DNA of 64,000 nucleotides, taken from NCBI GenBank assembly GCA_016201505.1, contig JACQCQ010000002.1, forward strand, positions 12,750 to 76,749, read 5' to 3'. This document shows, piece by piece, positions 1-64,000 of this stretch. This stretch comes from Candidatus Sungiibacteriota bacterium (GTDB lineage Bacteria; Patescibacteriota; Minisyncoccia; Sungbacterales; JACQCQ01). Every line of letters begins with the position of its first letter. Position 1 is the first letter of the stretch. The notes below the pieces were generated by a model. That model worked only from the letters and a program-made list of their open reading frames with translations. It was not told the DNA's origin and made no database searches. A program made the position numbers and the translations under genes.

Positions 1-129
1 CAGGTGGCGTACTCCGGCATCAAGCGGATTTACTTCCGCGATGGCTACTCGCGCACCGATGGCCAAGAAGTCTTGAGAGCCAAAGGAGTTGCCATCATCC
101 GCGTAGATATAGAAAGACCCCGGCGCTGA
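1..129 (+). CDS. 3' fragment of a cytidine/deoxycytidylate deaminase-family protein (5' end cut by window edge)
   Basis: Open frame from position 1 to TGA at 127-129. Translation ...QVAYSGIKRIYFRDGYSRTDGQEVLRAKGVAIIRVDI resembles C-termini of dCMP/CMP deaminases. Converges on the thyA-folA pair, consistent with a dTMP-synthesis cluster. Confidence 0.3.
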   Translation, partial: QVAYSGIKRIYFRDGYSRTDGQEVLRAKGVAIIRVDIERPRR

Positions 130-164
130 TCTCGGTTCATCCGAGTATCAGTGCCGGGGCTGTT

Positions 165-1115
165 TTACTTTTTAGCGGGTTTTGGCCCCATGGGAAATCG
201 CACCCGCTCGTAGTCTTCCTTGGTGGTATCAGGGTCAGCCACGATGATGTGAAAGTGGAAGTGGCGGACGGAGGCGCCTGTCAGCGCCGTCTCACCTGAT
301 CGAGCGCCAGTTGAGTAGGCCTTGAGGCCATAGTGCTTCTTGGCCCACCGGAGCATCTCGAGACGCTCGCCAGTTTCTTCGTCTGTAAGCTCGTCTTCGA
401 ACTCGATGTGGCGGTTCGGGATGGCGAGCAGATGAAGGATTGTGAACTTGTACGGCCAGCGGTTGGTCCCCAACCGCCAGTGCTCGCTTTTCCAAACTGG
501 TTCCATCAACTCACCTTCTATCTGATGATCTGGGCAGAAGTTGCAGACGCCTCGATCGGTGAGCTTCTGCATGATGGCGCGCTGGTCGTCGTAGCGCGTG
601 TTTTCGAAGTTGTAGTTCGCGTTGACTCGCTCGTAGATCTCGAAGCGAGAGCGAATCTCGTTTTCCTCGCTGGCGGGGCAGCTTTCCATGTGAGTCGCTT
701 TCCACGCGGACTTATCCCAGTCGGAGAACTTCACATCGCCTTCGCAGTATGCCTCGACATGCGTGATGTAGAGCTTGTCGGCGCGGGGCAGCGCTTCTCG
801 ATATAACTCCGCGCCGCCGATGATGAAGACTTCATCATTGTTCTGGGTACGGGTGAGCGCCTCCTCGAGTGAGTGCGTTACTTCGCACTCGGAGGTGTAC
901 CCCTGATCACGAGTCACGACGATCGTGCGGCGACCTTCGAGCGGATGCCCGAGGCGCCTCAGGATCGATTCGTGAGTCTTACGACCGACGATGACAGTTT
1001 TTCCCATCGTCAACTGCCTGAAGCGTTTCAAGTCGGAGGAGAGCCTCCAGGGAAGCTCTCCATTTCGACCTATGACGCCGTTCTCGGCGACAGCCGCGAT
1101 GATTGAGATTTTCAT
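165..1115 (-). CDS. folA: Dihydrofolate reductase fused to a C-terminal HIT-like (histidine-triad) domain
   Basis: N-terminal 165 aa (MKISIIAAVAENGVIGRNGELPWRL...GGAELY) is canonical DHFR. C-terminal 150 aa carries the CxxC-type motif (CNFCPDH) and the HxHxHxx triad (HFHFHII) of HIT hydrolases. Start overlaps the thyA stop by 4 nt (ATGA), as in thyA-folA operons. Confidence 0.8.
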   Translation of the reverse strand: MKISIIAAVAENGVIGRNGELPWRLSSDLKRFRQLTMGKTVIVGRKTHESILRRLGHPLEGRRTIVVTRDQGYTSECEVTHSLEEALTRTQNNDEVFIIGGAELYREALPRADKLYITHVEAYCEGDVKFSDWDKSAWKATHMESCPASEENEIRSRFEIYERVNANYNFENTRYDDQRAIMQKLTDRGVCNFCPDHQIEGELMEPVWKSEHWRLGTNRWPYKFTILHLLAIPNRHIEFEDELTDEETGERLEMLRWAKKHYGLKAYSTGARSGETALTGASVRHFHFHIIVADPDTTKEDYERVRFPMGPKPAKK

Positions 1116-2044
1116 ACTGGCGTCTTGATCCTCCTTCGTCCCAGTTGAGCATGGTAGTCCTCGACATGGAAGTGATGTGGCCGGAATGCGAAGAGATCCT
1201 TCACATCTGGATCGAGTGTCACGGTTGGGAGCCGCTGCGGCTCAGTCTCGAGCATGTCGCGGACGTCAGCCCGCTGATCGTTCGGCCCTCCAGCGTAGAT
1301 GTGGGTGTCCGAGGTCTGAAAAACGAGTTCAGTCGCGCGATAGCCGAAGACCTGCGCGAGCATCATAGTGAGAGCCGCGTACTGGATCAGGTTGAAGACA
1401 AGACCAACGGGTGCGTCGGCGCTTCGTTGCCAGTGTAGCAGTGAGAGCTCTCCGTCTTTGGCATCGACGAAGATGTGAACAAGTCCATGACATGGAACAA
1501 CAACGACCTTCTGCTCTTTCCCTTTGCCGCGGCCGATGTATTGCGGGATGAATGGAGTCACGATGTGCGTCCGCAGGTGTGGCAACTCCGCCATTTGCTC
1601 GAGCACGTGTTTCCACTGATCGAATGGCGCGCCGTACATAGTAGGGAACGCTCTCCATGCAGCCCCATACGAGCCAGGTCCGAGGTCACCCGTTTCGAGT
1701 CCGCGCTTCTTGCACTTTTCCTCTGTAACCCAAGGCGCCCACCAGCCACAGCCGAAATTTTTCATCTCGTCGAGGGTGCGCGCCCCATTGAGAAACGCAC
1801 AGAGTTCGGCGATAGCCATTTCGAATTGAGACTTGCCGATTTTTCCCGGGTCAAGAAGGTCCCGTTCCGTGATCACCGGGAATCCATTGGAGAAATCAAA
1901 GCGCATCTCATTGCCGATGATGCGCAGTGCTCCCTCTCCCATTTGGGTTTCGGTCACGAACTTGCCGGACTCGATGATCTTTTGAATCAGGTTTCGGTAC
2001 TGTCGATCGGGCTCGCGATCACCGTAGGACACGTATCTGACCAT
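1112..2044 (-). CDS. thyA: Thymidylate synthase (ThyA type, 310 aa with insertions)
   Basis: Aligns block by block with E. coli ThyA: GNEMRFDFSNGFPVIT, GDLGPGSYGAAWRAFP, the catalytic PCH in VVPCHGLVHIFV, QRSADAPVGLVFNLIQYA and SDTHIY. Confidence 0.9.
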   Translation of the reverse strand: MVRYVSYGDREPDRQYRNLIQKIIESGKFVTETQMGEGALRIIGNEMRFDFSNGFPVITERDLLDPGKIGKSQFEMAIAELCAFLNGARTLDEMKNFGCGWWAPWVTEEKCKKRGLETGDLGPGSYGAAWRAFPTMYGAPFDQWKHVLEQMAELPHLRTHIVTPFIPQYIGRGKGKEQKVVVVPCHGLVHIFVDAKDGELSLLHWQRSADAPVGLVFNLIQYAALTMMLAQVFGYRATELVFQTSDTHIYAGGPNDQRADVRDMLETEPQRLPTVTLDPDVKDLFAFRPHHFHVEDYHAQLGRRRIKTPV

Positions 2045-2207
2045 TCTGTTTTCCCCTTATTCTGTTGGTAGTGAACTAAAACTGTGGTGGCATCGTATCA
2101 ACCGTTGCAGGATGCGTCAATTCGTATATTTTTGCTACAATGCTTACATATTTATTGTATGGAATACGAACCGGTGATTGGGATTGTCCCGATTTGTCAA
2201 TTTTGAA

Positions 2208-2489
2208 ATGCCTTACGTTTATATACTAATTTCTAAGAAAGACAGAAGATATTACGTTGGGTCTACAACTGACTTAGATCTAAGATTAAAAATGCATAAT
2301 TCTGGTACAGTGACCTCAACTCGATTTTATAGACCCTGGCAGCTTTTTTATTCTGAACAATTTGATACATTGGGCGAAGCAGTCAGTCGAGAAAGGAAAA
2401 TTAAATCTTGGAAAAAACGAACCGCCATTGAACGATTAGTAAATGGCATTTCAAAATTTGAAACAAATCGAGGATCCTCGACCGATTAA
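2208..2489 (+). CDS. Small GIY-YIG nuclease-family protein (UPF0213/COG2827-like), copy 1
   Basis: MPYVYILISKKDRRYYVGSTTDLDLRLKMHNSG...SRERKIKSWKK matches the GIY-YIG (YVYIL...YVG.T.DL..RL..HN.G) pattern. ATG at 2208 lies inside a terminal inverted repeat. Confidence 0.75.
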   Translation: MPYVYILISKKDRRYYVGSTTDLDLRLKMHNSGTVTSTRFYRPWQLFYSEQFDTLGEAVSRERKIKSWKKRTAIERLVNGISKFETNRGSSTD

Positions 2490-2498
2490 AATCGGTCG
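2479..2498 (+). terminator. 8-bp stem hairpin (CGACCGAT taaa ATCGGTCG) across the GIY-YIG stop, just upstream of gatB
   Basis: Perfect inverted repeat seen directly. No clear T-tract, so the function is uncertain. Confidence 0.3.
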
Positions 2499-2516
2499 GG
2501 AAAGTACACACCGAGT

Positions 2517-4025
2517 ATGGATTATGAAGCTGTTATAGGTATAGAGTGTCACGTCGAACTCAAAACGCGGACGAAGATGTTCTGCGACTCTTTAAATGAT
2601 CCCGATGAGAAGCATCCGAATGTGAACGTCTGTCCGATCTGCCTGGGGCATCCCGGCACATTGCCGACGATCAATAAAGCCGCGGTTGAGAAAGTTATTC
2701 TCGTTGGGCTCGCCCTGCATGCCGAAATTCCTGAATACTCGCAGTTTGATCGCAAAAATTATTTTTATCCTGATTTGCCGAAGGGCTATCAGATTTCCCA
2801 GTATGAGCATCCCTTGGTCAAAGGCGGCTATCTTGAATTTAAATCGGCTGACGGCGCGGTGCGGCACATTCGCATCACGCGGGTTCATTTGGAAGAAGAC
2901 ACCGGACGGCTGATGCACCAGGGTAGTCCCTCGACAAGCTCGGGACGACCAACTTCGTTGGTCGATTTCAACCGTGCCGGGATACCCCTGATGGAACTTG
3001 TCACCGAGCCGGATGTGAGAAGCGCGGAAGAAGCGCGCAGATTCGGCGAAGAGCTGCAGCTTATTATTCGGTACACGGGCGCTTCCGATGCGGATATGGA
3101 AAAGGGGCAGATGCGGGTTGAAGCCAACGTCTCGATCAGGCCCAAAGGCTCAAAGGAACTCGGCACTAAAGTCGAATTAAAAAATATCAATTCATTTCGC
3201 TTTGTCGAAAAGGCGGTGCTCTATGAGATCGCGCGTCAGACAAAACTTTTAGAAGAAGGCGGCAAGGTGATTCAGGAGACGCGCGGCTGGGATTCCGTGA
3301 GGGAAGTGACATTTTCACAGCGTATAAAAGAGGGCGCGACGGACTATCGCTACTTTCCCGAGCCCGATTTGCCGCCGCTTCTCGTTGATCAGAAGTGGCT
3401 CGCATCCATCCGTGCCAAATTAACTGAACTGCCCTGGCAGAAGCGGGTTCGGTTTGCCAGCGAATATGGACTGGATGATGCAACCAGCGAAGTTTTTATT
3501 CGCGAACCGAAATTAGCCGAGTTTTTTGAGGAGGTGGTTTCTGAACTAGAGGAATGGATCGCTTCGATGGGGGACAGAGTCATTAAATCAAAGGCCATAA
3601 AACTTGCCTCCAACTATATTACGAGCGACCTGCAGAAATTGCGGAACGAAACTGGCGCTCTCGTCGACGAGATGAACATTACCGCCGAGAATTTCGCGGA
3701 ACTCATGGCGCTGGTCTACGAAAATAAAATTTCATCGGCGGCGGCCAAACAAGTCTTGGGTGAAATGTTTAAAACCGGCGGCGACCCAGCGCAGATTATC
3801 GAGACCAAGAATTTAACTCAGGAAAGCGGCGAGTCGGCACTCCAGAATACAGTTCTCGAATTGATTGATGCGCATAAAGATATTGCCGAGCAAGTAAGAA
3901 GCGGCAAAAATCCGAACGCGATCCAGGCGCTGATTGGCGCCGGCATGAAAAAGACCCAAGGCAAAGCCAACCCGGCGGTGCTGCGGAGACTGTTTGAAGA
4001 GAATTTGAATTTGAAAAGAATTTGA
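2517..4025 (+). CDS. gatB: Asp/Glu-tRNA(Asn/Gln) amidotransferase subunit B
   Basis: MDYEAVIGIECHVELKTRTKMFC... is the canonical GatB N-terminus. Full-length 502-aa ORF. Confidence 0.95.
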   Translation: MDYEAVIGIECHVELKTRTKMFCDSLNDPDEKHPNVNVCPICLGHPGTLPTINKAAVEKVILVGLALHAEIPEYSQFDRKNYFYPDLPKGYQISQYEHPLVKGGYLEFKSADGAVRHIRITRVHLEEDTGRLMHQGSPSTSSGRPTSLVDFNRAGIPLMELVTEPDVRSAEEARRFGEELQLIIRYTGASDADMEKGQMRVEANVSIRPKGSKELGTKVELKNINSFRFVEKAVLYEIARQTKLLEEGGKVIQETRGWDSVREVTFSQRIKEGATDYRYFPEPDLPPLLVDQKWLASIRAKLTELPWQKRVRFASEYGLDDATSEVFIREPKLAEFFEEVVSELEEWIASMGDRVIKSKAIKLASNYITSDLQKLRNETGALVDEMNITAENFAELMALVYENKISSAAAKQVLGEMFKTGGDPAQIIETKNLTQESGESALQNTVLELIDAHKDIAEQVRSGKNPNAIQALIGAGMKKTQGKANPAVLRRLFEENLNLKRI

Positions 4026-4045
4026 AACAGAAGAAGGTTTGTCCG

Positions 4046-4087
4046 CATCTACTCTATCGTACGCTATAGCGTACGATAGAGTAGATG
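4046..4087. terminator. 19-bp perfect palindrome (CATCTACTCTATCGTACGC tata GCGTACGATAGAGTAGATG) 20 nt after the gatB stop
   Basis: Seen directly. No T-tract follows, so it could be a terminator, an RNA processing site or a protein-binding site. Confidence 0.35.
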
Positions 4088-4161
4088 GACGCACAGAGAA
4101 CGCCGGCGGAATGAGCGAAATGATTTAAAGAAAATTTGAAAAATGGTCAGAATTTTTTAAA

Positions 4162-4205
4162 GCGAATGTAATTTAGTGGCAGAATTCTTGCTTCCCAAGC
4201 CCCGT
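4162..4205 (+). repeat. Degenerate partial copy of the tRNA-Gly 5' half (D-arm and anticodon arm)
   Basis: gtaatttAGTGGCAGaattcTTGCTTCCCAAGC compared with tRNA-Gly gtagtatAGTGGCAGtacatTAGCTTCCCAAGC. The anticodon stem is disrupted and there is no T-arm. Confidence 0.5.
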
Positions 4206-4229
4206 ACCGTAATCTAAAACGCGCTTTGC

Positions 4230-4300
4230 GCGAGAGTAGTATAGTGGCAGTACATTAGCTTCCCAAGCTAATAGCAGGGGTTCGATTCCCCTTTCTCGCA
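4230..4300 (+). tRNA. tRNA-Gly (anticodon CCC)
   Basis: Manual fold: acceptor GCGAGAG/TTCTCGC with a G.U pair, D-arm, anticodon stem TTAGC/GCTAA with loop TTCCCAA (U33, anticodon CCC, A37), T-arm AGGGG-TTCGATT-CCCCT, discriminator A. No encoded CCA. Confidence 0.7.
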
Positions 4301-4318
4301 TTTAATTTTGTAGATTTT

Positions 4319-4414
4319 GGTCACGGGGCAAGCCAGGAGCCTGGGTTCGATTCCCGCCTTCGCATTGGTGTGAGGGCAAGCCATAGGCGCGGTTTCGATT
4401 ACCGCTGGCCGCAC
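4319..4414 (+). repeat. Two tandem tRNA 3'-half-like units (variable region + T-arm + acceptor 3' strand, each ending CGCA)
   Basis: Unit A is ...GGGCAAGCCAGGAGCCTGGGTTCGATTCCCGCCTTCGCA. Unit B is ...GGGCAAGCCATAGGCGCGGTTTCGATTACCGCTGGCCGCA and has a perfect T-arm GCGGT-TTCGATT-ACCGC. No matching 5' halves were found. Confidence 0.5.
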
Positions 4415-4465
4415 TGTTGATAGTTATGTCGTTTTTAAAAGATCTTTTATTTATAATTAATATCA

Positions 4466-4888
4466 ATGCTCACTTCACTCGAACGAGAAGCGCGCAGAAA
4501 CGAGAATTACTTTGTTGACCTCTTGCGCGTGGGACTCGGGCTTACGTTTTTCTGGTTCGGCGGCTTAAAATTTTTAGGTTATAACCCCGTCTATCAAATT
4601 GTCCACGCAACCTATCCGCTGCTTGCCACCACGAACGGCAATCTCATTTTGGGGATGCTGGAAACCTTAATCGGCGTGGGGCTTCTGGCCAATGTCTATC
4701 GCGCGACAACGCACGTGGCGCTCGTGCTTCATTTATCGAGTACATTTCTAACATTTTTTATTGCCCCCTCGATTATGTTCTCGCCGCATTTTACGATTTT
4801 GACACTGGCCGGCGAATTTATTTTCAAGAATGTCATTCTGGTTACGGCCGGGCTCGTTGTCTTTGGCTATTACGAACGGAGGGATTAA
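4466..4888 (+). CDS. Small integral membrane protein (about 4 TM, DoxX-like), hypothetical
   Basis: 140-aa ORF with hydrophobic segments. A strong terminator follows. Confidence 0.45.
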   Translation: MLTSLEREARRNENYFVDLLRVGLGLTFFWFGGLKFLGYNPVYQIVHATYPLLATTNGNLILGMLETLIGVGLLANVYRATTHVALVLHLSSTFLTFFIAPSIMFSPHFTILTLAGEFIFKNVILVTAGLVVFGYYERRD

Positions 4889-4905
4889 TTAAAACCTGAG
4901 GAATC

Positions 4906-4940
4906 AAACGCGCCCTTTACGAAGGGCGCGTTTTCATATA
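4906..4940 (+). terminator. Rho-independent terminator (AAACGCGCCCTT tacg AAGGGCGCGTTT + T-tract)
   Basis: 12-bp GC-rich stem followed by TTTTCATAT. Confidence 0.6.
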
Positions 4941-4979
4941 TTTCTGCCTTAGGTCTTCCCACACAAGAGGAGGCAAGAG

Positions 4980-6131
4980 ATGGTTTGGGTGACGATCCTC
5001 ATCGTGGTTTTCGCACTCTTCTCCACTGCATCTGCTGAGCCGCAAGAGGTTCACGCACTCTATCTTCCCGGCAAGTTCCTCTGTAGTCAGGTCGTCGTAG
5101 CGGACGTGAAGTCGCATGTCGAATCGGGCGCGGCTAATGCCGTGGTGATCGATCTCCGCGACAACGGAACTTTTTTCAACCACTGTATGAGTGAGGTTAC
5201 GGGGTGGTTGAAAGATCACAATGTCTATCTCATTGGACGCATCGTGGTCGGGCAGGACTCAATCATCGCTGATGCTCGCCGCGACATGGCGGTTCATGTA
5301 GCCGATCAACAGATCGCGCTCGAGAGAGTTTTGCAGAGTATCGATCGCATGGTTGAGCGAACACCCGAAGTAAAGAAGGCGGCTCTTCTTAAAACAAAGC
5401 TCGAAGCTCTTGACCGCTGGTACGGCGATGGCCGCAAAAAACCACTCTGGTTTTCCGGCGCGCTGGAACGGCATCGCTACTGGCTCGATCCCGCCTCACC
5501 GGATCTCGCGCGTCTTACCTCTGGAGTTGCCGAATGGGCTTCAACCCTCGGATTTGCCGAGATCAACTTGGACTACATTCGCTTCCCGACAGACGGGGAT
5601 ATGCAGAACATGCGCTATCCCTTCTGGAACGGTGAGCAGTCGAAGTACGAGGTGATAGGACGTTTCGCTTCTTCGGTTGTCGAAGACATCAAGCGGCGAG
5701 TTCCGGGGATGAAGGTCTCGGCTGATATCTTCGGGATCGTCTGCGTAAATGGAGCAGAGTCCTCAACAGGCCAGCGGGTGAAAGATTTTACGGTCTTTGA
5801 CTACCTTGCCTGCATGGGATATGCCTCGCACTTTCGTTGCGGCGACTTCGGGTTTTCCGATCCTAACCAGAAGCCCTATGAAGTGACGAAGACCGTTGCT
5901 TTGGGTCTTGCGCGGCATCTCGCCGGCGTGACAAAAAAGCCCTTTATACGTCCCTGGATCGAGGGTTTTACCATTCCCTCGATCTACCAATGCAGCACCT
6001 GGCGGCCGCCGAGTGCCAAGGAACGCTTCCGCCAGCAAATTCGGGCCCTCGCAGAGCACGGCATCAAAAGCTGGATGATCTGGAACACGGCGGATGAACC
6101 AAAGCCTCTCTATGAGAAGATATTTCGGTAG
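4980..6131 (+). CDS. Secreted putative glycoside-hydrolase-like TIM-barrel protein (DUF4015/GHL-like), paralog 1
   Basis: N-terminal signal or TM segment. Shares the motif INLDYIRFPTDGD (IQYDYVRFPSDGD in the paralog) and overall colinearity with the next gene. The family assignment is from memory of DUF4015-type proteins. Confidence 0.4.
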   Translation: MVWVTILIVVFALFSTASAEPQEVHALYLPGKFLCSQVVVADVKSHVESGAANAVVIDLRDNGTFFNHCMSEVTGWLKDHNVYLIGRIVVGQDSIIADARRDMAVHVADQQIALERVLQSIDRMVERTPEVKKAALLKTKLEALDRWYGDGRKKPLWFSGALERHRYWLDPASPDLARLTSGVAEWASTLGFAEINLDYIRFPTDGDMQNMRYPFWNGEQSKYEVIGRFASSVVEDIKRRVPGMKVSADIFGIVCVNGAESSTGQRVKDFTVFDYLACMGYASHFRCGDFGFSDPNQKPYEVTKTVALGLARHLAGVTKKPFIRPWIEGFTIPSIYQCSTWRPPSAKERFRQQIRALAEHGIKSWMIWNTADEPKPLYEKIFR

Positions 6132-6139
6132 CTCCCGCA

Positions 6140-6195
6140 AGCCCATCCCGATTCCGCCATAGGCAAAATCGGGATGGGCTCTTTCTTATTTCTTC
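6140..6195 (+). terminator. Hairpin (14-bp stem AGCCCATCCCGATT / AATCGGGATGGGCT) followed by a T-rich tract
   Basis: Seen directly after the stop of the 4980..6131 gene. Confidence 0.5.
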
Positions 6196-6222
6196 CCATT
6201 TTCTAGGCTATGATGGAAGCCG

Positions 6223-7473
6223 ATGCAGAAAAAGATTGCCATTTCGATTCTAATGCTCGCCGTTCTCTTCGGCGGCTATTTAATTTTTGAACTGGTCCGT
6301 CCGCCGGCAGAGCTGATTTTGCAGGGCGGGCCTAAAAAAAATCAAAATCAACCAAGCTCACAAAAAACTCTAAAGGAACGGATCCGGGACGCCGCCATGC
6401 GCTCGCAGAATGTGAAGGGCGTCTATGTGACAGCCGCGGTGGCGAACGATCAGGGCCGTCCGGCGACGAATCTGCGCAACTCAATTCTCGAAATTCTTAG
6501 CACGACAGAAATTAACGCCGTGGTGATTGACGTAAAAGAAACTCCCGGCGGTCAAATCACCGATCATTTAAAACCCTTTGTGGATGAATTAAAATCGCGC
6601 GGCGTCTGGACCATCGCGCGCATGGCGACGTTTCGCGATAATTCGCAAGTCACGGCGCATCCCGATTATTATGTAAAACGGCCTGATGGCGGCATCTGGC
6701 GCGACAATAAAGGCAACGCCTGGCTGGATCCGATGAGCGAAGGGACACGCGCCTACATGCTCTCATTCGCTAAAAATGTGGCCGACATCGGGTTTGATGA
6801 GATTCAATATGATTATGTTCGTTTTCCTTCTGATGGCGACACCCGAGACATCGTTTACCCCGCGTATCAGGCGAGTAGTATGCCGAAGTACCTGGCCATC
6901 AAAGATTATTTGTCTTTCATACATGACAATCTAAAAGCCTATAAACCTGAATTGATTCTCTCCGCTGATTTATTTGGCTATGTCGCCACCGAAACAGAAG
7001 ATCTAGGCATCGGCCAGCGGCTGATTGATGTGGCTTCGAATGTTGATTTTATTTCTTTGATGCTCTATCCCAGTCATTTTTATGCTGGCTTTGATGTTCC
7101 GGCTGATTCATTGAGAAATTTAGCTGCCGCCTCGTTGCCCTACCGGGGCGCCAGTACGACCTCGCTCGTTTCAGCCAATCCGTATGCCGTTGTCTATCAC
7201 TCATTGCTGGTGGCGCATGATGCCCTGCTCGGCCGCGTGCCGCATGGCACGACGACGCCGAACCCCGCTATTGTAAATGAAAATCCAGCCGTAAAATTCC
7301 GTCCCTGGCTGCAGGATTTTGATCTCGGCGTTGATACTTCAAGAGGGATTTATTATGATGCCAAAGCCGTGAGAGCCCAGATTGACGCCGCCGAGCATGC
7401 CGGCGCCTCCGGCTGGCTTTTGTGGAGCCCGACGAATACCTACACTGAAGCCGCGTTAAGGCCGAAGTCGTGA
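6223..7473 (+). CDS. Secreted putative glycoside-hydrolase-like TIM-barrel protein (DUF4015/GHL-like), paralog 2
   Basis: N-terminal TM or signal (MQKKIAISILMLAVLFGGYLIF). Motifs YDYVRFPSDGD and ...GWLLWSPTNTY are shared with the paralog. Confidence 0.4.
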   Translation: MQKKIAISILMLAVLFGGYLIFELVRPPAELILQGGPKKNQNQPSSQKTLKERIRDAAMRSQNVKGVYVTAAVANDQGRPATNLRNSILEILSTTEINAVVIDVKETPGGQITDHLKPFVDELKSRGVWTIARMATFRDNSQVTAHPDYYVKRPDGGIWRDNKGNAWLDPMSEGTRAYMLSFAKNVADIGFDEIQYDYVRFPSDGDTRDIVYPAYQASSMPKYLAIKDYLSFIHDNLKAYKPELILSADLFGYVATETEDLGIGQRLIDVASNVDFISLMLYPSHFYAGFDVPADSLRNLAAASLPYRGASTTSLVSANPYAVVYHSLLVAHDALLGRVPHGTTTPNPAIVNENPAVKFRPWLQDFDLGVDTSRGIYYDAKAVRAQIDAAEHAGASGWLLWSPTNTYTEAALRPKS

Positions 7474-7490
7474 TGGAGAGGAGATCATAA

Positions 7491-7898
7491 ATGGCCGACG
7501 CATGGAGCGAAGCGAAGGTAATGGCGACACGGTGTCAGGCGCTCCTCCTGCTCGCGCTGGATCCGCGTGAGCGGGGATGGCAGAAGGTCGGGAGCGACTT
7601 TCTGGTGCGGGTGATTGCAGGCCGTGGCGACATCTGGTTCCGGCACATCCCCGCTGATCGAGAGTCGAGGGCTCACTTCCTCGAGAATACCTTCTCCCAG
7701 CTCTGCCTCCTGCGTCATGAGGAGCACCAGGAAGTTCTCACCGCCGAGTCGGTAAGCGTATGGCGCTGCTATTATTGCCGGCCGCCGGTGATCACTGTTC
7801 TCAAAAAAGCAGGCGAGGGCGAGCGGCTTTTGGGCGAGACGGGTTTAAAAGAATTCGCTCGGGAGTGTGAGTCTCGGTTTGCTCCGGCAGGCCGCTAG
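7491..7898 (+). CDS. Hypothetical protein encoded in a GC-rich islet
   Basis: 135-aa ORF. Its strand is supported by a downstream terminator on the + strand. Local GC is visibly higher than in neighbouring genes. An alternative antisense ORF at 7485..7727 is considered less likely. Confidence 0.4.
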   Translation: MADAWSEAKVMATRCQALLLLALDPRERGWQKVGSDFLVRVIAGRGDIWFRHIPADRESRAHFLENTFSQLCLLRHEEHQEVLTAESVSVWRCYYCRPPVITVLKKAGEGERLLGETGLKEFARECESRFAPAGR

Positions 7899-7924
7899 CG
7901 CGGCCTGCCGGAGGCACATTTTTC
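7884..7924 (+). terminator. Rho-independent terminator (CCGGCAGGCCGC tagc GCGGCCTGCCGG + TTTTT)
   Basis: 12-bp perfect stem overlapping the stop codon, with a T-tract at 7918-7924. Confidence 0.55.
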
Positions 7925-8178
7925 GGATATAATGTTTTCGTCATTGTAAGCTGGAGTAATCGGAGCCTCACTTCTCGTCTCTGGCTTCGAGATCCTAAAA
8001 ATGAATGCTACATTCATTTTGTCATCCTCGCGCCGGAGTAACTCAGCCTGCCCCGTTACCGCCACCTTAGCTCCCTCCTTAGCTCAAATTTATTTTGAGC
8101 TTCAGAAGGGCGAGATTACCCCAAACGAGGGCAGGCTTGCACTTCCGCAGCTTCGATGAGAGTCGAAGCAGAGAGGTT

Positions 8179-8251
8179 GCCACCTTAGCTCAGCTGGTAG
8201 AGCAGCACTTTCGTAAAGTGAAGGTCCCGAGTTCGAATCTCGGAGGTGGCT
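8179..8251 (+). tRNA. tRNA-Thr (anticodon CGT)
   Basis: Manual fold: acceptor GCCACCT/AGGTGGC, D-arm GCTC-AGCTGGTA-GAGC, anticodon loop TTCGTAA (U33, CGT, A37), T-arm CCGAG-TTCGAAT-CTCGG, discriminator T. Confidence 0.75.
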
Positions 8252-8268
8252 CTGATAGAATAAGATGA

Positions 8269-8337
8269 ATGGCTGACATTCCCGCACGTCTTAAAAAAAC
8301 AAAAACTAATATCCGCGTGCTCGCGGAACGTCTTTGA
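8269..8337 (+). other. Relic upstream copy of the RF2 leader ORF0 (22 codons MADIPARLKKTKTNIRVLAERL ending CTT TGA C)
   Basis: ATG at 8269 is in frame through CTT(8332-8334) TGA(8335-8337). It is homologous in length and sequence to the functional ORF0 at 8636 (MNDIQQRLNIVRDKVRVLAERL) and shares its last 28 nt exactly. Confidence 0.5.
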
Positions 8338-8339
8338 CC

Positions 8340-8630
8340 CCGCCCCTTGAGATTTATTATGTATGATATGTATGTGCTCGGTATGAGTAATGGACAATTT
8401 TATGCCGGCTTTGCATCAGACTTAAAAAAGCGAGTTGCAGAACATAAACATGGTAAAGTTTCTACAACAAAAAAATATCTCCCAGTTTCGCTGATATTTA
8501 TGAATGCTATCTTTCCGAGCGAGATGCAAAACATAGAGAATATATGCTAAAGAAATTTGGCAGTACGTATTCTCACCTCAAGAAACGTATTAAAGATAGC
8601 ATTCAGAAATCTCAAGGGCGGGGTTTGACC
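8340..8630 (+). mobile_element. GIY-YIG mini-element copy 2 with terminal inverted repeats and flanking TTTGACC repeats
   Basis: Left end TTTGACC|CCGCCCCTTGAG at 8333-8351, right end CTCAAGGGCGGGG|TTTGACC at 8611-8630. The inverted repeat has an 8-bp perfect core CCCTTGAG/CTCAAGGG extended to about 13 bp. It encloses the GIY-YIG ORF. The whole unit lies between two copies of the 28-bp prfB recoding segment (8312-8339 and 8679-8706). Confidence 0.6.
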
Positions 8631-8633
8631 TAA
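8359..8633 (+). pseudogene. GIY-YIG nuclease-family gene, copy 2, interrupted by a +1 frameshift in a T-run near 8497-8500
   Basis: N-terminal part MYDMYVLGMSNGQFYAGFASDLKKRVAEHKHGK...KKYLPVSLI matches the GIY-YIG pattern. The conserved C-terminal part (YECYLSERDAKHREYMLKKFGSTYSHLKKRIKDSIQKSQG) continues in the -1 frame to TAA at 8631-8633, consistent with a single T inserted in ATATTTATG. Confidence 0.6.
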
Positions 8634-8635
8634 AT

Positions 8636-9749
8636 ATGAATGATATACAACAAAGGTTGAATATTGTACGAGATAAGGTCCGCGTGCTCGCGGAACGTCT
8701 TTGACCTGCGCCAACTTCGCGAGGACATTTTAAAATACGAGTCTGAATTATCAGCGTCGCATATTTGGCAGAATGATCCCGAACGGGCGAAAGAGTTGGG
8801 ATCGCAAATAGCCAATAGCAAAAAAGAAATCGCGCGCTGGGAACATATCACGGGCGAGGCCGCGACGCTTGAGGAACTCTGGGCCATCGCCGGAGCCAGT
8901 CCCGATTCCGGGTTTCTCCGCGAATTTGATGAGCGGCTCTTTATGCTTGAGCAGAGTCTCCGGGCAGTCGAAATTGAATATTTATTTAGCGGAAAATATG
9001 ATAAAGGCTCGGCGCTGGTTTCGATTTATTCCGGCGCCGGAGGCAAAGACGCCGAAGATTGGGCGGCGATGCTGGCGCGCATGTACGAGCGCTACGCTGA
9101 ACGCCTGGGCTGGAAGGTGATCCGCGTCCACGAACATAACGGCGAGTACCACGGCCCGTCGGGCTGGGGGATTAAAAACGTAACACTCGATATAAAAGGC
9201 GACTTTGCTTATGGCTATTTAAAACATGAGCGCGGCGTGCATCGGCTGGTGCGCATCTCGCCGTTTTCATCGCAGTCACTGCGGCACACCTCATTTGCGC
9301 TGGTTGAAGCCCTGCCCGAGATGATTGAGCCGGAAGAAATCGAAATCAAACCCGAAGAAATTACCTTTGATTTTTTCCGCGCGTCAGGTCCGGGCGGCCA
9401 AAATGTAAATAAACGTGAGACGGCGGTGCGCGTGATTCATAATCCGACCGGCATACAGGCAACGGCTCAAAGCGAACGGACGCAGGAACGAAATCGTGAG
9501 ACGGCCATGCAGCACTTGCGGGCCAAGTTGTACCAAAAAAAGTTAGCCGAGATCGAGGCCGAACGGCGCGGCATCCGCGGCGAGCAGGTATCGGTTGAAT
9601 GGGGTTCGCAAATTCGCTCGTATGTCCTGCATCCATACCGGCTCGTCAAAGACCATCGCACCAATTACGAAACCTCGGATGTTGAGGGGGTACTCGACGG
9701 TGATCTAGACGCGCTGGTTGAGGCTTCGATTCGAAGAGTAATGCCGTAG
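8636..9749 (+). CDS. prfB: Peptide chain release factor 2, expressed through a programmed +1 ribosomal frameshift
   Basis: ORF0 runs ATG 8636..CTT 8701 then TGA 8702-8704. The +1 frame (GAC at 8703) continues DLRQLREDIL...SPF...GGQ... to 9749. SPF and GGQ motifs identify RF2. Confidence 0.9.
8699..8705 (+). promoter_or_regulatory. RF2 programmed +1 frameshift (recoding) site CTT TGA C
   Basis: Classic autoregulatory shifty site: CTT in frame 0 is followed by the in-frame TGA, and TTT GAC is read in the +1 frame. Confidence 0.8.
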
Positions 9750-9811
9750 TTTGGTTCCCCGCGGCAGGCTTGGTATAATGCTACCAGTGCAGGATACTGC
9801 AGGGTCCGCTT

Positions 9812-10492
9812 ATGATTTTTCTTGATAATGTCTCAAAAATTTATTCTGAAACAGCAACTGCCTTAAAAGGAATTACCCTGCGCATTAAGCCTAAAGAGTT
9901 TGTTTCGCTGGTCGGCCCTTCCGGCTCCGGCAAGACGACCCTGTTTAAGCTTTTAATTCGCGAGGAGGATCCCTCGGAGGGGAAGATTTTTTTTGAGGAT
10001 GTCGATATTACGGGTATGGCGGCGAAAGACTTGCCCTATTTGCGCCGCCGCGTCGGCCGCGTATTCCAGGACTATCGGCTGCTGCCCATGAAAAATACTT
10101 TTGAAAATGTGGCCTTTGCCATGGAGGCGGCAGGCAAAACGAAAGAAGAGATCGAGCATGACGTGCCGCAAGTCTTGGAACTTGTCGGCCTCGCGGACAA
10201 GTCGAATAATTTTCCGCATGAATTGTCGGGCGGCGAGTCGCAACGGGTTGCCATTGCGCGGGCTTTAGTCAATCGTCCCGATGTGATTCTGGCCGATGAG
10301 CCGACGGGAAATTTGGATCCCACCAATACCTGGGATATCATCAGGCTGCTTGAAAAAATTAATGAACTTGGAACCACAGTCATGCTCGCCACGCATGATA
10401 AGGAAGTCATCGATTCATTGGGCCGCCGCGTCGTGGCGCTTGAGAAGGGCGAGGTCATTCGTGACGAGAAGAAAGGCAAATACGAGGAATAA
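9812..10492 (+). CDS. ftsE: Cell-division ABC transporter ATP-binding protein
   Basis: Walker A GPSGSGKTT, ABC signature LSGGESQRVAIARAL, Walker B ILADEPTGNLD. Immediately followed by an FtsX-like permease. Confidence 0.9.
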   Translation: MIFLDNVSKIYSETATALKGITLRIKPKEFVSLVGPSGSGKTTLFKLLIREEDPSEGKIFFEDVDITGMAAKDLPYLRRRVGRVFQDYRLLPMKNTFENVAFAMEAAGKTKEEIEHDVPQVLELVGLADKSNNFPHELSGGESQRVAIARALVNRPDVILADEPTGNLDPTNTWDIIRLLEKINELGTTVMLATHDKEVIDSLGRRVVALEKGEVIRDEKKGKYEE

Positions 10493-10500
10493 TTATTTGC

Positions 10501-11412
10501 ATGAAATTATCCGAACTTATTCGCAGAATCAGTCTGTCAGCCGCCTTGTCCTTTTGGCGGAACGGGCTTCTTTCGACGGCGACAGTCTTGGTCATGGTGC
10601 TGGCACTTTTTGTCATCGGCGGCCTTCTGCTTTCCTCCGTTTTGATGAATTCAGTGCTGGATAGTCTGCAAAATAAAATTGATGTCTCGGTGTATTTCCT
10701 GCCAAATACGCCCGAGGATTTAATTTTGGGACTGAAATCTGAATTTCTTAAAATTCCGAATGTAAAAAATATTTTGTATGTCTCTCAAGCCGAAGCCTTA
10801 GAAAACTTTAAGACCAAAAATCAGGCTAACCCGACCATCGCTGAATCTTTAAAGGAACTGGATACGAATCCTCTTGAAGGTTCCTTAAATATTACCGCTC
10901 TCGATCCAACAAAATTTTCTGACATCTCCTCAATCATCGAAGCGCGGAAGGAGCAATCGATTGATAAGATCAATTTTCATGAAAATCAGTCAGCCATTGC
11001 GAGATTAACTGAAATTATGAATGGTTCGCGAAGCGCCGGTGCGGTGCTCGCCGTCGTTCTCATAATTGTCGCAGTGACGGTTACATATAATACGGTGCGC
11101 CTCGCCATCTTTACGGCCAAAGACGAAATTTCCATCATGCGGCTCGTTGGTGCGACCGCCTGGTATGTCCGATTACCCTTTCTATTGGAAGGCGTCATTG
11201 ACGGGGTGATTTCAGCTATTATCACGACATTCGTTTTCCTGCCGATTGTTTCGATTCTCTCGCCTAAAATCAGTTCGTTTACCGGCGGCATAGATTTATG
11301 GGCTTATTTTGGCTCGCATTTTTTTGAATTCTTTTTCATTCTCTTATTTATCGGCGTAGGGCTGGGGATTATCTCGGCTTTTCTGGCCACCCGCAAATAC
11401 TTGAAAGTTTAG
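10501..11412 (+). CDS. ftsX: Cell-division ABC transporter permease
   Basis: 303 aa with an N-terminal TM segment, periplasmic domain and three C-terminal TM segments. Position directly after ftsE. Confidence 0.85.
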   Translation: MKLSELIRRISLSAALSFWRNGLLSTATVLVMVLALFVIGGLLLSSVLMNSVLDSLQNKIDVSVYFLPNTPEDLILGLKSEFLKIPNVKNILYVSQAEALENFKTKNQANPTIAESLKELDTNPLEGSLNITALDPTKFSDISSIIEARKEQSIDKINFHENQSAIARLTEIMNGSRSAGAVLAVVLIIVAVTVTYNTVRLAIFTAKDEISIMRLVGATAWYVRLPFLLEGVIDGVISAIITTFVFLPIVSILSPKISSFTGGIDLWAYFGSHFFEFFFILLFIGVGLGIISAFLATRKYLKV

Positions 11413-11527
11413 ACATCTCGTCTATACTACGGTCAATTTCGTTCATACCAGTTCGGTTCTTTTATAGCGAACTCAATACTCGTTGTTTCCATCTTTAACA
11501 TGCGGAGAAGGTCCGCAAGAGGTCATC

Positions 11528-11872
11528 ATGGCGATACGAGTTAGGACGATCGAGTTCTACGGCACAACGGATGCAACTTTCACGGAGGAAGACTGCGAAG
11601 CATCGCTCTTTCGTCCCCACTACGCGCGCATCGAGGGTGGGGACGACGACCCGAAAGCAGTACTCGAGAAAGAGTTGAGATCTCGCCGGGAGATCGAGGA
11701 GGCCATTCTCGAGCCCCAGCGCCGGGCGAGGAAGAGGGCGGGTCAAGATATCAGCCGGGATCTGAATCTGGTTTACACCGCGCTGATCCCGATCTGCCAG
11801 GAGCGGTGGAAGGTGACGGAGGGCGAGTCGCTGGACGTCAGGTACCGCATTCGCATCTCGCGACCGCTCTAG
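11528..11872 (+). CDS. Hypothetical charged protein encoded in a GC-rich islet
   Basis: ATG preceded by a GAGG-type RBS. The + strand is supported by a downstream terminator. An antisense ORF at 11495..11887 is rejected. Local GC is above that of the flanking genes. Confidence 0.4.
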   Translation: MAIRVRTIEFYGTTDATFTEEDCEASLFRPHYARIEGGDDDPKAVLEKELRSRREIEEAILEPQRRARKRAGQDISRDLNLVYTALIPICQERWKVTEGESLDVRYRIRISRPL

Positions 11873-11888
11873 AGTGCGTGCGCCCACG

Positions 11889-11925
11889 GGCGCGGCCGTC
11901 CATCGGCCGCGCCCCGTTTTATTAT
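11889..11925 (+). terminator. Rho-independent terminator (GGCGCGGCCG tcca TCGGCCGCGCC + TTTTATTATTT)
   Basis: GC-rich stem followed by a T-tract. Confidence 0.6.
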
Positions 11926-12238
11926 TTGATCCCGTTAGAAAATCCCGTAACTTAAAAAAAGTTGTGGCTTGAATAATTTTAAATCTGGCGCTGGATAATG
12001 GCTCGTGTTAATTTTCTATCGGGATTGAAATATCACTTAAAAATCGGCATTATAGACAAAGTTTTCTTATTATCAGGCAGACCGTAGGTCTACCATAAGA
12101 AAACCTTAAGCGAAGAATCTCTTTTCAAAACACTCAATTTGCGAGCGACCATGGTGTCATAGACGAGCGAGCAAATTGGTGAGAGAGTTTTATCGGTGGG
12201 AAAACGAACTATTTTGAAAAGACGGTTCGAGCAGACAA

Positions 12239-12309
12239 TGCGGGATCGGCTAACGGCAGGCCACGAGACTCTGAATCTCGGTATCTTGGTTCGAATCCAA
12301 GTCCCGCAG
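12239..12309 (+). tRNA. tRNA-Gln (anticodon CTG)
   Basis: Manual fold: acceptor TGCGGGA/TCCCGCA, D-arm GGCT-AACGGCA-GGCC, anticodon stem CGAGA/TCTCG with loop CTCTGAA (U33, CTG, A37), T-arm CTTGG-TTCGAAT-CCAAG, discriminator G. Confidence 0.75.
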
Positions 12310-12712
12310 CCCTTCGACAAGCTCAGGGCCTTTGCCATAATAGGCTCATGAGTTGGAATGTTTACATTCTTCTTTGCGATCAGAAAACTTTTTATGTTGG
12401 TCTAACAGATAATATTGAAAGACGAGTGAACCAGCATAATCGGAAAGAGTCATTTTTCACTAAAAAGTTTTCTGATGTAAGGCTGGTGTATCAAGAAGAA
12501 TATAGAAACAGAGCCACGGCTGAAAAAAGAGAACTGCAGCTCAAGAAGTGGAGTATCGCAAAGAAGAAAGCTCTCATTATTGGAGATAAGGAATTGCTAA
12601 AGAAATTAAGCAAAAGCCGTGAGGTTGACGATATGCTGGGGTAGTAAAGATAATGGTGAGCAGTTCGACAAGCTCACTGTTGAACGTGTCGAATCCATCC
12701 AAGTCCCGCAGC
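12291..12712 (+). mobile_element. GIY-YIG mini-element copy 3 inserted at the 3' end of tRNA-Gln, bounded by direct repeats of the tRNA 3' end
   Basis: tRNA 3' segment TCGAATCCAAGTCCCGCAGC (12291-12310) recurs as TCGAATCCATCCAAGTCCCGCAGC (12689-12712) after the GIY-YIG gene. Sub-terminal TTCGACAAGCTCA is present near both ends (12313-12325 and 12664-12676). Confidence 0.55.
12348..12644 (+). CDS. Small GIY-YIG nuclease-family protein, copy 3 (intact)
   Basis: MSWNVYILLCDQKTFYVGLTDNIERRVNQHN...RELQLKKWSIAKKKALI matches the GIY-YIG pattern and the C-terminal KxW region of this family. Confidence 0.8.
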   Translation: MSWNVYILLCDQKTFYVGLTDNIERRVNQHNRKESFFTKKFSDVRLVYQEEYRNRATAEKRELQLKKWSIAKKKALIIGDKELLKKLSKSREVDDMLG

Positions 12713-12897
12713 TATCCTTCATTAAAGCTACGGAATAGCAGGCCATCTTTCGCCAAGGTCCACTACGCCTCCAGAGCTGCAAGCAACGGAGCGTTACAGA
12801 ATGGCATGCCCCCAGTTGAGGAAATTTGGAGTCAGGCTTTAGGGGCTAAAGCCTGAATGCGGTTGCTATTTAGCCCTGAATGCGATAAAAACAAGTC

Positions 12898-13158
12898 ATG
12901 GCTAAAAAACTATTTGTAGGAGGGCTGTCGTACGACACAACCGACAGCTCGTTGCGGGAAGCCTTCTCGAAGGCCGGAACGGTTGAGTCGGCAGCAGTCA
13001 TTACCGATAAAATGTCCGGTCGGTCCAAGGGATTTGGTTTTGTCGAAATGTCATCGGAAGATGAAGCGGCAAACGCCATTTCAACGCTAAACGGCAAAAA
13101 TCTGGACGGGCGTGCGATTACGGTAAACGAGGCGAGGCCGCAGGAACCAAGACGCTAA
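12898..13158 (+). CDS. RRM-type RNA-binding protein
   Basis: RNP2 LFVGGL and RNP1 KGFGFVEM motifs. 86 aa. Confidence 0.85.
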   Translation: MAKKLFVGGLSYDTTDSSLREAFSKAGTVESAAVITDKMSGRSKGFGFVEMSSEDEAANAISTLNGKNLDGRAITVNEARPQEPRR

Positions 13159-13174
13159 GGCATAGCAAAATGAA

Positions 13175-13210
13175 AACCACCCGACGTGACGTCGGGGGGT
13201 TTTCATTTTG
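13175..13210 (+). terminator. Rho-independent terminator (AAAACCACCCGACG tga CGTCGGGGGGTTTT + TCATTTTG)
   Basis: Long GC stem followed by a T-tract. Confidence 0.6.
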
Positions 13211-13280
13211 CGCACCCATTCATCTTTTGAGGAGAAGGCCGTCGTTCTTTTGCGAAAGATCAGCGCTTCGGGTATGGTAG

Positions 13281-14389
13281 AAAAAATTAGAGACAGTTGT
13301 ATGAGAAAAACTCTGCCCGTCAGAACGTGGATTGAACTCGACAAAAAGGCCCTGCTCGCCAATTTTAATTTTTTTGCCTCACGGGCACGGGGCATGGAAA
13401 TTATGGCGGTGATTAAATCAAACGCCTACGGACATGGCCTGGTTACGGTCGCTCGATGCATCTCGGGAAAATCAAAAAAAATCTGGCTCGGTGTTGATTC
13501 GATTACCGAAGCTTTGGCATTGCGCCGTGAAAAAATAAAAAATCCGATTTTGGTTTTAGGCTATACCCTGCCGAATCGCATGAAAGAGGCGCGCCAAAAT
13601 AACGTTTCGATAACCATTTCTAATTTTGAAAGCCTGAAGGCGCTCGAAACCTTAAAAGCCAAGCCGGCCTTTCATATTAAAATCGAAACCGGCATGAATC
13701 GACTCGGATTTAAAAAGGCAGACTGGCCAAAATTAATTTCCCGGCTGCAAAAATCAAACCTGACGCCCGATGGGATCTATTCGCATCTGGCCGAGGCCAC
13801 GGATAGAAAATATTCAAAAAAACAAATCGAGTGTTTTCGCGAGGCGATTTTAAGTTTTAAAAACTCCGGCATCAGGCCAAAATTCGCGCACATCTTAAAA
13901 ACTGAAGGCATACTTAATTTCCCCAGTGTCGGGAGCATGGTGCGTATTGGCATCGGTCTTTATGGCTACATTCCCTCGCGGCTTAAAAATCTAAAGCCGG
14001 TGATGACCTGGAAAACGATGGTGGCGGAGGTAAAAAATGTGAGACAGGGTGAGCTCATCGGTTATGGCTTGACGGAAAAGTTTCGCCGCGATTCCCGCGT
14101 TGCGGTACTGCCCATCGGCTACTGGCATGGGTATGATCGGGGGTTGTCATCTATTGGCGAAGTCTTAATTCACGGTCAACGCGTAAAAGTTATGGGACGC
14201 GTCTCGATGGACATGACCGTGGTGGATATAACGAATATTCAAAACGTTAAAGTGGGCGATGAAGCGGTACTTCTCGGCCGGCAGGGGAATGATTATATTT
14301 CGGGTGATGAAATTGCCGACAAGATCGGAACAATCGTCTACGAAGTCATTACGCGCATTAATCCGCTGATTTATAAGGTTGTCGTATAA
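13281..14389 (+). CDS. alr: Alanine racemase
   Basis: PLP-site motif AVIKSNAYGHG. Length and domain order are typical. ATG 13281 is chosen over the upstream alternative start. Confidence 0.85.
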
Positions 14390-14404
14390 TTTATTTATTT
14401 AACT

Positions 14405-14965
14405 ATGGCTAAGACTATCCAACGAGTGGCCTTCGGCGGCGGATGCTTCTGGTGCACCGAAGCCGTCTTTCTTGAATTGAAGGGTGTCGCGAATGTCACA
14501 CCCGGCTATGCCGGAGGAGCTCTATCGGCTGACGGAAAGAATCCGACCTACGGGCAAGTCTCGTCCGGAAAAACCGGACACGCCGAGGTCATTTTAATTG
14601 AATATGATCCATCAATTATCTCGTTTCAAACATTACTCGACGTCTTTTTTATTTCGCATGATCCAACGACTCTCAATCGGCAGGGAAATGATGTGGGAAC
14701 ACAGTATCGGTCTGTTATTTTGTTTTCGACCGATGATCAAAAGAAAGAGGCCGAAGCCAGTATCGCGGATCTCGCCGGTGAGAAAAAATACTCTCGCGCG
14801 ATCGTAACCGAAGTGGTGCCGCTCGGCGCGTTTTATCCGGCGGAGGAGTATCACCGAGAGTACTACCAGCGCCATCCCACCGAAGGTTACTCTCAATACG
14901 TCATCGAGCCCAAGATGCAAAAATTAAAAAAGGAACGGCCCGATCTTTTAAAATCAAATGTCTAG
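14405..14965 (+). CDS. msrA: Peptide methionine sulfoxide reductase MsrA
   Basis: Active-site GGGCFWCTEAVF motif. 186 aa. Confidence 0.9.
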   Translation: MAKTIQRVAFGGGCFWCTEAVFLELKGVANVTPGYAGGALSADGKNPTYGQVSSGKTGHAEVILIEYDPSIISFQTLLDVFFISHDPTTLNRQGNDVGTQYRSVILFSTDDQKKEAEASIADLAGEKKYSRAIVTEVVPLGAFYPAEEYHREYYQRHPTEGYSQYVIEPKMQKLKKERPDLLKSNV

Positions 14966-15575
14966 GCGGGCGTTTTATTGGCTGTTAATCGTTCTCCTGA
15001 CTGCCGCGGGATATTGGTTTTTTACGCGGCGGCACTTTATGGCGGATCGTCCAACGCGCGGCGGGACCATTGTGGCGTTTGGCGACAGTTTAACGGAGGG
15101 CGTTGGCGCAACTAGCGGCCATGACTACGTTTCGGTTCTTGCGCGGCGGATTGGCATGCCGATTATCAATGCCGGGAGATCGGGAGACACCACCGCCACT
15201 GCTCTCGGTCGGCTTGAGTCCGATGTGCTGGATAAAAATCCCAAAATCGTCATTTTATTTCTGGGCGGGAACGACGCCATTCGGTCGCGTCCGGTGGCGG
15301 AAACGTTCGCCAATCTAAAAGACATGATAGAAATGATACATAGGCACGGCTCGGCGGTGATGCTCATTGGTATTCATGTCGGCCTTTCAGCCTCGACCTA
15401 CGACACAAATTTTGCCGATCTTGCCGAGCGCGAAAAAACCAGTTTTGTGCCCAATATTTTAGGCGGCATTTTAGGCCATGACAATTTGATGTCTGACGGC
15501 ATCCATCCCGATGACCAAGGCTACCGCATCGTAGCCGATCGTATCGAGCCGATCTTGATGGAAATGCTGAAATAA
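14958..15575 (+). CDS. SGNH/GDSL-family hydrolase (arylesterase/lysophospholipase-like) with N-terminal TM
   Basis: Blocks GDSLTEG, GGNDA and DGIHP (catalytic Ser, Gly, Asn, His). Confidence 0.8.
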   Translation: MSRRAFYWLLIVLLTAAGYWFFTRRHFMADRPTRGGTIVAFGDSLTEGVGATSGHDYVSVLARRIGMPIINAGRSGDTTATALGRLESDVLDKNPKIVILFLGGNDAIRSRPVAETFANLKDMIEMIHRHGSAVMLIGIHVGLSASTYDTNFADLAEREKTSFVPNILGGILGHDNLMSDGIHPDDQGYRIVADRIEPILMEMLK

Positions 15576-15646
15576 ATTTTAATACAGCTTGTAGTATTGT
15601 TCGAGTCTCACGTAGGATAGAATAAAAATCTAATACATTACGAGTC

Positions 15647-16150
15647 ATGCAAAAAGGAGTTATCAGCGTCATCGCACTGATCATTTTAATTGGTGGGGGC
15701 TATTGGTTGTTTGGCGGGGCATTGAAGACCGGATCCTCGAGTTCGGCGGGCGAGATTACTGGAGCTCGTGATATGAGCCAGCCGGGGAATAAAACCGCTG
15801 GCCAGACCCAAGCCGCCACAGAGTCCACGCCTCCGCCAACGACCGAAACACCAACGGGATCGGCCGCGGCGCGCCAGATTTCAGTGACTGTAAACGGCCA
15901 AAACTTTTCCTTTTCCCCTTCCGTGATTAACGCGAAAAAAGGCGATGTCATCACCGTCAATTTCGTAAATCAAGACGGCTTCCATGATTTGCGAATCGAT
16001 GGTTACAATGTCGGCACTAATCAAATTGCGTCAGGCGAGACCAATTCCTTCACATTCACCGCGGACAAAGCCGGAAGTTTTGAGTACTACTGCTCGGTTT
16101 CGAGTCACCGCGCCATGGGCATGAGGGGGACGCTTGTCGTGGCCGAATAA
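15647..16150 (+). CDS. Secreted cupredoxin-domain (plastocyanin/azurin-like) blue-copper protein with Thr/Pro-rich linker
   Basis: N-terminal TM or signal. C-terminal ...GFHDL...YYCSVSSHRAMGM supplies His, Cys, His and Met copper ligands. Confidence 0.7.
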   Translation: MQKGVISVIALIILIGGGYWLFGGALKTGSSSSAGEITGARDMSQPGNKTAGQTQAATESTPPPTTETPTGSAAARQISVTVNGQNFSFSPSVINAKKGDVITVNFVNQDGFHDLRIDGYNVGTNQIASGETNSFTFTADKAGSFEYYCSVSSHRAMGMRGTLVVAE

Positions 16151-16238
16151 ATTAGAGACACTTTGTGTAATCGCAGAATGTGCATCATCCCCCATTCTCT
16201 TATGAGGTAGTTCTTGGTGTGCTATATTACGAATATCT

Positions 16239-17681
16239 ATGCGGTTTCGCACCTCGCTTACGCTTTCAGTCCTCGTCACCCTGCTCGTCGTGGGCCTCGT
16301 CATCGCCTCCTCACGCGCTATTTCGCCGATTTTGATTTCGGCAGAGCGCCAAAATTTGATTTCACTTTTTCCGATTGTCCAAAACGTAATTCTTGAGACT
16401 AATTCATTCCCCAAAGAGCGCATGCAGAAAATCCGCGACATCACGGGGGTTGATGTAACACTGCTCGATGAATCAAATCACATTCAACAAACGACGCTTG
16501 ACTCGTTGCGTCTCGGGACGGTGCTCTATATTGCTTCAGGCGAAGATACGATTTTTGATGTTGTGGCGATCAACGGCGTTTCTTCATTTATCCTGACGGC
16601 GCCGCTTAAATTAAACGGCGTGCCGTTGCGGCTCGTGATTTCAAAAAAAGATGATTTACTTGGTCCCTTTCTTGATGAATTTTTAACCGCCTCGGTGTTT
16701 GTCGTGTTACTCGGTCTCGCCGGTTCGATCGCTGTCGGCGTGTATATCGCCAGCCGCGAACGTTCGGCCTCATTTGCGCTTGAGCGTTCCTATGCCGAGC
16801 GCATGGAAACGGAAGTCAGGCGCACCAGGTCTTCAACCGAGGCCGAGATTGGAAGACGCATCAAAGCCGGCGAGAATGAAAAACGAGCCTTTCGTTCGGC
16901 ACTCGGTGCTTCTGATGAGGGCATCTTTGTGATTGACGCACTCGGGAAAATTATTTTTTTCAATCCAAAAATGGAAATCCTCTCGGGTTACGAGGAAGAG
17001 GGGGTTTTGAATCACGCTTTGTCTGGCATTATTTGGCTCACCAGAAAAGGCAAAGTTGATCAATTAACCGGCCTGATTCCGCGCGTTTTGGCGACCGGCG
17101 TGCCGGAAGTCTTTCCCCGTGATACTTTGCTGAAACGAAAAGATGGCAACTACGTTCCGGTTTCGGTAAAAACGGTGCCCGTCCGGGATGATACGCGTTC
17201 CGGCATCACGCACATTGTGGTAACGGTTGCGGCACTTCCCACCGAGCCACGCGTTGTGCCCGAGGAGGGCGCGCGCGAGGAGATAACGTTGTCTTTGCCC
17301 AAGCCCTTGCTCATGCCGAGCATAGAGACGCGCGAGATGGTTGATTTACGAAAACAGCAGGCCGTGCCAGTTTACGCGGCGCCAGCCCCCGCGATGAGTC
17401 TGCTAGAATCAAAACCTGCGGTTCATCCGGTGTCTGAATACGAGGCTGGGGCCTTAGAGACCAAAACGGCGGGCGAGACAAAATTAGAAGACACTTCACT
17501 ACTGACCGATCTTGAAGAATTGGGCCAGATCGTAAAAGAAACCATCCTGCCCCGTTTAGTAAAAAAAGAACCTGAGGCTCCTCCTGCGGCGCCACCTAGA
17601 GGGGCGAGCCTCGCCGCTGGCGGGCCGTCAAGCGCCACGGGCCTCGCCGCCGGCGGGCCGCCGGCCAATCTGCCCGTCTGA
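16239..17681 (+). CDS. Membrane-anchored PAS-domain protein with Pro/Ala-rich C-terminal tail (no kinase domain detected)
   Basis: N-terminal TM. Central PAS-like block GIFVIDALGKIIFFNPKMEILSGYEEEGVL...RKDGNYVPVSV. The C-terminus is low complexity. Confidence 0.55.
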   Translation: MRFRTSLTLSVLVTLLVVGLVIASSRAISPILISAERQNLISLFPIVQNVILETNSFPKERMQKIRDITGVDVTLLDESNHIQQTTLDSLRLGTVLYIASGEDTIFDVVAINGVSSFILTAPLKLNGVPLRLVISKKDDLLGPFLDEFLTASVFVVLLGLAGSIAVGVYIASRERSASFALERSYAERMETEVRRTRSSTEAEIGRRIKAGENEKRAFRSALGASDEGIFVIDALGKIIFFNPKMEILSGYEEEGVLNHALSGIIWLTRKGKVDQLTGLIPRVLATGVPEVFPRDTLLKRKDGNYVPVSVKTVPVRDDTRSGITHIVVTVAALPTEPRVVPEEGAREEITLSLPKPLLMPSIETREMVDLRKQQAVPVYAAPAPAMSLLESKPAVHPVSEYEAGALETKTAGETKLEDTSLLTDLEELGQIVKETILPRLVKKEPEAPPAAPPRGASLAAGGPSSATGLAAGGPPANLPV

Positions 17682-17745
17682 ACCTATATTGTACTATAGG
17701 ATGATATAGGTAAGCTCCAGCTCGTGGACGGGGTTTTCTGGCCGC

Positions 17746-17774
17746 TTGAGTAAAATAAAATTCCTCGTTATACT
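17746..17774 (+). promoter_or_regulatory. Sigma70-like promoter (TTGAGT - 17 nt - TATACT) upstream of the peroxiredoxin gene
   Basis: Hexamers and 17-nt spacing seen directly, about 30 nt upstream of the ATG. Confidence 0.5.
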
Positions 17775-17806
17775 TTGAGCGCCTAATCTTAACTCTTTTA
17801 TTTTTT

Positions 17807-18328
17807 ATGATAAAAGTTGGCGCACCCGCTCCGGAGTTTACACTCCAGGGGGTCATGAACCATAAAACCAAAGCTTATTCACTCGAAAAGCAGCGCGGCA
17901 AGTGGACGGTGATTTTTTTCTATCCGCTGGATTTTACCTTTGTCTGCCCAACCGAGATTCATGGCTTTGATAACCATATTAAAGAATTTAAAGATTTGAA
18001 CGCTGATGTCTGGGGAATTTCAGTTGACTCGGTGCACTCGCATCGCGCCTGGATCGAATCTGAATTTAAGAAACTTTCTTTCCCGTTGCTTTCAGATTTT
18101 AACAAAGAAATTATTCGCGAATACGAAATTGATACCGAGGAGCCGGAGGGGACAGTGGCGCTTCGCGGGACATTTATAATCGATCCCGAAGGATTACTTC
18201 GATACGTTGTTGTATCCGATAACAATGTTGGCCGGTCGGTTGAAGAGACCATCCGCGTTTTGCAAGCTTTACAGACCGGAAAACTTTGCCCCGTCGAGTG
18301 GGCAGTCGGGGAGAAGACGCTGAATTAA
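17807..18328 (+). CDS. Peroxiredoxin (AhpC/TSA family, 2-Cys type)
   Basis: Peroxidatic Cys motif FTFVCPTEI. Probable resolving Cys in KLCPVEW. Confidence 0.9.
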   Translation: MIKVGAPAPEFTLQGVMNHKTKAYSLEKQRGKWTVIFFYPLDFTFVCPTEIHGFDNHIKEFKDLNADVWGISVDSVHSHRAWIESEFKKLSFPLLSDFNKEIIREYEIDTEEPEGTVALRGTFIIDPEGLLRYVVVSDNNVGRSVEETIRVLQALQTGKLCPVEWAVGEKTLN

Positions 18329-18335
18329 GAATCAT

Positions 18336-18375
18336 GAGCCCAAAACCGTCTACAGGCGGTTTTGGGCGGTTTGCC
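18336..18375 (+). terminator. Hairpin terminator (CCCAAAACCG tctacag CGGTTTTGGG)
   Basis: 10-bp stem after the prx stop. Confidence 0.45.
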
Positions 18376-18463
18376 ACTCCCCATAAAACGCATATACTAG
18401 TCTTACTTCAATGAAAAAGGTAAAAAAAGAAACGTTTACCCCACGCCATAATTAAATTTTAAG

Positions 18464-19837
18464 ATGTCGGACAATACTTTTAAGAAAAAAGATGTTAAGC
18501 GGGTAAATTTTTCCAGACCGAACGATGGCGTGGGGGTGTATCTCGACTACGCCGGCGCGACACCGATGGATCCAGAGGTGAAACACGCCATGGAGCCATA
18601 TTTCGAGGATAAGTTCGGCAATCCCGCCGCGCTCTATCGAGACGGACGCCTGGCGAAAGACGCGATTGATGAATCACGCAAAACGATTGCGCGGATTTTG
18701 AATTGCCGCGAATCGGAAATTATTTTTACCGCCGGATCGACGGAGGCCGATAACATTGCATTGTTCGGCGTGGCTGAAGCTGTGGCGGGGAATAGGGCAT
18801 GGGGCATAGGGAATGGAAACGGGCATCTGATTATTTCGGCCATCGAGCATCATGTGGTCTTAAATTCTGCCGAGGCTTTAAAACGGAAAGGCTTTGAAGT
18901 CTCGCTTGCTCCGGTTGATGCAGAGGGCATCGTAAACCTGGATGAATTAAAAAAATTAATTCGGTCGGATACATTTTTAGTTTCCGTCATGTACGCTAAT
19001 AATGAGATCGGCACCATCCAGCCGCTTTATGAAATCGGGAAAATAATAAAACAGGTCCGCGAGGCTCGAAAAGCATCGGGCAACAATCTGCCAATTTATT
19101 TTCACTCGGACGGGGCGCAGGCCGTGGGCGCTTGTGATTTGGACACGCAAAAACCCGGCCTTGATTTATTTGTGATTTCTGGATCCAAGATTTATGGGCC
19201 GAAAGCCATCGGCGCCCTTTATATACGAAGAGGCACGCCAGTCAGGCCGATGTTTTTCGGCGGCGGGCAGGAGAATAATTTGCGCTCCGGCACGGAAAAT
19301 GTTCCAGCGATCGTGGGACTGGCGAAAGCGCTCGAACTCGCCGAAGCCAAAAGGAATCCGCCGACTGGCGGAGAAAATACGCGGCTCATCAAATTACGCG
19401 ACTATTTCATCAAACGGCTTGTAACAGAAATCCCCAAAACAATTTTAAACGGGCACGCGACACGGCGCCTCCCCAATAACGTGAACGTCTCGATCTTGGA
19501 TATTGAAGGCGAGGCGGCAGTCTTATATTTAGATGCGCACAGCATCTCGATTTCCACCGGCTCGGCCTGCACCTCGCTGACACTTGATCCCTCGCACGTC
19601 ATTTTGGCGCTTGGCCGCCCCTATGAGCACGCGCATTCGTCGCTCCGGTTTTCGCTCGGCCGCAAGACGACGAAAGAAGACATTGATTATGTGATGGAAG
19701 TTTTGCCTCAAGTTATCGCGCGGCTCCGTCAGATTTCGCCGCTTAACATGAAGGTGGATCAAAAAGAAATTTCGCACCCCGAAGCCTTTGCGGGGCAGGG
19801 AGCGAGGGTGAAAGTGGGGGGGCAAAAATATAAATAA
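18464..19837 (+). CDS. Cysteine desulfurase (NifS/IscS family, class V aminotransferase)
   Basis: PLP-lysine region SGSKIYGPKAIGALY and active-site loop SSGSACTS. Followed by an IscU/NifU scaffold gene. Confidence 0.9.
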   Translation: MSDNTFKKKDVKRVNFSRPNDGVGVYLDYAGATPMDPEVKHAMEPYFEDKFGNPAALYRDGRLAKDAIDESRKTIARILNCRESEIIFTAGSTEADNIALFGVAEAVAGNRAWGIGNGNGHLIISAIEHHVVLNSAEALKRKGFEVSLAPVDAEGIVNLDELKKLIRSDTFLVSVMYANNEIGTIQPLYEIGKIIKQVREARKASGNNLPIYFHSDGAQAVGACDLDTQKPGLDLFVISGSKIYGPKAIGALYIRRGTPVRPMFFGGGQENNLRSGTENVPAIVGLAKALELAEAKRNPPTGGENTRLIKLRDYFIKRLVTEIPKTILNGHATRRLPNNVNVSILDIEGEAAVLYLDAHSISISTGSACTSLTLDPSHVILALGRPYEHAHSSLRFSLGRKTTKEDIDYVMEVLPQVIARLRQISPLNMKVDQKEISHPEAFAGQGARVKVGGQKYK

Positions 19838-19987
19838 GTTCGCTGCCGTTTCTGCAATACATGCCAAAATTCAATGTAAAGAATTTTGCCCTCACGCTCG
19901 TCATAACTCCGCGATGATTTCAGAAACGGCAGCTTCACAAGAGCTGGCTGTAGGTATTCAAAAGAAGTAAATAATAATTTTGTAAAA

Positions 19988-21781
19988 ATGCCTGAACCGA
20001 TCGACGTCATAAACCAATATACGGGTGAAAAATGGTATTACTCGGATCAGGTAAAGGATCACTTTTTTAATCCGCGGAATTTGCTGCTCGACGACCCAAA
20101 AGAAGGCGAGTATAACGCGATGGGGCTCGTCGGGAGCCCGGCCTGTGTTGATCCCGCCACTTTAATTCAGACTAATCCCGCGTCGAAGAGAATTGATGAG
20201 GTATCTAAAAAGGAAAAGGTTCTAGGCCATGACGGTTATTTTCATTCAGTAGAAAGAATTTTTAAGCCTCGCTATGCGAGTGAAGTGATAAAAATAAAAA
20301 ATCAGCTGGGAACATTATCGGCGAGTCCCGACCATTTAATATTTGCCATACAAATCCCTCGAACAAAATCAAAATTCTTTCATACCTATCGAAAAAAGAA
20401 ACTTCCGATTTCCTGGGTCCATGCGGGTGATTTAAAAAAAGGAGATATTGTTCTCTATCCAATTCCGCAAGAAGTGCGGGAAATGAAAGAAATTGTTCTG
20501 CCTGAATTTGTAAAAAAAGTCTGGGATTTTAAAAGTAAATCATTGCCGTCTCGCATCCCGATTCAAAAAGATCTTTTGGAGCTTTTTGGCTACTTTGTGG
20601 CAGAAGGACACACGAGAGATAGCGGAAAAGAGGCGGGATTTACGTTTAGTATTAACGAGAAGATATTTGCTGAGCGTGTTAGATTCTTGGCGCGGAAATA
20701 TTTTCATGTCGAGTCCGTCATTCGTGAGCGGAGAGAAAGTAATCGCATCGATGTCGCAATCTACAGCGTCCAGCTTTCAAGACTTTTCCGTGAGTGGTTT
20801 GGATCAGGCGCTGCAGAAAAGCGTGCACCAGGATGGCTGATGTTTCTTTCACCTGAACTGCAGGCAGGATTTATCCGCGGCATCTGGCGCGGCGACGGGT
20901 ATTTTAATGCAATCCGATCACAACCTCGAGCTGGTTTTGCGACGATTTCAAGAACTCTTATTCATCAAATGCGCTGGCTTCTTCTACGACAAAAAATTGC
21001 GCCGTCGTTCTATCGCGGACAAGCTTCCATCAAAAAAGGAGTTTCTCATAAAGCTTCATATCGGATTCATATTGGTGGTATGAATTCGCTCGAACGGCTT
21101 GCGGCAATTTTGGAAATTCCCTTTTCTCGAGATGTGAGTAAGCAACACGCCGAAGAAGTTTGGTTTGATGAAGAGTATATGTATCTTCCAATTCGGAATT
21201 GTACCATCGGAACTTTTAGCGGCAGACTCGCTAATTTTGAAGTGGCAGAATCTCATTCATATACAACTGATGCTTTTCTTGTTCATAACTGCGGCGATAT
21301 GATGCACATTTGGATGAAAATTAATCCGGAGTCGGAGCGGGTGACTGATTTAAAGTGGCGCACCTTCGGCTGCGGTTCGGCGATTGCCGCAACCTCGATG
21401 TTTTCGGTGATGGTAACGGAGAGCGGCGGGAGGACTTTGGAAGAGGCGCGCGGCATCAAGCCCCAACACATCATGGAGCGGCTCGGCGGACTGCCCAATC
21501 GAAAAATTCACTGCTCGGTCTTGGTAGATAAAGCCTTCCAGAAAGCGGCTAATGATTATTTTAGAAAAATCGGGAAGTACGAAAAGATTGTCGTTGAGGG
21601 CGCCAAAGTCATTGATGCGGGAACGCAGACGACCGATAAAGATATTGAGGAGGCGGTGCTGGAGGGCGCGGTTGATTTGGATGCGGTTCAGAAAAAGTTA
21701 AAAGTCGGCATCGGCAATCCAGAAATAATTCCCGAAGTCGAGCAACTCATCCGCTTCTATAAAGAGAAGTACTACGGCTAG
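19988..21781 (+). CDS. IscU/NifU-type Fe-S scaffold protein interrupted by an intein (extein about 215 aa)
   Basis: Exteins YSDQVKDHFFNPRN...GSPA | CGDMMHIWMKI...TFGCGSAIAATS...KIHCSVL match IscU blocks. A 382-aa insert lies immediately before the conserved CGD cysteine. Confidence 0.85.
   Translation: MPEPIDVINQYTGEKWYYSDQVKDHFFNPRNLLLDDPKEGEYNAMGLVGSPACVDPATLIQTNPASKRIDEVSKKEKVLGHDGYFHSVERIFKPRYASEVIKIKNQLGTLSASPDHLIFAIQIPRTKSKFFHTYRKKKLPISWVHAGDLKKGDIVLYPIPQEVREMKEIVLPEFVKKVWDFKSKSLPSRIPIQKDLLELFGYFVAEGHTRDSGKEAGFTFSINEKIFAERVRFLARKYFHVESVIRERRESNRIDVAIYSVQLSRLFREWFGSGAAEKRAPGWLMFLSPELQAGFIRGIWRGDGYFNAIRSQPRAGFATISRTLIHQMRWLLLRQKIAPSFYRGQASIKKGVSHKASYRIHIGGMNSLERLAAILEIPFSRDVSKQHAEEVWFDEEYMYLPIRNCTIGTFSGRLANFEVAESHSYTTDAFLVHNCGDMMHIWMKINPESERVTDLKWRTFGCGSAIAATSMFSVMVTESGGRTLEEARGIKPQHIMERLGGLPNRKIHCSVLVDKAFQKAANDYFRKIGKYEKIVVEGAKVIDAGTQTTDKDIEEAVLEGAVDLDAVQKKLKVGIGNPEIIPEVEQLIRFYKEKYYG
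20144..21289 (+). other. Intein with LAGLIDADG homing-endonuclease domain inside IscU
   Basis: Starts with Cys (CVDPATLIQ, block A) and ends ...AFLVHN followed by the extein Cys. Block B TxxH-like SPDHLIFA. Two LAGLIDADG-like motifs (LFGYFVAEGH and GFIRGIWRGDGYF). The insert is in frame and a multiple of 3 (1146 nt). Confidence 0.8.
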
Positions 21782-21926
21782 CAGCGAGGGAAAAATGAAA
21801 ATATCAATTTTCATTTTGGCCGAGCGAACTAGCCGATGAGCGGAGCGAGTGCAAGGAGCAGCGAGGGAAAAATTAAAATATCAATTTTCATTTTGGCCGA
21901 GCGAACTAGCCGATGAGCGGAGCGAA
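21780..21926 (+). repeat. Tandem direct repeat, 2 x about 69 bp (1 mismatch, 8-bp spacer), each unit with an 11-bp stem hairpin AAAATGAAAAT atca ATTTTCATTTT
   Basis: Seen directly downstream of the iscU stop. Confidence 0.7.
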
Positions 21927-21985
21927 TACAGCTCCCCTCCCCCGCGTTAAGAGGTTTTAGTGAATAAAATAACAAGACCCGGCGA

Positions 21986-22619
21986 TTACTTCTTCGCCAG
22001 GTCTTTGGCCTCTTTGGGGACGGCGCACTTCATGGTGCCGCGCTGCCAGCCTCGGAGGCCGGCCGCCAGCAGGCGTATCGTGAGCCAGCCGCATTCGGCC
22101 AGCAGGATCGGCAGGCCGGCCGCCAGGCAGAAGAACTTCTCTGTCTTTGTCATCGGCTCTTTGCGGTATTTCTCGATAAGCCGCAAGAGACGATGATTAA
22201 CGCCGACGTAGAGGCAGAACGACACGATCGCGATCGCGAGGCGCACCGCTTTTCACCTCCTTCGAGGCCGATGCCGCGTGGAGTCCCCCGTCGATGTAGC
22301 GAACTCCTTCCCAGAGCACGATGACGACTGGGGCGAGCCCGAAGAAACCGTACATCTGGTCTCGATAGCCGATGAGGATCGCGAGGATGTTGAGCGACCA
22401 AACGATGAGAGGCGAGAGGATTGTGATCAGCACAATCATCCCCAACTTGAAAGCCAGAGAGCCCATAGTTCCTCCATGTCGAAGTTCGCCACTTGATTGC
22501 GAAAGATCCGCGTTTATACCTACAATGTACAGGTATGGAGAGTCAAGCGCCAGATATAAAGCCCAAAAAAATTGGGAAGATCGTTGTCGATCGCAATTTG
22601 TGCATCGGCGCGGCCTCAT
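21986..22619 (-). CDS. Hypothetical membrane protein in a GC-rich islet. Two overlapping minus-strand ORFs (22197..22619 and 21986..22246) may be one frameshifted gene.
   Basis: Hydrophobic segments in both ORFs. Gene boundaries are uncertain. Confidence 0.3.
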
Positions 22620-22786
22620 GCGTGGCTGTCGCTCCCGGTGTTTTTGAGTTGGACGGCGAAAATAAGGCCGTGGTGCATAATCCGGAAGGTGCGGATTTTG
22701 AGACCATCATGCTGGCCGCCAAATCCTGCCCGACGATGGCGATTTATGTTTTCGATACGGAGGGGAATCAGATTTACCCCGTTTAG
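22535..22786 (+). CDS. Small single-cluster ferredoxin
   Basis: CIGAASC..C-type cluster cysteines (CIGAASCVAVAP ... KSCP). Confidence 0.7.
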   Translation: MESQAPDIKPKKIGKIVVDRNLCIGAASCVAVAPGVFELDGENKAVVHNPEGADFETIMLAAKSCPTMAIYVFDTEGNQIYPV

Positions 22787-22993
22787 AAAATTTAACTTGT
22801 GACAGTAATATTGTTGTACATGTTATTGGGATTCTATGCCTTGAGTTTTGTAAGAGCTACGTATAAATTTTCTAACGGGGTGTATCCGGAGTAAGGTAAA
22901 ATGCTAAATCCGAAGCACGAAGCACTAAACAAATTCTAATGACAAAAATCCAAAGCTCAAAACGTTTAGAATTTAAGGTTTTGAATTTAGATA

Positions 22994-23338
22994 TTGTTTC
23001 GGATTTCGCATGCCGAATTTATGAGAATAGCGTGTAAAGTCGATGATGCGGGATTAAATTCTCGCGGCTGGAAAGTATTTGATTGTTTCGGCGGGAAAAC
23101 CTGTCTTGTTATTAAAGAGGGCGAGGCATATCGGGGGTTTGTAAACACCTGTCCACATATGCAAGGCGAAGTGCGTCCGTGGGATAAGACAACGGGCGAG
23201 CGCGTGTTACAATGCAAGACGCACGGCGCCGAGTTTGATTACGCAACAGGCGCGCGCCTTTCTGGCCCGCCGCCGGAAGGCTCGAGTCTTCGCGCCTTAC
23301 AATTTTTTGTCGAGCAGGACGTCATTTATTATAAATAA
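22994..23338 (+). CDS. Rieske [2Fe-2S] domain protein
   Basis: Rieske boxes CPHMQGEV and CKTHGAEF, about 20 residues apart. Confidence 0.65.
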   Translation: MFRISHAEFMRIACKVDDAGLNSRGWKVFDCFGGKTCLVIKEGEAYRGFVNTCPHMQGEVRPWDKTTGERVLQCKTHGAEFDYATGARLSGPPPEGSSLRALQFFVEQDVIYYK

Positions 23339-23375
23339 TCTTAATTCTTTATTCTTAATTCATAATTCTACGCAC

Positions 23376-23969
23376 ATGGATCTAAAGCCGTTAAAATATA
23401 CTTCACTCGAAGGACTGTCCGAGAAGCAGTTAAAAGAACACCACGACGTGTTGTATGCCGGGTATGTTAAAAAGACGAATGAAATTCGTGAGGCGCTGGC
23501 CAACGTCGATCTTGCAAAATCGAATGCCACATTTTCAGATTTGCGTGAGCTGAAATTAGAAGAGACCTTCGCCCTAAACGGTGTCAAATTGCACGAGGCT
23601 TATTTTGACAATATGGCGGCGGGGAAAGTCTCCGGGGGTCTCGCAAAAAAATGGATCGAGGAGGATTTTGGTTCATTTGAAAAATGGGCCGAAGATTTTA
23701 AGGCGACCGGCATCGGCGCGCGCGGCTGGGTGGTGCTGGCCTTTGACCTCGATGAAGGAAAACTGCGAACATTTCTCTGCGATGCGCACAATCAGGGCGG
23801 CGTCTGGAATACTATTGCGCTGCTTATCATGGATGTTTACGAGCACGCGTATTTTATTGACTACGCCACCGGGAGAAAGAACTACATAGAAACTTTTATG
23901 AAATTAATTGATTGGGGAGAGGTCAATCGGAGACTTGGGCTTTACGGACTCGAAAAGTTTAGAAAGTAA
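23376..23969 (+). CDS. Fe/Mn superoxide dismutase
   Basis: N-terminal HHDVLYAGYV and C-terminal DVYEHAYFIDY metal-ligand motifs. ATG 23376 chosen (198 aa). Confidence 0.9.
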   Translation: MDLKPLKYTSLEGLSEKQLKEHHDVLYAGYVKKTNEIREALANVDLAKSNATFSDLRELKLEETFALNGVKLHEAYFDNMAAGKVSGGLAKKWIEEDFGSFEKWAEDFKATGIGARGWVVLAFDLDEGKLRTFLCDAHNQGGVWNTIALLIMDVYEHAYFIDYATGRKNYIETFMKLIDWGEVNRRLGLYGLEKFRK

Positions 23970-23995
23970 TCTGTTGCGGCGGATAAAAAAAGATC

Positions 23996-24023
23996 CCCGG
24001 GCCGCGTGTCTACGCGGCCCGGG
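23996..24023. terminator. Hairpin (12-bp stem CCCGGGCCGCGT / ACGCGGCCCGGG) between convergent genes, with an A-run on the + strand and a T-run on the - strand
   Basis: Seen directly. Probably terminates the minus-strand gene 24040..24588. Confidence 0.5.
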
Positions 24024-24039
24024 GGTGAGCCCCGGAGTG

Positions 24040-24588
24040 TCATCTGACTGTCTCGTAAAATAACAGATTGTGATCGATCCCGGCCTCGAAATCAACCAGT
24101 GGCGGCAAATCCTTGCCCTCGCTGGGCTTTCGGAAATAGAGCTCGAGCGCCAGCTCCCCGAAAATTCCCGCCTCGAGTAGTTCGCTGGCGACAAGGCGTC
24201 TCGCCCGCAGTTCCGTGCGGCAATCCTCGAACTCGACCGACTCAATCTCGCTCTCCATGAGGGGGATGAGACGCAAGGTGTAGCCGAGGACGAGGCCTGA
24301 TTTGTTTTTCACCTCACGCACCTCTGCGGCCAGCATGAGGTAGTCCGTCTTTGATTCGATCTGCAGTCGAATCCGTGCGGCCAGCAGGTTGCGAACGATG
24401 TCCTCCAGCCTGGTCTTTCCAACCGATGAGGCCGAGGCCAAGAGGTGATCAGCGTTGATCACCGGCCAATGAATGATCGGCCCGCCATCGACTAGGAGGT
24501 TACCGGAAACCGAGTCGCCATTTCTTGTAACGCGCATGCTTTCTCCTTTTGCTCCGGGGATGAAATAGGACGCCATAAACATTGACAC
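24040..24588 (-). CDS. Hypothetical protein (182 aa), GC-rich
   Basis: Long ORF with a terminator downstream on its own strand. No recognisable motif. Confidence 0.4.
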   Translation of the reverse strand: MSMFMASYFIPGAKGESMRVTRNGDSVSGNLLVDGGPIIHWPVINADHLLASASSVGKTRLEDIVRNLLAARIRLQIESKTDYLMLAAEVREVKNKSGLVLGYTLRLIPLMESEIESVEFEDCRTELRARRLVASELLEAGIFGELALELYFRKPSEGKDLPPLVDFEAGIDHNLLFYETVR

Positions 24589-24637
24589 TTTGCAAGCTTA
24601 TTGTCAAATGGAACGCAAAATGGCATAGTAAAAAATC

Positions 24638-24865
24638 ATGGACCAAGTACCGATCAAGAAACAGCGCCTCTACTACGCGGCACTGGCCGTCGCCATTTTA
24701 AATCCGATTCTTTCAGGACTGATTTTGGGTATCGCCATGCTGCGCGAGCCGAATTTAAAACATGAAGGCAGGATTGTGCTTATGTTTTCTGTTGTCTGGG
24801 GCACCCTGGTTTTACTGCTGGTGGGGAAATACAATAGCCAAATCGTTTCATTTTTCCAGAATTAG
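24638..24865 (+). CDS. Small 2-TM membrane protein, hypothetical
   Basis: 75-aa hydrophobic ORF divergent from the previous gene. Confidence 0.3.
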   Translation: MDQVPIKKQRLYYAALAVAILNPILSGLILGIAMLREPNLKHEGRIVLMFSVVWGTLVLLLVGKYNSQIVSFFQN

Positions 24866-24972
24866 ACGCGGTCCCGTTAGAAAATTAAGCTGTATCTCGC
24901 AGAAAATAAATGACGAAAATTTTAGAAGAAATCAGAAATTACATTAAAGTCACTGGTTAATTTTCTAACGGG

Positions 24973-25197
24973 ATGAAAGAAGCCATTGAACAAGCGCTGG
25001 ATTCAGTCCGTCCCATGCTCGCCCTCCATCGCGGCGGCGTGGATTTTGTTGCCTATAATGAAGAGACCAAAACCGTCCAGGTCAGGTTAAAGGGAACGTG
25101 TCACGGCTGTCCGCTGTCGAGCCTCACCTTAAAAGCTGGCATCGAGGAGATTTTAAAAGAGAAGGTTCCGGGGGTGCTCTATGTTGAGTCGGTGTAA
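24973..25197 (+). CDS. NifU C-terminal domain / Nfu-type Fe-S cluster carrier
   Basis: GTCHGCP CxxC motif in a 74-aa protein. Confidence 0.75.
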   Translation: MKEAIEQALDSVRPMLALHRGGVDFVAYNEETKTVQVRLKGTCHGCPLSSLTLKAGIEEILKEKVPGVLYVESV

Positions 25198-25245
25198 TAT
25201 CGCTTGGATTTTTTTGTAAGTAATAGGTGCTTTCAAGGTACCCGC

Positions 25246-26448
25246 ATGCCTATTGAGAAGATCAGCCGAACACAATTTTTGGCGTTGGTGGCTATCGTAG
25301 CCTTTAGCGCCGCCGCGGGCGGCGGGATTTTTGCGTTCAGCTATGTGTTAAAAAATGCCGGGACCTCTCATTCTATTATTGGTTCTATCCCGAGCTTTGC
25401 AAATGATGAAGCCGTGGTTCAGGCGGTGGCCGAGGCCTCACCGGCGGTGGTCTCAATCGTCGAGTCAAAAGATGTTCCCATCATTGAGCAATACGGCGTT
25501 TCTCCGTTTGGCAACGATCCATTTTTCCGGCAATTTTTCGGTGATTTGCAGATTCCGCAGTATCGCCAGAAGGGAACAACAAAGCAAACGGTCGCGAGCG
25601 GCACCGGGTTTATTGTTTCTCAAGACGGCATGATCGTAACCAACAAGCACGTGGTGCCTGATGCCAACGCCGATTACACGGTCTTCATGAATGACGGCAG
25701 TACATTGTCCGCCAAAGTTTTGGCGCGTGATCCAATCGAAGATTTGGCGATTCTGAAAATAAATAAATCCGGCCTCGCCACCTTAAAACTCGGCGACTCG
25801 TCAAGGCTTAAAATCGGCCAGACCGCGATCGCCATTGGCAACTCACTCGGCGAATTTAGCAATACCGTTTCGGTCGGCGTCATCTCGGGACTACGGCGGA
25901 ATGTGACCGCCTATGCTGGGGCTCTCGGGGGCGGCGAAGATTTATCGGAACTCATTCAAACTGACGCCGCGATTAATCCCGGCAATTCAGGCGGACCGCT
26001 GCTGAACATCGAAGGCGAAGTGATCGGCATTAACACCGCGATTGTTGAAGGCGCCGAGAGCATAGGCTTCTCTATTCCCGCGAGTAAAGCCCAACACGAT
26101 ATTGATTCAATCAAGAAATCGGGGAAAATTATTTATCCCTATATGGGAGTTCGCTATGTGTCGTTAAATCGAGATCTAGAGGCGCAAAGCAAACTGCCGA
26201 CTGCCAACGGCGCTTGGCTCTTTGCGGCGGATTCAAGTTCGGCCGTTCTTCCCAGCTCGCCGGCCGAGAAGGCCGGACTTAAAACTGGGGATATCATTAT
26301 CCAAGTCAACAGTGATGAGATTGACGCAAACCATAGTCTCGCCCAGTTGCTGGAAAAATATTCTGCCGGAGATGTGATCGCGCTTTCCTATCTAAGGGAT
26401 GGTGCTCGTAAGACTACGAACCTGACGCTGGTGGAGCGCCCGCAGTGA
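25246..26448 (+). CDS. HtrA/DegP-family serine protease with C-terminal PDZ domain
   Basis: Catalytic blocks TNKHVV, DLAILKI and GNSGGPLLN. The C-terminal region is PDZ-like. Confidence 0.9.
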   Translation: MPIEKISRTQFLALVAIVAFSAAAGGGIFAFSYVLKNAGTSHSIIGSIPSFANDEAVVQAVAEASPAVVSIVESKDVPIIEQYGVSPFGNDPFFRQFFGDLQIPQYRQKGTTKQTVASGTGFIVSQDGMIVTNKHVVPDANADYTVFMNDGSTLSAKVLARDPIEDLAILKINKSGLATLKLGDSSRLKIGQTAIAIGNSLGEFSNTVSVGVISGLRRNVTAYAGALGGGEDLSELIQTDAAINPGNSGGPLLNIEGEVIGINTAIVEGAESIGFSIPASKAQHDIDSIKKSGKIIYPYMGVRYVSLNRDLEAQSKLPTANGAWLFAADSSSAVLPSSPAEKAGLKTGDIIIQVNSDEIDANHSLAQLLEKYSAGDVIALSYLRDGARKTTNLTLVERPQ

Positions 26449-26760
26449 AACATTGTTCGATTATTCGGCATATAATATATCCAATCAAAACAGTCTCAAA
26501 CTCGAAATGGAAACCCGGGTTGATTCATTGGGGTTATCAGCACCGAAGGCTTAGGTAGCGGTTTTCTTTGATGGTTTGATGAAAGTCAGCCCGGTAGGCT
26601 TGGTTAAAACGCTTTAACTATGGGCGAAATCTGGATTGATTTATCCGATTTTTTAAGCTATAGTCAGACTAGACACTGCCAAACGGCATGCGTTGAGAGA
26701 CCAGAGTAAAAGATTTAAGTTTCTTTTAACCCTCGTTTTTCAATTGCCTGCACAAAACGA

Positions 26761-29442
26761 ATGCAAATGCCGCCGTTCAACAATTTCACCAATAAGGCGC
26801 AGGAAGTCTTAAAGAAATCGCACGATCTGGCGCTTGAGCGCTCGCATCGGGAGGTGGATACCCTGCACGTTTTGACCTCGCTCGTATTGCAAGAGGAGGG
26901 GATTGTTGAAGCTATATTGGAAAAACTGGATATCGATATTTCGCAGCTGGCCGACAAGCTGCTTGAGCTGCTTGACTCGATGCCGCGCGGCGCTTCGATG
27001 TCGGTCATCGGACAGGTGTATTTAACGCCGGATTTGGTGCGCGTCATGGAGCAGGCGCACCGCGAGGCCGGCCAATTAAAAGACGAATTTATTTCAACTG
27101 AACATTTAATGCTGGCCATCGCCGAAATCCCTTCTCGTTCGCGCGACATGTTGTTAAACGCCGGACTGACGAAAGACAATATTTTAAAATCTCTGCAAGA
27201 GTTGCGCGGCAACACGCGGGTTACCGACGCCGAGCCGGAAACAAAATACAACGTCATTGAAAAATACGCGCGCAATTTAACCCGGCTGGCCAAAGCCGAC
27301 AAGCTCGATCCCGTTATCGGCCGCGATGAAGAAATCCGCCGCGTCATGCAGGTGCTTTCACGCCGCACCAAAAATAATCCGGTGCTGATCGGAGAGGCAG
27401 GCGTGGGCAAGACCGCGATCGCCGAAGGACTGGCGCAAAAAATTGTTGCCGGCGAAGTACCGGAGTCACTTAAAGATCGTGAACTGATTTCGCTGGATCT
27501 CGGTTCGCTGGTTGCCGGAACAAAATATCGCGGTGAATTTGAAGACCGGATGAAAGCGATTTTAAAAGAGCTTGAGCGGGCTGACGGAAAATATATTATC
27601 TTTATTGACGAATTACATACGATTGTAGGCGCCGGTGCGGCCGAAGGCGCGATTGACGCCTCGAATATGTTAAAGCCGCCGTTAGCCCGCGGCGAACTGC
27701 ACGCGATTGGCGCGACAACTCTGAAAGAGTACCAAAAATATATCGAACGTGATCCGGCGCTGGCGCGGAGATTTCAGCCGGTTTATGTCGATGAGCCGAC
27801 GATCGAAGAAACAGTGGCTATTTTAAAAGGCTTGAAGCACCGCTATGAAGTCCATCACGGCATTAAGATCACGGACGGGGCCTTGGTCGCGGCCGCCAAT
27901 CTTTCATCGCGCTATATTACCGACCGCTTTCTGCCCGATAAAGCCGTTGACTTGATTGACGAGGCGGCCTCGAGTTTGCGGCTTGAGATTGATTCAACGC
28001 CCAGAAAATTAGAGGAACTGCGGCATGAAATCATGAAGCATGAAATTGAGCGTGAGGGACTCAAAACCGCCAAAGACAAAATTTCGAAAGACCGGCAAAA
28101 AAAGATTGCCAAGGATCTGGAGATGTTAAAAGAAGAATACGCTAAGATCGAAGAGACCTGGAAGAGCGAGAAAGGTTCGATTTCCGAAATCCGCGAATTT
28201 AAAAAGACGCTTGATCAATTGCGCCAAGAATCAGCCTCGGCCGAGCGCGAAGGCGACTTTGGCAAAGTGGCCGAAATTCGCTACGGGCGCATTCCTGAAA
28301 CGGAAAAGAAGCTGCGGTTGGCCGAAACAAAATTGCGCAGACTTCAAACCGCTCGTCAGGTGGTTAAGGAAGAAGTGACTGAAGAAGAGGTTGGGGACGT
28401 CGTCGCGCGCTGGACGGGCATTCCCGTAACCAAGATTTTGGAAGCCGAAGCCGAGAAACTGATTCATATGGAAGAGGCCTTAAAACAGAGAGTCATCGGC
28501 CAGGCTGAAGCGGTGGAAAAAATTGCCAACGCGGTACGAAGATCTCGGGCGGGCATTTCTGATGAAGATCGGCCGATGGGTTCGTTTATCTTTTTGGGCC
28601 CGACGGGTGTCGGCAAGACGGAACTCGCCAAAACCCTCGCCCAATTTCTCTTCAACGATGAGAAGGCTCTCATTCGATTCGACATGTCCGAGTTCATGGA
28701 AAAACACACGGCTTCCAAGTTCTTCGGTTCGCCGCCGGGGTATGTCGGCTATGAAGAGGGCGGCCAGTTGACCGAGATGGTAAAACACCGGCCGTATTCC
28801 GTCGTTCTTTTCGATGAAATTGAAAAAGCCCATCACGATGTGTTTAATGTGCTTCTGCAGATTTTGGATAATGGGCGCCTGACGGATGCCAAGGGCCGCA
28901 CAGTGAACTTCAAAAATACGATTATCATCATGACTTCGAATGTCGGCAGCGAATTCGTGCAAGACTACTCACGACTTGGATTCTTGGGCGGGAGTGAAGA
29001 TACAAAATTAAAAGAAGAAGAGGATGTTCAATCCAAGATTAGGAAGACGCTGGAACGAAATTTTCGGCCGGAATTCTTAAATCGGGTGGATGAGATTATC
29101 TACTTCAAGGCTTTAACGCCCGAGGTTATCCGCGAAATTGTCGACATTCAGTTGTCGCGCGTAGCGCAACGCATGTCGAAAAAAGAAGTGGCACTTGAAT
29201 TCTCGAGTACCCTCCGCGATTATGTGGCGGAAAACGGCTATGACTCAAGGTACGGCGCACGGCCGTTAAAGCGATTCATTGAATCAAAGATTTTAAATCC
29301 CTTGGCTTCTGAAGTTGTCTCATCCCGCATAAATCCGGGGGACTCGATCTTTGTTGATATCCGGGATGGAGAAGTCACCCTCGAGAAATCCGGCATACGG
29401 CTGGCCACGGCGAAAAAACGGAATCTGGCAAAAATTAAGTAA
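26761..29442 (+). CDS. clpB: ClpB-type AAA+ disaggregase chaperone
   Basis: Two AAA+ modules (GEAGVGKT and GPTGVGKT Walker A) and a long coiled-coil middle domain. 893 aa. Confidence 0.9.
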
Positions 29443-29445
29443 TAA

Positions 29446-29483
29446 GCAAATAGCAAATAGCAAATAGCAAATAGCAAATAGTT
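29446..29483 (+). repeat. Heptanucleotide microsatellite (AGCAAAT) x 5 to 6
   Basis: Seen directly between clpB and the next ORF, abutting a TTGACA hexamer. Confidence 0.8.
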
Positions 29484-29486
29484 GAC

Positions 29487-29512
29487 AAAAGCGCCGTCAG
29501 GCGCTTTTGTGG
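29487..29512 (+). terminator. Hairpin terminator (AAAAGCGCC gtca GGCGCTTTT + GTGG)
   Basis: Seen directly after clpB. Confidence 0.55.
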
Positions 29513-29561
29513 TTATACGAGCCTTGATATCCGAAGCGCAGGTAAAAAGTGAGGTGTTTAC

Positions 29562-29834
29562 ATGACCAAGGCCAAGGTTCTTGCGGTAATCGCGCTCTAC
29601 CGCGAGCGATTCGAAAAAGAGGGGATAGGGAAAATCAAGTTGGCTCATGATGCGATTCCCGCCTCGAGTGGTCAGGTACTAGAGCACTGTCACGCCATGC
29701 TCGACCAAATGGTGGAGTTCATGGCAGAAGGTAGGCTGGAGAAGGTCTTCAGATGGCTCGGCTTCATCCAGGGATGTTTCTGGCGAGCGGGTTGGTATAC
29801 CCTGGATGAACTTAAAGACCATAATCGGCCCTGA
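29562..29834 (+). CDS. Hypothetical protein (90 aa)
   Basis: ORF only. Confidence 0.3.
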   Translation: MTKAKVLAVIALYRERFEKEGIGKIKLAHDAIPASSGQVLEHCHAMLDQMVEFMAEGRLEKVFRWLGFIQGCFWRAGWYTLDELKDHNRP

Positions 29835-29910
29835 CCGAGATGGTTTGGTAAATCCCATGAACCAGGGCGGTGCAGAACAGTGCGCCGCTTTAAATTTGCC
29901 GAAAACCAAA

Positions 29911-30645
29911 ATGTCTCATAGACTTGTATGTACTATGGGACAGGGACCTCTTCCAATCGAAACGCGCCGCCAGGTCTATGCCTTTGTCTTATCTCTCTAT
30001 GAGACATTTGAAGCCCTGCCGGAGCGGGGAATATTAGTCCAAGACATTGAGTCTGCTTCAAATCGCATCTTGGGGTATGTAGCCAAATACGCTTTAGCTG
30101 AATCAAAATCCAAAAATCTAAAGGACATCGTGGGCGAGATTAAAGGACTAAGAGCTTTACTTGGTATTGTAAGGGACACGTCGGTTCTGGAACGATACAA
30201 AGCGCGTATCACTTTAGAGGCCTGCTCGAAATTAGAAGAGCTTTTTCTCTCACTTCTATCAGAAGCGGCGGTGGATGAAAAAGAAGCCGAATCACCACCA
30301 GCTCTAAATATGCCGTATGATACCATGAGGGTTATGATCCAAGCCTCTCCGCAGCTCCCGATGAAAACTGAAGATGCCGGTCGGCCCAGAAGTGAAGCAG
30401 ATCCCACGGCCTCTTCGCCGGCTGTTATGCCTTCTCAGCCAAGCGATGATAGGTATCTTTCGGCCCGCCAAGAGGCCATCATGGAGGTTCTGCGTCACCG
30501 GCCGAGAGTCTCGGTGGGGGATCTGGCCAATTTATTTATGAGCCGCGTCTCCCGCAAGACGCTCCAGCGGGATCTTCAGGAGCTGATTGAAAAGAATATT
30601 GTTAAAAAAGAAGGCGACCGTCGCTGGACTCATTATTTCGTATAA
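29911..30645 (+). CDS. Putative transcriptional regulator with C-terminal winged-helix HTH domain
   Basis: C-terminal RQEAIMEVLRHRPRVSVGDLANLFMSRVSRKTLQRDLQELIEKNIV is a DeoR/MarR-like wHTH. Confidence 0.45.
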   Translation: MSHRLVCTMGQGPLPIETRRQVYAFVLSLYETFEALPERGILVQDIESASNRILGYVAKYALAESKSKNLKDIVGEIKGLRALLGIVRDTSVLERYKARITLEACSKLEELFLSLLSEAAVDEKEAESPPALNMPYDTMRVMIQASPQLPMKTEDAGRPRSEADPTASSPAVMPSQPSDDRYLSARQEAIMEVLRHRPRVSVGDLANLFMSRVSRKTLQRDLQELIEKNIVKKEGDRRWTHYFV

Positions 30646-30665
30646 GCTTCGATAAAGGACAAATT

Positions 30666-30701
30666 ATAAAGGACATGAACCATATGAGTCATGTCCTTTA
30701 T
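30666..30701 (+). terminator. Hairpin (13-bp stem ATAAAGGACATGA / TCATGTCCTTTAT)
   Basis: Seen directly after the regulator gene. Confidence 0.4.
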
Positions 30702-31475
30702 GTTATGTCCCTTATTGCCGACCTTTTTCTTCCTGCTTTATCTAACTAATAGCGGGTAAGAATCGTCTCATCTATTTTTTGGTTTGATCAGCGGCGCAGG
30801 CATCAAATTTGACGAAAGATATTATTTAGTTTTTAGCACAATTTCGGCTCAAAAGGCGTTGACTTTGGTGTCATACCGGCATACTCTGATATTGGCCCGT
30901 AGGGTTCTTTTTTTACCTCGACGGCTTGGGCTTGGCTAATCTTGGATGAAAGTAGCGGCTAGGCTTATCCCCGTCAATTGGTTATCCACACGAGAGAGCT
31001 TGAGCCTGGAAGAGTCGAGCCATATAATAGGAACATCGCATATGGCCTGAAAGTTTGGCGAAATAAACGAACCGAATTTTTGGTGTCGTTTGTGCGTGTA
31101 AGAAATCAGAGCATGTTCCAGGGATAGTTAAAAAAATCAGGACCGAAAAGTTCAGCGGCTTAAAATTCACTAAGCAACTGAACTTTCCGGTACTGGCAAT
31201 CTCGGAGAGAATTGCGGTTGACGCAAGGAACTTCGGGAGGAGGCGTACGGAAAGAGTGGTTCGACAAGCTCACTATAAACAGTGCGGCATCGAATCAATC
31301 TTGATCAGCTTGAGATTGAGTCATCATACTCGTCCCGAGTGCAGTCGAGGGATTGATCATTCACAACTGAATGATTACGGTCGAAATATTCTTTGCCAGA
31401 AGAATGTAAATTCTTTTTGCAATTGGAGTAAGTATTTTAGTCTAGATTATTCTCAGATGCTCATCTGGTCGGCCT

Positions 31476-31515
31476 GTCCAAATCTTTTGCCTGACCATCG
31501 GCAAAAGATTTGGAC
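31476..31515 (+). promoter_or_regulatory. Perfect 16-bp stem hairpin (GTCCAAATCTTTTGCC tgaccatc GGCAAAAGATTTGGAC) in the long leader of the giant surface-protein gene
   Basis: Seen directly, about 145 nt upstream of the ATG at 31660. Confidence 0.4.
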
Positions 31516-31659
31516 GGGAAGGACGAGCATCATGCAAGAAAAAATATCCATCGGTATACGACCATCGGCTGATACACCTGTCTCTTCGTCGAACAGATAT
31601 CAACTGATGCGCTCGAGGTTTAAAACACCGGCGAGCATTAAAATAGAATTAATCACGAT

Positions 31660-34600
31660 ATGAGTAAAACATTCAAAGCGAGACTGAAAGTGGCCGCCAT
31701 CGCGGTGGCGACAACCGTCTCGATCTCTGGAGCTCTCATCGTTGCCCCGCAATTAGCCAAAGCAGATGCAATCAGCGATCTCATGGCACAAATTGCGGCG
31801 CTTCAGTCACAGATCGCAGCCCTTCAGGGCGGCGGCTCATCTGGCACCGGCACTGGTCTCAATCTGACGACCAATCTTGGCCCTGGCTCGAAAGGAGCAG
31901 CCGTTACTGCATTACAGACTGCATTGAAGACTGATGCGTCAGTCTATCCGGAAGGAATCGTTTCAGGTTTCTATGGGTCACTGACAACGAAAGCGGTACA
32001 GCGCTTCCAAGCGAAGTACGCCATTGTTAGCTCTGGAACACCATCCGCCACTGGATACGGTGCGGTTGGTCCAAAGACACGTGCGAAATTAAATTCAGTA
32101 TATGGAGGTACAGGTGGTACTACGGGTACTGGAACTACGGGTACAACCGCAGTAGGTTCGGGCCTCACGGTTTCATCCGTTACCCAGCCATCAGCTACAC
32201 TCGCCCCCCAAGGTGCCTCACGACTGCCATTTGTTAAGGTTCAATTGAGCGCCTCAAGTGACGGCGATGTGACCGTAAAGAGTCTCACCGTAGCCCGACA
32301 AGGACTTGGCGATGACGCGGTATTCACTGATCTTGCGCTCCTAGATGATAACGGCATGCAGATTGGTTTGACCAAGACCTTCAATGCCAACCACACCTTA
32401 AGTTTTAACTCTCCGTTTACGGTGAAAGCCGGAACGACGAGGACGCTGACGGTAGGAGGCAACATGGCCGCCAGCCTTGCAGCCTACGCGGGTGAAGTCA
32501 TCAATCTGGCGGTTACCGCCGTTGATGCCGGCACTTCCGCAGTTTCCGGATCATTGCCAGTAGCCGGAAACGGCATGACGATCAACGCCAGCCTCACTAT
32601 TGGTGCGGCGACTGTTCAGATCGGCACGACTGATCCGCAAGCTTCTTCGACCGCCAAAAACGTTGGTGACTCGAACTTCATCTTTTCCGCAGTCCGCATG
32701 ACTGCCGGATCGGCTGAAGATCTGACCGTCAAATCAATTCGTTGGGAACAAGTTGGTTCAGTCGGCAGCGCAGACATTGACAACGTAACGGTTGTCGTTG
32801 GCGGAACAAGTTATCCGACGACAAACGACGGCAAATTCTACTGGGCCAGCTTTGGCAGCAGCGGCATTATGGTTCCGAAAGGCAACTCGCTTGAAATTGC
32901 CATTAAGGGTGATTTCGTAAACGGCTCTGGCCGCACGGCGCAGTTCAACATTCGGAAGGCCTACGACATTGTCATGACCGGCAACCTCTTCGGCTACAAC
33001 GTTACGCCGACAGGATCCGGCGGTCACTTCTCGACAGCTGAACCGTTCTTCGGCGGCTATCTGGCCACCGTAAATAACGGTACGTTGCTCGTCCAGAAGG
33101 ATAACACTGTTACTGCAACAAACATTCCGTTGAACACTTCAAACGTTCCGCTGGGATCGTTCCTCTTCACCGCTCGCGGTGAGGCGATTCAGATCACCAG
33201 CCTGCCGATTACTTTCACGGGGTCAACCTCGCCGAATCTGACGGGTGTGGCCATCTACGACAAGAATGGCAACGTCGTTGCGGGTCCAAAGGATCTTGCG
33301 GTAACCGGCGGCCCGACCACGATGACCTTCACTGATACGATTACCGTCCCGACGGGTGATAATGTCTACACCCTCAAGGGTAAACTGGGAACACAGTTCA
33401 ACAACGGTGATACGATTGGTATCAGTATGACGCCGTCTGGCTTCACTGCTCGTGGAACTGTAACGGGTAATACCATTACCCCGACGCCATCGTCGGCAGT
33501 TACGGGTAACACCCAAACCGTCCGCTCCGCCGCGCTCTCCTCTTCTATCGCTTCTACGCCGGTTGTGCAGAATGTGGTGAGAGGTGTCAACGGCTTCAAG
33601 TTCGCGACGATTCAGTATGACGCTTCTAACTCGGGTGAGGACCTGCGCATTACCTCACAGGCTTTGACTGACACGCTGACGAACAGCGCTGTGGCCGGAG
33701 ACCTTACCTCCTGCTTCCTCTACGACGGAACGACAATCTTGAACGATGGTTCTAACGTAGTCAACCCATCGGCGGCCGCCAATACCTTCACCTTCACGAA
33801 CGGCTTAGTCGTTACGAAAGGCACGGTCAAGAACGTGGACCTCAAGTGTAATATCACCTCGAGCGCGGTCTCAAACGGCACGCACTCCTGGGGATTCACT
33901 GCGGCGCAGACAGCCGCTGTTACTGGGTTAACCACCGGTAACACGGTTACCCCCCTACAGTCACTCCAACTTGGACAAGGCATGACCGTCAAGGTTGGTG
34001 GTTCATTCACCATCACTCTTGATACCTCAAGCCCGACTGAACGCTATGGTATTGCCAATTCAACCGGCAATGTCTTGTCAGTCTTCAAGCTCCATGCCGT
34101 AAATGAAGACTTGAGGCTGGATAAGATTCAGCTGTCATTCTCATCCTCGACCGCTTCTACAACCGACATTGTTCAGTTCACCCTCTGGGATGGCGCGACA
34201 CAGGTCGGATCAGGAGTATTCGCCGGATCGAACGTAACAGCCACCACGACCTTGAGCTCAAGCGTCATTATCCCCAAGGATGGTGATAAGCTTCTAACGG
34301 TAAAGGCTGATCTTACGCAGGTTGGCACTTCACAGCCAGGAACGACTGGACACACCATTGCTATTAATATCAATGGTTCCGCCACGACTTCCACGGTGGC
34401 GATTGGCCAATCATCAGGCTCATCCTTCAACTCAGGCACGAGCGCTGACGTGAACGGGAATGGTGTCAGACTGGTGAAATCCTATCCAACACTGGCACTC
34501 CTGCCGCTTCCGACGAACACCTTGTCCAATGGCCAGCAGGCCCTCTACCGCTTCTCGGTAACGGCTCCTGCCGCGGGTGACGTGGGACTCTACAAGTTCA

Positions 34601-35151
34601 CCTTCAACGTCTCCTCATCGACGGTTGCAACGTCATCGTCCTTCTCGGTCTACGGCTACTCTGATTCAGCCTTCTCCGTCCAGGCGTATAACAACAACCC
34701 GTTGAACTCGAATCCAGCGGCTGTCGTTAGTTCATCCACGATGCTCTCGATGAACTCGAAGCTGAACGGACAGTCGGGTAACGCCTCAACAAGTCAGATC
34801 GCAATCTACTTCGATCCGGTCTTGAAGACGCCAACCACGCCAAACCAAGAGGCGATTAACGTCCCGGCTGGTACGACGCGTTACTTTGAGCTCCGAGGCA
34901 CGATCACGGGCGCCATCGCAGGCGATGCGTTTATCGTAAGTCTGCAGGGTGACTCCTCGGCCCCATCGCGCACGTCAACGAACGTCTACGCGTATACTAG
35001 TATCTATGTTGATCAGAACGGCACCGGCAAGTTCATCTGGTCGCCAAACTCAACCTCCACTGCGGCCACAACGACCCAGGATTGGTTGAACGGCTACGAA
35101 CTGCCAGGGCTCCCATCGACCAACATGCAGTCGCAGACCATCTCGAAATAG
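31660..35151 (+). CDS. Giant secreted Thr/Gly/Ser-rich cell-surface protein (1163 aa) with an N-terminal peptidoglycan-binding-like (PG_binding_1-type) domain
   Basis: Signal peptide. Coiled segment ISDLMAQIAALQSQIAALQ. PGBD-like block GSKGAAVTALQTALK...GFYGSLTTKAVQRFQAKY. The remainder is beta-rich T/S/G/N repeats with many N-x-S/T sequons. Confidence 0.75.
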   Translation: MSKTFKARLKVAAIAVATTVSISGALIVAPQLAKADAISDLMAQIAALQSQIAALQGGGSSGTGTGLNLTTNLGPGSKGAAVTALQTALKTDASVYPEGIVSGFYGSLTTKAVQRFQAKYAIVSSGTPSATGYGAVGPKTRAKLNSVYGGTGGTTGTGTTGTTAVGSGLTVSSVTQPSATLAPQGASRLPFVKVQLSASSDGDVTVKSLTVARQGLGDDAVFTDLALLDDNGMQIGLTKTFNANHTLSFNSPFTVKAGTTRTLTVGGNMAASLAAYAGEVINLAVTAVDAGTSAVSGSLPVAGNGMTINASLTIGAATVQIGTTDPQASSTAKNVGDSNFIFSAVRMTAGSAEDLTVKSIRWEQVGSVGSADIDNVTVVVGGTSYPTTNDGKFYWASFGSSGIMVPKGNSLEIAIKGDFVNGSGRTAQFNIRKAYDIVMTGNLFGYNVTPTGSGGHFSTAEPFFGGYLATVNNGTLLVQKDNTVTATNIPLNTSNVPLGSFLFTARGEAIQITSLPITFTGSTSPNLTGVAIYDKNGNVVAGPKDLAVTGGPTTMTFTDTITVPTGDNVYTLKGKLGTQFNNGDTIGISMTPSGFTARGTVTGNTITPTPSSAVTGNTQTVRSAALSSSIASTPVVQNVVRGVNGFKFATIQYDASNSGEDLRITSQALTDTLTNSAVAGDLTSCFLYDGTTILNDGSNVVNPSAAANTFTFTNGLVVTKGTVKNVDLKCNITSSAVSNGTHSWGFTAAQTAAVTGLTTGNTVTPLQSLQLGQGMTVKVGGSFTITLDTSSPTERYGIANSTGNVLSVFKLHAVNEDLRLDKIQLSFSSSTASTTDIVQFTLWDGATQVGSGVFAGSNVTATTTLSSSVIIPKDGDKLLTVKADLTQVGTSQPGTTGHTIAININGSATTSTVAIGQSSGSSFNSGTSADVNGNGVRLVKSYPTLALLPLPTNTLSNGQQALYRFSVTAPAAGDVGLYKFTFNVSSSTVATSSSFSVYGYSDSAFSVQAYNNNPLNSNPAAVVSSSTMLSMNSKLNGQSGNASTSQIAIYFDPVLKTPTTPNQEAINVPAGTTRYFELRGTITGAIAGDAFIVSLQGDSSAPSRTSTNVYAYTSIYVDQNGTGKFIWSPNSTSTAATTTQDWLNGYELPGLPSTNMQSQTISK

Positions 35152-35196
35152 TCGAGAGACTGCACCTAAAGAGTTACTTGTGATAACTCGCGACTC

Positions 35197-35236
35197 AAGC
35201 CCCCCGACGTACGTCGGGGGGCTTGGTCGTTTTCGG
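35197..35236 (+). terminator. Rho-independent terminator (AAGCCCCCCGACG tacg TCGGGGGGCTT + GGTCGTTTTC)
   Basis: Seen directly after the giant gene. Confidence 0.55.
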
Positions 35237-35385
35237 CACTCAAACCCCTCTCGATGTGACGTCGAGAAGGATTTTTGTTCATGTGGATAAAAGGGTTATG
35301 TAACCTTGGCGAGTCTTAGCATGTAAGCATATAATAGGAGTGCAGATTTATTACTCATAAGCGCTCGTTTGGCGTAAAAACAAAA

Positions 35386-35922
35386 ATGAATAAACAAACA
35401 AAGGATCTTTTAAAGATGATGACCGTCGCGGGGGTCGCCGTTGTGTTAACTGCAGGCATCTCAGTACTGGCAAGCTCAATCGGCACCAGTTTTTCGGTTG
35501 ATAGCGCCCTAACCGTTACCGGCAACTCAACACTCGGGGCTAACTCTTCAAGCACCTTCACGGTCAATTCGGTTGGTACCATGGCCAACGTCACGATTAC
35601 GAATTCGACAACGACCAACGCTACCACAACCAACGTAACTTCGACTGGGTCAGCTCTATTTACGGGCAATACGACGATTGGAGATGCTGTATCTGATGTT
35701 CTGACCGTAACGGCAACGACAACGCACTCAGCTGGTTTTTATGTAAACACCTCGGGTACCTCGACGATTTATGCAACTTCACAGACTGCGCATAGAGGCG
35801 GATGTATTGAGATGAATGATTCGGAAGGCAACGCCTATCGCATTTGGATCCCAAACACTATTACGGGTGGTGCGACGACGACCGGTGTCGCACTCCATGT
35901 AGAATCAGGAACGTGCCGCTAA
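35386..35922 (+). CDS. Secreted Thr/Asn/Ser-rich small surface protein with C-terminal Cys pair
   Basis: Signal or TM N-terminus. More than 10 N-x-S/T sequons in 178 aa. Confidence 0.55.
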   Translation: MNKQTKDLLKMMTVAGVAVVLTAGISVLASSIGTSFSVDSALTVTGNSTLGANSSSTFTVNSVGTMANVTITNSTTTNATTTNVTSTGSALFTGNTTIGDAVSDVLTVTATTTHSAGFYVNTSGTSTIYATSQTAHRGGCIEMNDSEGNAYRIWIPNTITGGATTTGVALHVESGTCR

Positions 35923-35940
35923 TTATCGAATTCGCTTGTC

Positions 35941-36717
35941 ATGAAAAAAATTAAATTCGGTCTCATCGCCGCTGGCGCTCTGTTTGGCCTCTCTGCATCA
36001 ATCGCCTGGGCTCATACCGTGGACCAAGATATAACAGTTGTGCTTCCATCAGACGGCTCAAGTTATATCCTTCAGGCCGGCTCGTCATACGATACATTTG
36101 ATATGAGTTTGGGAACATTTACCTTCACGATGTCATCAGGTGAAACGATGACACTTTCCTCATCTGACCGCAAAAACTTCAACAACTCAGGCGGAGTGAC
36201 ATCTTGCTATGCCGGGTATTCCAAGCTTGTTATTTCACCTTCATCAAGCGTCACAGTAACCGCGAGTCCATCTGGGACCTGTTCAAGCAATTCAAGCACG
36301 AGCTCTTCAGGCAGCGGCAATGGACCCATAGGCGGCGGTGTAGGAGGATCGTATCAGCCTATGACAGTGAGCACGTCGCCGGCATCAGCCAGCTCAAATC
36401 TATCTAGTCTCCAGTCCCAGCTCGCAACGCTTCTGGCCCAAGCGACGAAACTGAAAGGATCCACAAGTGTTTCAGGCTCAATCTCTTCGCCTCTGCGCTT
36501 TAGTTCGCAAGGGAAACAGGTCACGCTCCTTCAGCAGATTCTGGCGAAAGACGCCTCAATCTATCCGGAAGGAACGATTTCTGGTTACTTCGGCGTTAAA
36601 ACCCTGGCTGCGCTTAAGAGATTCCAGGTAAAATACGGTATTGCCAATCCGGGCGATCCGGGGTATGGATCAGTCGGACCCAAAACCAGGGCCAAATTAA
36701 ACTCGATGATGCCCTAA
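35941..36717 (+). CDS. Secreted Ser-rich protein with a C-terminal PG_binding_1-like domain
   Basis: Signal peptide. C-terminal GKQVTLLQQILAKDASIYPEGTISGYFGVKTLAALKRFQ is paralogous to the domains in the 31660 and 36796 genes. Confidence 0.6.
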   Translation: MKKIKFGLIAAGALFGLSASIAWAHTVDQDITVVLPSDGSSYILQAGSSYDTFDMSLGTFTFTMSSGETMTLSSSDRKNFNNSGGVTSCYAGYSKLVISPSSSVTVTASPSGTCSSNSSTSSSGSGNGPIGGGVGGSYQPMTVSTSPASASSNLSSLQSQLATLLAQATKLKGSTSVSGSISSPLRFSSQGKQVTLLQQILAKDASIYPEGTISGYFGVKTLAALKRFQVKYGIANPGDPGYGSVGPKTRAKLNSMMP

Positions 36718-36760
36718 ACAAAAAATCCCCTCGCATTTGCGAGGGGATTTTTTGTTTTCT
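36717..36760 (+). terminator. Strong rho-independent terminator (AAAAAATCCCCTCGCA tt TGCGAGGGGATTTTTT + GTTTT)
   Basis: Seen directly. Confidence 0.65.
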
Positions 36761-36795
36761 CGACAAGCCGTTTTAGAACCCAGTATACTTAAGTC

Positions 36796-37944
36796 ATGAA
36801 GAAGCTATTACTTGGCGCCGCTCTCTTTTTATTACCCGTTACAGTTTTCGCTGACTCCGTTACTAAAGACTTAAGACTCGGCTCGAAGGGGGCAGAGGTA
36901 ACTATTCTGCAGACCTTTCTAGCTGAAGATGCCACTCTGTATCCAGAAGCCATAGTAACCGGTTATTTTGGTTTAAAAACACAGGCAGCAGTAAAGCGAT
37001 TTCAAAAACGGGAAAGTATCACGCCCGCATCCGGCATCGTCGGTCCGAAAACGAGAGCCCGACTTAACCAACTGATTTCCGGTACTGCAGATGGGAGCCG
37101 AACAAACATAACGTCTTTACAAGCCCAGCTTCAGGCACTCCAGCGCGTACTTCAGGTATTAATTTCAGCCTCATCTTCGCAGGCCACATCAAGCGTATCT
37201 CAAGACACGACCCCGCCGCGTTTTATTTCTGGTCCCGCCGTAACATTTGGGACAATATCAACTTCGTCGCCGTTTGGCGCCCAGGCCCCGATCCAAGTTT
37301 CGATTGACTGGAAAACCGATGAGCCCTCGGCACCCACGGGATTTGGCTGCAATCCCTTGCTCGCCCAATCAGGCTTTGGGCTTCAAGCCCTCTATTATGC
37401 CGGACATGCGGGACCGCACCAATGCGTTCTCCAAGTAAAAGATGCCGCCGGCAACAAGGCTTCGGCGAGTTTTAGTTTTGCCGCTCCCAGCTGGTTTTCC
37501 GTTTCGGGATCAAGCACGGCGGCATTCTATGACGCTCAAAAAATTGGCGACGTCGTCATTGTAAATAACGCCACGACTTCCCAGATCATTTATAAGGTCA
37601 ATATTAATTTAGATGAGGCGTTAAATGATACGAATGCTCGGGGAGCGAAGTTCAATCTGTATCTGCGAAACGGGACAACGACCTACGATACCGTCTTAAC
37701 TAAAACAGAAGTTACGCTCGCGGGCCGTGACCCCTATCCTATCGGTACCTTCAACAGCCAGATTATTACGATGTATGCGGGTCTTGCGGTTGCCTCGGGC
37801 GAGACGAAAACTCTCTCTCTTTGGTATGATGCACTTCCCGGGCCCAGATATGCCGGCAGTTATATGCGCCTAACCGTTTACTCTGTGCTCGGGTTACCGG
37901 ATCAGGCGTCAGTCGGCAACGCAACATTCTCGTTCCTGCAATAA
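36796..37944 (+). CDS. Secreted protein with an N-terminal PG_binding_1-like domain and a beta-rich C-terminal region
   Basis: Signal peptide. GSKGAEVTILQTFLAEDATLYPEAIVTGYFGLKTQAAVKRFQ. Confidence 0.6.
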   Translation: MKKLLLGAALFLLPVTVFADSVTKDLRLGSKGAEVTILQTFLAEDATLYPEAIVTGYFGLKTQAAVKRFQKRESITPASGIVGPKTRARLNQLISGTADGSRTNITSLQAQLQALQRVLQVLISASSSQATSSVSQDTTPPRFISGPAVTFGTISTSSPFGAQAPIQVSIDWKTDEPSAPTGFGCNPLLAQSGFGLQALYYAGHAGPHQCVLQVKDAAGNKASASFSFAAPSWFSVSGSSTAAFYDAQKIGDVVIVNNATTSQIIYKVNINLDEALNDTNARGAKFNLYLRNGTTTYDTVLTKTEVTLAGRDPYPIGTFNSQIITMYAGLAVASGETKTLSLWYDALPGPRYAGSYMRLTVYSVLGLPDQASVGNATFSFLQ

Positions 37945-37977
37945 AACGAGCCCTTATCCCTCCTCGGCTGTTTCGAT

Positions 37978-38754
37978 TTGACGTTTAAATCCGATAGGAA
38001 GGCAAAAGACATGGACGATTTTTCCCCGAAATTAAAAACTATGCGGCCGGAGTTTATTGGTTTTGCGCTAATGGCGGCCTTGATATTGGCAGTGCTTGGC
38101 GGACGCATCTATTGGGATCAAACGCACAAAATAAAATCTAAAAATTTCGGCAACCTGCCGCCTTATATCGGACGGGATCTGCGTGAATGGAAGATTGATC
38201 CGAAAGAAGTCGCAGTTTTTTCCTCCGAGCAGCTAAGCCAGTTGCATCAAAAACTGCTGGATGCTGCGGGGTCGATTGATGTCAATGCCGATCAGCTTGA
38301 TCCCTGGATTATCGCGGGGCTGATGAAACATGAAATCGGCGATAACCAAGGCGCCCGCGACGCCTGGGAGTATGCCAGTCTGATTCGGCCGAAAAACATT
38401 GTTTCGTTCATTAATTTGGGGGACCTCTACTTTCATGATCTGCCGAATTTTCCGAGAGCCGAGCTGATGTATAAAACAGCCATCCAAAACGATGCGAAAG
38501 TTATCCGGGATTATGTTTCGCTTTCCGATCTGTATCGGTATAGTTATCAAAGTGCCGGCATTAATCCGGCAGCGCCCCTGCTCGAAGGGCTTCAAAAAAA
38601 TCCCAATAACGAGGATCTGACCTCGTATGCAGCAGAATATTATGAAGAAATTGGAAATAAAACCGAGGCCATTTTCTATTTTAGAAAACTTATGCAAATT
38701 GATCCGGCTAAATCGAGCGACGTTGAGCAAACGTTAAAAAGCCTTGGCGCCTGA
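37978..38754 (+). CDS. Membrane-anchored TPR-like repeat protein
   Basis: N-terminal TM. Helical-repeat composition (W/Y/L-rich 34-residue periodicity). Weak assignment. Confidence 0.4.
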   Translation: MTFKSDRKAKDMDDFSPKLKTMRPEFIGFALMAALILAVLGGRIYWDQTHKIKSKNFGNLPPYIGRDLREWKIDPKEVAVFSSEQLSQLHQKLLDAAGSIDVNADQLDPWIIAGLMKHEIGDNQGARDAWEYASLIRPKNIVSFINLGDLYFHDLPNFPRAELMYKTAIQNDAKVIRDYVSLSDLYRYSYQSAGINPAAPLLEGLQKNPNNEDLTSYAAEYYEEIGNKTEAIFYFRKLMQIDPAKSSDVEQTLKSLGA

Positions 38755-40267
38755 AATGGATATAGCCAAAACAGACTGGAGACGCGGCGGCCTCTATGTC
38801 TGGTTTCTTTTGTTTTCTTTTCCCAGCGCCGCACTGGCTGGATCAGTCGCGATCAACGAAGTTCTCTTCGATCCAGCCGGCAGCGATACCGGCCAAGAGA
38901 TAATTGAATTTTATAATGCCGGTTCGGATGACGTGGACCTGTCTGGCTGGCAAGTCTATCCCGATGGCATCGGCTATTTTATCTTCCCCAGCGGCGCTAA
39001 CATTGCCGCCCATTCGTTTTTGACGCTTAATTTGCGAAAAGACGGCCTAAATACCGCCAGCACTTATTTTTTTCCTGGAGCGACCGCCAATATGGGCAAC
39101 AGCTCCGGCTCCGCGGCTTTGTTTACGGCGGGTGATCGTACCAAGGATACGATTCGCACCTTTGTCCGATACCAGAAACCGGGAAGCGCCGAGCGCAAGA
39201 CTTGGGAGTCGACTGCGGCTGACGCCGGACTTTGGACCGTCGGCCAGTATGTCGATATCTCGAATTTCAGCGAAGGCGGGTCGATTGGACTTGTCAGCGA
39301 TGGGGCGGCTATGGGCGCCTCTGCCTGGAAAATTTATGCCGCTCCGACCGTTGGACAAACAAATTCTGCAGCCGGCGGATCTGATGATTCCGGTCCGCAA
39401 AATAGCGACGGGTCCTCAACTCCTGAATCAACCGCGCCTCAATTTTCAGTTGCTCCGCTGTATACGGTTCCTCGGCTGGATGTTTCCATTACCGCTGAAT
39501 CGAACGGCATCATCGGAGCGCCCCACACCTTTCTTGGCAAGGCGTGGTTAAATAAAAAACCGGTGACTGATCACGTGAGATTCCTCTGGAACTTTGATGA
39601 CGGTGCGGTGATGGAGGGTCCGGGTGTATCGCACACGTTTGCATTTCCGGGAGTTTATACGGTTTCATTATCCGTCAATTCGGAAGAGGCTGTTGGGTCG
39701 GAAAATCAGGATGTGAGCATTACTGAAAATCATATAGCTCTCGCCAACGTCGAGCCGGGTGCCGACGGTTTTGTTTCACTCATAAATCATTCGGCAGTCG
39801 AGGTCGATCTATCCGGCTGGATGCTCAAAGGAAAATCAAATACGCAGTTCACCTTGCCCAAAAATACTTTCATCCGCCAAAATAGGACGCTAATTTTGCC
39901 GAATAAAACGACGGGCCTCGATGCCGAGTCAATCCAAGATCTGGCGTTTTTCTACCCAAACGGCGTAATAGTTTCAGCAGAGCCAGCCTTCTCGATCGGA
40001 CAGCACAGCGTCGCCATTGCATCTTTAGCGGATTCCGGATCGAGCGTTCGAGCAATCAATACATCTTCGAGAAGTCTGGAAGATCCAAGAAACAAGGCCG
40101 ATTTAGCCAGCGTTGCAGGAGACAGGGGTGTTCAGGCCGCGGCCACATCGTCGCTCGCCGCCATAGGTTTAAAAGAAAGACTGCGGCTGGGGTTTCTCGT
40201 AGGGGGTATGCTGCTTGCGCTGCTTAGCGGTTTCGGCGCCGTTTTTCTGCGCCGCGTCATCTCATAA
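38744..40267 (+). CDS. Surface protein with two lamin-tail domains and a PKD domain, plus a C-terminal TM anchor
   Basis: LTD signature INEVLFDPAGSDTGQEIIEFYNAGSDDVDLSGWQV. Second LTD-like LANVEPGADGFVSLINHSAVEVDLSGWML. PKD block FLWNFDDGAVMEGPGVSHTFAFPGVYTVSLSV. C-terminal hydrophobic tail. Confidence 0.7.
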   Translation: MAPEMDIAKTDWRRGGLYVWFLLFSFPSAALAGSVAINEVLFDPAGSDTGQEIIEFYNAGSDDVDLSGWQVYPDGIGYFIFPSGANIAAHSFLTLNLRKDGLNTASTYFFPGATANMGNSSGSAALFTAGDRTKDTIRTFVRYQKPGSAERKTWESTAADAGLWTVGQYVDISNFSEGGSIGLVSDGAAMGASAWKIYAAPTVGQTNSAAGGSDDSGPQNSDGSSTPESTAPQFSVAPLYTVPRLDVSITAESNGIIGAPHTFLGKAWLNKKPVTDHVRFLWNFDDGAVMEGPGVSHTFAFPGVYTVSLSVNSEEAVGSENQDVSITENHIALANVEPGADGFVSLINHSAVEVDLSGWMLKGKSNTQFTLPKNTFIRQNRTLILPNKTTGLDAESIQDLAFFYPNGVIVSAEPAFSIGQHSVAIASLADSGSSVRAINTSSRSLEDPRNKADLASVAGDRGVQAAATSSLAAIGLKERLRLGFLVGGMLLALLSGFGAVFLRRVIS

Positions 40268-42529
40268 ATGAATACTAGAGCCACAATTTACGTATTTTCA
40301 ACTGCCTTTTGGCCGCTCGTCGGCGGAGCTGAAATCGCAGCCGAAGAGGTCATTAGACGACTCGAAGACTCGTTTGATTTTGTCGTGATTACGGGCCGCC
40401 TGAAAAAAAATTTAAAAAAAGAAGAAGTGCGTGGCGGCTGCACCATTCTTCGCATCGGCTTCGGCAATGCCTTCGATAAAATTTTACTTCCCGTTCTAGG
40501 ACCTTTCATCGTCCATCAAACGGACAAAAAGCGTCCCGCCCAACTTTTTTGGCCGGTGATGGTGTCATTTGCCTCGGGCATTCCTTACATTTTTAATATT
40601 TTATTTAAACGTCATATTCCCATTGTTTTGACGCTCCAGGAAGGCGATCCCGAATCACACCTGCGACATTCTCGAGGCGGGCTCATCGGGCTGGCCTGGC
40701 GTATGGCGCTTCGGCGATCATCAGCGGTGACGGCCATCAGTTCATATCTGGCGAGGCTGGCCAAAGGCTTCGGCTACCAAAAAAATGTCCAGCTCATCTC
40801 AAACGGCGTGGATCTGGCGTTGTTTGAGAAGAAATTTTCCACCGTTGAGAATGATGAATTACGAACCTCACTGGAGATACCCGAAGGCGCCAAAATTATT
40901 GTTACGACTTCTCGCTTGGTCAAGAAAAATGGCATTGATATTCTGATTCGGGCTTTTCTGGCTTTGCCCCAAGATCTTAAAGGACAAGCCTATCTTTTGA
41001 TTTTAGGCGACGGTGCTGAAAAAGAGAGTTTAAAGAGACTGGCAACTAACAAACGAATTCTTTTTCTCGGCTCTAGGCCGTATCACGATCTGCCACGGTA
41101 TTTAGCCATTGCCGACGTATTTGTACGTCCCTCGCGCTCCGAAGGCATGGGCAATTCATTTATTGAAGCCATGGCGGCCGGTGTGCCCATCATTGGAACG
41201 CCGGTCGGCGGTATCCCCGAGTTTTTAGTTGATGGGGAGACTGGTCTTTTGGCCGAGCCTGAAAATCCAAACTCAACGGCAGCTGCCATCGGGCGAATTT
41301 TAACTGACACCCGGCTGCGGAATTTGCTTATCGAAGCGGGCAAGAAAAAGGCCCAAGAATATAATTGGCACGATATTAGCGAAAAATACGGGGCAGTGTT
41401 CCTGGCAGAAATGAATAAAAAAAGATCAGTTCTGATTGCAACAGGCATCTTCCCGCCGGCAATCGGCGGGCCGGCGCTGTATGCGTTAGCACTGGCCGAC
41501 TATTTTAAACAGAAAGGCTGGCAGGTCTCGATACTTACCTATGCTCATGGTGATCCAACTGCAGGAGTTCATCGCGTCTCCCTGGAGATCCCAAGCGGCG
41601 TGCGGCATAGCCTGACATTTTTAAAAGCCATCAATCTCGTTTTTAAAGCGGATGCCGTTTTACTGCTGGATCATGCAAGCCTGGGATTTCCTGTCGCTAT
41701 CGCAAGCCGCATTTTGGGAAAACGCTATATCGTCCGCGTGGGCGGTGATTTTCTTTGGGAGGGATTTGTGATGAGCCGCCGAGCGGAGCTTTCCCTCCCG
41801 GATTTCTATCAACGGGCGCCGGATTTATCCTTCAAGGAGCGAATTATTTTTCAGGCGGTGCGTTATACTCTGCAGCATGCCGCAACAGTTGCTTTTAATA
41901 CCGAATGGCAAAAAGATATTTTTATTCGAGCTTATGGCTTAGACCCAACTAAAGTAACAGTCGTGCAAAACGTCTGCCTGGCTCGCCAGGGTGCGGCCCA
42001 AGAGTCAGAGAGAGAATACAGCCGCTTTTTATATGTTGGCCGATTTTTGTTTTTAAAGAATCTCAAAAGAACCATACGTTCATTTATCACAGCGCAAAAA
42101 AAAATGAACAGGCCGTTTATGTTTGAAATCATCGGCGAAGGCCCCGAGGAGGAAGCGCTGAAAACGTTCGTCAAAACTTTACATACCGATCGGGTGGTCT
42201 TTCATGCCTCGATGGCCCAAAAAGATATGTTTGAGAGGCTTGAATCCGCCCGCGCCGCCGCCGTCGCGTCATATTCCGATGTAGCCCCGAACATTATTAC
42301 CGAGTCTTTGGCGCTTGGCACACCGGCCATTCTGACCAAGTATTCAGGCCTGGAAAAGGCGAGAGCAGACGGCGTTTTGCGTGTCGATCCGCTTGATGAA
42401 TCATCCATTGAGGCGGCATTTTTGCGTATGATGGATGACGGCCAGTATGCGGATCTGCGAAAAGCTGTCGCAGTGTCGTCTCCAAGATCTTGGAGCGACG
42501 TGGCAAAAGAGTATGCAGTGCTGCTTTAG
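40268..42529 (+). CDS. Tandem two-module glycosyltransferase (GT4 + GT4)
   Basis: Two Rossmann GT-B halves. EGMGNSFIEAMAAGVPIIGT-type GT4 signature in the first module and a second GT4-like module C-terminally. 753 aa. Confidence 0.75.
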   Translation: MNTRATIYVFSTAFWPLVGGAEIAAEEVIRRLEDSFDFVVITGRLKKNLKKEEVRGGCTILRIGFGNAFDKILLPVLGPFIVHQTDKKRPAQLFWPVMVSFASGIPYIFNILFKRHIPIVLTLQEGDPESHLRHSRGGLIGLAWRMALRRSSAVTAISSYLARLAKGFGYQKNVQLISNGVDLALFEKKFSTVENDELRTSLEIPEGAKIIVTTSRLVKKNGIDILIRAFLALPQDLKGQAYLLILGDGAEKESLKRLATNKRILFLGSRPYHDLPRYLAIADVFVRPSRSEGMGNSFIEAMAAGVPIIGTPVGGIPEFLVDGETGLLAEPENPNSTAAAIGRILTDTRLRNLLIEAGKKKAQEYNWHDISEKYGAVFLAEMNKKRSVLIATGIFPPAIGGPALYALALADYFKQKGWQVSILTYAHGDPTAGVHRVSLEIPSGVRHSLTFLKAINLVFKADAVLLLDHASLGFPVAIASRILGKRYIVRVGGDFLWEGFVMSRRAELSLPDFYQRAPDLSFKERIIFQAVRYTLQHAATVAFNTEWQKDIFIRAYGLDPTKVTVVQNVCLARQGAAQESEREYSRFLYVGRFLFLKNLKRTIRSFITAQKKMNRPFMFEIIGEGPEEEALKTFVKTLHTDRVVFHASMAQKDMFERLESARAAAVASYSDVAPNIITESLALGTPAILTKYSGLEKARADGVLRVDPLDESSIEAAFLRMMDDGQYADLRKAVAVSSPRSWSDVAKEYAVLL

Positions 42530-44308
42530 CTAGTTAATTTTCTTGAAGCGCACGAGATAGGCCGTCGCCAGCCACTTAAGTTCATTGCGTTCGTTACGTT
42601 TGAGCCGGTCTGCGATTATATTTGTGAGTCCGGGCAAAAGTTTATCTAGCGGGAAGGGTAAGATCCTAAAGTTATATCCGACCAGATCTTGAATTTCAAA
42701 GTTAGTCGATGCGGCGAGTCGCCGTATTTCTTTTTCTTTGTATTCTCGGTGCGTTAGGGGGTGTACTTCTTTGCCTAAAAGTCGTTTCAGCCCGCGCCAG
42801 GTGAAGCCAAAAATAAAAACCAGAATTCGATTCCAAACGCGCCAGGGGCTCCAATAATTGGGGAATGAGATGATAGCTTGGCCGTTGATATCGAGTACGC
42901 GATGTAGCTCCCGCATGGCACTCGCATCCTCCTTTAAATATTCGAGCACGCCAAGCGCCGTTGCCATATTAAATGCATTGGCGGAAAATCGCAGATGCTG
43001 AATATCGCCGACTTCAGCCGCAAGCCTGGGGCTTTGGAAACGTTTCTTTAAAAGTTCGGTCATGCCGGGGGCTAAGTCAACTGCAGTCACTGAAGCTTTC
43101 TGGTCGAGCAATTCTCCTATGATGACGCCGGGGCCGGACCCAACATCGAGAACGCGTTTTCCCCGCGTGTTTCCGAGCATCTGGAGCGTGAGACGTTTCC
43201 GCTCGCGAAATGAATAGCCTTCGGGCGTAGCACGGCTATATTCTTTCAGATATGGGTCAGCCGTTTCATGGAAAAATTCTTCCGGTCGCTTATGCTCGGC
43301 GCGAAAGATATTGACGAGGTTAACCAGTCTCGCTCGGAGGCCGCTCGCGGTCAGCCGGAAAAAGCGCATGTCATCAGTCGCATCCATGGTAATTCGTTTG
43401 ATCGCGTATGGATCGTCAATAGTATTAAATGATCCCGGGACAGTCGTGAGTCCATAATGAAGTCCTGCCGCCTTAAGAGTTTCGATAATTGAGACCGTGA
43501 TATCGCGCGGCTGGCCATTGGGGTAGGCGAATACGGGAATATACTGGCTGCATTTTTGTTTGATGATGTCATTTGATTCATTAATTTCAATACGCGCTTC
43601 ATCTGGCGAGATGTGTGATAAAATCGGGTGAGTTTTGGTGTGCGGGGCAAAATGTATCAGACCTGAGGCCTCCATTTCGCGTATGTAGTCCCAGGCCAGT
43701 CCTTCGTATGGCGAACCCTCCAGTCTAAGTTTTGTTTCAGACTGATTTTCAACCTCCAAAATTAACTTCTCCTTTTCTTCTCCATTAATTTGTTTGCAGT
43801 ACGTTCTTAGAAAATCATCAGCTTTTTCTTTCTCTTCCCGCGATCTGATGGGGAACCTCCTAGATTTGCCGTCAATGGTTAAATCAATTGTATCTTTTTT
43901 TGCGTGTCCGATGGCATATTCTATTCTATCAACCCAGAGTGGAGACTCGTTCCCAACCAGCGCGGTTGTAAGAAATACGGTTGCGGGAGTGTTAAGTCGC
44001 TTTAAGATAGGAAAAGCCTCGGTGTAATTATTTACATACCCGTCGTCGAACGTAATGGCCAGCCGACGGCCGGGATCCGCCGTTTCCAGCAGGGAGTTTA
44101 ACGGTACAATGGTATAAAAGCGCCAAAGCCAGCGAAGCTGATTCTCAAAATTCCTGGGCTGGATAAATTTTTTCCGGTAGTTAAAAATGCCTGACCCCGT
44201 ATCCGAGGAAACACCGTGATAGACCAAAATTGTGCGGCTGCCGGCCGCGGCGAGAGCCCAGCGCCAAAAACCCAGGAAATCCAGCAGGAAAAAGGCGATT
44301 TTTTTCAT
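42530..44308 (-). CDS. Bifunctional polysaccharide deacetylase (CE4/NodB) and class I SAM-methyltransferase
   Basis: N-terminal ITFDDGYVNNYTEAFPIL...HTKTHPIL (NodB motifs). C-terminal VLDVGSGPGVIIGELL...VTAVDLAP SAM-binding motif. Confidence 0.75.
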   Translation of the reverse strand: MKKIAFFLLDFLGFWRWALAAAGSRTILVYHGVSSDTGSGIFNYRKKFIQPRNFENQLRWLWRFYTIVPLNSLLETADPGRRLAITFDDGYVNNYTEAFPILKRLNTPATVFLTTALVGNESPLWVDRIEYAIGHAKKDTIDLTIDGKSRRFPIRSREEKEKADDFLRTYCKQINGEEKEKLILEVENQSETKLRLEGSPYEGLAWDYIREMEASGLIHFAPHTKTHPILSHISPDEARIEINESNDIIKQKCSQYIPVFAYPNGQPRDITVSIIETLKAAGLHYGLTTVPGSFNTIDDPYAIKRITMDATDDMRFFRLTASGLRARLVNLVNIFRAEHKRPEEFFHETADPYLKEYSRATPEGYSFRERKRLTLQMLGNTRGKRVLDVGSGPGVIIGELLDQKASVTAVDLAPGMTELLKKRFQSPRLAAEVGDIQHLRFSANAFNMATALGVLEYLKEDASAMRELHRVLDINGQAIISFPNYWSPWRVWNRILVFIFGFTWRGLKRLLGKEVHPLTHREYKEKEIRRLAASTNFEIQDLVGYNFRILPFPLDKLLPGLTNIIADRLKRNERNELKWLATAYLVRFKKIN

Positions 44309-44310
44309 TG

Positions 44311-45417
44311 ATGCATCATAGCAACGCGCTACTTACCGGTCAAAAGAAAAATGTTTTATCCATCGGCACCGATGAGAAAATTTTTGATCCCGCTTCCTCT
44401 GTGCGCCGCCGCGTCAGGCGCTACGCCCAAGGATTTAATTCATTTCATATAATCTGCAAGACGAGAAAAAAGTTTCCGGTGGAGAAATTCGAAAATATTA
44501 CGCTTTATTCGGTCAGTCCCCGATTCCGTCCTATGTTTTTTGGGCAGATGTATGCGGTGGGAAAAGGTATTCTTCGGTCGTCTTCACAGTGGGTCATAAC
44601 CGCCGAGGATCCCTTCGAGACCGGTCTTGCCGGCTGGCTGCTCGCGCAGAAATTTGGCATTCACCTCCAGGTTCAAGTCCATACTGATATTTTCTCGCCC
44701 TATTTCCGTCGACATTCTTTGGCTAATTATATTCGTTATCTCATAGCCCTTTTCGTCCTACCGCGAGCCAACTGTATTCGAGTCGTTTCGGCCCGCATTG
44801 GGAATAGCCTCGAGGCTATCGGGATTTCACCTCGAAAGATCACCATTTTACCGATTTGGAATGTTTTCTCGTCTGAATTTCCTCATAAAAAAGTTACGGA
44901 TGATATTTTTACGGTTTTATTTGTCGGCCGTCTCGAAAAAGAAAAAGGTGGAGAGGTGGCGCTCGAAGCCTTCAATCATTTTCTTAGTCTCGGCGGGAAA
45001 GGGAAGCTCATATTCGTTGGCGCGGGTGGGGAGGAGGAATACTTACGGGAAAAAGCCAAGTCTTTGTCCACTTCGGTCCAATTTGCCGGCTGGCAATATG
45101 ATGTTCTGCCGTACTATTTAAAAGCCGATGCGCTGTTATCTACTTCTTTCTACGACGGTTGGGGAATGGCTGCGGCCGACGCCGTTTCACTCGGCGTGCC
45201 AGTCGTTATGACGGACGTCGGCCTGGCGGGGGAGGCCGTGATTGATGGCGTAAATGGGTTCGTGCGGCCGGTCGGGGACATTACAGGTCTTGGTGAGGCA
45301 CTTTTTCGCATATACCAAGACCCTAAGATTCTTCCCATGAATCATTCAAAAATTTCTTCGATTCAATCTTTTGAGGAATATGCCGCCCAATACCAAGAAC
45401 TTCTTCGCTCCAGCTAG
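44311..45417 (+). CDS. GT4-family glycosyltransferase
   Basis: C-terminal DGWGMAAADAVSLGVPVVMTDVGLAGE GT4 signature. ATG at 44311 avoids overlap with the convergent gene. Confidence 0.75.
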   Translation: MHHSNALLTGQKKNVLSIGTDEKIFDPASSVRRRVRRYAQGFNSFHIICKTRKKFPVEKFENITLYSVSPRFRPMFFGQMYAVGKGILRSSSQWVITAEDPFETGLAGWLLAQKFGIHLQVQVHTDIFSPYFRRHSLANYIRYLIALFVLPRANCIRVVSARIGNSLEAIGISPRKITILPIWNVFSSEFPHKKVTDDIFTVLFVGRLEKEKGGEVALEAFNHFLSLGGKGKLIFVGAGGEEEYLREKAKSLSTSVQFAGWQYDVLPYYLKADALLSTSFYDGWGMAAADAVSLGVPVVMTDVGLAGEAVIDGVNGFVRPVGDITGLGEALFRIYQDPKILPMNHSKISSIQSFEEYAAQYQELLRSS

Positions 45418-47270
45418 TGGTTGAAGGCGTAGAAGTCGTAGAAGCGCTGGATTAAATCATCCAAGTTATGTCGTTTTACTACCTCCTCGCGCAAGGCAAG
45501 GTTCTTTTTGCCCGGACGCTGCGAAAATTCCTCGATTTTTCGAGCCAGATGTTCCAATGAGAGCGATTCGATGAAATTTTCACCTGGGACGAGCGGCTTA
45601 AAAGTTCCGTTGCTCGTCAATACATTCAGCCCGCAGGCCATGGCTTCGAGCACGACTTTATCGATACCGGTTTTGCCTGCCAGGTTTAAAAATAAATCAT
45701 GTGAGTTGTAGATTTTTGGCATATCGAAGTTCTCGGCCCGGCCTTTTAGGAAAATCCTATCTTCTAATTGGTTATCTTGAATGTATTGCTTAATGCGGCC
45801 GTAATACTCCCAGTCTTTATCGAGTGCCGGCAGGCTGTAGATATCAAGGAGAACACGTACCCCTTTATCTTTTAGCGCTTTTACCGCTTGGCACATGAGC
45901 ATCTGATTTTTGGTTTCAGTAATGCGGCCCAATGAAAGAAGTCGGAATGTTTTATCACGCGCGATTTCATCCATGGGCCGGTAGAAGTTCGTATCAATGC
46001 CGTGGCCGGTTGCCACCCGATTTTTCGTCTTATAAGGGAAGGTATCGTATGAGGCGGTCAGCACCGCATCCACCAGATGTGCCGCCAGTCTTGCATCCCA
46101 ATTGACGGTCCGATGGTTATACCAAAGCGCCTTTTTCTTGCCGAACAAGATGTAAAGCGGCCAGCCTAAAATGGCATAAATTTGATTCATGTGGATGAAG
46201 ACACCATCAACTTGGGGCAAGAACCGCAGAAGATAGCGGTAAAAATTAAAAAGTCGTGCAATTTTCAGATTACCGAGCTCTTTGCCTAGACTTACCACCT
46301 CAACATTTTTGGGCAACGGGTCGTATCTGCCTTCCTCGAGGCAAATCACCTTGACTTCGGCAAAATATTTGGCGAAGGTATTGATCCAGCGGATAAAAAA
46401 CCACAGATCAAAATCAGCCTCGCTGACTTTCTGCGTTAAAATCAAAATTGAAAGCGCCGGTTTATCGGGCGTCATGAAAAGTTTTTTGTATTTGGCATTT
46501 TCTCGAACGAGAAACGGAAAGAAATCGCGCTCGGGCATGACCTCTTTGGATAAATGGGCCAGCGCCATGGCATCTTTCGGCAAGCATTTCCCGCCAAAGC
46601 CCATCAGGCTGTCATTGCAGTCGAGATAATGATCCTCAATATTATAGCGCTTCACCGCGGCATTTTTTACCTTCTCGTATGAAATGCCGAGTTTTCGCAT
46701 GAGCTCGTAAAATTCAGTTGAGAATAAGACCCGTGTGGCATTAAAACTGTTGGTAAAATATTTTACAGCTTCGGCCTCTTTGGGGGAGAGCCAAACGATG
46801 TCTTTGGCAACACCTCGATGAATACTCTCGAGAAGTTCTGCATCCGCCTGATTATATGCGCCGATAACGCAAAGATCCTGATGTTTTAAAAAGTCTTCTT
46901 GGGCGTATTTTTCGCGTAAGAACTCGGGATTATGCGCGAGTCTCAACTCTGGAAACTTATCATGCAGGGTATCAGTCGTTCCCGGAATGATAGTTGACTT
47001 GATGGTTATAAGTCCCCTGAAATTATGTCTTTCGAGAGTAGCCAGGGTTTCCTCGATGATGCCAGCGTCACAGCTTCCATCAGGCCGAGATGGCGTCGGG
47101 AGTGAAATAAAAATAATTTCCCGGTCCAGCAAATTTTCTAGTCTCTGTTCGGGGTACTTACTATCAAACCCCCTCATGTCGTGGCCGAGACTCGCAAGCG
47201 CCGAAAATACGGCGCCGCCGACCGCACCCAGACCAATGACTCCGATCTTTCGTTTTTCAAACTTCTGCAT
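45414..47270 (-). CDS. Fusion of a UDP-sugar 6-dehydrogenase-like N-terminal module (NAD-binding and central domains) with a C-terminal GT4 glycosyltransferase
   Basis: N-terminal KIGVIGLGAVGGAV Rossmann fold and ...GFGGKCLPKDAMAL (catalytic Cys region of Ugd/GMD dehydrogenases). C-terminal GT4 EAMACGLNVLTSN. Confidence 0.65.
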   Translation of the reverse strand: MQKFEKRKIGVIGLGAVGGAVFSALASLGHDMRGFDSKYPEQRLENLLDREIIFISLPTPSRPDGSCDAGIIEETLATLERHNFRGLITIKSTIIPGTTDTLHDKFPELRLAHNPEFLREKYAQEDFLKHQDLCVIGAYNQADAELLESIHRGVAKDIVWLSPKEAEAVKYFTNSFNATRVLFSTEFYELMRKLGISYEKVKNAAVKRYNIEDHYLDCNDSLMGFGGKCLPKDAMALAHLSKEVMPERDFFPFLVRENAKYKKLFMTPDKPALSILILTQKVSEADFDLWFFIRWINTFAKYFAEVKVICLEEGRYDPLPKNVEVVSLGKELGNLKIARLFNFYRYLLRFLPQVDGVFIHMNQIYAILGWPLYILFGKKKALWYNHRTVNWDARLAAHLVDAVLTASYDTFPYKTKNRVATGHGIDTNFYRPMDEIARDKTFRLLSLGRITETKNQMLMCQAVKALKDKGVRVLLDIYSLPALDKDWEYYGRIKQYIQDNQLEDRIFLKGRAENFDMPKIYNSHDLFLNLAGKTGIDKVVLEAMACGLNVLTSNGTFKPLVPGENFIESLSLEHLARKIEEFSQRPGKKNLALREEVVKRHNLDDLIQRFYDFYAFNH

Positions 47271-47400
47271 GGTATCATCAGCCTACGGACGGGGCTATAT
47301 TTAAAACTTTGGCCTAAAAACTCCGGTTCTATACTATACGTAACGGTAAAACTATAGCCTAAGTTTCAGCTAATTTCCATCGCATTGGCGTAACGGCCTC

Positions 47401-48219
47401 ATGGGCAAAGGGATTTTTGCGAATAGGTTAAAACAAGCTATCCGACTATTCACGCTCGGATTTTTAAGTCTATGCTGCCGGCTGGTCTCTCCATGGCTTT
47501 CTCGTCCTGAAGTTTTAGTTCTGGTGTATCACTCGGTCCGGGATGATGATTGGTTTTATTCCGTCTCCCCGGCTGATTTTCAACGCCAAATCAAATATAT
47601 CAAAGAACAGTATCATCCGGTCTCACTCGCCGATGTCTGCCAATATGCCAAAGGAATAAAATTGCTTGCTCATCGCTCCATAGCAGTTACCTTTGATGAT
47701 GGTTATGAAGACTTCAAAACCAATGCCCTGCCAATTTTGGAGATGTATCAAATACCAGTGACATTATTTGTTTCGGCTGGAGTCGTTGATGCTAAAGACT
47801 TAGGAACAAACCTGCCGACCCTGCAGGGCGTCGCCTTAAAAGAAATTTCTGCTCATCCGCTTGTCAAAATCGGCAGCCACGCCATGACGCACAGAAAATT
47901 AACCAGGCTTTCAGCCGAGAATCAAAAAGAAGAAGTCATAAAATCAAAGAGACTGCTTGAGGCTATGCTGGAAATTCCCGTCCATTTTTTTGCCTATCCA
48001 AAGGGAAATTTCAGCACTGGCACGCGAAATATCATAAAAGATGCCGGATATCGTGGAGCAGTGACGGTAATTCAAACAACCATAAAACCAGGCAATGATC
48101 CCTATCTTCTGCCGCGTATCCAAATCGATCGGTCGATCGGATTTTCTGAATTTGTTTTGCGGCTGACTCGGGTCGCTGATTGGTATTACGCGCTATGGTG
48201 TTTGATCATCCATGGATAA
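47401..48219 (+). CDS. Polysaccharide deacetylase (CE4/NodB family)
   Basis: AVTFDDGYEDFKTNALPIL and GSHAMTH motifs. Confidence 0.8.
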   Translation: MGKGIFANRLKQAIRLFTLGFLSLCCRLVSPWLSRPEVLVLVYHSVRDDDWFYSVSPADFQRQIKYIKEQYHPVSLADVCQYAKGIKLLAHRSIAVTFDDGYEDFKTNALPILEMYQIPVTLFVSAGVVDAKDLGTNLPTLQGVALKEISAHPLVKIGSHAMTHRKLTRLSAENQKEEVIKSKRLLEAMLEIPVHFFAYPKGNFSTGTRNIIKDAGYRGAVTVIQTTIKPGNDPYLLPRIQIDRSIGFSEFVLRLTRVADWYYALWCLIIHG

Positions 48220-48997
48220 AATTCCGGTTTCAGTCTTCATACTGACGAAAAACTCTGAAGCGACCTTGGGGCGCGCTCTTTTGTCAGTGAAAGACTTTGA
48301 TGACGTCATTGTCTCTGATGGAGGCTCGGTCGACGGGACGGTCGAAATTGCCCGTCGCCACAATGCTTCGATATTTTTACAACACGAAGCTTGTCTCAAA
48401 AACGGCAGTGTCACGGATTTTTCCTGCTTAAGGAACGACTGTCTCTCGCATGCCAAATATGACTGGGTTTTGTATGTTGATTCCGACGAGTCTATTAGCC
48501 AAGGGCTGGCGGCGGAAATCAAGGATGTCGTCTCCAAGAATCCTTCGCATACGGCGTTTCAGGTTCCGGGTCAAATAATATTGGATGGCAAGCCGATTCG
48601 GTTTTCATCGAATTACCCGGCTTATCAAATTCGATTTTTTAGAAAGTCGAAAGGCCGTTTCGAGAAACCCATTCATGAGCGCTTCCGTGTTGCTTCAGGC
48701 TCTATCGGAACTTTGCAAAATCCCTGGCATTATTACGTAGCGTCCCGATCTTCAGAAGAGGATTATCGGCGGGATCTTGCACGCGATATGCCTATCTACC
48801 AATCTCGGTACGGAGGTCATTCGGTTGGCGGGAAAGGTAGAGGCCTGTTTCTTGCCCTCCGCACTATTCTCGTGATCATCATAAAATCGATCAGAAATTA
48901 TATGCTTCACGGCCTTGGCGACTCCTACCCACCGAAGCTTGAAATCCGGCGCATCCGTTATCAGTTTGCCATCATTAAAGCTATCCTCCATGCATAA
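48212..48997 (+). CDS. GT2-family glycosyltransferase
   Basis: VSVFILTKNSEATL...VIVSDGGSVDGT (GT-A DxD region). Confidence 0.65.
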   Translation: MDKIPVSVFILTKNSEATLGRALLSVKDFDDVIVSDGGSVDGTVEIARRHNASIFLQHEACLKNGSVTDFSCLRNDCLSHAKYDWVLYVDSDESISQGLAAEIKDVVSKNPSHTAFQVPGQIILDGKPIRFSSNYPAYQIRFFRKSKGRFEKPIHERFRVASGSIGTLQNPWHYYVASRSSEEDYRRDLARDMPIYQSRYGGHSVGGKGRGLFLALRTILVIIIKSIRNYMLHGLGDSYPPKLEIRRIRYQFAIIKAILHA

Positions 48998-49616
48998 CGT
49001 CCAAGTCGAACGCGAGCACTATTTTAACTGGCGCTACATCAAGGCCGAGCGCTGGATGAGCTATTGGCATCAGTTGGAGAATGTAGTCTCGACAAAGCCG
49101 CAATCGGTTTTAGAAATCGGCGTGGGAAACTCAATTGTCCGTGAGACATTAAAAAAATTGAATATTCAAGTAACAACAGTCGATATCGATGCCTCGTTGA
49201 ATCCTGATCTCGTGGCTTCGGTGGTTAAACTGCCTCTCGCTGATAATTCTTTCGATACTGTTCTGGCGGCTGAAATTTTAGAACATATTCCATTTGGGGA
49301 GCTAGAAAATGCGCTTGGTGAATTGCATCGCGTATCCCAGGAGTATGTTGTCATCTCGTTGCCTCACGTTGGCTCGCAATTCATGCTTTCATTTAAAATT
49401 CCCTTACTCAAAAAAGTAACTGTATTTTTTAAAGTTCCTCATTTTTGGAAAACAAAAACCTCAACCCCCGAACATCATTGGGAAATTGGCATGTCCGGCT
49501 TTTCGCTGGCGCGTATTAGGCATCAGTTCAAGGAGGCTAGATTCCGAGTTTTAAAGGCTCGAGGCTACGCCGACGATCCCGCGCACATCCATTTTATTCT
49601 AGAGAAACATGACTAG
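48990..49616 (+). CDS. Class I SAM-dependent methyltransferase
   Basis: VLEIGVGNSIV...VTTVDID...FDTVLAAEILEHI motifs. Confidence 0.65.
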   Translation: MHNVQVEREHYFNWRYIKAERWMSYWHQLENVVSTKPQSVLEIGVGNSIVRETLKKLNIQVTTVDIDASLNPDLVASVVKLPLADNSFDTVLAAEILEHIPFGELENALGELHRVSQEYVVISLPHVGSQFMLSFKIPLLKKVTVFFKVPHFWKTKTSTPEHHWEIGMSGFSLARIRHQFKEARFRVLKARGYADDPAHIHFILEKHD

Positions 49617-50730
49617 CCGGATTATCTATGTCGCAAATGTCAGGATGCCGACCGAGCGCGCGCATGGGCTTCAAATCGTAAAAATGTGTGAGGCGTTCTC
49701 CAGCGCCGGTGCGGCGGTGACGCTAGTTGTGCCCAGGAGGAAGAATCTGATTACAGCCGATCCTTTTGAGTTTTATGGAATTCCCAAATCATTTGAGATT
49801 CGCTGGCTCCCCGTTTGGGATCTTGTCTCCTGGGGCTATCTTGGTTATGTCATCGAAGCCATCTCGTTTGCGTTTGCGACCATCAGAATACCCGTACAAA
49901 AAACGGATATACTATTTACGCGCGATATATTTTCCACCCTTCTCTTTTCGTTCCGTACGAGAAATGTTTTCTACGAAATGCATAATTTCCCGAGATCTGG
50001 ATTATGGTTCTGGCGTCTAACTTTGAAACGAATGCGTGGCATCATCTCAACCAACAAATGGAAAGCAGACCAGCTGATACTCCAATTCGGATTTTCAAAA
50101 AACCGCATCATATCATTTCCCAATGGATTTGATCCGACTGAATTTGTGGGCCTATCTCCAGCCAGTTTCAGATTCAGCGCTGAAAGACCGGTCATTCTCT
50201 ATACCGGAAATCTTTTCGGCTGGAAGGGGGCAGACATTTTGGCTCGCGCCGCTAAAATCCTTCCCACGTACGATTTTGTCTTTATCGGCGGCTCGCCGCG
50301 CGAATATGAGGACTTCAGAAAAAAATTTGGCAGTTACGCAAATATTCATTTACTGGGGAGAAGGCCGCATAATGAGATTCCGCGGTATCTAGCTACGGCC
50401 GACATACTCGCACTGCCGAATTCAGCCCAAGATCCGGAATCGGTCTACAGCACTTCACCGATTAAGCTATTTGAGTATATGGCCTCCGGAAAGCCTATCG
50501 TTGCGGCTGATCTTCCCGCGATTCGCGAAATTGTGAGCGAGGAAGAGGTATTCTTTTTTCGACCCGATGATCCAGAGTCGTTGGCTGAAAAAATGAAAGA
50601 AGTTTTTCAAAATCTAGAATTTGGAGAGGGAAAAGCCAAAGCCGCGAAAATTAAGGTGAGTCAATACACCTGGGATCATCGCGCGCGTGCGATCCTTTCA
50701 TTTCTTGTGAGGCATGTTTCGACTCAATAA
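49609..50730 (+). CDS. GT4-family glycosyltransferase
   Basis: GT-B fold with a GT4 C-terminal signature (LFEYMASGKPIVAADLPAIREIV). Confidence 0.75.
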   Translation: MTSRIIYVANVRMPTERAHGLQIVKMCEAFSSAGAAVTLVVPRRKNLITADPFEFYGIPKSFEIRWLPVWDLVSWGYLGYVIEAISFAFATIRIPVQKTDILFTRDIFSTLLFSFRTRNVFYEMHNFPRSGLWFWRLTLKRMRGIISTNKWKADQLILQFGFSKNRIISFPNGFDPTEFVGLSPASFRFSAERPVILYTGNLFGWKGADILARAAKILPTYDFVFIGGSPREYEDFRKKFGSYANIHLLGRRPHNEIPRYLATADILALPNSAQDPESVYSTSPIKLFEYMASGKPIVAADLPAIREIVSEEEVFFFRPDDPESLAEKMKEVFQNLEFGEGKAKAAKIKVSQYTWDHRARAILSFLVRHVSTQ

Positions 50731-52114
50731 AAACGAAAAAATAATATTTTGGGCTTCGATTGCGGTCAAGCTCGTCTTTTTTGTTTTCATTGGCTCAATC
50801 TTTGGCTGGCATCAGCCGTTTTCCCAAATTCAGTCTGACGGCTACCTACCGAGAGCGGAAAATATTTTTTACCACCACGTGTTCTCGAGCGACGCAACCC
50901 CGCCCTATCGTCTGGAATCGATGAGTACGCCGGGCTATCCGCTCTTTCTTGCCACGACAGCAGTGCCATTTGGCACGGTGATTTTCGCGCTTCTTATTCA
51001 GATTTTTCTCGTATCGTATGCCGCTGTGCTATTTTTTGCCTCTTTGAAAGGGCTTTTACCCTTTAAGGCCGCTTTTTTGGGGGGTGTCATATTTGCTATC
51101 GAGCCCTGGAACGCCTATTCAGCGAACTCTGTTCTCTCGGAATCATTATTTCTTTTTTTTCTGATTCTTGGCTGGTATTTGGCGAAACTGGCGTACCAAA
51201 ATCTAAACCCGCGTGATTTTTTCTTTGCAGGACTCTCTCTTGGTCTCGCCGCCTTTTTGCGTCCGATCGGCCTTTACCTTCTGCCGCTTGGCGCCTTATG
51301 GTTGCTCATTCTTCTATTTAAAAAAATTGGCGCGCGGAAGATGATTTTTTATGCGGGTTTGTTTCTCGTGGGCGGATATCTCATTATTGGCGCTTGGTCG
51401 CTTCGTAATTTAAAAGAACTCGGGACCTACTCATTTGCCACCAAGGGACCGCATACGCTGTATTTCTATAACGTCGAACAGCTGCTGGTTTTTGAGAAAC
51501 ATATTTCCGCGGGGGAAGCCGATGAGTTTCTCTATGACCGAGCCAAAAAAGATTTCCCCGATCTCCGGTCAAAAGAGGAGCTAAATGACGTGAAGTATGG
51601 CCCATACCTGACGCACGAGTCACTCGCGATTATCAGCCAATATAAAAAAGATTATCTAAAGCTTCAGATCCTTTCGATGGGTACCTTCTTTTTTTCGGAT
51701 GGGTATCGTCTACTCGCCTCGGAGCTCGGCGTCCATTTGGGAGCGTTACCGAACATAACCTATCTTATATTTCACCATGAGTTTCAGACGTTATTTTTGT
51801 ATCTTAAGTCTGATGCATTAACCGCCATTCTCTTTTTTACCGGCCTCGTCTTCTGGGGGCTTTGCTCGATCCTCGCGTTTCTTTCGTTTCCGCTCGCGTT
51901 TTTGAGACGCGATTCTCGAGCCGCAAAAATGACTATTCTCATATTGCTCTCGATTATTTTCTATTTTGCGGTTTTGACGGGTCCTGTTGCTCAGGCACGC
52001 TACCGTGTTCCCATAACGCCATTTCTTTTTGTGCTTGCAGCTTACTCCGTCATAAAATTAAAGGAGAATCGGCATCAGGTTGAATCAGACAACATTCTGT
52101 ATTATCCTAACTGA
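50714..52114 (+). CDS. Polytopic GT-C-fold membrane glycosyltransferase (ArnT/PMT_2-like)
   Basis: More than 10 predicted TM segments. N-terminal loop region with conserved acidic and aromatic residues typical of polyprenyl-phosphate-sugar dependent GT-C enzymes. No WWDxG oligosaccharyltransferase motif. Confidence 0.55.
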
Positions 52115-52121
52115 CGACTTT

Positions 52122-53177
52122 ATGAAGGGGAGTAAGAAAGCCTTAATCACGGGCATCACGGGCCAAGACGGGTCATATTTGGCCGATTTGCTGATGGAGA
52201 AAGGCTATGAGGTGCATGGCATTATACGGCGCGCCTCCGTTCCGAATACCTGGCGGATTGACCATTTAATCGATCCATCAGGCACCCCGACCGAACGTTT
52301 CTTTCTTCACTACGGCGACTTAACCGATGCTTCGGTCTTGAATCGCTTGCTGCGCACCATCCGTCCTGATGAGATTTATCATTTGGGCGCGCAATCATTC
52401 GTGCGTGGTTCATTCGATATTCCAGAGTACACGTTGAATGTTACCGGTATCGGTACCTTGCGTATTTTAGACGCCATGCGCGACGCGGGTCTAAATCACA
52501 CGCGCTTCTATCAGGCCTCAAGCTCCGAGATGTATGGCGATGTGTTAGAAATGCCGCAGACGGAAACCACGCCCTTTAATCCGCGCAGCCCTTATGGGAT
52601 TGCCAAAGTCGCCGCTCACTGGACAGCGAAAAATTATCGCGACGGCTACGGCATGTTTGCTTCAAACGGTATTTTATTTAACCATGAGTCGCCACGGCGT
52701 GGCGAGTTATTTGTAACCAAAAAGATTACGAAAGCTATCGCCAATATCCTCGTCGGAAAACAAGACAAGTTATATTTAGGAAATTTAGAGGCGAGGCGCG
52801 ACTGGGGGTACGCGCCGGAATACGTCGAGGCTATGTGGTTGATGCTGCAAGCCGACAAGCCGGATGATTTTGTGATTGCGACCGGTGAGGACCATTCGGT
52901 GCGCGAGTTTTTAGAGAGAGCCTTTGACTACGCCGGACTTGATTGGAAAAAGTACGTCGAAATCGATCCAGCGCACTTCCGGCCGACCGAGGTAAATAAG
53001 CTTCGCGGGGACGCCTCAAAAGCTAAAAAAGTTTTAGGCTGGGCACCAAAAATAAAATTTGAAAAATTAGTTAAGCTGATGGTAGATGAGGATTTAAAAG
53101 AGGCTGGAGTTTCAGCTAAGCACAGGCCTATAAAGCAAAAAGCTTTAAAGGAGAAATCAATGAAGACCAAAAGCTAG
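52122..53177 (+). CDS. gmd: GDP-mannose 4,6-dehydratase
   Basis: [35 protein letters not shown]... is the canonical Gmd N-terminus. 351 aa. Confidence 0.9.
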
Positions 53178-53181
53178 TGTC

Positions 53182-54135
53182 ATGGAATTGCGCGATAAGA
53201 AAATTTTAGTTACCGGTGGGGCTGGATTTCTAGGTTCAGCAGTTGTTCGCACGCTCAAAGGTCGAGGAGTGCCTGAAAAGAGTATCTATATTCCTCGTTC
53301 AAAGACGCACGATTTGCGAGAAAGGAAAGTTTGCGAAGAGGTCGTGAAAGACAAAGACCTGGTTATTCATCTATCGGCGAAAGTTGGTGGGATTGGGTTT
53401 AATCGCGAAAATCCCGCGACAATTTATTATGACAATTTAATCATGGGCGCCGAATTAATGGAGGCGGCGCGAAAAGCCAAGATTGAAAAATTCGTAGCGA
53501 TCGGAACTGTTTGTGCCTATCCTAAATTTGCTCCAGTTCCCTTCAGTGAAGACGACATTTGGAACGGCTATCCCGAGGAAACGAATGCGCCCTATGGACT
53601 CGCCAAAAAAATGATGCTGGTGCAAGCCCAAAGTTATCGCGACCAGTATGGATTTAATGCGATTTATTTGCTTCCGGTAAATCTCTATGGGCCGGGTGAT
53701 AATTTTGACCCCGTCTCATCGCATGTGATTCCAGCTCTCATCAAAAAATTTGTTGAAGCGAAAGAAAGCGGCTCGCCCTATGTGGAAGCCTGGGGAACGG
53801 GCACTCCAACGCGTGAGTTTTTGTATGTTGATGACGCCGCCGAAGGAATTGTGAAAGCCGCCGAGAACTATGACGGGCGGGATCCGGTTAACCTCGGTTC
53901 AGCATTCGAAATTTCCATCAAGGATTTAACAGGTTTAATTGCGCGGCTTGTCGGCTACAAAGGCAAAGTTCGTTGGGACACATCAAAACCCGATGGCCAG
54001 CCACGCCGCAAGCTCGATGTCTCCCGCGCGGAAAAACATTTCGGGTTTCTTGCGAAAACATCCTTTGAGGACGGACTCAAAAAGACGATTGGCTGGTATC
54101 AAGAAAATAAATCAAAGCCAAGCTTTTCAGTATGA
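53182..54135 (+). CDS. fcl: GDP-L-fucose synthase (GDP-4-keto-6-deoxy-D-mannose 3,5-epimerase/4-reductase)
   Basis: [14 protein letters not shown] and [11 protein letters not shown] motifs. Directly follows gmd. Confidence 0.85.
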
Positions 54136-55535
54136 AAAAAGTGATTCAGGAATACTATGATGCCAGGGCCGATGAAATGGCGCGCTGGCACGGCAGGCGT
54201 AATTATTACCATCAGCAAATTAGAAATCTACTTAATTTTTTAGTTCCGCGAAATGTCTCCTTATTGGAGGTTGGTTCCGGAACAGGCGATTTACTTTCCA
54301 GTTTAAACGTAAAAGAAAAAAAAGGCATTGACATCAGCTCGAAGACCATCGAACTCTCTTTAAAGCTGCATCCCGGGCTTGACGTGCAGGTTGATGACAT
54401 TGAGTCTTTGCGCACCCGCGACCATTTTGATTGTATTTTATTTTCTGAATTAGTCGGCTCACTCTATGACATTCAGAAGGCGCTGGAGAATGCGAAAGCC
54501 ATTATCAACGAAGAAGGAAGGCTGGTTATTATCTATCACAATTATTTGTGGCAGCCAGTTCTTGTATTGCTTGAGTCACTAAAGTTAAAGGCAAAACCGC
54601 CGCTCCAAAATTGGCTGTCTCCGGCAGATCTTGAGAATTTTTTGGCGCTTGCGGGATTTGAGGTGATAAAATCCGGCCGGCGGGTATTGGTGCCGGTGTA
54701 TATTCCAGTTGTCTCCTGGTTTTTTAACCAGATCATCGTTCGTTTGCCATTGTTGTGGCGTCTTGGTTTGGTAAACTACGTCGTCGCACGGCCGCATATT
54801 GTCCGCCAGCCGGTATCAGTTTCGGTTGTTGTTGCGGCTCGCAATGAAAAAGGGAACATCGAGAAAATAATTGAGCGGGTGCCTGCCTTCCCCCAGTATT
54901 CAGAGATTATCTTTATTGAAGGCGGGTCATCTGATGGCACTTGGGAAGAAATTGAACGCGTCGCCGACAAATACAAAGGCAAGAAAAATATCACGATTGC
55001 AAAACAAGACGGAAAAGGAAAGGGGGATGCTGTCCATAAAGGATTTGGCCTCGCACGAGGCGAACTGCTTATGATTTTGGATGCTGATATGACGGTTGCG
55101 CCCGAGGATCTGCCGAAGTTTTATGAAGCGTATGTTTCTGGCCGCGGGGACTTCATTAACGGTTCGCGGCTTGTGTATCCGATGGAAAAGCAGGCCATGC
55201 GGTTTTTGAATATCTTAGGTAACAAGTTTTTCGCGACGGCTTTTTCCTGGTTATTGTCTCAACGCATTAAAGATACGCTTTGCGGCACGAAAGTACTCTC
55301 AAAGTCGGATTATCTCCGTATCGCCGCCAATCGCTCGTATTTCGGCGACTTTGATCCTTTCGGCGATTACGATTTGCTGTTTGGCGCCTCAAAATTAAAT
55401 TTAAAAATTATTGAAGTTCCCATCCGATATAAAGAGCGAACCTACGGCTCGACCAATATCCAGCGATTTCGACATGGTTTACTACTCCTGCAAATGTGCA
55501 TCTTTGCCGCGCGCAAGTTAAAGTTTAATCCTTAG
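54132..55535 (+). CDS. Bifunctional class I SAM-methyltransferase (N) and DPM1/ArnC-like GT2 polyprenyl-phosphate glycosyltransferase (C)
   Basis: N-terminal [16 protein letters not shown]-terminal [15 protein letters not shown]...LDADMTV (GT2 DxD) with one internal TM. Confidence 0.7.
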
Positions 55536-55537
55536 GC

Positions 55538-55906
55538 ATGTTAAAGCTCATCAGTCTTTTGCTTTTTACCTCCGCGACCGCGGTCTTGAGTCAGATTTTA
55601 TTTAAGCGCGGGGTGCGTCTCGCAGGACCGGTGGCTCCAGGCGGCGAGGGTCTGTATCATCTTTTTTTAAGGCTTCTCTCGCTGCCGAGTTTTATTATCG
55701 CGCTTATTTCCTACGGGCTTTCGTTCATCGTCTGGATTTTGCTGCTTTCCAAAACCAACCTCTCGCTTGTCTATCCCGTCGGCATTGGGTTAAACGTCAT
55801 TTTTATCCTCATCTTCTCGCAAATTGTCTTGGGCGAGCCGATCCGTATGATTCAACTGCTTGGGGTTGCTCTTATTATCGGCGGCATATTTGTTGTGTTA
55901 GGCTAA
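55538..55906 (+). CDS. Small 4-TM membrane protein (ArnE/ArnF or GtrA-like, SMR/DMT fold), candidate lipid-linked sugar flippase subunit
   Basis: 122 aa with four hydrophobic helices, immediately downstream of the DPM1-like GT2. Confidence 0.45.
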   Translation: MLKLISLLLFTSATAVLSQILFKRGVRLAGPVAPGGEGLYHLFLRLLSLPSFIIALISYGLSFIVWILLLSKTNLSLVYPVGIGLNVIFILIFSQIVLGEPIRMIQLLGVALIIGGIFVVLG

Positions 55907-55910
55907 GACA

Positions 55911-56597
55911 ATGAGCGTTCAAGATGAGATTACCGGCCATTTTGACGCCATCGCGGCCGAATACGACTACTGGAAAAAGAAAAACTGGTACTATTATCGT
56001 GAATTAGAATCGATTGCCTCTAGGGAAGTTCGTCCAAGTGATCGTGTGCTGGACGCGGGTTGCGGTACGGGCAGCATGTTAGCTGCAGTCTCTTCTGCCG
56101 AGGGCGTGGGTGTTGATATTTCTCCTCAAATGATTCAGATTGCGAATGTCCGGCACGGCGATCAAAAAAATCTCTCTTTTTATGCGACTGACATAGTTGA
56201 TTTTTCTACTGATCGCCCCTTTGAAGTGATTTTATTTTTTGATGTTATCGAGCATTTGGAGAAACCCGCAGAAGTTATCAAAACCCTTAGTAGATTAGTA
56301 AAAAAGAACGGCAAACTCATCATCACCATGGCCAATCCCGCCTGGGAGCCAATCTTAATGCTTGGCGAGAAATTAAAATTAAAAATGAAAGAAGGCCCCC
56401 ATCATAGAATTTCCATCGGCGCGTTTCGAGCCATGCTCGAGCGGGCAGGATTTCATATCACCAAAACGGAAACTCGGCTCTTAATTCCCAAATATATTCC
56501 TTTCATTTCAAATCTGATAAATAAACTTGCTGCACGGATTCCTATCGTCCGAGACTGGGGAGTGATTAAGGTTTTTATCGCCTCGCGCGTGGCGTAA
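55911..56597 (+). CDS. Class I SAM-dependent methyltransferase
   Basis: VLDAGCGTGSMLAAV motif I. ILFFDVIEHL motif. Confidence 0.7.
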   Translation: MSVQDEITGHFDAIAAEYDYWKKKNWYYYRELESIASREVRPSDRVLDAGCGTGSMLAAVSSAEGVGVDISPQMIQIANVRHGDQKNLSFYATDIVDFSTDRPFEVILFFDVIEHLEKPAEVIKTLSRLVKKNGKLIITMANPAWEPILMLGEKLKLKMKEGPHHRISIGAFRAMLERAGFHITKTETRLLIPKYIPFISNLINKLAARIPIVRDWGVIKVFIASRVA

Positions 56598-56598
56598 T

Positions 56599-58041
56599 AT
56601 GAGTTCATTCATGCGTCAGTACCGGTTTATTGTGGCGATATGTTTGGTGGGCTTCATATTGCGTTTGGGGCTGTTCCTGGTTTTTTTGCATCAGGGCGGG
56701 GAAGAAAATTTACTCGTGGTTGACGCCGGCCAGTATTTTCAAATAGCGAAAAATCTTTTGGCAGGCAACGGCTTTTCCATGTCATATGCGCCGCCCTATT
56801 TGATTGACGGGGTGCGGACGCCTCTTTATCCTCTCTGGCTCGCCTTCTTTTATGGGTTGACGCATCACATCTGGCCGGCAGTTCTGGTTCAAATTATTTT
56901 AAACAGCCTTCTGCCATTTTTTGTCTACTCAATTGGAAAACGATTTATAAAAGACAAAAGAGTATTGTTTCTGGCACTCACGCTTACGGCGCTTGAGCCG
57001 AATCTGGTGTATTACACGAGCGTAGTCGGAACCGAAGGCTTATTTATTCCTTTATTTACGATCAACCTTTGGTTTTTGATGCGCTGCCTTGACGGAGGCC
57101 GTACACTAAGAAATGCTCTATACGCGGGCGCTTTTCTCAGTCTGGCAACACTTACGCGGCCCATTAGTCAATTCTTCTTCATTATCGGCGGACTTTTTTT
57201 ATTTTTCGTCACTCGCTATCTGCATCAGAATTGGCGGCGAGCGATTATGATCTCGCTCGCCTATGTCGTAATTTTTCTTTTGGTTATCAGTCCCTGGGTG
57301 TTAAGAAATTGGATTGAATTTAAATCAGTCTCTCTTTCTTCATTTACCTGGCTCAACTTCTACTCGCGTACCGCCTCCTCCGTGGTTGCGCTCCGCGATC
57401 ATAAGACCTATGGCGAGGCTTACCAGGAATTGTATGATGACTTACTTCGCGCGGGGATCATCAAAAATACCTATGATGAAAAGGAGCTGATCAAATTAAA
57501 CAGCTTCTCCGTCCAACCCGAATTGCGTCGGAGGGCCATCGACATCATAAAATCCGACCCCTCGGCAGTGCCAAAGATTTACGCTGTGACATTTTTCAAC
57601 GTTTTAACCCAAGACAACACCTATCTTGTGTTGCATCAGCTGGGAATTCTGCCAGGCGTTTCAGGGTCGGTTTCGCCCTCTCTGCTTCTTTTCCAGCGGG
57701 GGATTAAACCGGCATTGGCCACAGTTATAACGTTGGCTAGAAATCCTGTCTATGTTGTTCTCTATTCAGGTCGAGCAATTTGGTTTTTGATTACTCTACT
57801 GGCGCTCCTCGGTATTGCGGCCTCTCTAAGAAATGCGGACTGGCGCGTGCGATCCGTTGCAACTCTGCTAGCCGTTACATTACTGTACTTTTTTATTCTT
57901 GCGCTGCCCGCAACGGCTTCAGTTGATGCGCGACTCCGTGTTCCCACCGAAGCTTTTGAGATGATCTTTATATCTCTTGGCTTTTTCACGTCTGCTCGAT
58001 ATCTTAAAAAGGGAATAATGTATGAGCCGGAACATTTCTAA
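56599..58041 (+). CDS. Polytopic GT-C-fold membrane glycosyltransferase (ArnT/PMT_2-like), paralog A
   Basis: Multi-TM protein. N-terminal block AGNGFSMSYAPPYLIDGVRTPLYPLWLAFFYGLTHHIWPAVLVQ is shared with the next gene. Confidence 0.6.
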   Translation: MSSFMRQYRFIVAICLVGFILRLGLFLVFLHQGGEENLLVVDAGQYFQIAKNLLAGNGFSMSYAPPYLIDGVRTPLYPLWLAFFYGLTHHIWPAVLVQIILNSLLPFFVYSIGKRFIKDKRVLFLALTLTALEPNLVYYTSVVGTEGLFIPLFTINLWFLMRCLDGGRTLRNALYAGAFLSLATLTRPISQFFFIIGGLFLFFVTRYLHQNWRRAIMISLAYVVIFLLVISPWVLRNWIEFKSVSLSSFTWLNFYSRTASSVVALRDHKTYGEAYQELYDDLLRAGIIKNTYDEKELIKLNSFSVQPELRRRAIDIIKSDPSAVPKIYAVTFFNVLTQDNTYLVLHQLGILPGVSGSVSPSLLLFQRGIKPALATVITLARNPVYVVLYSGRAIWFLITLLALLGIAASLRNADWRVRSVATLLAVTLLYFFILALPATASVDARLRVPTEAFEMIFISLGFFTSARYLKKGIMYEPEHF

Positions 58042-59437
58042 ACCTCTTGTATACATTTATATAATTTCCCTAATCCTGCATCTTGCGGTATTTTCATTTT
58101 TCTTATTAAAACAAGGAGAAATCGGAGGACTCTTTGTGGTTGACGCCTCGGATTATGTCGGTGAGGCAAAAAATATCGCCGATGGCCATGGATTCTCGGT
58201 TACGCCGGAGGCGCCGTATATTCCCAATGCCACAATCGGACCTCTCTATCCTCTATATCTTTCAATTTTCTATCGATTTACGGGCCACTTTTGGCCGGCA
58301 GTACTTGTGCAGAATATTATTGCGAGCTTTATCCCTATTCTTGTTTTTCTTATCGGTTCTTATTTTATTTTAGACAGGCGGATTCTTTGGGGCGCGGCAT
58401 TATTTTCGGCGATCGAGCCGAATCTCCTGTATTATACCAGTGTCGTGGCGAGCGAAGGGGTTTTTATTGTGCTGCTACTTCTTTCAATGCTCGCCTTCAT
58501 TCGATTTTTGAAAACCGATAAAAAAAGCTGGCTTATCGTGAGCGCCCTCATACTCGGCCTCACGGTGCTCTCGCGCATTGCCATCCAATATCTCGTTGGC
58601 TTTTTGGCTTTTTGGCTTCTCGTTTATTTCATAAAGAAAAAATACAGTACTAAAGTAATTATTCAGAACTTAGCCATTCTCTTACTCGTCTATTTCGCCT
58701 TTATTTCTCCCTGGATGATTCGAAATTGGCGCACGTTTGGACATACGGAACTCGCCACCACGGGCTGGATTGACCTTTATACCCGAACCGGCTCTTCAGT
58801 CCGGGCTTTGGTTGAAGGCACAAGTTACGGAGAAAGTTATCACCGGCAATTGCAGGATTTGGTTGACCAAGGGATTATTAAAGATGCCGATGAGCGGGAA
58901 ATGTACGGCTTTCAATTTCAGCCGTTACTAAAAGCGCAGACGCTCACCCTGTTCCGCGAGCATCCTGAAGAGCTCGTTAAAGTTTCCCTCATTTCATTTA
59001 TTTCTATTCTGACGCAGGACAACACCTATGTCTTCCTTCACCAGGCAGGAGTTTTGCCTGCGGTGCCCGGGAACGTCTCGCCTTCGCTCATCCTCTTTCA
59101 AAAAGGCATTCGCGGAGTTGTGGCAACGATGCTCACTCTCGCGAGAAACCAGGCCTATCTTGTGATTTACGCGGGGCGGATTCTCTGGGCGATTCTTACT
59201 GTTTTGTTTGCCGTCGGTGTCTATGCCCTGTGGAAGGCGAAAGAGAGCCGTGCTTTCATTTCATTTTTAATGCTGGTAATTTTCTACGTCTGGGGGATCT
59301 CAATTCCCTTGACCGCAAGTATCTCGGCTCGCTATCGAACGCCAATTATTCCTATTATGTCGCTTTTTATTGTTGTTGGCGCTTGGTATCTCGCCTATCG
59401 CATATTCTCTCGTTATGTCTCGCCGCGTTCCCAATAA
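58022..59437 (+). CDS. Polytopic GT-C-fold membrane glycosyltransferase (ArnT/PMT_2-like), paralog B
   Basis: ADGHGFSVTPEAPYIPNATIGPLYPLYLSIFYRFTGHFWPAVLVQ is colinear with paralog A throughout. Confidence 0.6.
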   Translation: MSRNISKPLVYIYIISLILHLAVFSFFLLKQGEIGGLFVVDASDYVGEAKNIADGHGFSVTPEAPYIPNATIGPLYPLYLSIFYRFTGHFWPAVLVQNIIASFIPILVFLIGSYFILDRRILWGAALFSAIEPNLLYYTSVVASEGVFIVLLLLSMLAFIRFLKTDKKSWLIVSALILGLTVLSRIAIQYLVGFLAFWLLVYFIKKKYSTKVIIQNLAILLLVYFAFISPWMIRNWRTFGHTELATTGWIDLYTRTGSSVRALVEGTSYGESYHRQLQDLVDQGIIKDADEREMYGFQFQPLLKAQTLTLFREHPEELVKVSLISFISILTQDNTYVFLHQAGVLPAVPGNVSPSLILFQKGIRGVVATMLTLARNQAYLVIYAGRILWAILTVLFAVGVYALWKAKESRAFISFLMLVIFYVWGISIPLTASISARYRTPIIPIMSLFIVVGAWYLAYRIFSRYVSPRSQ

Positions 59438-61019
59438 AAAAATCGTCGTTGTTATGCCGGCCTATCACGCGGTGAGGACCTTAGAGCGGACGTTTAGGGC
59501 TATCCCCAGAGACTGGGTGGATGAAATTATATTGGTAGACGATGCTTCATCAGATGAAACAGCGAACCTTGCCAGATCGCTTGGGATTACGACCATTGTT
59601 CACCAAAAAAATAAAGGCTACGGCGGGAATCAAAAAACCTGCTATCAGGAAGCGCTGGCGCGCGGCGGCAATATTGTCGTCATGGTGCATCCCGATTTTC
59701 AGTATGATCCGAAATATATTCCTCAATTAATTGCGGAAATTGCGAGCGGCAGAGGCGATGCGTGTTTTGGGTCGCGTATGATTTTAGAGGGAGGTGCCAG
59801 AGCCGGCGGCATGCCCTGGTGGAAATTCATCTCTAACATTTTTCTCACCAAGATCGAGAACCTGATTTTAGGTCTTGGTTTGACAGAGTATCATTCTGGT
59901 TTCCGTTCTTATAGCCGTAAGGCCCTCGAGTCTTTACCGATTGAAGCTCTTTCTGATGGATTTATCTTCGATAGCGAGATTATTGTGGGCCTCCGGCTTT
60001 GTGGCTTTGGGATCCGTGAGATCCCCATAGAGACACGTTACTTTAAGGAGGCTTCTATGGTTGGTTTTGCAAAGAGCGTAGAGTACGGCTTCTCTATTTT
60101 GAAGCTTATGCTCGATTTTATTTTATTTCGTGCCGGATTTAGAGCAGATCCGCGTTTTCGCGTGGCACTACCTTTTTGTCCAGTTTGTAAAAGCCAAAGA
60201 ACTTTTCTCACGCACCCGGCCACCATTCTTTCGGTCGCTCATTATACCATCACCGAGGCTGCCAGAAATAAGCACTTCAATATTTTTGTCTGTCGCAATT
60301 GTGGCTCAGGTTTTCAGCCATTTCCTGGCGGGAGGCGAGCACTGCTTGATTTTTATACGATGCAACCAGAAGATACAACCTACTTACAAGAGGAAGCCGG
60401 AAGAAGAAAAAGCTTTGTCCGAGTGCTTCGTCGAATCAACCGTATAACGAAGAAGGGAAAAATTTTAGACATCGGGGCCGGGCCGGGGATTTTTTTAGAT
60501 GAGGCGAGGCTCCGGGGTTGGGAAGTTACCGGCATTGAACTATCAGAAGCTGCAGTCGGTATAGCCAAAAATCGATATGGCATCCGCATTATTGAGGGGG
60601 CTTTGGATGCGTTACATGTTTTCCCCGATCACTCATTTGATGCAATAACTGCTTTTGATGTCATTGAGCATCTCGAGGAGCCAAAAGAATTATTACAAGA
60701 AGCGGCGCGTCTTCTTACGGCTGATGGAATTCTTGTTTTAACTACGCCGAAATTTGATAGCCTTTTATCGCGCGTCTTACGATCCCGCTGGTATGCCATT
60801 CTTCCAGCGCACCTTTTTTACTTTACTAATCGTGGCATCGAACATCTCATAGAAGATTCTCAATTTTATTTAATCAAATCTCACTATTTTAGGCGCTACT
60901 TCTCCCTCTCGTATATTTTCGAGCGTGTTCGAGGCCGCCCGGCGGGGAAAAAAGCCGGGCTCGTTATTCCGCTCCAGCTTTTTGATGAGTTCGAGTTGTA
61001 TCTAAAAAAACACAGCTAG
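59415..61019 (+). CDS. Bifunctional DPM1-like GT2 glycosyltransferase (N) and class I SAM-methyltransferase (C), with a CxxC...CxxC zinc-ribbon-like linker
   Basis: N-terminal KKIVVVMPAYHAVRTLE...LVDDASSDET (GT2). Linker CPVCKSQ...CRNCGSG. C-terminal ILDIGAGPGIFLDEA SAM motif. Confidence 0.7.
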   Translation: MSRRVPNKKIVVVMPAYHAVRTLERTFRAIPRDWVDEIILVDDASSDETANLARSLGITTIVHQKNKGYGGNQKTCYQEALARGGNIVVMVHPDFQYDPKYIPQLIAEIASGRGDACFGSRMILEGGARAGGMPWWKFISNIFLTKIENLILGLGLTEYHSGFRSYSRKALESLPIEALSDGFIFDSEIIVGLRLCGFGIREIPIETRYFKEASMVGFAKSVEYGFSILKLMLDFILFRAGFRADPRFRVALPFCPVCKSQRTFLTHPATILSVAHYTITEAARNKHFNIFVCRNCGSGFQPFPGGRRALLDFYTMQPEDTTYLQEEAGRRKSFVRVLRRINRITKKGKILDIGAGPGIFLDEARLRGWEVTGIELSEAAVGIAKNRYGIRIIEGALDALHVFPDHSFDAITAFDVIEHLEEPKELLQEAARLLTADGILVLTTPKFDSLLSRVLRSRWYAILPAHLFYFTNRGIEHLIEDSQFYLIKSHYFRRYFSLSYIFERVRGRPAGKKAGLVIPLQLFDEFELYLKKHS

Positions 61020-61020
61020 T

Positions 61021-61950
61021 TTATTTCCCCAAAGCAAACCGCTGGGACGGCGTAAGGCGTCTGGCTTCTTCTTCTAGTTTGGGCGAGAGCTTCAAGAGAA
61101 TCGGGCGCGGGGAGGCCTCGCTAAAATAACCGGCGGTAAACATCAGCCGCTCTTTCTCTTTGGCATAGCCTCCGCGATGGAGTCCGCTCGTATCGCAAAA
61201 CACAATCGTTCCCGCGCGTCCCGTGCAGGTCACGACTTCGCTTCGCGGGATGATCTTTTCGATGGCGCCATCCGGTGGATAATAGCCGTGCGGCGGACGC
61301 TGGCGAAAAATACTTCGCCACCTGCCGCCATAATGCGAATCTTTAATGTAGGTAAACGGACCGGTTAGATCATCGACGTCATTTAAATACAAAAAAATCT
61401 TGGTCATCTTTTTGTCTTCCGGATCGCGGTGCCAGCGTTGGGAGTCTTTGGGTGGCGCTTCGTTTCCGACGGGCAATGTGACGTTTAATGAGGTTATGAA
61501 AAACTTCGCGTACATTTCTAAATAGCCGTTGATCGTTGCCAGAATTTTTTCGTTTAACGCCAATTGAAAAAAGGGATTTGCAAGATCAATTTCCGGTAGC
61601 CGATTGAAGAGAGCCAAGAGAAAAGTCTTTTTGGCGCTGGGAACGGCTTTCATTCGTAAATTATTGGCATAGGCCTGGAGTTTAGGCAGCCATTCCGGCC
61701 CAAGCAGAATATCGAGATGTGAAATCGCAATTCCGTTTTGTTTCAGCTCGCTCGCAATTCGTTTTTCCTCCGCCCCCAAAGAGTGCTGGGTCGTATCGCC
61801 TTCGTACATGGCTCTCGATTTTCCATTCAGCCGCCACCAAATCGGCCAGACAGTGCGGACCAGGTAATAGGGCCGCAGCGTAGCGTTTTTAGCCTCAATA
61901 AGGTATGATTTGACGCGATGCGCCATAGATATCGTTACTATAACATACAA
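61021..61950 (-). CDS. PhyH-like Fe(II)/2-oxoglutarate-dependent dioxygenase
   Basis: WHRDPE (HxD) and a downstream GLHRG histidine, about 60 residues apart. Family-typical length. Confidence 0.55.
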   Translation of the reverse strand: MYVIVTISMAHRVKSYLIEAKNATLRPYYLVRTVWPIWWRLNGKSRAMYEGDTTQHSLGAEEKRIASELKQNGIAISHLDILLGPEWLPKLQAYANNLRMKAVPSAKKTFLLALFNRLPEIDLANPFFQLALNEKILATINGYLEMYAKFFITSLNVTLPVGNEAPPKDSQRWHRDPEDKKMTKIFLYLNDVDDLTGPFTYIKDSHYGGRWRSIFRQRPPHGYYPPDGAIEKIIPRSEVVTCTGRAGTIVFCDTSGLHRGGYAKEKERLMFTAGYFSEASPRPILLKLSPKLEEEARRLTPSQRFALGK

Positions 61951-61959
61951 GCTTAGCCC

Positions 61960-62733
61960 ATGAAGAGTATAGCAGAGCAGGTCGCAACTCGGTACATCGG
62001 CGCTGGCCGATACTTTCGCGGTGAATATAAGAAAGACGGATTGGCTGCCATTGTTCTGCTTGGTAAAAAATTCCCGTTTTATAAAAATGTTGTCTACAAG
62101 TTTTATCAGCCCAGAAAATTCCAGCGGTATTTTTTAACTGATGATCAGTTCGGAAAATTCTTAGAGGGGACCATCTTGGATGTGGGGAGCAGGGAAGACA
62201 CGATGAAGAGCGTTTTAAAACGAAACGCGGTTTTGGTGGATAAAAACAATCCCAATTTACTTCCCTTCGACTGGGAAAAGGCAGACCTGCCCTTTCCGGC
62301 GAATTCGTTTGACACGGTCGTTTGTCTTGACACGTTAGAACATATTAACGATTTACATCGTTCATTCTATGATCTGCTCCGCGTATCTAAACATTATGTA
62401 ATTATTTCTCTTCCGAATCCCTGGAGGAAAACATTTAAGCGGATGCTTGGCGGGACATGGGATAAGGGGGACTATGGCCTGCCGCCTGAAAAACCTTTCG
62501 ATCGACATAAATGGTTTTTTAACACTGAAGATATAGAGTATTTTATTTTTTATAACTCCGTTACATCTCCGTATCCGTATGAAATAAGGGAACTTCGTTA
62601 TCACATTCCTGTAACCGTAAGGAAGCATAGAATAATGTATCCGCTAGCGCGCTTGATTCTCCCAGAACGATATATTAAAAATCTTTTCGTCAATACTTTT
62701 TTCTTTGTGATTGAAAAGAAAAACGGAAAATGA
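61960..62733 (+). CDS. Class I SAM-dependent methyltransferase (Methyltransf_11-like)
   Basis: ILDVGSREDT ... FDTVVCLDTLEHI motifs. Confidence 0.55.
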   Translation: MKSIAEQVATRYIGAGRYFRGEYKKDGLAAIVLLGKKFPFYKNVVYKFYQPRKFQRYFLTDDQFGKFLEGTILDVGSREDTMKSVLKRNAVLVDKNNPNLLPFDWEKADLPFPANSFDTVVCLDTLEHINDLHRSFYDLLRVSKHYVIISLPNPWRKTFKRMLGGTWDKGDYGLPPEKPFDRHKWFFNTEDIEYFIFYNSVTSPYPYEIRELRYHIPVTVRKHRIMYPLARLILPERYIKNLFVNTFFFVIEKKNGK

Positions 62734-62754
62734 TGAGTTTGAGTTCTATATATC

Positions 62755-64000
62755 ATGGTTCTGGATAAAAAATCATTTTCCCGAAATGTTGCAGAGGCCT
62801 TCGCCTGGTCTTCCGCCGGATCATGGATCATACGAGTAGTTGGGATTTTCACCACAGTCTTGGTGCTGGCGCAGTTTTCCTTGCGGGATTATGGGACGTA
62901 TCAATTAGTTCTTGCCGCTTGGGGCCTTTTATTTTCGTTTTCGCTTCAGGGAGTTGATCAAATTGTGGTAGCGGAGGGGGCTCGTATCACTGGCAAAGAT
63001 GAATATGCAGCCGTCCTTCTTGGACAGGGTTATTTTCTTTTTAAGTTATTCTCAAGTGCCATATTATTCACTCTGCTGTATCTTGGGGCACATATTCTCT
63101 CAGGTTGGTATAGTCTCGATATTGTTTCTTTACTAAAGGTCCTTTCGCTTTCATTCATCGCAGTTCCATTTGAGCGCTTGATAAATTATCATCTTGCGCG
63201 GCATTTAAAATTTTTCCAGACAAGCCTGTACACCGTCCTCGAGGAGGTTTCAAAATTTGTCCTTATCGCGGTCGTTCTATTATTATTTCACTTCCGCATC
63301 GGAGCTGTTCTTGCGGCAACTGCATTGTCTGCTATTGGGACCATGATCGTATTTATTCCCATAGTACCGCGGAAGTATTTTTATTTTTCACGCCATTCGC
63401 TTTCATCGCTTTTCCATTTAATTATAGTCAGACACGGAAAATGGAATATCTTTCAAAAGTATATTCGCCAAACCGAGAAAAATATCCGTCCCATCTTTGT
63501 TGAGTATTTTATTGGCCGCGAAGGAGTGGCTTTATTTTCGGTTGCGGAAAAGCTTTTTAACACATTTGCTGATCTCTTCCCTATCTCGGATGTACTCACG
63601 CCCATTCTTTCAACCGAGCTTGAAAATCGCGCCCGTTTGCAACGCACGTTAGAACGTGTTTTTAAATATACATTTCCGTTGTTGGCGATAATTTCTACTG
63701 TGGTCGCACTAGTTGCTCCTTTTATACTTGCGTACGCATTTCCTCAGTACATACCGGCATTGTCCCTCTTTAATATTTTGCTGTTTTATATACCCTTTCT
63801 TGGCTTGGGCTATACGCTTACGTCACTTTATTTTTCTCAGCGGGAACAAAAAGAGGCATTTTATTTAATTTTGATACGCTTTGGCTTGTATGTGGTGACC
63901 GCGCCGCTTCTTTTGAAGACGCTTGGTCTTTGGGGAGTTGCCATTGAATATAGTGCCACCCTCATTTTTTTCGATATTCTTCGATATTGGTCCCTGGTTC
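62755..64000 (+). CDS. Wzx/MOP-superfamily polysaccharide-biosynthesis flippase-like membrane protein (3' end beyond window)
   Basis: ATG 62755 with an open frame to the window end (no stop codon seen, checked codon by codon). More than 10 hydrophobic segments. Absent from the ORF track because it is unterminated. Confidence 0.5.
   Translation, partial: MVLDKKSFSRNVAEAFAWSSAGSWIIRVVGIFTTVLVLAQFSLRDYGTYQLVLAAWGLLFSFSLQGVDQIVVAEGARITGKDEYAAVLLGQGYFLFKLFSSAILFTLLYLGAHILSGWYSLDIVSLLKVLSLSFIAVPFERLINYHLARHLKFFQTSLYTVLEEVSKFVLIAVVLLLFHFRIGAVLAATALSAIGTMIVFIPIVPRKYFYFSRHSLSSLFHLIIVRHGKWNIFQKYIRQTEKNIRPIFVEYFIGREGVALFSVAEKLFNTFADLFPISDVLTPILSTELENRARLQRTLERVFKYTFPLLAIISTVVALVAPFILAYAFPQYIPALSLFNILLFYIPFLGLGYTLTSLYFSQREQKEAFYLILIRFGLYVVTAPLLLKTLGLWGVAIEYSATLIFFDILRYWSLV

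What the first reader, a model, noticed from the sequence alone, without database searches (positions are those of the whole stretch)
165..1115. DHFR fused in one reading frame to a HIT-family (histidine triad) domain
Residues 1 to about 165 are a normal FolA. Residues about 170-316 carry CNFC...HFHFHII, the zinc-binding CxxC and HxHxHxx motifs of HIT nucleotide hydrolases/transferases. I am not aware of a described DHFR-HIT fusion. It could couple folate reduction to a nucleotide-hydrolysing (Ap4A/AMP-X) activity, or it could be a domain-shuffling accident inside an acquired thyA-folA cassette.
Basis: partly seen in the sequence, partly recalled or inferred. Interest (0 to 1): 0.55.

Follow-up and report, generated by a model that had tools for sequence, protein, structure and literature searches.

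The report
DHFR fused to thymidylate-linked HIT enzyme
This is a real, evolutionarily conserved two-enzyme protein of ultra-small (CPR/Patescibacteria) bacteria, in which dihydrofolate reductase is joined to a histidine-triad nucleotide enzyme that always travels with the thymidylate-synthesis genes, pointing to an undescribed step in how these bacteria make the DNA building block dTMP.

Summary
Window 165-1115 (minus strand) encodes one 316-aa protein. Residues 1-164 are a complete FolA-type DHFR. Residues 165-316 are a HIT domain with CNFC (191-194) and HFHFHII (285-291).

It is not a frameshift or a one-off. At least 80 DHFR-HIT fusions exist in Patescibacteria (Sungbacteria, Ryanbacteria, Kerfeldbacteria, Saccharibacteria), with a variable linker and invariant catalytic and zinc-site residues.

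The HIT domain belongs to a subfamily seen here only in Patescibacteria (549 clusters at 50% identity). In 7 of 7 stand-alone cases examined it sits directly after thyA (once after thyA-folA). It is always followed by a convergent pair: cytidylyltransferase, then a long dCMP deaminase. Unfused thyA-folA-HIT arrangements, a HIT-ThyA fusion and a tandem HIT-HIT also exist.

So the HIT enzyme is a fixed part of a thymidylate module, and the fusion formed from neighbouring genes. Its substrate is unknown. My best guess is that it cleaves a deoxypyrimidine-NMP conjugate made by the neighbouring cytidylyltransferase, feeding dCMP/dUMP to the deaminase and ThyA.

The "accident in an acquired cassette" reading is not supported. 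No paper describing this fusion was found. It is a new variant of known kinds, of moderate to high interest.

The parts
165..1115 (-). folA-HIT gene: one ORF of 316 codons plus stop, encoding the DHFR-HIT fusion protein
   Evidence: ORF list. Exact match to NCBI 'MAG: dihydrofolate reductase [Candidatus Sungbacteria bacterium]'. Full-length AF2 model has pLDDT 94.0 and pTM 0.73.
624..1115 (-). DHFR domain (residues 1-164)
   Evidence: Pfam DHFR_1 E=1.7e-53 over the whole profile. 39% identity to E. coli FolA end to end, E=1e-38, with D27->D28, W22->W23, the GRxT loop, the GG motif (100-101), Y105 and T118 aligned. These are invariant or nearly invariant in 44 fused homologues.
168..623 (-). 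HIT domain (residues 165-316): N-terminal helix, HIT core and conserved C-terminal tail (V305-R-F307-x-x-G310)
   Evidence: Pfam HIT and DcpS_C. Profile against PDB E=1.7e-10. AF2 pLDDT 95.2. Foldseek to Hint, Fhit and Rv2613c at probability 1.00. 549 related clusters in the exhaustive scan.
534..545 (-). C191-N-F-C194: the CxxC half of the predicted zinc site
   Evidence: Both Cys are present in 79/79 fused and 110/111 stand-alone relatives. The motif aligns to the CxFC of solved zinc-type HIT proteins.
408..410 (-). H236 (the 'RH' of IPNRH), a predicted zinc ligand
   Evidence: Present in 79/79 fused and 109/111 stand-alone relatives. The role is inferred from zinc-type HIT proteins (my knowledge), not tested.
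243..263 (-). Histidine triad H285-F-H287-F-H289-I-I. H287 is the predicted nucleophile.
   Evidence: H285 and H287 are in all fused relatives. Position 289 is H in about 80% and Q in about 20% of the family. The motif aligns to HxHxH of Hint proteins.
1112..2044 (-). thyA (310 aa), immediately upstream. Its stop overlaps the folA-HIT start by 4 nt (ATGA, 1112-1115), which suggests translational coupling.
   Evidence: Pfam Thymidylat_synt E=5.7e-55. TIGR03284 at 148.9 bits, above the 108.35 cut-off. Coordinates. The PCH catalytic Cys and the 'FN' Asn typical of dUMP-specific enzymes are read from the translation.
1..129 (+). 3' end (last 42 codons) of the convergent long dCMP deaminase gene (286 aa). 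The rest of it, and the cytidylyltransferase gene, lie beyond the left edge of the window.
   Evidence: The independent contig L008 carries the same sequence and continues: dCMP deaminase 286 aa, CTP_transf_like 197 aa, then L11, SecE, NusG.
130..164 (.). 35-nt spacer between the two convergent stop codons, with a small hairpin ctcgg-ttcat-ccgag at 131-145
   Evidence: Read directly. The terminator scan did not call it because there is no T-run. Function is not established.
2092..2120 (-). Sigma-70-like promoter match upstream of thyA (TTGACG-17-TACGAT)
   Evidence: It is the only match in the region, and the count is no higher than in shuffled sequence, so this is weak evidence.

Best explanation
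SHOWN:
- The gene encodes a genuine bifunctional protein.
- The N-terminal half is a complete FolA-type DHFR. It regenerates tetrahydrofolate from the dihydrofolate made by ThyA, whose gene overlaps it by 4 nt.
- The C-terminal half is a HIT-superfamily domain. It keeps the full catalytic histidine network (H228, H285, H287, H289) and a four-residue Cys2His2 site (C191, C194, H236, H285).
- This HIT domain belongs to a subfamily found here only in Patescibacteria. It is a constant member of a thymidylate gene module: thyA -> [folA] -> HIT, convergent with cytidylyltransferase -> long dCMP deaminase.
- The fusion arose from neighbouring genes. All stages are found: thyA-HIT with folA elsewhere in the cluster; thyA-folA-HIT as separate adjacent genes; and thyA-(folA-HIT) fused. 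A different lineage fused the same HIT to ThyA.

INFERRED:
- The HIT domain is catalytically active. H287 attacks the alpha-phosphate of a nucleoside-5'-monophosphate conjugate (NMP-X), forms a covalent NMP-histidine intermediate, and releases NMP to water or transfers it to phosphate or another acceptor.
- Because of its fixed partners, the substrate is most likely a (deoxy)pyrimidine nucleotide conjugate. The leading candidate is the (d)CMP-phospho-X product of the neighbouring cytidylyltransferase. Together the two enzymes would convert (d)CTP into the monophosphate that the deaminase and ThyA need.
- The HIT enzyme probably sits physically with ThyA and DHFR.

The substrate and the choice between hydrolase and phosphorylase/transferase chemistry are not established.
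For: Real fusion under selection:
- 80 proteins in hand carry both domains, 276-346 aa.
- 44 of them, aligned at 35-61% identity, keep 27 invariant columns spread over both halves.
- The linker varies from about 2 to 20 residues with no stops.
- 39 of the top 150 representative clusters are of fusion size.

HIT identity.

Catalytic and zinc residues: conserved at 97-100% in both fused and stand-alone forms.

DHFR intact.

Module:
- In 24 loci from Sungbacteria, Kerfeldbacteria, Kaiserbacteria, Paceibacteria, Saccharibacteria, WWE3 and unnamed bins, HIT (fused or not) follows thyA or thyA-folA.
- Wherever flank exists, it is followed by the convergent cytidylyltransferase and long dCMP deaminase pair.
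- SHMT, dUTPase or MazG, Tmk and stand-alone folA are often nearby.

Other architectures:
- Unfused adjacent thyA-folA-HIT in L002, L019, L020 and L024.
- HIT-ThyA fusion P0135, also present as NCBI HRH31222.1, in two assemblies.
- Tandem HIT-HIT (P0208) on 19 contigs.

Composition: the four module genes share GC 0.56-0.58 and GC3 0.65-0.72, against 0.489+-0.031 and 0.528+-0.05 for 28 other window genes. The DHFR and HIT halves are identical in composition.

Neighbour: a bona fide cytidylyltransferase-class enzyme, with invariant HxGH and TSTTxxIR, and E=3e-31 to ethanolamine-phosphate cytidylyltransferase. It would make exactly the kind of NMP-phospho-X bond that HIT enzymes break (established HIT chemistry, my knowledge).
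Against: - No biochemical data exist for any member.
- The HIT subfamily cannot be placed in a characterised branch. It lacks the Gln of the Hint/Fhit 'GGQ/AGQ' element (A281 here) and has Arg272 where Hint has Asn (alignments). So neither substrate nor reaction type can be transferred by homology.
- Several clusters also encode dUTPase or MazG. A simple dUTP/dCTP-to-monophosphate role would therefore be partly redundant.
- Synteny and fusion show functional linkage but not which reaction.
- The cytidylyltransferase-HIT 'make and break' link is my inference from chemistry and co-location only.
- Whether the fusion arose once or several times is unresolved.
Confidence: 0.6

Rival explanations
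1. The HIT domain is mainly a non-catalytic dimerisation or scaffolding module. HIT proteins are obligate dimers, as is ThyA. The domain would hold DHFR on ThyA, making a CPR analogue of the bifunctional DHFR-TS channelling complex.
For: The same HIT is fused to DHFR in some lineages and to ThyA in another. thyA and the fusion gene overlap by 4 nt. A tandem HIT-HIT with a degenerate second copy exists. The full-length model is compact, pTM 0.73.
Against: The nucleophile His287, His285, His228 and the CxxC are 97-100% conserved in about 190 sequences at about 30% mean identity. That level of conservation is hard to explain without catalysis. The stand-alone form is the majority. Scaffolding and catalysis are not mutually exclusive.
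Confidence: 0.12
2. The HIT domain is an ordinary housekeeping Hint-like phosphoramidase or acyl-adenylate hydrolase with no role in thymidylate synthesis. On this view the linkage reflects operon hitch-hiking in tiny genomes.
For: The closest solved relatives are generic Hint-type proteins. JGI labels members 'Ap4A HIT family hydrolase' or 'ATP adenylyltransferase'. The physiological roles of HIT proteins are generally obscure.
Against: The position directly after thyA (or thyA-folA) held in 7 of 7 stand-alone look-ups and in all fused loci, across distant CPR classes, while the surrounding genes vary. There are two different fusions to thymidylate-cycle enzymes. The four-gene module has a shared composition. 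The family has its own conserved N-terminal helix (R174, Q178, M182) and C-terminal tail, which are absent from Hint.
Confidence: 0.15
3. The cytidylyltransferase and the HIT enzyme form a reversible protein-nucleotidylation switch (writer and eraser) that regulates ThyA, DHFR or the deaminase. This would be analogous to hinT bound to AMPylated GlnA.
For: A solved complex of hinT with AMPylated GlnA appears among the fold matches (8v1y). A nucleotidyltransferase and a HIT enzyme are always co-located.
Against: The neighbour belongs to the small-molecule CDP-alcohol cytidylyltransferase class, which to my knowledge is not known to modify proteins. There is no evidence of a modified residue.
Confidence: 0.05
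4. The fusion is a recent domain-shuffling accident inside a horizontally acquired thyA-folA cassette, or a frameshift or assembly artefact that joins two genes.
For: The thyA and folA-HIT genes are 2.3-2.5 SD richer in GC, and 2.4-3.8 SD richer in GC3, than other genes of the window. In some relatives folA and HIT are separate overlapping genes that a 1-nt indel could join.
Against: At least 80 fused homologues exist in many assemblies and sources. The identical protein appears in two assemblies. The DHFR and HIT halves have the same composition, and the GC shift extends to the whole four-gene module. Its position next to L11-NusG-SecE is conserved across Patescibacteria. No relatives were found in phage or viral collections. 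A block replacement of the module from another CPR lineage remains possible, but that is not a shuffling accident.
Confidence: 0.03

Closest known systems
Bifunctional DHFR-TS of protozoa and plants
   Same: DHFR is physically tied to the thymidylate cycle through gene fusion. Here folA also overlaps thyA by 4 nt, and a sister lineage fuses HIT to ThyA.
   Different: The fusion partner of DHFR is a HIT nucleotide enzyme, not thymidylate synthase. ThyA remains a separate polypeptide in this genome.
Nit-Fhit 'Rosetta stone' fusion of worms and flies (PDB 1EMS)
   Same: A HIT-superfamily enzyme is fused to a metabolically distinct enzyme, and separate genes exist in other lineages. 1ems is among the profile hits (E=3.4e-7).
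   Different: The partner here is DHFR or ThyA, not a nitrilase. The HIT is on the C-terminal side of DHFR. It is a bacterial (CPR) zinc-CxxC type rather than the Fhit branch. The linkage is also supported by a conserved gene neighbourhood.
Zinc-type Hint-branch HIT proteins (E. histolytica 3OJ7/3OMF, E. cuniculi 3R6F, B. subtilis Hit 1Y23)
   Same: These are the best sequence and fold matches (E=1.7e-10; Foldseek E about 1e-6, TM to target 0.65-0.71). They share the N-terminal CxxC, the 'H-x-L-x-I-P-x-x-H' element and the HxHxHxx triad.
   Different: Only 17-28% identical. The family has Arg272 where Hint has Asn and Ala281 where Hint and Fhit have Gln. About 20% of members have HxHxQ. It carries an extra conserved N-terminal helix and a C-terminal tail. 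No NCBIfam model matches it.
Ap4A phosphorylase Rv2613c / 'ATP adenylyltransferase' (PDB 3ANO, 6AF2)
   Same: A HIT fold with an HxHxH triad that also lacks the Hint/Fhit Gln: Ser in 6af2 aligns with A281. JGI assigns this name to several stand-alone members.
   Different: The match is weaker than to Hint-type proteins (E=1.8e-5 and 1.3e-6). No CxxC is aligned. There is no evidence here for Ap4A as substrate.
Bifunctional dCTP deaminase-dUTPase (DCD-DUT) of archaea and mycobacteria (my knowledge)
   Same: It would share the net reaction (dCTP -> dUMP + PPi + NH3, without free dUTP) if the cytidylyltransferase, long deaminase and HIT act in series.
   Different: The proteins are entirely unrelated and there are three enzymes instead of one. 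This is a functional analogy proposed by inference only.

Membership tests
FolA-type dihydrofolate reductase (PF00186) | Profile match above the curated threshold, over the whole domain | tested here: met
   181 bits against a cut-off of 25, profile positions 1-159 of 159.
FolA-type dihydrofolate reductase (PF00186) | Catalytic Asp (E. coli D27), W22, the NADPH-binding G-R-x-T and GG motifs, Y100 and T113 | tested here: met
   Aligned as D28, W23, G44-R45-K46-T47, G100-G101, Y105 and T118. D28, G44, T47, G100, G101 and T118 are invariant; W23, R45, K46 and Y105 are at least 90% conserved in 44 fused homologues.
FolA-type dihydrofolate reductase (PF00186) | NADPH-dependent reduction of dihydrofolate | not testable with these tools
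   CPR folA genes (not shown to be fused forms) complement E. coli delta-folA in PMC11974145.
HIT superfamily (PF01230 / clan HIT) | Profile match above the curated threshold | tested here: met
   22.4 bits (24.1 for the domain alone) against a cut-off of 21.5, which is marginal. However, 72 of 85 family members match, best E=9e-11. The family profile against PDB HIT proteins gives E=1.7e-10.
HIT superfamily (PF01230 / clan HIT) | Histidine triad H-phi-H-phi-H-phi-phi near the C-terminus of the core | tested here: met
   H285-F-H-F-H-I-I291. H285 and H287 are in 79/79 fused relatives; position 289 is H (about 80%) or Q (about 20%).
HIT superfamily (PF01230 / clan HIT) | Alpha+beta HIT fold | tested here: met
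   AF2 pLDDT 95.2, pTM 0.88. Foldseek probability 1.00 to Hint, Fhit and Rv2613c; 113 PDB hits at E<=1e-3. This is a prediction, not a solved structure.
HIT superfamily (PF01230 / clan HIT) | Nucleotide alpha-phosphate hydrolase or transferase activity through a His-NMP intermediate | not testable with these tools
   Needs an enzyme assay and an H287 mutant.
Hint branch (nucleoside phosphoramidases) | Conserved Gln of the G-G-Q-x-V-x-H element and the Asn (hHint1 N99) contacting the alpha-phosphate | tested here: not met
   Alignments put A281 at the Gln position and the invariant R272 at the Asn position. I therefore do not file it as a Hint orthologue.
GalT branch / HIT phosphorylases-transferases | HxHxQ motif and a duplicated half-barrel in one chain | tested here: not met
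   The window protein has HxHxH and a single HIT domain. About 20% of the family have HxHxQ, and one tandem HIT-HIT member exists. GalT hits cover only part of the profile.
Zinc-binding HIT subgroup (CxxC type) | N-terminal CxxC, plus His of 'P-x-x-H' and the first triad His as metal ligands | tested here: inconclusive
   All four residues are present and 98-100% conserved, and the CxxC aligns to the CxFC of zinc-type HIT proteins. Metal binding itself is not testable here.
Bifunctional DHFR-TS | DHFR and thymidylate synthase in one polypeptide | tested here: not met
   ThyA is a separate ORF, 1112-2044, overlapping by 4 nt.

The most novel reading that the evidence does not exclude
The four-gene module encodes a previously unknown, carrier-linked route to dUMP:
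1. The cytidylyltransferase loads (d)CMP from (d)CTP onto a phosphorylated carrier X, giving (d)CDP-X.
2. The long dCMP deaminase, whose unexplained 140-aa N-terminal domain would recognise the carrier, deaminates the conjugate to dUDP-X.
3. The HIT domain releases dUMP directly next to ThyA and DHFR, recycling X-P.

The net reaction would be dCTP -> dUMP + PPi + NH3 without free dUTP. That is a non-homologous functional equivalent of the bifunctional dCTP deaminase-dUTPase, organised as a ThyA/DHFR-HIT complex.
Probability: 0.1. Interest if true: 0.85.

Novelty: new variant of a known kind. Interest (0 to 1): 0.6.

Why it matters
- HIT proteins are ubiquitous, but their physiological substrates are mostly unknown. 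Here a whole HIT subfamily is tied to one pathway by three independent lines: a conserved neighbourhood, a fusion to DHFR and a fusion to ThyA. That turns 'what does this HIT do?' into a directly testable question.
- CPR/Patescibacteria lack most nucleotide biosynthesis yet retain this module (PMC11974145 reports folate-cycle genes in 90.8% of 4,581 CPR genomes). An extra, conserved enzyme pair (cytidylyltransferase and HIT) plus a deaminase with a novel domain suggests their route to dTMP differs from textbook pathways.
- Practically, these proteins are currently annotated only as 'dihydrofolate reductase', 'thymidylate synthase' or 'hypothetical', so the second activity is invisible in metabolic reconstructions.

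Tried and rejected
1. The word-indexed homologue search with the C-terminal 152 aa alone found nothing, although relatives at 59-61% full-length identity exist. The exhaustive scan showed this was a limit of tool sensitivity.
2. The search for related loci with the broad alignment A2 failed because no stretch was conserved enough. The tighter alignment A3 gave only 2 genome loci and 8 metagenome loci.
4. An NJ tree of 191 HIT domains interleaves fused and stand-alone forms in 103 blocks. With about 150 aligned columns at about 30% identity this is unresolved, so I draw no conclusion on single versus multiple origins of the fusion.
5. The N-terminal domain of the long dCMP deaminase has no Pfam or PDB match. 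My hunch that its 'VLHxGY' is a degenerate HxGH nucleotidyltransferase motif got hhalign probability 1.9%, so it is not supported.
6. Phage origin: no relatives in IMG/VR or GenBank phages.
7. Literature: five searches found no description of a DHFR-HIT fusion or a HIT-thymidylate link. The library lacks most subscription journals, so absence is not proof.
8. Promoter and terminator scans gave counts no higher than in shuffled sequence.
9. A simple dUTPase-replacement role for HIT was considered and down-weighted, because Dut or MazG is present in several of the same clusters.
Full report
**1. The observation**

Window 165-1115 holds one uninterrupted ORF on the minus strand, 316 codons starting at ATG.
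- Pfam places DHFR_1 on residues 2-163, covering the whole profile at E=1.7e-53.
- Pfam places HIT (PF01230) on residues 227-294 at 22.4 bits, just over the gathering score of 21.5. DcpS_C, from the same clan, scores 22.2 bits.
CNFC is residues 191-194 (nt 534-545) and HFHFHII is residues 285-291 (nt 243-263), both read.
- The DHFR half aligns with E. coli FolA from end to end (39% identity, E=1e-38).

**2. The HIT assignment is solid**

On a single sequence it looks marginal: phmmer against PDB gives E=0.0055. The family view removes the doubt.
- An exhaustive HMMER scan with the C-terminal 152 residues found 549 clusters (at 50% identity) with E<=1e-3, and 226 with E<=1e-10.
- A profile of 85 stand-alone relatives (alignment A2) hits solved HIT proteins at E=1.7e-10 (3oj7) and about 60 further HIT, Fhit, GalT, aprataxin and Ap4A-phosphorylase chains. 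The CxxC aligns to the Hint 'CxFC' and the triads align to each other.
- 72 of the 85 members match PF01230 individually.
- The AlphaFold2 model of the domain is confident (pLDDT 95.2, pTM 0.88). Foldseek matches Hint, Fhit and Rv2613c structures at probability 1.00.

Conserved in both fused and stand-alone members:
- R174, Q178 and M182, in an extra N-terminal helix.
- C191-x-F-C194, W213, N218-x-x-P-Y222, H228, H236, R272-x-G274 and G280.
- H285-x-H287-x-[H about 80% / Q about 20%].

The four residues that would make a Cys2His2 zinc site by analogy with zinc-type HIT proteins (C191, C194, H236, H285) are 98-100% conserved. The metal-binding role is inferred.

The family departs from the Hint and Fhit consensus in two ways:
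- Arg272 stands where Hint has the phosphate-contacting Asn.
- Ala281 stands where Hint and Fhit have Gln. The phosphorylase-type chain 6af2 has Ser at that position.

Together with the H/Q alternation at the third triad position, and JGI's mixed labels 'Ap4A HIT family hydrolase' and 'ATP adenylyltransferase', this leaves hydrolase versus phosphorylase/transferase chemistry open. No NCBIfam model covers the family.

**3. The fusion is real, old and selected**
- A full-length search returned the identical protein from an NCBI MAG ('dihydrofolate reductase [Candidatus Sungbacteria bacterium]', 211-kb contig). It also returned about 45 full-length relatives of 312-345 aa at 35-61% identity and 92-100% coverage, named as Sungbacteria, Ryanbacteria, Kerfeldbacteria and Parcubacteria.
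- Adding the exhaustive scan, 80 sequences in hand carry both domains and 111 carry HIT only.
- 39 of the top 150 representative clusters are of fusion size.
- In an alignment of 44 fusions, 27 columns spread over both halves are invariant. The linker between the last DHFR strand and the HIT N-terminal helix varies from about 2 to 20 residues. That is the signature of a true inter-domain linker.
- The full-length model has pLDDT 94.0 and pTM 0.73.
- The same protein is encoded on an independently assembled Logan contig.

A frameshift artefact is therefore excluded for practical purposes.

**4. Genomic context is the main new finding**

In this genome:
- thyA (1112-2044) overlaps the fusion gene by 4 nt (ATGA).
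- Beyond the left edge of the window, contig L008 shows a convergent operon of a 197-aa CTP_transf_like protein and a 286-aa dCMP deaminase. The last 42 codons of that deaminase are window 1-129. L11, SecE and NusG follow.

In relatives:
- The same arrangement recurs in fused relatives from distant lineages: L003 (Kerfeldbacteria), L005, L006, L001 (labelled Saccharibacteria) and L014-L018.
- All seven stand-alone HIT genes I looked up lie directly after thyA (in L024, after thyA-folA). All are followed by the same convergent cytidylyltransferase and long-deaminase pair.
- In those loci a separate folA lies elsewhere in the cluster in five of the seven (L009-L012, L022), directly between thyA and HIT in L024, and is not in view in L023. 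SHMT, dUTPase or MazG, thymidylate kinase and a CofE-like ligase lie nearby in several.
- Intermediate states exist. thyA, folA and HIT are adjacent but separate genes in L002 (WWE3), L019 and L020, where the stop and start regions overlap in different frames. In L024 there is a 71-nt spacer.
- P0135 (464 aa) is HIT (14-154) joined to ThyA (173-464). The same protein is NCBI HRH31222.1 from a Paceibacterota MAG, so it is seen in two assemblies.
- P0208 is a tandem HIT-HIT found on 19 contigs.
- A more distant HIT paralogue (170-200 aa; CxxC kept; triad HxHx[N/H]) follows the HIT gene in four clusters.

Every named source is a Patescibacteria lineage. No relatives were found in viral or phage collections.

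**5. Composition**

| Genes | GC | GC3 |
|---|---|---|
| thyA, folA-HIT, dCMP deaminase, cytidylyltransferase | 0.56-0.58 | 0.65-0.72 |
| 28 other window genes | 0.489+-0.031 | 0.528+-0.05 |
| L11 (immediate neighbour) | 0.505 | 0.542 |

- The DHFR and HIT halves are indistinguishable (GC3 0.72 for both).
- The four genes therefore behave as one unit. That fits either strong codon bias or replacement of the whole module from another CPR lineage. It argues against a recent domain-shuffling event.
- Because the module's position next to L11-NusG-SecE is conserved across Patescibacteria, 'acquired cassette' in the usual sense is not supported.

**6. How it most likely works**

Shown:
- A complete DHFR and a HIT domain with intact catalytic and metal-site residues sit in one chain.
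- The gene is translationally linked to ThyA.
- The HIT subfamily is a fixed component of a thymidylate module.

Established knowledge:
- ThyA converts dUMP and CH2-THF to dTMP and DHF. DHFR recycles DHF. dCMP deaminase supplies dUMP.
- HIT enzymes attack the alpha-phosphate of NMP-X with the middle histidine and release NMP to water, phosphate or another acceptor.
- Cytidylyltransferases of the ECT/GCT/CCT class make CMP-phospho-X from CTP.

The neighbour here is of that class. HxGH and TSTTxxIR are invariant, and it scores E=3e-31 to ethanolamine-phosphate cytidylyltransferase. Its best NCBIfam hit, rfaE domain II, is below cut-off.

Inference:
- The HIT domain is an active enzyme working on a (deoxy)pyrimidine NMP conjugate, most plausibly the product of the neighbouring cytidylyltransferase. 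The pair would convert (d)CTP into the monophosphate level needed by the deaminase and ThyA.
- Fusions to DHFR and to ThyA suggest the three proteins act as a physical complex.
- I give about 0.6 to the general statement (a catalytic, thymidylate-linked HIT) and about 0.3 to the specific cytidylyltransferase-HIT pairing.
- The boldest reading is a carrier-linked dCTP -> dCDP-X -> dUDP-X -> dUMP route. In it, the deaminase's unexplained N-terminal domain recognises the carrier. It is not excluded, but I give it only about 0.1.

**7. Rivals**
- Scaffold-only HIT domain: disfavoured by near-absolute conservation of the catalytic histidines.
- Unrelated housekeeping Hint: disfavoured by 24 of 24 syntenic loci and by two kinds of fusion.
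- Writer/eraser nucleotidylation switch: no support beyond analogy with hinT-GlnA (8v1y).
- Artefact or accident: refuted, as above.

**8. Comparison with the known**
- It works like a HIT nucleotide hydrolase or transferase and is a member of the HIT superfamily.
- It fails the tests for the Hint branch (no Gln, no Asn) and for the GalT branch (a single domain; HxHxH in this protein). I therefore file it only at superfamily level, as a distinct subfamily seen here only in Patescibacteria.
- As an architecture, its nearest parallels are DHFR-TS and the Nit-Fhit Rosetta-stone protein.
- I found no publication describing DHFR-HIT, HIT-ThyA or a HIT-thymidylate link.
- The one paper that studied CPR folA genes experimentally (PMC11974145) does not mention a second domain.
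- Some database entries do carry both Pfam labels, so the architecture is recorded but uninterpreted.

**9. Verdict**
- The fusion interpretation is supported, and the 'accident' alternative is rejected.
- Novelty: a new variant of known kinds, meaning a new conserved domain architecture plus a newly recognised pathway association of a HIT subfamily.
- Interest: 0.6. It gives a concrete, testable handle on an obscure enzyme superfamily and on how CPR bacteria make thymidylate. The substrate is still unknown.

Noticed in passing
window 1-129 (+) and L008:3454-4314 (-): The convergent dCMP deaminase is about twice the normal length (275-293 aa in all 20+ loci). It carries a conserved ~140-aa N-terminal domain (invariant P10, H13, G15, Y16, R48, P89, F115-L-R117; motif AYVPVLHxGY) that matches no Pfam family and no solved structure. 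A suspected relation to HxGH nucleotidyltransferases was not supported (hhalign probability 1.9%).
   Followed up: partly
L008:4316-4909 (-), just beyond the left edge of the window: A cytidylyltransferase-class gene (invariant HxGH and TSTTxxIR) is always co-directional with the long dCMP deaminase and abuts or overlaps it by a few nt. This partnership is unexplained. Its closest solved relatives are ethanolamine-phosphate and glycerol-3-phosphate cytidylyltransferases.
   Followed up: partly
L005:6020-6532, L009:5508-6080, L010:5533-6075, L011:5535-6143: A second, distant HIT paralogue (170-200 aa; CxxC kept; triad HxHxN or HxHxH; longer C-terminal helix) follows the HIT gene in some clusters. 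This hints at a hetero-dimeric HIT pair, and a tandem HIT-HIT fusion (P0208) also exists. It is absent from this window's genome.
   Followed up: partly
L021:87-1481 (P0135; also NCBI HRH31222.1): A HIT-ThyA fusion protein (464 aa, triad HLHGQ) in a Paceibacterota MAG, annotated only as 'thymidylate synthase'.
   Followed up: partly
window 2178-2489 (+): A 103-aa GIY-YIG nuclease-domain ORF (Pfam E=6.9e-18) lies in a 39% GC island between thyA and gatB. It may be a small mobile or homing-endonuclease-like gene at the edge of the GC-rich thymidylate module.
   Followed up: no
L009:1843-2583 and L012:7370-8134: A CofE-like gene in relatives' thymidylate clusters best matches TIGR04132, 'putative folate metabolism gamma-glutamate ligase' (241 bits, below the cut-off of 350). 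It may polyglutamylate salvaged folate in CPR bacteria.
   Followed up: no
window 1-2044 plus L008:3454-4909: The four module genes are compositionally distinct from the rest of the genome (GC3 0.65-0.72 against 0.53+-0.05), while the adjacent L11 gene is not. The cause could be codon bias or block replacement from another CPR lineage.
   Followed up: partly
window 130-164: The 35-nt spacer between the convergent stops of folA-HIT and the dCMP deaminase holds a short hairpin, ctcgg-ttcat-ccgag (131-145), with no T-run. It may be a bidirectional terminator or an RNA-stability element.
   Followed up: no
window 4980-6131 and 6223-7473 (+): Two adjacent paralogous DUF4015 (putative glycosyl hydrolase) genes.
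   Followed up: no
L008:5460-5834 (-): A gene with the 23S_rRNA_IVP Pfam domain (36% GC) is inserted between L11 and SecE in this genome. This interrupts the L11-NusG-SecE order seen in relatives.
   Followed up: no

Follow-up and report, generated by a model that had tools for sequence, protein, structure and literature searches.

The 14-bp perfect inverted repeat that frames a small GIY-YIG nuclease gene at the 5′ end of gatB is probably one stem (stem A) of a small selfish double-hairpin DNA cassette of Patescibacteria, which carries the single-domain nuclease with it. In the window (the whole 64,000-nucleotide stretch that was analysed) this cassette is precisely inserted in codon 10 of the ancestral gatB start, between ATTG and AAGT, and a divergent second copy of the first 14 codons, lying immediately 3′ of it, maintains an intact gatB. 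The features of the locus are collected in Table 1.

Table 1. Features of the gatB cassette locus, with positions counted from the first letter of the window.
Feature	Position	Strand	Description
Old (displaced) gatB 5′ fragment	2159-2186	+	ATG, codons 2-9 and 1 nt (MEYEPVIGI)
Double-hairpin GIY-YIG element	2187-2501	+	315 bp; GC 0.36 vs 0.51 for gatB
Element feet	2187-2192; 2468-2481; 2496-2501	+	TCCCGA; TCGAGGA-TCCTCGA; TCGGGA
Stem A 5′ arm	2187-2212	+	Foot TCCCGA, TTTGT, bulged C2198, AATTTTGAAATGCC
GIY-YIG nuclease ORF	2208-2489	+	93 aa, single domain, PF01541
Stem A 3′ arm	2445-2474	+	GGCATTTCAAAATT, TGAA internal loop, ACAAATCG-A-GGA
Stem B hairpin	2475-2501	+	TCCTCGACCGATT-AA-AATCGGTCGGGA; 12 bp, 2-4 nt loop
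Old gatB frame continuation	2502-2515	+	AAGTACACACCGAG, giving (E)VHTE
Replacement (new) gatB 5′ end	2517-2558	+	MDYEAVIGIECHVE; second copy of 14 codons; direct repeat D1
Functional gatB	2517-4025	+	New 5′ end fused to original gene body

The repeat search placed the two perfect arms at 2199-2212 (AATTTTGAAATGCC) and 2445-2458 (GGCATTTCAAAATT), 14 nt long with 100% complementarity and a spacing of 232 nt. This agrees with the preliminary description of the sequence, except that the 15-mer proposed there from position 2198 is off by one, C2198 being unpaired. Its imperfect extension to about 30 bp was also found, with TCC-CGATTTGT (2187-2197) pairing with ACAAATCG-A-GGA (2463-2474), and the 14-bp repeat is the inner part of an interrupted stem of about 26 bp. 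The minimum free energy folds of 2187-2501 as DNA and as RNA both pair 2187-2212 with approximately 2445-2474; the fold contains stems A and B and has a z value of -3.5, none of 100 shuffles being as good. Nested complementarities were found by the repeat search within the ORF (2221-2230/2435-2444 and 2259-2268/2327-2336). The ATG (2208) does lie in the left arm as claimed, together with the stop codon of a leader frame, but the right arm, which had been assigned to the stop region, is situated in the 3′ coding part of the ORF, whose stop codon is at 2487-2489. It had also been argued that such a repeat is very unlikely by chance, and indeed 14 nt was reached in 0 of 2000 dinucleotide-preserving shuffles of 2150-2530, the longest perfect repeat being 13 nt (in 4 shuffles). 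Only six perfect inverted repeats of at least 14 nt with 20-400 nt spacing are present in the whole window, 4 of them inside three GIY-YIG cassettes and 1 in a MITE-like element.

The preliminary description assumed a single pair of repeats, whereas the unit is a double hairpin in which stem B lies directly 3′ of stem A and the GIY-YIG ORF is situated in loop A. One 6-nt foot closes both hairpins and forms the palindrome TCGAGGATCCTCGA, the conserved pattern of the feet being TCCCGA ... TCGNGGA-TCCNCGA ... TCGGGA. The final 11 or so residues of the ORF are a read-through of the stem A 3′ arm, the central foot and stem B. As the double-hairpin centre is present in a single copy within the 64 kb, there is no sign of recent proliferation in the genome. 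Two further GIY-YIG cassettes in the window, at prfB and at tRNA-Gln, follow the same theme; the one at prfB has a 28-nt perfect direct repeat across the RF2 frameshift site and a GIY-YIG pseudogene bracketed by inverted repeats. There are also two ORF-less elements of about 100 bp with identical 17-20-nt ends and TCCCG/CGGGA feet. It may be mentioned that a terminator-like match at 2176-2194 consists of a weak pairing, G.T pairs included, between the left foot and the gatB remnant.

The cassette had been placed in the spacer between thyA and gatB, but what it interrupts is a former gatB start that is still recognisable. When the old 5′ fragment is joined to 2502-2515 we obtain MEYEPVIGIEVHTE, the start found in relatives, which matches the gatB of L003 at 36 of 42 nt and is identical at the protein level to the GatB N-terminus of the relatives, MEYEPVIG(I/L)E. 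Because the old frame resumes at 2502-2515, the element is a precise insertion, and no target-site duplication, for which a search had been suggested, is present at its ends (ATTG/TCCCGA...TCGGGA/AAGT), the flanks joining to an uninterrupted gatB. The AT-rich new 5′ end (GC 0.38) matches L003 at 25 of 42 nt and the old copy at 27 of 42, and the gene that it opens is recognised by Pfam as GatB_N (E = 3e-114) and GatB_Yqey (E = 9e-36). The old ATG now reads into the element, giving a 15-codon leader (MEYEPVIGIVPICQF) which stops at TGA 2204-2206, 1 nt upstream of the GIY-YIG ATG. Comparison of the thyA-gatB region in relatives, as had been proposed, revealed that Sungbacteria differ in whether the gatB 5′ site is occupied: the site is empty and the sequence uninterrupted in L003, L001 has a homologous cassette with the same gatB remnant and the same junction, and L004 holds a different hairpin insert without an ORF. 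A regulatory hairpin of gatB was rejected as a candidate since it is absent from relatives with intact gatB.

The sole domain that Pfam assigns to the encoded protein is PF01541 (E = 5e-18, 65.6 bits against a cut-off of 22.6 bits), covering residues 1-71. Its motifs, catalytic core and alpha/beta fold place it in the GIY-YIG superfamily, residues Y5, Y16, G18, R26, H30, N31 and E62 are invariant among homologues, and the AF2 model (pLDDT 85.7, with the tail 83-93 disordered) is matched by Foldseek to GIY-YIG folds. The closest solved structures are the UPF0213 proteins BH0048 (E = 7e-7) and EF2693 (E = 3e-6), followed by Slx1 structure-specific nucleases, while I-TevI and UvrC rank lower; the nuclease is thus UPF0213/Slx1-like, and it is probably also Ssn-like. 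The C-terminal DNA-binding domain and linker of the I-TevI/Seg type are absent from it, and the NCBIfam search gave nothing beyond a sub-threshold match of residues 4-32 only to TIGR01453, the group I intron endonuclease model (20.7 bits against a cut-off of 56.05 bits). The ORF is under purifying selection (dN/dS = 0.09 against L001). The family of small GIY-YIG genes comprises 7483 clusters at E <= 1e-3.

A set of 25 double hairpins, mostly from Patescibacteria, was extracted and aligned (alignment A3). Homologous cassettes are found in varied targets, namely tRNA-Ala anticodon loops, tRNA D-arms, tpiA and other genes, and the insertion point is always 3′ of a G. Cassettes that split tRNA genes, in the anticodon loop or the D-arm, have in loop B a whole spare tRNA that is the same isoacceptor as the split one. 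This is a tRNA-Ala in the 10 elements whose target is an anticodon loop of tRNA-Ala type, interrupted after G35. In L014 and L013 the 5′ leader and the 3′ trailer of the tRNA on board are held together directly by stem B. The tRNA junctions rejoin exactly with no target-site duplication, and the joined flanks were recognised as the same tRNA in L013, L039 and L096; the element of L096 is nested. The split tRNA halves are decayed: they contain additional insertions, 5 nt are deleted in L009, and the anticodon stems of L013 fail to pair. The layout of an old and a new start recurs in L006 (an unnamed gene) and L015 (tpiA), where the leader stop is 16 and 7 nt, respectively, before the nuclease ATG as against 1 nt in the window and L001. 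No rescue copy was found at the sister insertions L088 and L112. Miniature copies of 70-90 bp without the ORF are present at other loci and keep both stems and the conserved feet, as do some copies having neither ORF nor tRNA. About three quarters of the small GIY-YIG genes, in many phyla, adjoin same-strand tRNA genes, and they often lie between two copies of one tRNA or in tandem arrays.

Arms conserved in sequence, as expected of terminal inverted repeats in the preliminary description, were not seen, as the stem sequences differ between elements yet stay complementary and only the 6-nt feet are conserved. In A3, 93.0% of the cells are paired as compared to 71.8% in shuffles, a percentage that is inflated as the members were picked for at least 6 in-register pairs per stem; double-sided changes number 143 against 44.8 expected, and the pairing falls to 32-54% when it is slid out of register. 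From the aligned sequences, then, the stem arms show covariation of the hairpin type. Between the window and L001, stem A carries a compensatory T>C / A>G change, while foot and arm together are identical at 19 of 21 positions despite a dS of about 2. A family-wide scan free of such selection (ORF +/-50 nt, shuffles reaching at most 8-12 nt) gave perfect inverted repeats of at least 13 nt, and up to 23, bracketing the ORF at about 10 of 82 genome loci and 12 of 77 metagenome loci, with arms unrelated in sequence between loci. Among the basal 14 pairs of A3, G.T/G.U pairs are rare, filling about 8 of 700 cells; over the full stems their share of 5-7% lies not clearly below the 8.9% of tRNAs from the same loci, and it does not decide between function of the stems as DNA or as RNA. 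Rfam recognised only tRNAs, whether the window was searched at the gathering threshold or the element and L009 at E <= 1.

We regard it as unlikely that the stems function at the RNA level only, stem A sequestering the start codon of a toxic nuclease in the mRNA fold, or stems A and B acting as RNase III-type processing stems. Stems of the latter kind would release the mRNA and the spare tRNA and have no role in DNA mobility. Such a reading agrees with the ATG and the region just 5′ of it lying inside a perfect helix, with the z value of the RNA fold, with the near-tRNA G.U share of the full stems, with the short distance from leader stop to nuclease ATG in the window, L001, L015 and L006, and with the clamping of the tRNA leader and trailer by stem B in L014 and L013, which is what rRNA processing stems do. 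Yet the copies devoid of both ORF and tRNA keep stems and feet where nothing is there to regulate or process, the shared foot and palindrome resemble a repeated recognition site, there is no matching Rfam family, and the substrates of the Ssn relatives are ssDNA hairpins, not RNA (PMC11893778). A chance complementarity, a by-product of coding constraints where the ORF is AT-rich, or a faulty assembly of the MAG retains practically no probability. Although the region is AT-rich (GC 0.36) and a small local palindrome (TTTCAAAATTTGAAA) lies inside the right arm, chance and coding by-product are refuted by the shuffles and by the covariation statistics of A3, along with the compensatory change in L001; the artefact is also rejected, as the same bracket made of other sequences is found in more than 20 independent assemblies (ENA, NCBI, JGI).

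The preliminary description favoured a transposon-like cassette, of which one part stands, namely that the inverted repeat frames a nuclease ORF with the behaviour of a mobile cassette, and the other does not, as the element has no target-site duplication and no transposase and is not intergenic. A classical transposon or IS, with arms bound by a transposase, cut-and-paste movement and miniature non-autonomous copies, is quite improbable. Its ends are mutually inverted (TCCCGA...TCGGGA), its targets diverse, and the ORF-less copies of 70-90 bp at other loci as well as the two window elements with identical ends would suit it; but duplications are lacking at 2186/2187 and 2501/2502 and at the tRNA junctions alike, the sole ORF encodes a GIY-YIG hydrolase and no DDE, HUH, serine or tyrosine recombinase, and the arms beyond the feet covary, unlike protein-bound terminal repeats. 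Its copy number is one in 64 kb, with many copies, miniature ones included, across genomes. Conservation of the repeat around non-mobile paralogues had been raised as a point against mobility, but this objection is not applicable: the repeat is conserved in the subfamily, but the relatives are insertions at different sites. A self-splicing intron, or another insertion excised from the RNA of gatB and tRNA genes, for which the GIY-YIG protein would serve as homing endonuclease, is very improbable. Anticodon loops and D-loops of tRNAs are classical intron positions and GIY-YIG ORFs are typical of group I introns, so that a precise insertion without target-site duplication at such positions and the ORF itself would fit. 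However, no ribozyme family was found by Rfam down to E <= 1, the element without cargo (about 70-90 nt) falls short of the size of a group I or II core, the split tRNA halves are decayed, the protein stays well below the cut-off of the group I intron endonuclease model, and precise removal from gatB leads to MEYEPVIGIEVHTEYGL and a stop, a truncated 17-aa product that is not GatB.

For the double-hairpin cassette, we suggest that the feet TCC(N)CGA/TCG(N)GGA may be cis sites recognised by the encoded nuclease on folded ssDNA, by analogy with the Ssn nucleases, for which the use of NTS hairpins was shown biochemically. Cleavage of cassette-free alleles, or nicking at the hairpin feet, might then lead to recombinational copying (homing), for which the duplicated target segments would serve as homology arms, and the spare gene end or tRNA carried along would let the host tolerate that an essential target is disrupted, as in a natural form of 'disrupt-and-rescue'. 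Host signals probably drive expression of the nuclease in the gatB cassette: a ribosome that starts at the old gatB ATG would terminate at the TGA 1 nt before the nuclease ATG and may reinitiate there, melting stem A, which would otherwise sequester this start codon. It counts against this reading that a GIY-YIG hydrolase alone is incapable of strand transfer and so accounts mechanistically neither for the chemistry of insertion nor for how the layout of old and new start arose. The lack of a rescue copy at L088 and L112 and the single copy in 64 kb also weigh against it.

Among known systems, the Ssn enzymes (cd10448) are single-domain GIY-YIG nucleases of 94 aa that cut ssDNA only, beside hairpin repeats flanking their own genes (PMC11893778), and their authors liken the NTS-ssnA-NTS arrangement to an insertion sequence, to REP/RAYT and to IS200/IS605 (Chenal et al., Nat Commun 2025; PMC11893778). 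Our 93-aa protein agrees with them in size and in having the GIY-YIG domain alone with no extra DNA-binding domain, its gene too is flanked by hairpin-forming inverted repeats, and there is a resemblance between the foot TCC(N)CG...CG(N)GGA and the NTS core ATTCCCGCG...CGCGGGAAT. Here, however, two hairpins make up a fixed unit whose centre is palindromic, one of them holding the ORF in its loop; the insertion is precise, within tRNA genes or gene 5′ ends, with a spare tRNA or start, and there are no hundreds of dispersed repeats. The published SRM pattern (HGTCWY..YYVSBRH..WNVSBRG..RNCYNB) matches the window once, at 29316, but not the element, and a window-wide search for the exact NTS gave no match at the element. 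Precise insertion, spare parts and a two-hairpin unit are not in the Ssn paper, whose text never mentions tRNA (PMC11893778).

Fungal mitochondrial mORFs carry a replacement gene terminus, as in atp6 of Allomyces and atp6, atp9, cox2 and nad3 of Glomus (PMC3630166). There also an endonuclease ORF (GIY-YIG in atp9) sits in an essential gene, a foreign divergent gene end is expressed, and what remains of the native end lies nearby and is the more similar to relatives (91% vs 63.5% there, 36/42 vs 25/42 here). The replacement here is mirrored, affecting the 5′ and not the 3′ end, with the new start in frame with the gatB body. Moreover, the mORFs are mitochondrial with larger LAGLIDADG or multi-domain GIY-YIG enzymes and no hairpin frame, whereas our case concerns a bacterial chromosome, a replaced 5′ end or whole tRNA, a 93-aa nuclease and a conserved covarying double hairpin. 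The hairpin-ended IS200/IS605 and REP/BIME-RAYT systems are ssDNA-based and make no target duplication, using a Y1 HUH transposase with covalent intermediates. Hairpins at both ends, the missing duplication, insertion after a fixed nucleotide and ORF-less miniatures are common to these systems and the cassette, which differs in having a GIY-YIG hydrolase alone, targets in the interior of essential genes and a rescue copy. The free-standing phage GIY-YIG homing endonucleases (Seg, Mob, I-TevI-like) have 200-250 aa with a C-terminal DNA-binding domain. They share with the cassette a selfish nuclease gene in or beside a conserved gene, presence/absence polymorphism and translation kept low, in the cassette presumably, by start-site sequestration, but they have neither a hairpin frame nor a carried spare gene part, and the protein in the window, a catalytic domain with nothing added, is closer in structure to UPF0213/Slx1.

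We put forward only tentatively, and with more doubt than confidence, that small single-domain GIY-YIG (Ssn/UPF0213-like) nucleases together with hairpins form a large undescribed bacterial class of 'disrupt-and-rescue' selfish elements. Such a class would split essential and tRNA genes at precise positions, probably on folded ssDNA, and would persist thanks to the spare tRNA or recoded gene end brought along. No account of small GIY-YIG cassettes associated with tRNA, or of this double hairpin, turned up in our literature search, and the Ssn nucleases, described in 2025, are the only characterised relatives, their role outside Neisseria having been left open (PMC11893778). If the broad class exists, it would account for the small GIY-YIG genes that adjoin same-strand tRNA genes and be a natural counterpart of synthetic cleave-and-rescue gene drives. 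If the cassette is what we propose, its design parallels the engineered cleave-and-rescue drives, and its minimal nuclease with a programmable-looking hairpin would be of interest for ssDNA tools. At cassette loci gene starts would be annotated by pipelines as extended or duplicated, fragments of tRNAs and duplicated tRNA genes would be left behind, and phylogenies would be disturbed by the foreign origin of the replaced gene ends. Selfish mobility and a cis-site architecture would then provide a role for a very large family of unexplained small GIY-YIG genes, and essential single-copy genes (gatB, prfB, tpiA) and tRNA genes of the reduced CPR genomes would be open to invasion by an element that brings the replacement part with it.

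A repeat search confirmed the perfect 14-nt inverted repeat that the preliminary description had reported around the first GIY-YIG gene (2199-2212, AATTTTGAAATGCC; 2445-2458, GGCATTTCAAAATT). The repeat was also held unlikely to arise by chance, and in 2000 dinucleotide-preserving shuffles of 2150-2530 a perfect inverted repeat of 14 nt or more was never reached. Only six perfect inverted repeats of such length at 20-400 nt spacing occur in the 64 kb, 4 of them within GIY-YIG cassettes. The proposed imperfect extension of the arms is real, with TCCCGATTTGT (2187-2197) pairing with ACAAATCGAGGA (2463-2474). Both the DNA and the RNA MFE folds of 2187-2501 contain this long stem together with a second hairpin at 2475-2501 (z = -3.5). 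We refer to these as stem A, with the ORF in its loop, and stem B; the conserved 6-nt ends of both are called feet.

Coordinates of the features of the gatB cassette and of the related cassettes in the window
Feature	Coordinates	Strand	Remarks
thyA	1112-2044	minus	flanks the GIY-YIG ORF
Old gatB start, left piece	2159-2186		ATGGAATACGAACCGGTGATTGGGATTG; abuts the left foot
Whole double-hairpin element	2187-2501
Element feet	2187-2192; 2468-2481; 2496-2501		2468-2481 is the palindrome TCGAGGATCCTCGA
GIY-YIG ORF, 93 aa	2208-2489		Pfam PF01541, E = 5e-18
Old gatB continuation	2502-2515		AAGTACACACCGAG; abuts the last foot
gatB	2517-4025		flanks the GIY-YIG ORF on the other side
tRNA-Thr	8179-8252		5′ of the prfB GIY-YIG cassette
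prfB starts	old 8265; working 8636
prfB GIY-YIG gene, frameshifted	8359-~8630		just after tRNA-Thr; bracketed by the inverted repeat ACCCCGCCCCTTGAGATTT / AAATCTCAAGGGCGGGGT
tRNA-Gln GIY-YIG gene, intact, 98 aa	12348-12644		directly after tRNA-Gln(CTG); 31% identical to the gatB-site GIY-YIG protein

The cassette had been taken for a transposon-like unit with terminal inverted repeats lodged in the thyA-gatB spacer. It is mobile, but it is neither a TIR transposon nor intergenic; it splits the old gatB start. On joining 2159-2186 to 2502-2515 we obtained MEYEPVIGIEVHTE, with which the GatB proteins of relatives begin; this joined sequence agrees at 36 of 42 nt with the gatB start of the related Sungbacteria locus L003, which is uninterrupted. 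Therefore, L003 represents the empty site and the insertion, between ATTG and AAGT, is precise. A target-site duplication of the kind envisaged for a transposon is absent at this junction, where the two flanks rejoin to an uninterrupted gatB start. The gene restarts one base on, at 2517, as MDYEAVIGIECHVE and continues into the normal gene body. This new start copy has a GC content of 0.38 (old copy, 0.48; gatB gene, 0.51), matches L003 at just 25 of 42 nt and has four residues unlike those of relatives. From the comparison of the two starts it follows that the native gatB start was split and abandoned, and that a divergent 14-codon copy now serves the gene. Since removing 2187-2501 gives MEYEPVIGIEVHTEYGL ending in a stop, the element is no intron within a functional gatB. 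In L001, another Sungbacteria locus, the remnant and the junction are as in the window, and the upstream gene differs. A different, ORF-less insert of ~106 bp is found in L004 (GCA_016181565.1, Sungbacteria; 1738-1906), 7 nt upstream of the window's gatB insertion point; it holds a 16-bp perfect palindrome (ATCTGTACCAATAGAC..GTCTATTGGTACAGAT), is preceded by the old gatB start (MEYEPVI) and is followed by a new one, MEHEPVIGIEVH. A terminator scan picked out, at 2176-2194, a possible pairing between the old gatB remnant GATTGGGA and the left foot TCCCGATT that includes two G.T pairs; this pairing is probably a coincidence of Ile-Gly-Ile codons, and nothing of the kind is evident where tRNA-Ala is the target. 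The 316-aa ORF that directly follows thyA on its strand (165-1115, minus strand) has a dihydrofolate reductase domain (E = 2e-53) joined to a HIT-like domain at the C-terminus, and a 25-bp perfect palindrome lies just 3′ of gatB (about 4040-4095).

Homologues were collected by a protein search, two contig look-ups, and scans of 185,579 species genomes (loci L005-L084) and of metagenomes (L085-L164). The Patescibacteria homologues nearest to the window protein have their ORF bracketed by a perfect inverted repeat of at least 13 and up to 23 nt (8-12 nt at most in shuffles), whose left arm begins 7-25 nt 5′ of the ATG and whose right arm ends near the stop, with arm sequences very unlike between loci. 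In genome and metagenome loci alike, the long stem A is restricted to a Patescibacteria subgroup of the family. The aligned loci have a common layout, 5′-TCCCGA-(stem A 5′ arm)-loop A-(stem A 3′ arm)-TCG-N-GGA-TCC-N-CGA-(stem B 5′ arm)-loop B-(stem B 3′ arm)-TCGGGA-3′, in which loop A holds the GIY-YIG ORF, or just a few bases in miniature copies, and loop B is either tiny or holds one complete tRNA gene. This anatomy is well supported. The stems covary: in an alignment of 25 elements picked for at least 6 in-register pairs per stem (feet and eight adjoining variable pairs per stem), 93.0% of the cells are paired as against 71.8% in column shuffles (none of 500 as high), 143 cells are changed on both sides where 44.8 are expected, and pairing falls to 32-54% if partners are slid by 1-3 columns. 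Since these elements were pre-chosen for pairing, the unbiased longest-repeat scans are the cleaner evidence. Between the window and L001, its closest relative (73% protein identity), the arm AATTTTGAAATGCC becomes AATTCTGAAATGCC and its partner GGCATTTCAAAATT becomes GGCATTTCAGAATT, a textbook compensatory pair. Synonymous sites of the ORF are saturated in this comparison (dS ~2) and dN/dS is 0.09, marking purifying selection, yet the foot and the arm 5′ of the ATG are identical at 19 of 21 positions; protein and stem are therefore both under selection.

The GIY-YIG family comprises 7483 clusters at E <= 1e-3 and 619 at E <= 1e-10. An ORF lies within 300 nt of a tRNA gene in 72 of 95 cases in the genome loci and 66 of 89 in the metagenome loci, counts that span Patescibacteria, Bacteroidota, Ignavibacteriota, Acidobacteriota, Chloroflexota and others (L005-L164), and ORF and tRNA share a strand throughout the genome set and in 64 of the 66 cases from metagenomes. 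The tRNA 5′ end often supplies the last codons and the stop of the ORF, two copies of one isoacceptor often flank it, and tandem arrays exist (in L030, five identical copies repeat every 347 bp; L029 has four copies). Insertion recurs at several targets. In L015 the element splits the old tpiA start (MPKKFIVAN/W..) and a new start, MDKKYIVANWKMN, follows 12 nt past it; L006 has the same old-start/new-start layout at another gene, the new start being 9 nt past the element. At least 10 loci have an insertion in the anticodon loop after G35, nearly always of tRNA-Ala (..CATTTG/TCCCGA....TCGGGA/CAATG.., slashes marking the junctions), with a complete tRNA-Ala inside loop B; L013, L039 and L096 have flanks that, once joined, are still identified as the same tRNA. 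L096 is nested like a Russian doll (1177-1690), as the spare tRNA-Ala(CGC) in loop B of its GIY-YIG double hairpin is split in the anticodon loop by an ORF-less double hairpin carrying another tRNA-Ala(CGC). D-arm insertions carry a spare tRNA-Thr or tRNA-Lys (L089, L110), and miniature ORF-less double hairpins lie in the D-loops of displaced tRNA halves (L002, L009, L016, L023). No rescue copy is visible at the L088 and L112 insertions, as expected if just insertions into essential genes need one.

Two further cassettes are present in the window. The prfB cassette has a further internal 14-nt inverted repeat (8501/8592) and is flanked on either side by a perfect 28-nt copy of TCCGCGTGCTCGCGGAACGTCTTTGACC (8312-8339 and 8679-8706); these copies span the RF2 programmed +1 frameshift site CTTTGAC. 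At the second, the tRNA-Gln 3′ end ATCCAAGTCCCGCAGC forms a perfect 16-nt repeat (12295-12310 and 12697-12712) flanking the GIY-YIG gene, whose ORF has internal perfect inverted repeats of 16 nt (12379-94/12461-76) and 14 nt (12367-80/12555-68). Therefore, the principle of a small GIY-YIG gene with an inverted-repeat frame and a duplicated essential-gene piece is general in this genome. TTTGACC stands on both sides of the inverted-repeat-bounded part of the prfB cassette, and small flanking hairpins in the tRNA-Gln region (12239-12715) bear TTCGACAAGCTCA. The 11-mer TCGACAAGCTC, always the loop of a short G+C stem, has four exact copies (2931, 12314, 12665 and 31261) and six with at most one mismatch, a number found in none of 100 shuffles; one copy falls within the coding sequence of gatB, at a loop of variable length (HQGSPSTSSGRPTS) where the GatB proteins of relatives have other small insertions. 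Two ORF-less elements of ~95-100 bp (11930-12024 and 24872-24973), one of them ~200 nt upstream of tRNA-Gln and its GIY-YIG gene, have unrelated interiors and share 17-20-nt inverted ends, ATCCCGTTAGAAAAT(TAA) ... TTAATTTTCTA(A/T)CGGGAT, with TCCCG/CGGGA feet; these are MITE-like relatives of the hairpin feet. tRNA-Gly(CCC) (4230-4300) lies amid tRNA fragments (region 4170-4415): one of the D-arm/anticodon-arm type precedes it (~4176-4201) and two of the T-arm/acceptor type follow it (~4335-4365 and ~4386-4414). The fragments look like debris of earlier tRNA-targeted insertions. A perfect 14-nt inverted repeat at 29909-29922 / 29996-30009 (AAATGTCTCATAGA / TCTATGAGACATTT, 73 nt apart) has no GIY-YIG gene.

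The gatB-site protein consists of a catalytic domain alone; its last ~11 residues are disordered and are the translated stem A 3′ arm, central foot and stem B. Its nearest solved structures by sequence are the UPF0213 proteins BH0048 and EF2693; these also lead the fold ranking, followed by Slx1, a structure-specific nuclease of branched DNA, and HIGLE, with I-TevI and UvrC lower. The protein fails the model for endonucleases of group I introns (20.7 vs 56 bits). For the movement of the cassette we infer a mechanism in which the feet, TCC(N)CGA/TCG(N)GGA, and the stems would be the sites that the encoded nuclease recognises on folded ssDNA. Cutting of cassette-free alleles, or nicking at the feet, would set off recombinational copying, with the duplicated target pieces as the two homology arms, most transparently the identical 28-nt copies at prfB. 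The spare tRNA or recoded gene start would let the host survive disruption of an essential target, and perhaps also renders the occupied allele resistant to cutting. The D-loop and anticodon-loop insertions fit an attack on folded single strands, though suggestively only. The stems may act at the DNA level, the RNA level or both. At gatB, a leader of 15 codons, MEYEPVIGIVPICQF, begins at the old start codon and ends with a TGA 1 nt short of the nuclease ATG (7 nt for the equivalent leader in L015, 16 nt in L006). Ribosomes translating this leader would unfold stem A and could then reinitiate at the nuclease ATG, which would otherwise stay buried in a perfect helix. The differences between the window and L001 in the old gatB fragment are mostly synonymous, a pattern compatible with a leader that is translated or with homing that occurred independently into the gatB of each lineage. 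Near the feet, G.U-type pairs are rare; over the full stems they make up 5-7% vs 8.9% in tRNAs. As stems and feet both persist in ORF-less, tRNA-less copies, they are arguably more than translational or processing signals.

IS200/IS605 and REP-RAYT elements have hairpin ends, no target duplication and an HUH transposase; the cassette is like them in the first two respects and unlike them in having no HUH transposase. The closest two systems are the Ssn nucleases with their hairpin repeats and the mobile endonuclease ORFs of fungal mitochondria. Ssn are single-domain 94-aa GIY-YIG proteins that bind NTS hairpin repeats (core ATTCCCGCG...CGCGGGAAT) flanking their own genes and cut beside them, acting on ssDNA only and on neither dsDNA nor RNA, and the IS-like NTS-ssnA-NTS arrangement was remarked on by the authors (PMC11893778). 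The cassette resembles them in protein type and hairpin association; unlike Ssn as published (PMC11893778), it has a double-hairpin unit, insertion into genes and tRNAs, and spare parts. A window scan with the published SRM pattern gave no match at the element; the sole match in the window, at 29316, is near the 29909-30009 inverted repeat. The fungal mitochondrial ORFs (Allomyces atp6; Glomus atp6, atp9, cox2 and nad3) swap the 3′ end of a gene for a foreign copy that they carry, leaving the native end as a remnant (PMC3630166). The gatB cassette shares their logic and sequence signature, but is mirrored to the 5′ end, lies in a bacterial chromosome and has a minimal nuclease and a hairpin frame. 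A full-text literature search of incomplete coverage turned up neither this element nor the association of small GIY-YIG genes with tRNAs, and an earlier description is possible. We rate the cassette as a variant of two known types, the Ssn-type hairpin nuclease and the gene-end-replacing mobile ORF.

Follow-up and report, generated by a model that had tools for sequence, protein, structure and literature searches.

What are three small GIY-YIG genes doing directly beside translation genes in a Candidatus Sungbacteria genome? The stretch of DNA analysed here (the window; 64,000 nt, GC 48.7%) carries such ORFs at 2208 (g1), 8359 (g2, frameshifted) and 12348 (g3), and no additional GIY-YIG gene was found in the remaining 51 kb. 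A first-pass annotation had read them as selfish mini-elements that occupy conserved positions of translation genes and bring a substitute for the part they disrupt; the gatB, presence/absence and tRNA data described below support this view. We consider it fairly probable that the three genes are members of a large family of minimal selfish elements of the homing type that restore their target. The sequences indicate that an element consists of one Slx1-like GIY-YIG gene of ~90 codons inside inverted-repeat or hairpin ends, and it appears to target tRNA genes or the opening codons of essential genes. A spare copy of whatever it interrupts adjoins the element, so that the host gene would still work. 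The target-restoring principle is already known from fungal mitochondrial mobile ORFs (PMC3630166); the present elements would follow it with a minimal nuclease long taken as housekeeping.

The GIY-YIG genes of the window

All three proteins match PF01541 above the curated cut-off, while the score against TIGR01453 is far under its cut-off; the nearest PDB entries to g1 are the UPF0213 proteins 1zg2 and 1ywl. The family comprises 7,483 clusters at 50% identity (E <= 1e-3), nearly all of 80-150 aa. The genes had been called paralogous copies; since their pairwise identity is only ~31%, they are not recent paralogues. Each is 59-72% identical to elements of other genomes (copies at loci L040, L038 and L012) compared to 31% to its neighbours in the window, and the GC of the ORFs is 35-37%, compared to 48.7% for the window. 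These sequences point clearly to an independent acquisition of g1, g2 and g3.

The ORFs and repeats reported by the first-pass annotation are all present at the places given. The inverted repeats around g1, g2 and g3 each beat 60 of 60 shuffles, and each gene lies between two copies of an end of the adjoining gene, namely the gatB 5' end (g1), the prfB leader as far as its CTTTGAC recoding site (g2), and the tRNA-Gln 3' end (g3). All window features described below are on the + strand.

Anatomy of the occupied loci

At gatB, the displaced native 5' end (2159-2186) comprises the ATG, codons 2-9 and 1 nt (MEYEPVIGI), and reads on into the g1 element up to a stop at 2204-2206. The element starts with hairpin A (2187-2474), whose left arm, TCCCGATTTG... 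(2187-2212), and right arm, ...CAAATCGAGGA (2445-2474), pair around the nuclease ORF; a perfect 14-nt inverted repeat (2199-2212/2445-2458), equalled in 0 of 60 shuffles, extends to a ~26-bp closing stem that is present in the MFE fold (z = -3.9). The g1 gene (2208-2489; GC 35%) is intact and encodes a 93-aa UPF0213/Slx1-like GIY-YIG protein (PF01541 E = 5e-18). Its stop codon is held by hairpin B (2475-2501; TCCTCGA CCGATT aa AATCGG TCGGGA), the motif ATCGAGGATCCTCGA of which is kept in 7 copies from 5 genomes, with interior stems that differ yet are complementary; the 5' end of the element, TTGTCCCGATTT, is common to L001 and L004. Hairpin B is followed by the replacement gatB 5' end (2502-2544), a 15-nt spacer plus codons 1-9 and 1 nt (MDYEAVIGI), which continues in frame into the host gatB (up to 4025). 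The gatB repeat spans 28 nt (2159-2186 vs 2515-2542 or 2517-2544) at 75% identity, and of 8 differing bases, 7 fall on third codon positions; the first-pass annotation does not mention this duplication.

The two gatB starts differ in character. GC3 is 0.11 in the first 9 codons of the functional gatB, compared to 0.58 in the rest of the gene and 0.26 in the nuclease ORF, and just 0.4% of 9-codon windows in gatB reach a value that low; the displaced fragment is host-like (0.56). MEYEPVIGI is furthermore the exact N-terminus of the closest GatB relatives, whereas MDYEAVIGI is atypical for the clade. By composition and comparison, the replacement start is evidently foreign in origin and arrived with the g1 element. 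A related element in L004 cuts an old tRNA-Ala between anticodon positions 35 and 36, with no target duplication, and brings a whole new tRNA-Ala, held in its hairpin B.

The tRNA-Gly locus of the window is built like this hairpin B with its tRNA-Ala. An old tRNA-Gly(CCC) is split in the anticodon region into a 5' half (4162-4200) and a 3' half (4329-4363), the latter followed by an older 3' half-copy (4377-4411; both within 4329-4411); these are the decayed half-copies that had been noticed around tRNA-Gly. Inside the old tRNA lies an ORF-less cassette (4201-4328) that carries a new tRNA-Gly(CCC) (4230-4300) in a long imperfect closing stem, and the predicted fold consists of closing stem and cloverleaf (z = -3.2). 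When 4162-4200 is joined to 4334-4375, ARAGORN recognises a tRNA-Gly(ccc). Judging from this arrangement, a replacement tRNA enclosed in a hairpin has interrupted an old tRNA here.

At prfB, the functional gene (8636-9749) has a leader of 22 codons (8636-8704; MNDIQQRLNIVRDKVRVLAERL plus stop) and an RF2 main frame (8703-9749; match to P0128 at 100% identity), with the +1 shift at CTT TGA C. The leader ORF is duplicated, as had been claimed: an upstream copy of 22 codons (8269-8337; MADIPARLKKTKTNIRVLAERL plus stop) ends in CTT TGA, and 8312-8339 and 8679-8706 form an identical 28-nt direct repeat. In between is the g2 element (8340-8623; fold z = -4.1), with inverted repeats CCGCCCCTTGAGATTT (8339/8340-8355) and AAATCTCAAGGGCGGGG (8607-8623), bounded by a TTTGACC direct repeat (8333-8339 and 8624-8630). 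Both this combination and the TIRs described at another copy are real, and the inverted repeats are significant against shuffles. The g2 gene (8359-8633) is in two ORF pieces, with a -1 frameshift near 8497; its frame passes the right TIR and TTTGACC and ends at a TAA stop. P0127 in the deposited MAG is a 63-aa piece of this gene, and intact homologues are 66-72% identical.

The g2 TIRs recur in L032, L038 and L039. In L039, prfB carries this insertion too; the nuclease there is intact, the two leaders have diverged, and the L039 RF2 is no nearer to that of the window than is the RF2 of L122, where prfB is empty. The neighbouring tRNA-Thr (8179-8252) adjoins g2; upstream of it (8061-8169) are two 13-nt copies of its 5' end (8061-8085) and a solo hairpin, GCTTCGATGAGAGTCGAAGC (8150-8169), all probable traces of earlier insertions. 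Compared by eye, this hairpin resembles g3-type ends (CTTCGAC...GTCGAAAG).

The functional tRNA-Gln(CTG) (12239-12311) directly abuts the g3 element (12312-12676), which consists of a left end CTTCGACAAGCTCAGGGCC (12312-12330), the ORF, and a degenerate right end GGTGAGCAGTTCGACAAGCTC (12655-12676); in L012, a nearly identical left end follows a tRNA-Asn, and the right end is a clear TIR. The g3 gene (12348-12644) is intact, holds perfect internal inverted repeats of 16 and 14 nt, and encodes a 98-aa GIY-YIG protein that is 65% identical to the L012 protein. The reported duplication of the tRNA-Gln 3' end is borne out by a decayed copy at 12689-12712, which spans the T loop to the acceptor and carries 3 inserted nt.

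Survey of the family and its proposed modes of spread

In a survey of 103 loci from many bacterial phyla, picked by protein alone, a tRNA or tmRNA gene lies on the same strand within 300 nt of the ORF in about two-thirds of cases (66/103). Of the 63 loci that could be tested, 50 have a partial copy of the adjoining tRNA at the opposite end of the ORF, compared to 0 of 63 on the control strand. The outcome that would speak against the first-pass reading, genes lacking flanking repeats or any enrichment beside tRNA genes or prfB, is thus not what we observe. Empty sites are found in relatives, both at gatB (L024-L031) and at prfB (L121-L123); L123 has the same synteny as the window (DUF4015 - tRNA-Thr - prfB - ftsE - ftsX). 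At the level of sequence, the anatomy of the elements, their empty and occupied alleles, and the cross-phylum tRNA association with its flanking duplications appear well established. Non-coding element ends are common to genomes of different phyla, and ORF-less derivatives occur in L003 and L032. Among 102 other loci, just 6 show significant inverted repeats about the ORF, so the family is heterogeneous in architecture.

Spread most probably follows a homing-like route, and we infer nuclease activity, cleavage site, mobility, repair route and hairpin role within this frame. The nuclease would break an unoccupied target at a hairpin-prone site, and the break would be mended by copying from an occupied allele; the two flanking target copies may act as homology arms, so that the element and the replacement segment would be copied in together. 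The displaced native piece would stay as a remnant, with the element decaying afterwards; decay is seen in the window in the g2 frameshift, the ORF-less tRNA-Gly cassette and the solo hairpin. Some observations, the heterogeneous architecture among them, speak against homing. The 93-aa protein has no obvious DNA-binding domain for site specificity, a functional target copy sits beside the element, where it might be expected to be cut again, a single family locus was found on viral contigs, and conservation of the upstream prfB leader between the window and L039 is higher than expected. The TIRs and short direct repeat of g2-type elements at unrelated sites look more like transposition than homing, and in many loci the far-side tRNA copy is 100% identical to the functional tRNA, which agrees equally with imported DNA and with gene conversion or a duplication derived from the host. 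A simple single-crossover model was also considered, but is a misfit at some loci (L054).

The elements might instead be true DNA transposons, with the GIY-YIG protein acting on its own inverted-repeat or hairpin ends like a transposase or excisionase, and insertion at TTGAC (g2 type), after TTG (g1 type) or after the ..GCC 3' end of a tRNA (g3 type); the duplicated ends would then be secondary, because only duplication-rescued insertions in essential genes survive. TIRs around all three window copies are in keeping with this, as are the g2-type copies at unrelated sites (L032 and L038, including a tandem ORF-less copy), which are bounded by TTGA(C) or TTGAC(C), and the right flank in the window, TTTGACCT, which matches the prfB target over 8 nt. 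In targets as unrelated as gatB, tRNA-Ala and a protein gene of L001 (the last without a replacement copy), the base before a g1-type insertion is always G, mostly as part of TTG, and the target tRNA switches even inside clusters of at least 60% protein identity. IS200/IS605-type hairpin elements and MITEs may be comparable, as they are small, with hairpin ends and ORF-less derivatives, and IS200/IS605-type elements insert 3' of a short motif without target duplication, as the g1 type does; the present elements, however, have no HUH (TnpA) or TnpB, their sole ORF being the GIY-YIG nuclease. We nonetheless regard transposition as unlikely: no target-site duplication is seen at g1-type insertions (L004 and window g1), TIRs are absent from most family members, and a later host duplication leaves the foreign, element-like composition of the gatB replacement unexplained. 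It is also established that GIY-YIG enzymes act as nucleases by hydrolysis, and strand-transfer chemistry is not known for them (PMC1564403).

We find it improbable that the protein is a resident housekeeping nuclease tied to tRNA genes, for example by co-transcription, with a role in tRNA/RNA metabolism or in replication-transcription conflicts at tRNA genes, and with the tRNA-like copies as regulatory or processing modules. These copies are indeed very regular: one arm is swapped for a hairpin of equal length (16-19 nt), the other 33 nt are identical to the functional tRNA, and in L101 the TCT anticodon is retained in the hairpin loop; ORF stop codons, moreover, fall within the downstream tRNAs. 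Stand-alone UPF0213/Slx1-like proteins such as BH0048 (1zg2) and EF2693 (1ywl), which belong to the same family by sequence and share the one-domain architecture, have also been described as vertically inherited repair-type proteins, with one tRNA methyltransferase fusion (PMC1564403); in the literature on them we found neither linkage to tRNA genes nor a mobile-element context described. A resident gene, however, would not be expected to have many different tRNAs and tmRNA as neighbours, to interrupt protein genes (gatB, prfB, L001), to be missing from empty sites in relatives, to take part in nested insertions and split tRNA genes, to be low in GC versus the host, to be nearer to foreign copies than to its paralogues in the window, or to decay as g2 does. 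Finally, classical att sites show the same picture of a complete tRNA and, after it, a direct repeat of its 3' end, but an origin as surviving cargo of integrase-mediated islands or prophages in tRNA genes is barely credible, with just ~300-400 nt between the repeats and the GIY-YIG gene as sole ORF there, no integrase beside the elements (window 1-15 kb; flanks of L001-L003 and L014), a single family locus on viral contigs, and the insertions in anticodon loop, D-loop and the gatB and prfB 5' ends left unexplained.

Comparison with known systems

Among phage genes, SegB is located in the tRNA gene cluster of T4-like phage. The Seg homing endonucleases (PMC2988022, PMC13096335) resemble the present elements in being encoded by free-standing GIY-YIG genes between or beside conserved genes, tRNA genes included, and their genes spread by break-induced gene conversion of flanking DNA. 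They differ in that Seg proteins are of ~200+ aa, have DNA-binding domains, show no target duplication and are phage-borne, compared to the single viral-contig hit of the present family. Closer in host range are the rRNA genes of the CPR, where GIY-YIG ORFs occur in intervening sequences that are not group I or II introns, and which their authors judged to be outside a homing context (PMC11270868). By description, these resemble the window genes in belonging to the same bacterial radiation, and they lie at tops or bases of stem-loops in structural RNA genes; rRNA, in contrast, can tolerate insertion, and no replacement copy is described there (PMC11270868).

Fungal mitochondrial mORFs, for example in atp6 of Allomyces macrogynus and in atp6, atp9, cox2 and nad3 of Glomus sp., bring a foreign copy of the C-terminus with them on insertion, and the native one stays behind downstream (PMC3630166). 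The likeness lies in a free-standing endonuclease ORF that enters a conserved gene along with a foreign version of the gene's end, and in a native copy that matches close relatives while the inserted one does not, exactly as in gatB. Unlike mORFs, the window elements are bacterial-chromosomal rather than organellar, with tRNA genes as main targets; protein genes in the window have their 5' end replaced, in mORFs the 3' end; and the nuclease is a minimal ~90-aa Slx1-like protein without an extra DNA-binding domain. Hairpin or TIR ends and arm-swapped tRNA-like copies are features without a counterpart in mORFs.

Three minimal GIY-YIG nucleases among translation genes

The first 13 kb of the window hold thyA, gatB, tRNA-Gly, two DUF4015 genes, tRNA-Thr, prfB, ftsE, ftsX and tRNA-Gln, and the proteins nearest to its GatB and RF2 come from Candidatus Sungbacteria and other Parcubacteria (70-77% identity). 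Three small GIY-YIG genes lie here on the forward strand: g1 at gatB (2208-2489, 93 aa), g2 at the prfB leader (8359-8633) and g3 at tRNA-Gln (12348-12644, 98 aa). All three match PF01541, scoring 65.6, 39.1 and 56.2 bits against a curated cut-off of 22.6; g2 has a -1 frameshift near 8497, in a run of T, in the assembled sequence, and was counted as a member of the GIY-YIG superfamily after correction of this frameshift. Residues Y5, Y16, G18, R26, H30, R61 and E62 are invariant across the three proteins, at a pairwise identity of only ~31%, and a profile built from them had no additional match in the remaining 51 kb of the window. The best PDB matches, 1zg2 (E = 7e-7) and 1ywl (E = 3e-6), are both UPF0213, bacterial Slx1-like minimal GIY-YIG domains, which are single-domain proteins of ~90-110 aa, and nearly all homologues are 80-150 aa long. 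No NCBIfam model scored above its cut-off for the window proteins, and they are not of the I-TevI type, which is encoded in a self-splicing group I intron and has a C-terminal DNA-binding domain: TIGR01453 reached 20.7 bits against a cut-off of 56, with the N-terminal motif alone matched, in proteins of 91-98 aa. The G+C content of the three ORFs is 35-37%, compared with 48.7% for the window.

An intron or ribozyme reading of the conserved ends GTCCCGA...TCGGGAC was dropped, because an Rfam scan of window positions 1-14,000 at E <= 1 returned tRNAs alone and no ribozyme family. Next to thyA, a minus-strand ORF (165-1115, 316 aa) looks, from its translation only, like an unusual fusion of a dihydrofolate reductase-like N-terminal half with a C-terminal half that ends in histidine-triad-like HFHFHII.

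A displaced gatB start and a duplicated prfB leader

A 28-nt copy of the gatB start (2159-2186), overlooked in the first-pass annotation, directly precedes g1; it is 75% identical to 2517-2544, and 7 of the 8 differing bases fall in third codon positions. The displaced fragment reads MEYEPVIGI before it enters the element, which is the exact N-terminus of the closest GatB relatives (P0002, P0007, P0009, P0014 and others); the functional gatB starts with MDYEAVIGI. GC3 is 0.11 in the first nine codons of the functional gene, 0.56 in the displaced fragment, 0.58 in the rest of gatB and 0.26 in the nuclease ORF, and only 0.4% of nine-codon gatB windows have a GC3 as low as 0.11. The relatives' N-terminus in the fragment and the low GC3 of the functional start together mean that the native gatB start has been displaced, and that a foreign start of element-like composition now serves gatB. 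The closest described system is a fungal mitochondrial mobile ORF (mORF), which inserts with a foreign C-terminal gene copy while the native C-terminus stays downstream, the native copy resembling relatives and the inserted copy not (PMC3630166). The same native-versus-inserted pattern is found at the window gatB, where a foreign replacement segment is in place with the native segment left beside it, as in mORF insertion and homing. Empty gatB sites occur in relatives (loci L024-L031); at 67-71% GatB identity, the gene immediately 5' of gatB is either dcd or one of 217 aa that, where it is annotated, is called thymidylate kinase, and none of these relatives has a GIY-YIG gene at that position.

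The g1 element (2187-2501, forward strand) consists of two hairpins, of which hairpin A (arms 2187-2212 and 2445-2474) closes around the g1 ORF and hairpin B occupies 2475-2501. A reading of the outer motifs as one closing stem was rejected: the copy in locus L003 covaries inside hairpin B (TGCTCGA/TCGGCA), so the two hairpins are separate. Elements of the g1 type have the left end TTG|TCCCGATTT and a right end made of ATCGAGGATCCTCGA, a hairpin and TCGGGA. In MAGs labelled Patescibacteria, Saccharibacteria, Azambacteria and Methylomirabilis, homologous ORFs are enclosed by the same non-coding ends, whose interior stems vary among copies yet remain complementary. A g1-type element in L001 (3900-4300) is inserted in a small Cys-rich ORF (..CGFHYADKEWAEKCEVWCREHKSC) close to its 3' end, after ..AAAAGTTG, and seems to lack a replacement copy, so that insertions are not always restoring. 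Beyond gatB itself, beginning ~20 nt past its stop codon and 5' of the tRNA-Gly cluster, the window has a 42-nt perfect palindrome (4046-4087; 21 + 21 nt, no loop), CATCTACTCTATCGTACGCTA / TAGCGTACGATAGAGTAGATG.

At prfB, g2 is bracketed by inverted repeats (8340-8355 and 8607-8623) and by TTTGACC on both sides (8333-8339 and 8624-8630). Upstream lies a complete prfB leader ORF of 22 codons ending in CTT TGA (8269-8337), while the downstream leader (8636-8704) feeds the +1 shift into RF2; the two leaders agree in all of their final 28 nt and are strongly diverged elsewhere. The same order of tRNA-Thr, leader, TIR (terminal inverted repeat), nuclease, TIR, second leader and RF2 is found on the short metagenome contig L039, where the nuclease is intact, 101 aa long and 71% identical to g2. 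In L121, L122 and L123, prfB is empty, with one leader and no nuclease, and the gene order in L123 is that of the window. RF2 identity is 76.4% between the window and L039, 76.0% between the window and L122, and 75.7% between L039 and L122; occupied and empty prfB alleles thus exist among equally related lineages. Presence and absence at one site among relatives, a mark of homing, is therefore seen at both gatB and prfB. At unrelated sites, the g2 homologues of L038 and L032 (the latter in 19 contigs) have the same TIRs and are flanked by TTGAC(C); in L032, an ORF-less copy adjoins the g2-type element.

The upstream leader, seemingly redundant, is intact in both the window (8269-8337) and L039 (~58-126), with 14/22 amino acids identical and many synonymous differences, compared with 11/22 for the functional leaders; gene conversion might explain its conservation, as might coupling of its translation to that of the nuclease, which starts 19-21 nt downstream. 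In L038 (~633-685) and L032 (~2900-2960), the right end of the g2-type element and its flank together make up a perfect outward-facing sigma-70 promoter (TTGACA-N16/17-TATAAT). Two of the loci with empty prfB have features of their own: in L122 (793-1070), the 3' end of tRNA-Thr (793-867) is repeated ~180 nt after the gene (TTCGATCCTCGCCTCCGGCTCA), with an uncharacterised 85-aa ORF between that repeat and prfB, and in L123 the stretch from prfB to ftsE holds a solo TCCCGAT-TGCG-ATCGGGA hairpin (2664-2681).

tRNA genes as probable targets across the family

The third window copy, g3, abuts tRNA-Gln, with a decayed copy of the tRNA-Gln 3' end downstream of it (12689-12712). Its left end, CTTCGACAAGCTCAGG, is nearly identical to that of an element after tRNA-Asn in L012, a MAG labelled Bdellovibrionales, whose protein is 65% identical to g3. 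At the tRNA-Gly locus of the window, an old tRNA-Gly(CCC) is cut in its anticodon region by a 128-nt cassette with a long closing stem around a new tRNA-Gly, and the old halves, when joined, give a tRNA accepted by ARAGORN. The cleanest parallel is L004, where an old tRNA-Ala(TGC) is severed between anticodon positions 35 and 36 by an element with the nuclease ORF in hairpin A and a complete new tRNA-Ala in hairpin B; target duplication is absent, and the joined old halves again yield a tRNA. The window tRNA-Thr is preceded by a solo hairpin and by pieces of its own 5' end. In L003, two GIY-YIG genes stand in tandem, and between them are two-hairpin mini-copies that have no ORF and are nested in a pseudo tRNA-Ala.

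For a survey of the family, 23 loci from species-representative genomes and 80 from metagenomes were picked by protein patterns alone. In 66 of the 103 loci, the ORF had a same-strand tRNA or tmRNA no more than 300 nt away; from the general density of tRNA genes, ~1-2% would be expected by chance. At least 15 tRNA specificities are involved. Carriers of the family include cultivable Flagellimonas or Gelidibacter strains (L006, L021 and L022). An upstream tRNA usually ends 8-12 nt ahead of the start of the nuclease ORF, and a downstream tRNA usually overlaps the final 10-16 nt of that ORF. A partial copy of the adjoining tRNA was found on the far side in 50 of 63 testable loci, with none on the control strand. 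Many of these copies have, in place of the anticodon arm or T arm of 17 nt, a hairpin of 16-19 nt, TCCCGR...YCGGGA or GGCCGAC...GTCGGCC, and the other 33 nt of the arm-swapped copies are identical to the functional tRNA. Protein clusters at >=60% identity mostly have one target tRNA each, with some switches inside clusters (Val/Pro/Ala, Arg/Pro, tmRNA/Leu, Asn/Gln, and prfB versus other sites).

In L040, L045, L054, L056, L059-L061, L064, L075, L100, L106 and L111, the nuclease ORF extends 10-16 nt into the downstream tRNA gene before it reaches its stop codon, so that RNase P processing of a co-transcript would remove the stop codon. L101 (1-640) and L098 (1740-1800) contain arrays of tRNA-Arg-like copies whose anticodon arm is replaced by TCCCGATT-TCT-AATCGGGA; the hairpin loop in L101 retains the TCT anticodon, and ARAGORN calls one copy tRNA-Arg.

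Proposed routes of mobility and place among known elements

The data fit selfish mini-elements that enter either a tRNA gene or an essential gene at its first codons and are found together with a working copy of the part they interrupt. We prefer a homing-like route for this, since the logic of the fungal mORF is reproduced at gatB; by analogy, the putative nuclease would break the empty allele, and the break would then be repaired from the occupied allele, with the two target copies serving as homology arms.

For the g2 type, a transposon-like route is possible, as copies at unrelated sites combine TIRs with a short direct repeat: TTGA(C) stands on both sides in the window, in L032 (twice) and in L038. 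Target duplication is absent for the g1 type, in the window as in L004, and the flanking repeats of the g3 type are a 12-nt tRNA-end repeat in L012 and a 24-nt imperfect repeat in the window. TIRs are present around all three window copies, and the same test was passed by only 6 of 102 other family loci; inverted repeats were thus rejected as a family-wide hallmark. No transposase of a known class (DDE, HUH, serine or tyrosine recombinase) was found in the window elements, where the GIY-YIG domain is the sole ORF. The integrase of a tRNA island is likewise absent between tRNA and 3'-end repeat, segments of ~300-400 nt that hold the GIY-YIG ORF alone. Single-crossover (Campbell-type) integration of a circle carrying the ORF and a tRNA mimic accounts for the orders 'tRNA - ORF - copy' and 'copy - ORF - tRNA' and for the tRNA-Lys pair L105/L088; its imperfect fit to L054 and L056 leaves it as an idea only.

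In earlier work, the Slx1-like GIY-YIG proteins of prokaryotes were regarded as repair-type proteins with vertical inheritance (PMC1564403). A purely housekeeping role linked to tRNA is hard to reconcile with five observations: protein genes are interrupted, relatives have empty sites, some insertions are nested, the composition is foreign, and each window copy has closer kin in other genomes than beside it in the window. A phage origin was rejected, as viral contigs (IMG/VR) gave one weak locus only.

We tentatively propose, at somewhat less than even confidence, that the stand-alone bacterial UPF0213/Slx1-like GIY-YIG proteins are largely nucleases of unrecognised, phylum-spanning minimal mobile elements and not housekeeping repair enzymes. 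Such elements would invade tRNA genes and, on occasion, essential genes within their first codons; they would cleave in a structure-guided manner at hairpin-forming sites, preserve their host by supplying or duplicating the interrupted part, and leave behind tRNA-like copies with the TCCCGR...YCGGGA arm swap.

Mobile endonuclease ORFs that restore their target are already known; unusual here are the minimal nuclease, the hairpin ends, the arm-swapped tRNA copies, the replacement of a 5' end and the RF2 recoding site as target. In rRNA genes of CPR bacteria, GIY-YIG ORFs in non-intron insertions were judged to be outside homing (PMC11270868), and one GIY-YIG protein is among the genes predicted to have been transferred from Patescibacteria to other bacteria (PMC12455944). 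Small bacterial GIY-YIG elements targeting tRNAs or gene starts are not described in the literature searched; as most subscription journals lie outside it, the claim of novelty is provisional.

If the proposal is correct, these elements, at ~300-400 bp with one 90-aa protein, would be among the simplest known in bacteria, and would offer a novel route by which a selfish element recognises its target and protects itself. They would explain many of the tRNA half-copies, pseudo-tRNAs and tandem tRNA fragments in bacteria, especially in Patescibacteria. The gatB and prfB genes would be chimeras whose 5' ends came in by horizontal transfer, a point of importance for phylogeny and annotation, and the RF2 recoding site would be a target at which insertion is followed by duplication of the leader. 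A small nuclease with conserved hairpins could also serve studies of structure- or sequence-guided cleavage at tRNA genes. The family comprises 7,483 clusters at 50% identity (E <= 1e-3), so that a very large group, usually annotated as hypothetical or repair nucleases, would be largely selfish. Two of its members, P0248 (214 aa) and P0249 (205 aa), have two tandem GIY-YIG domains.
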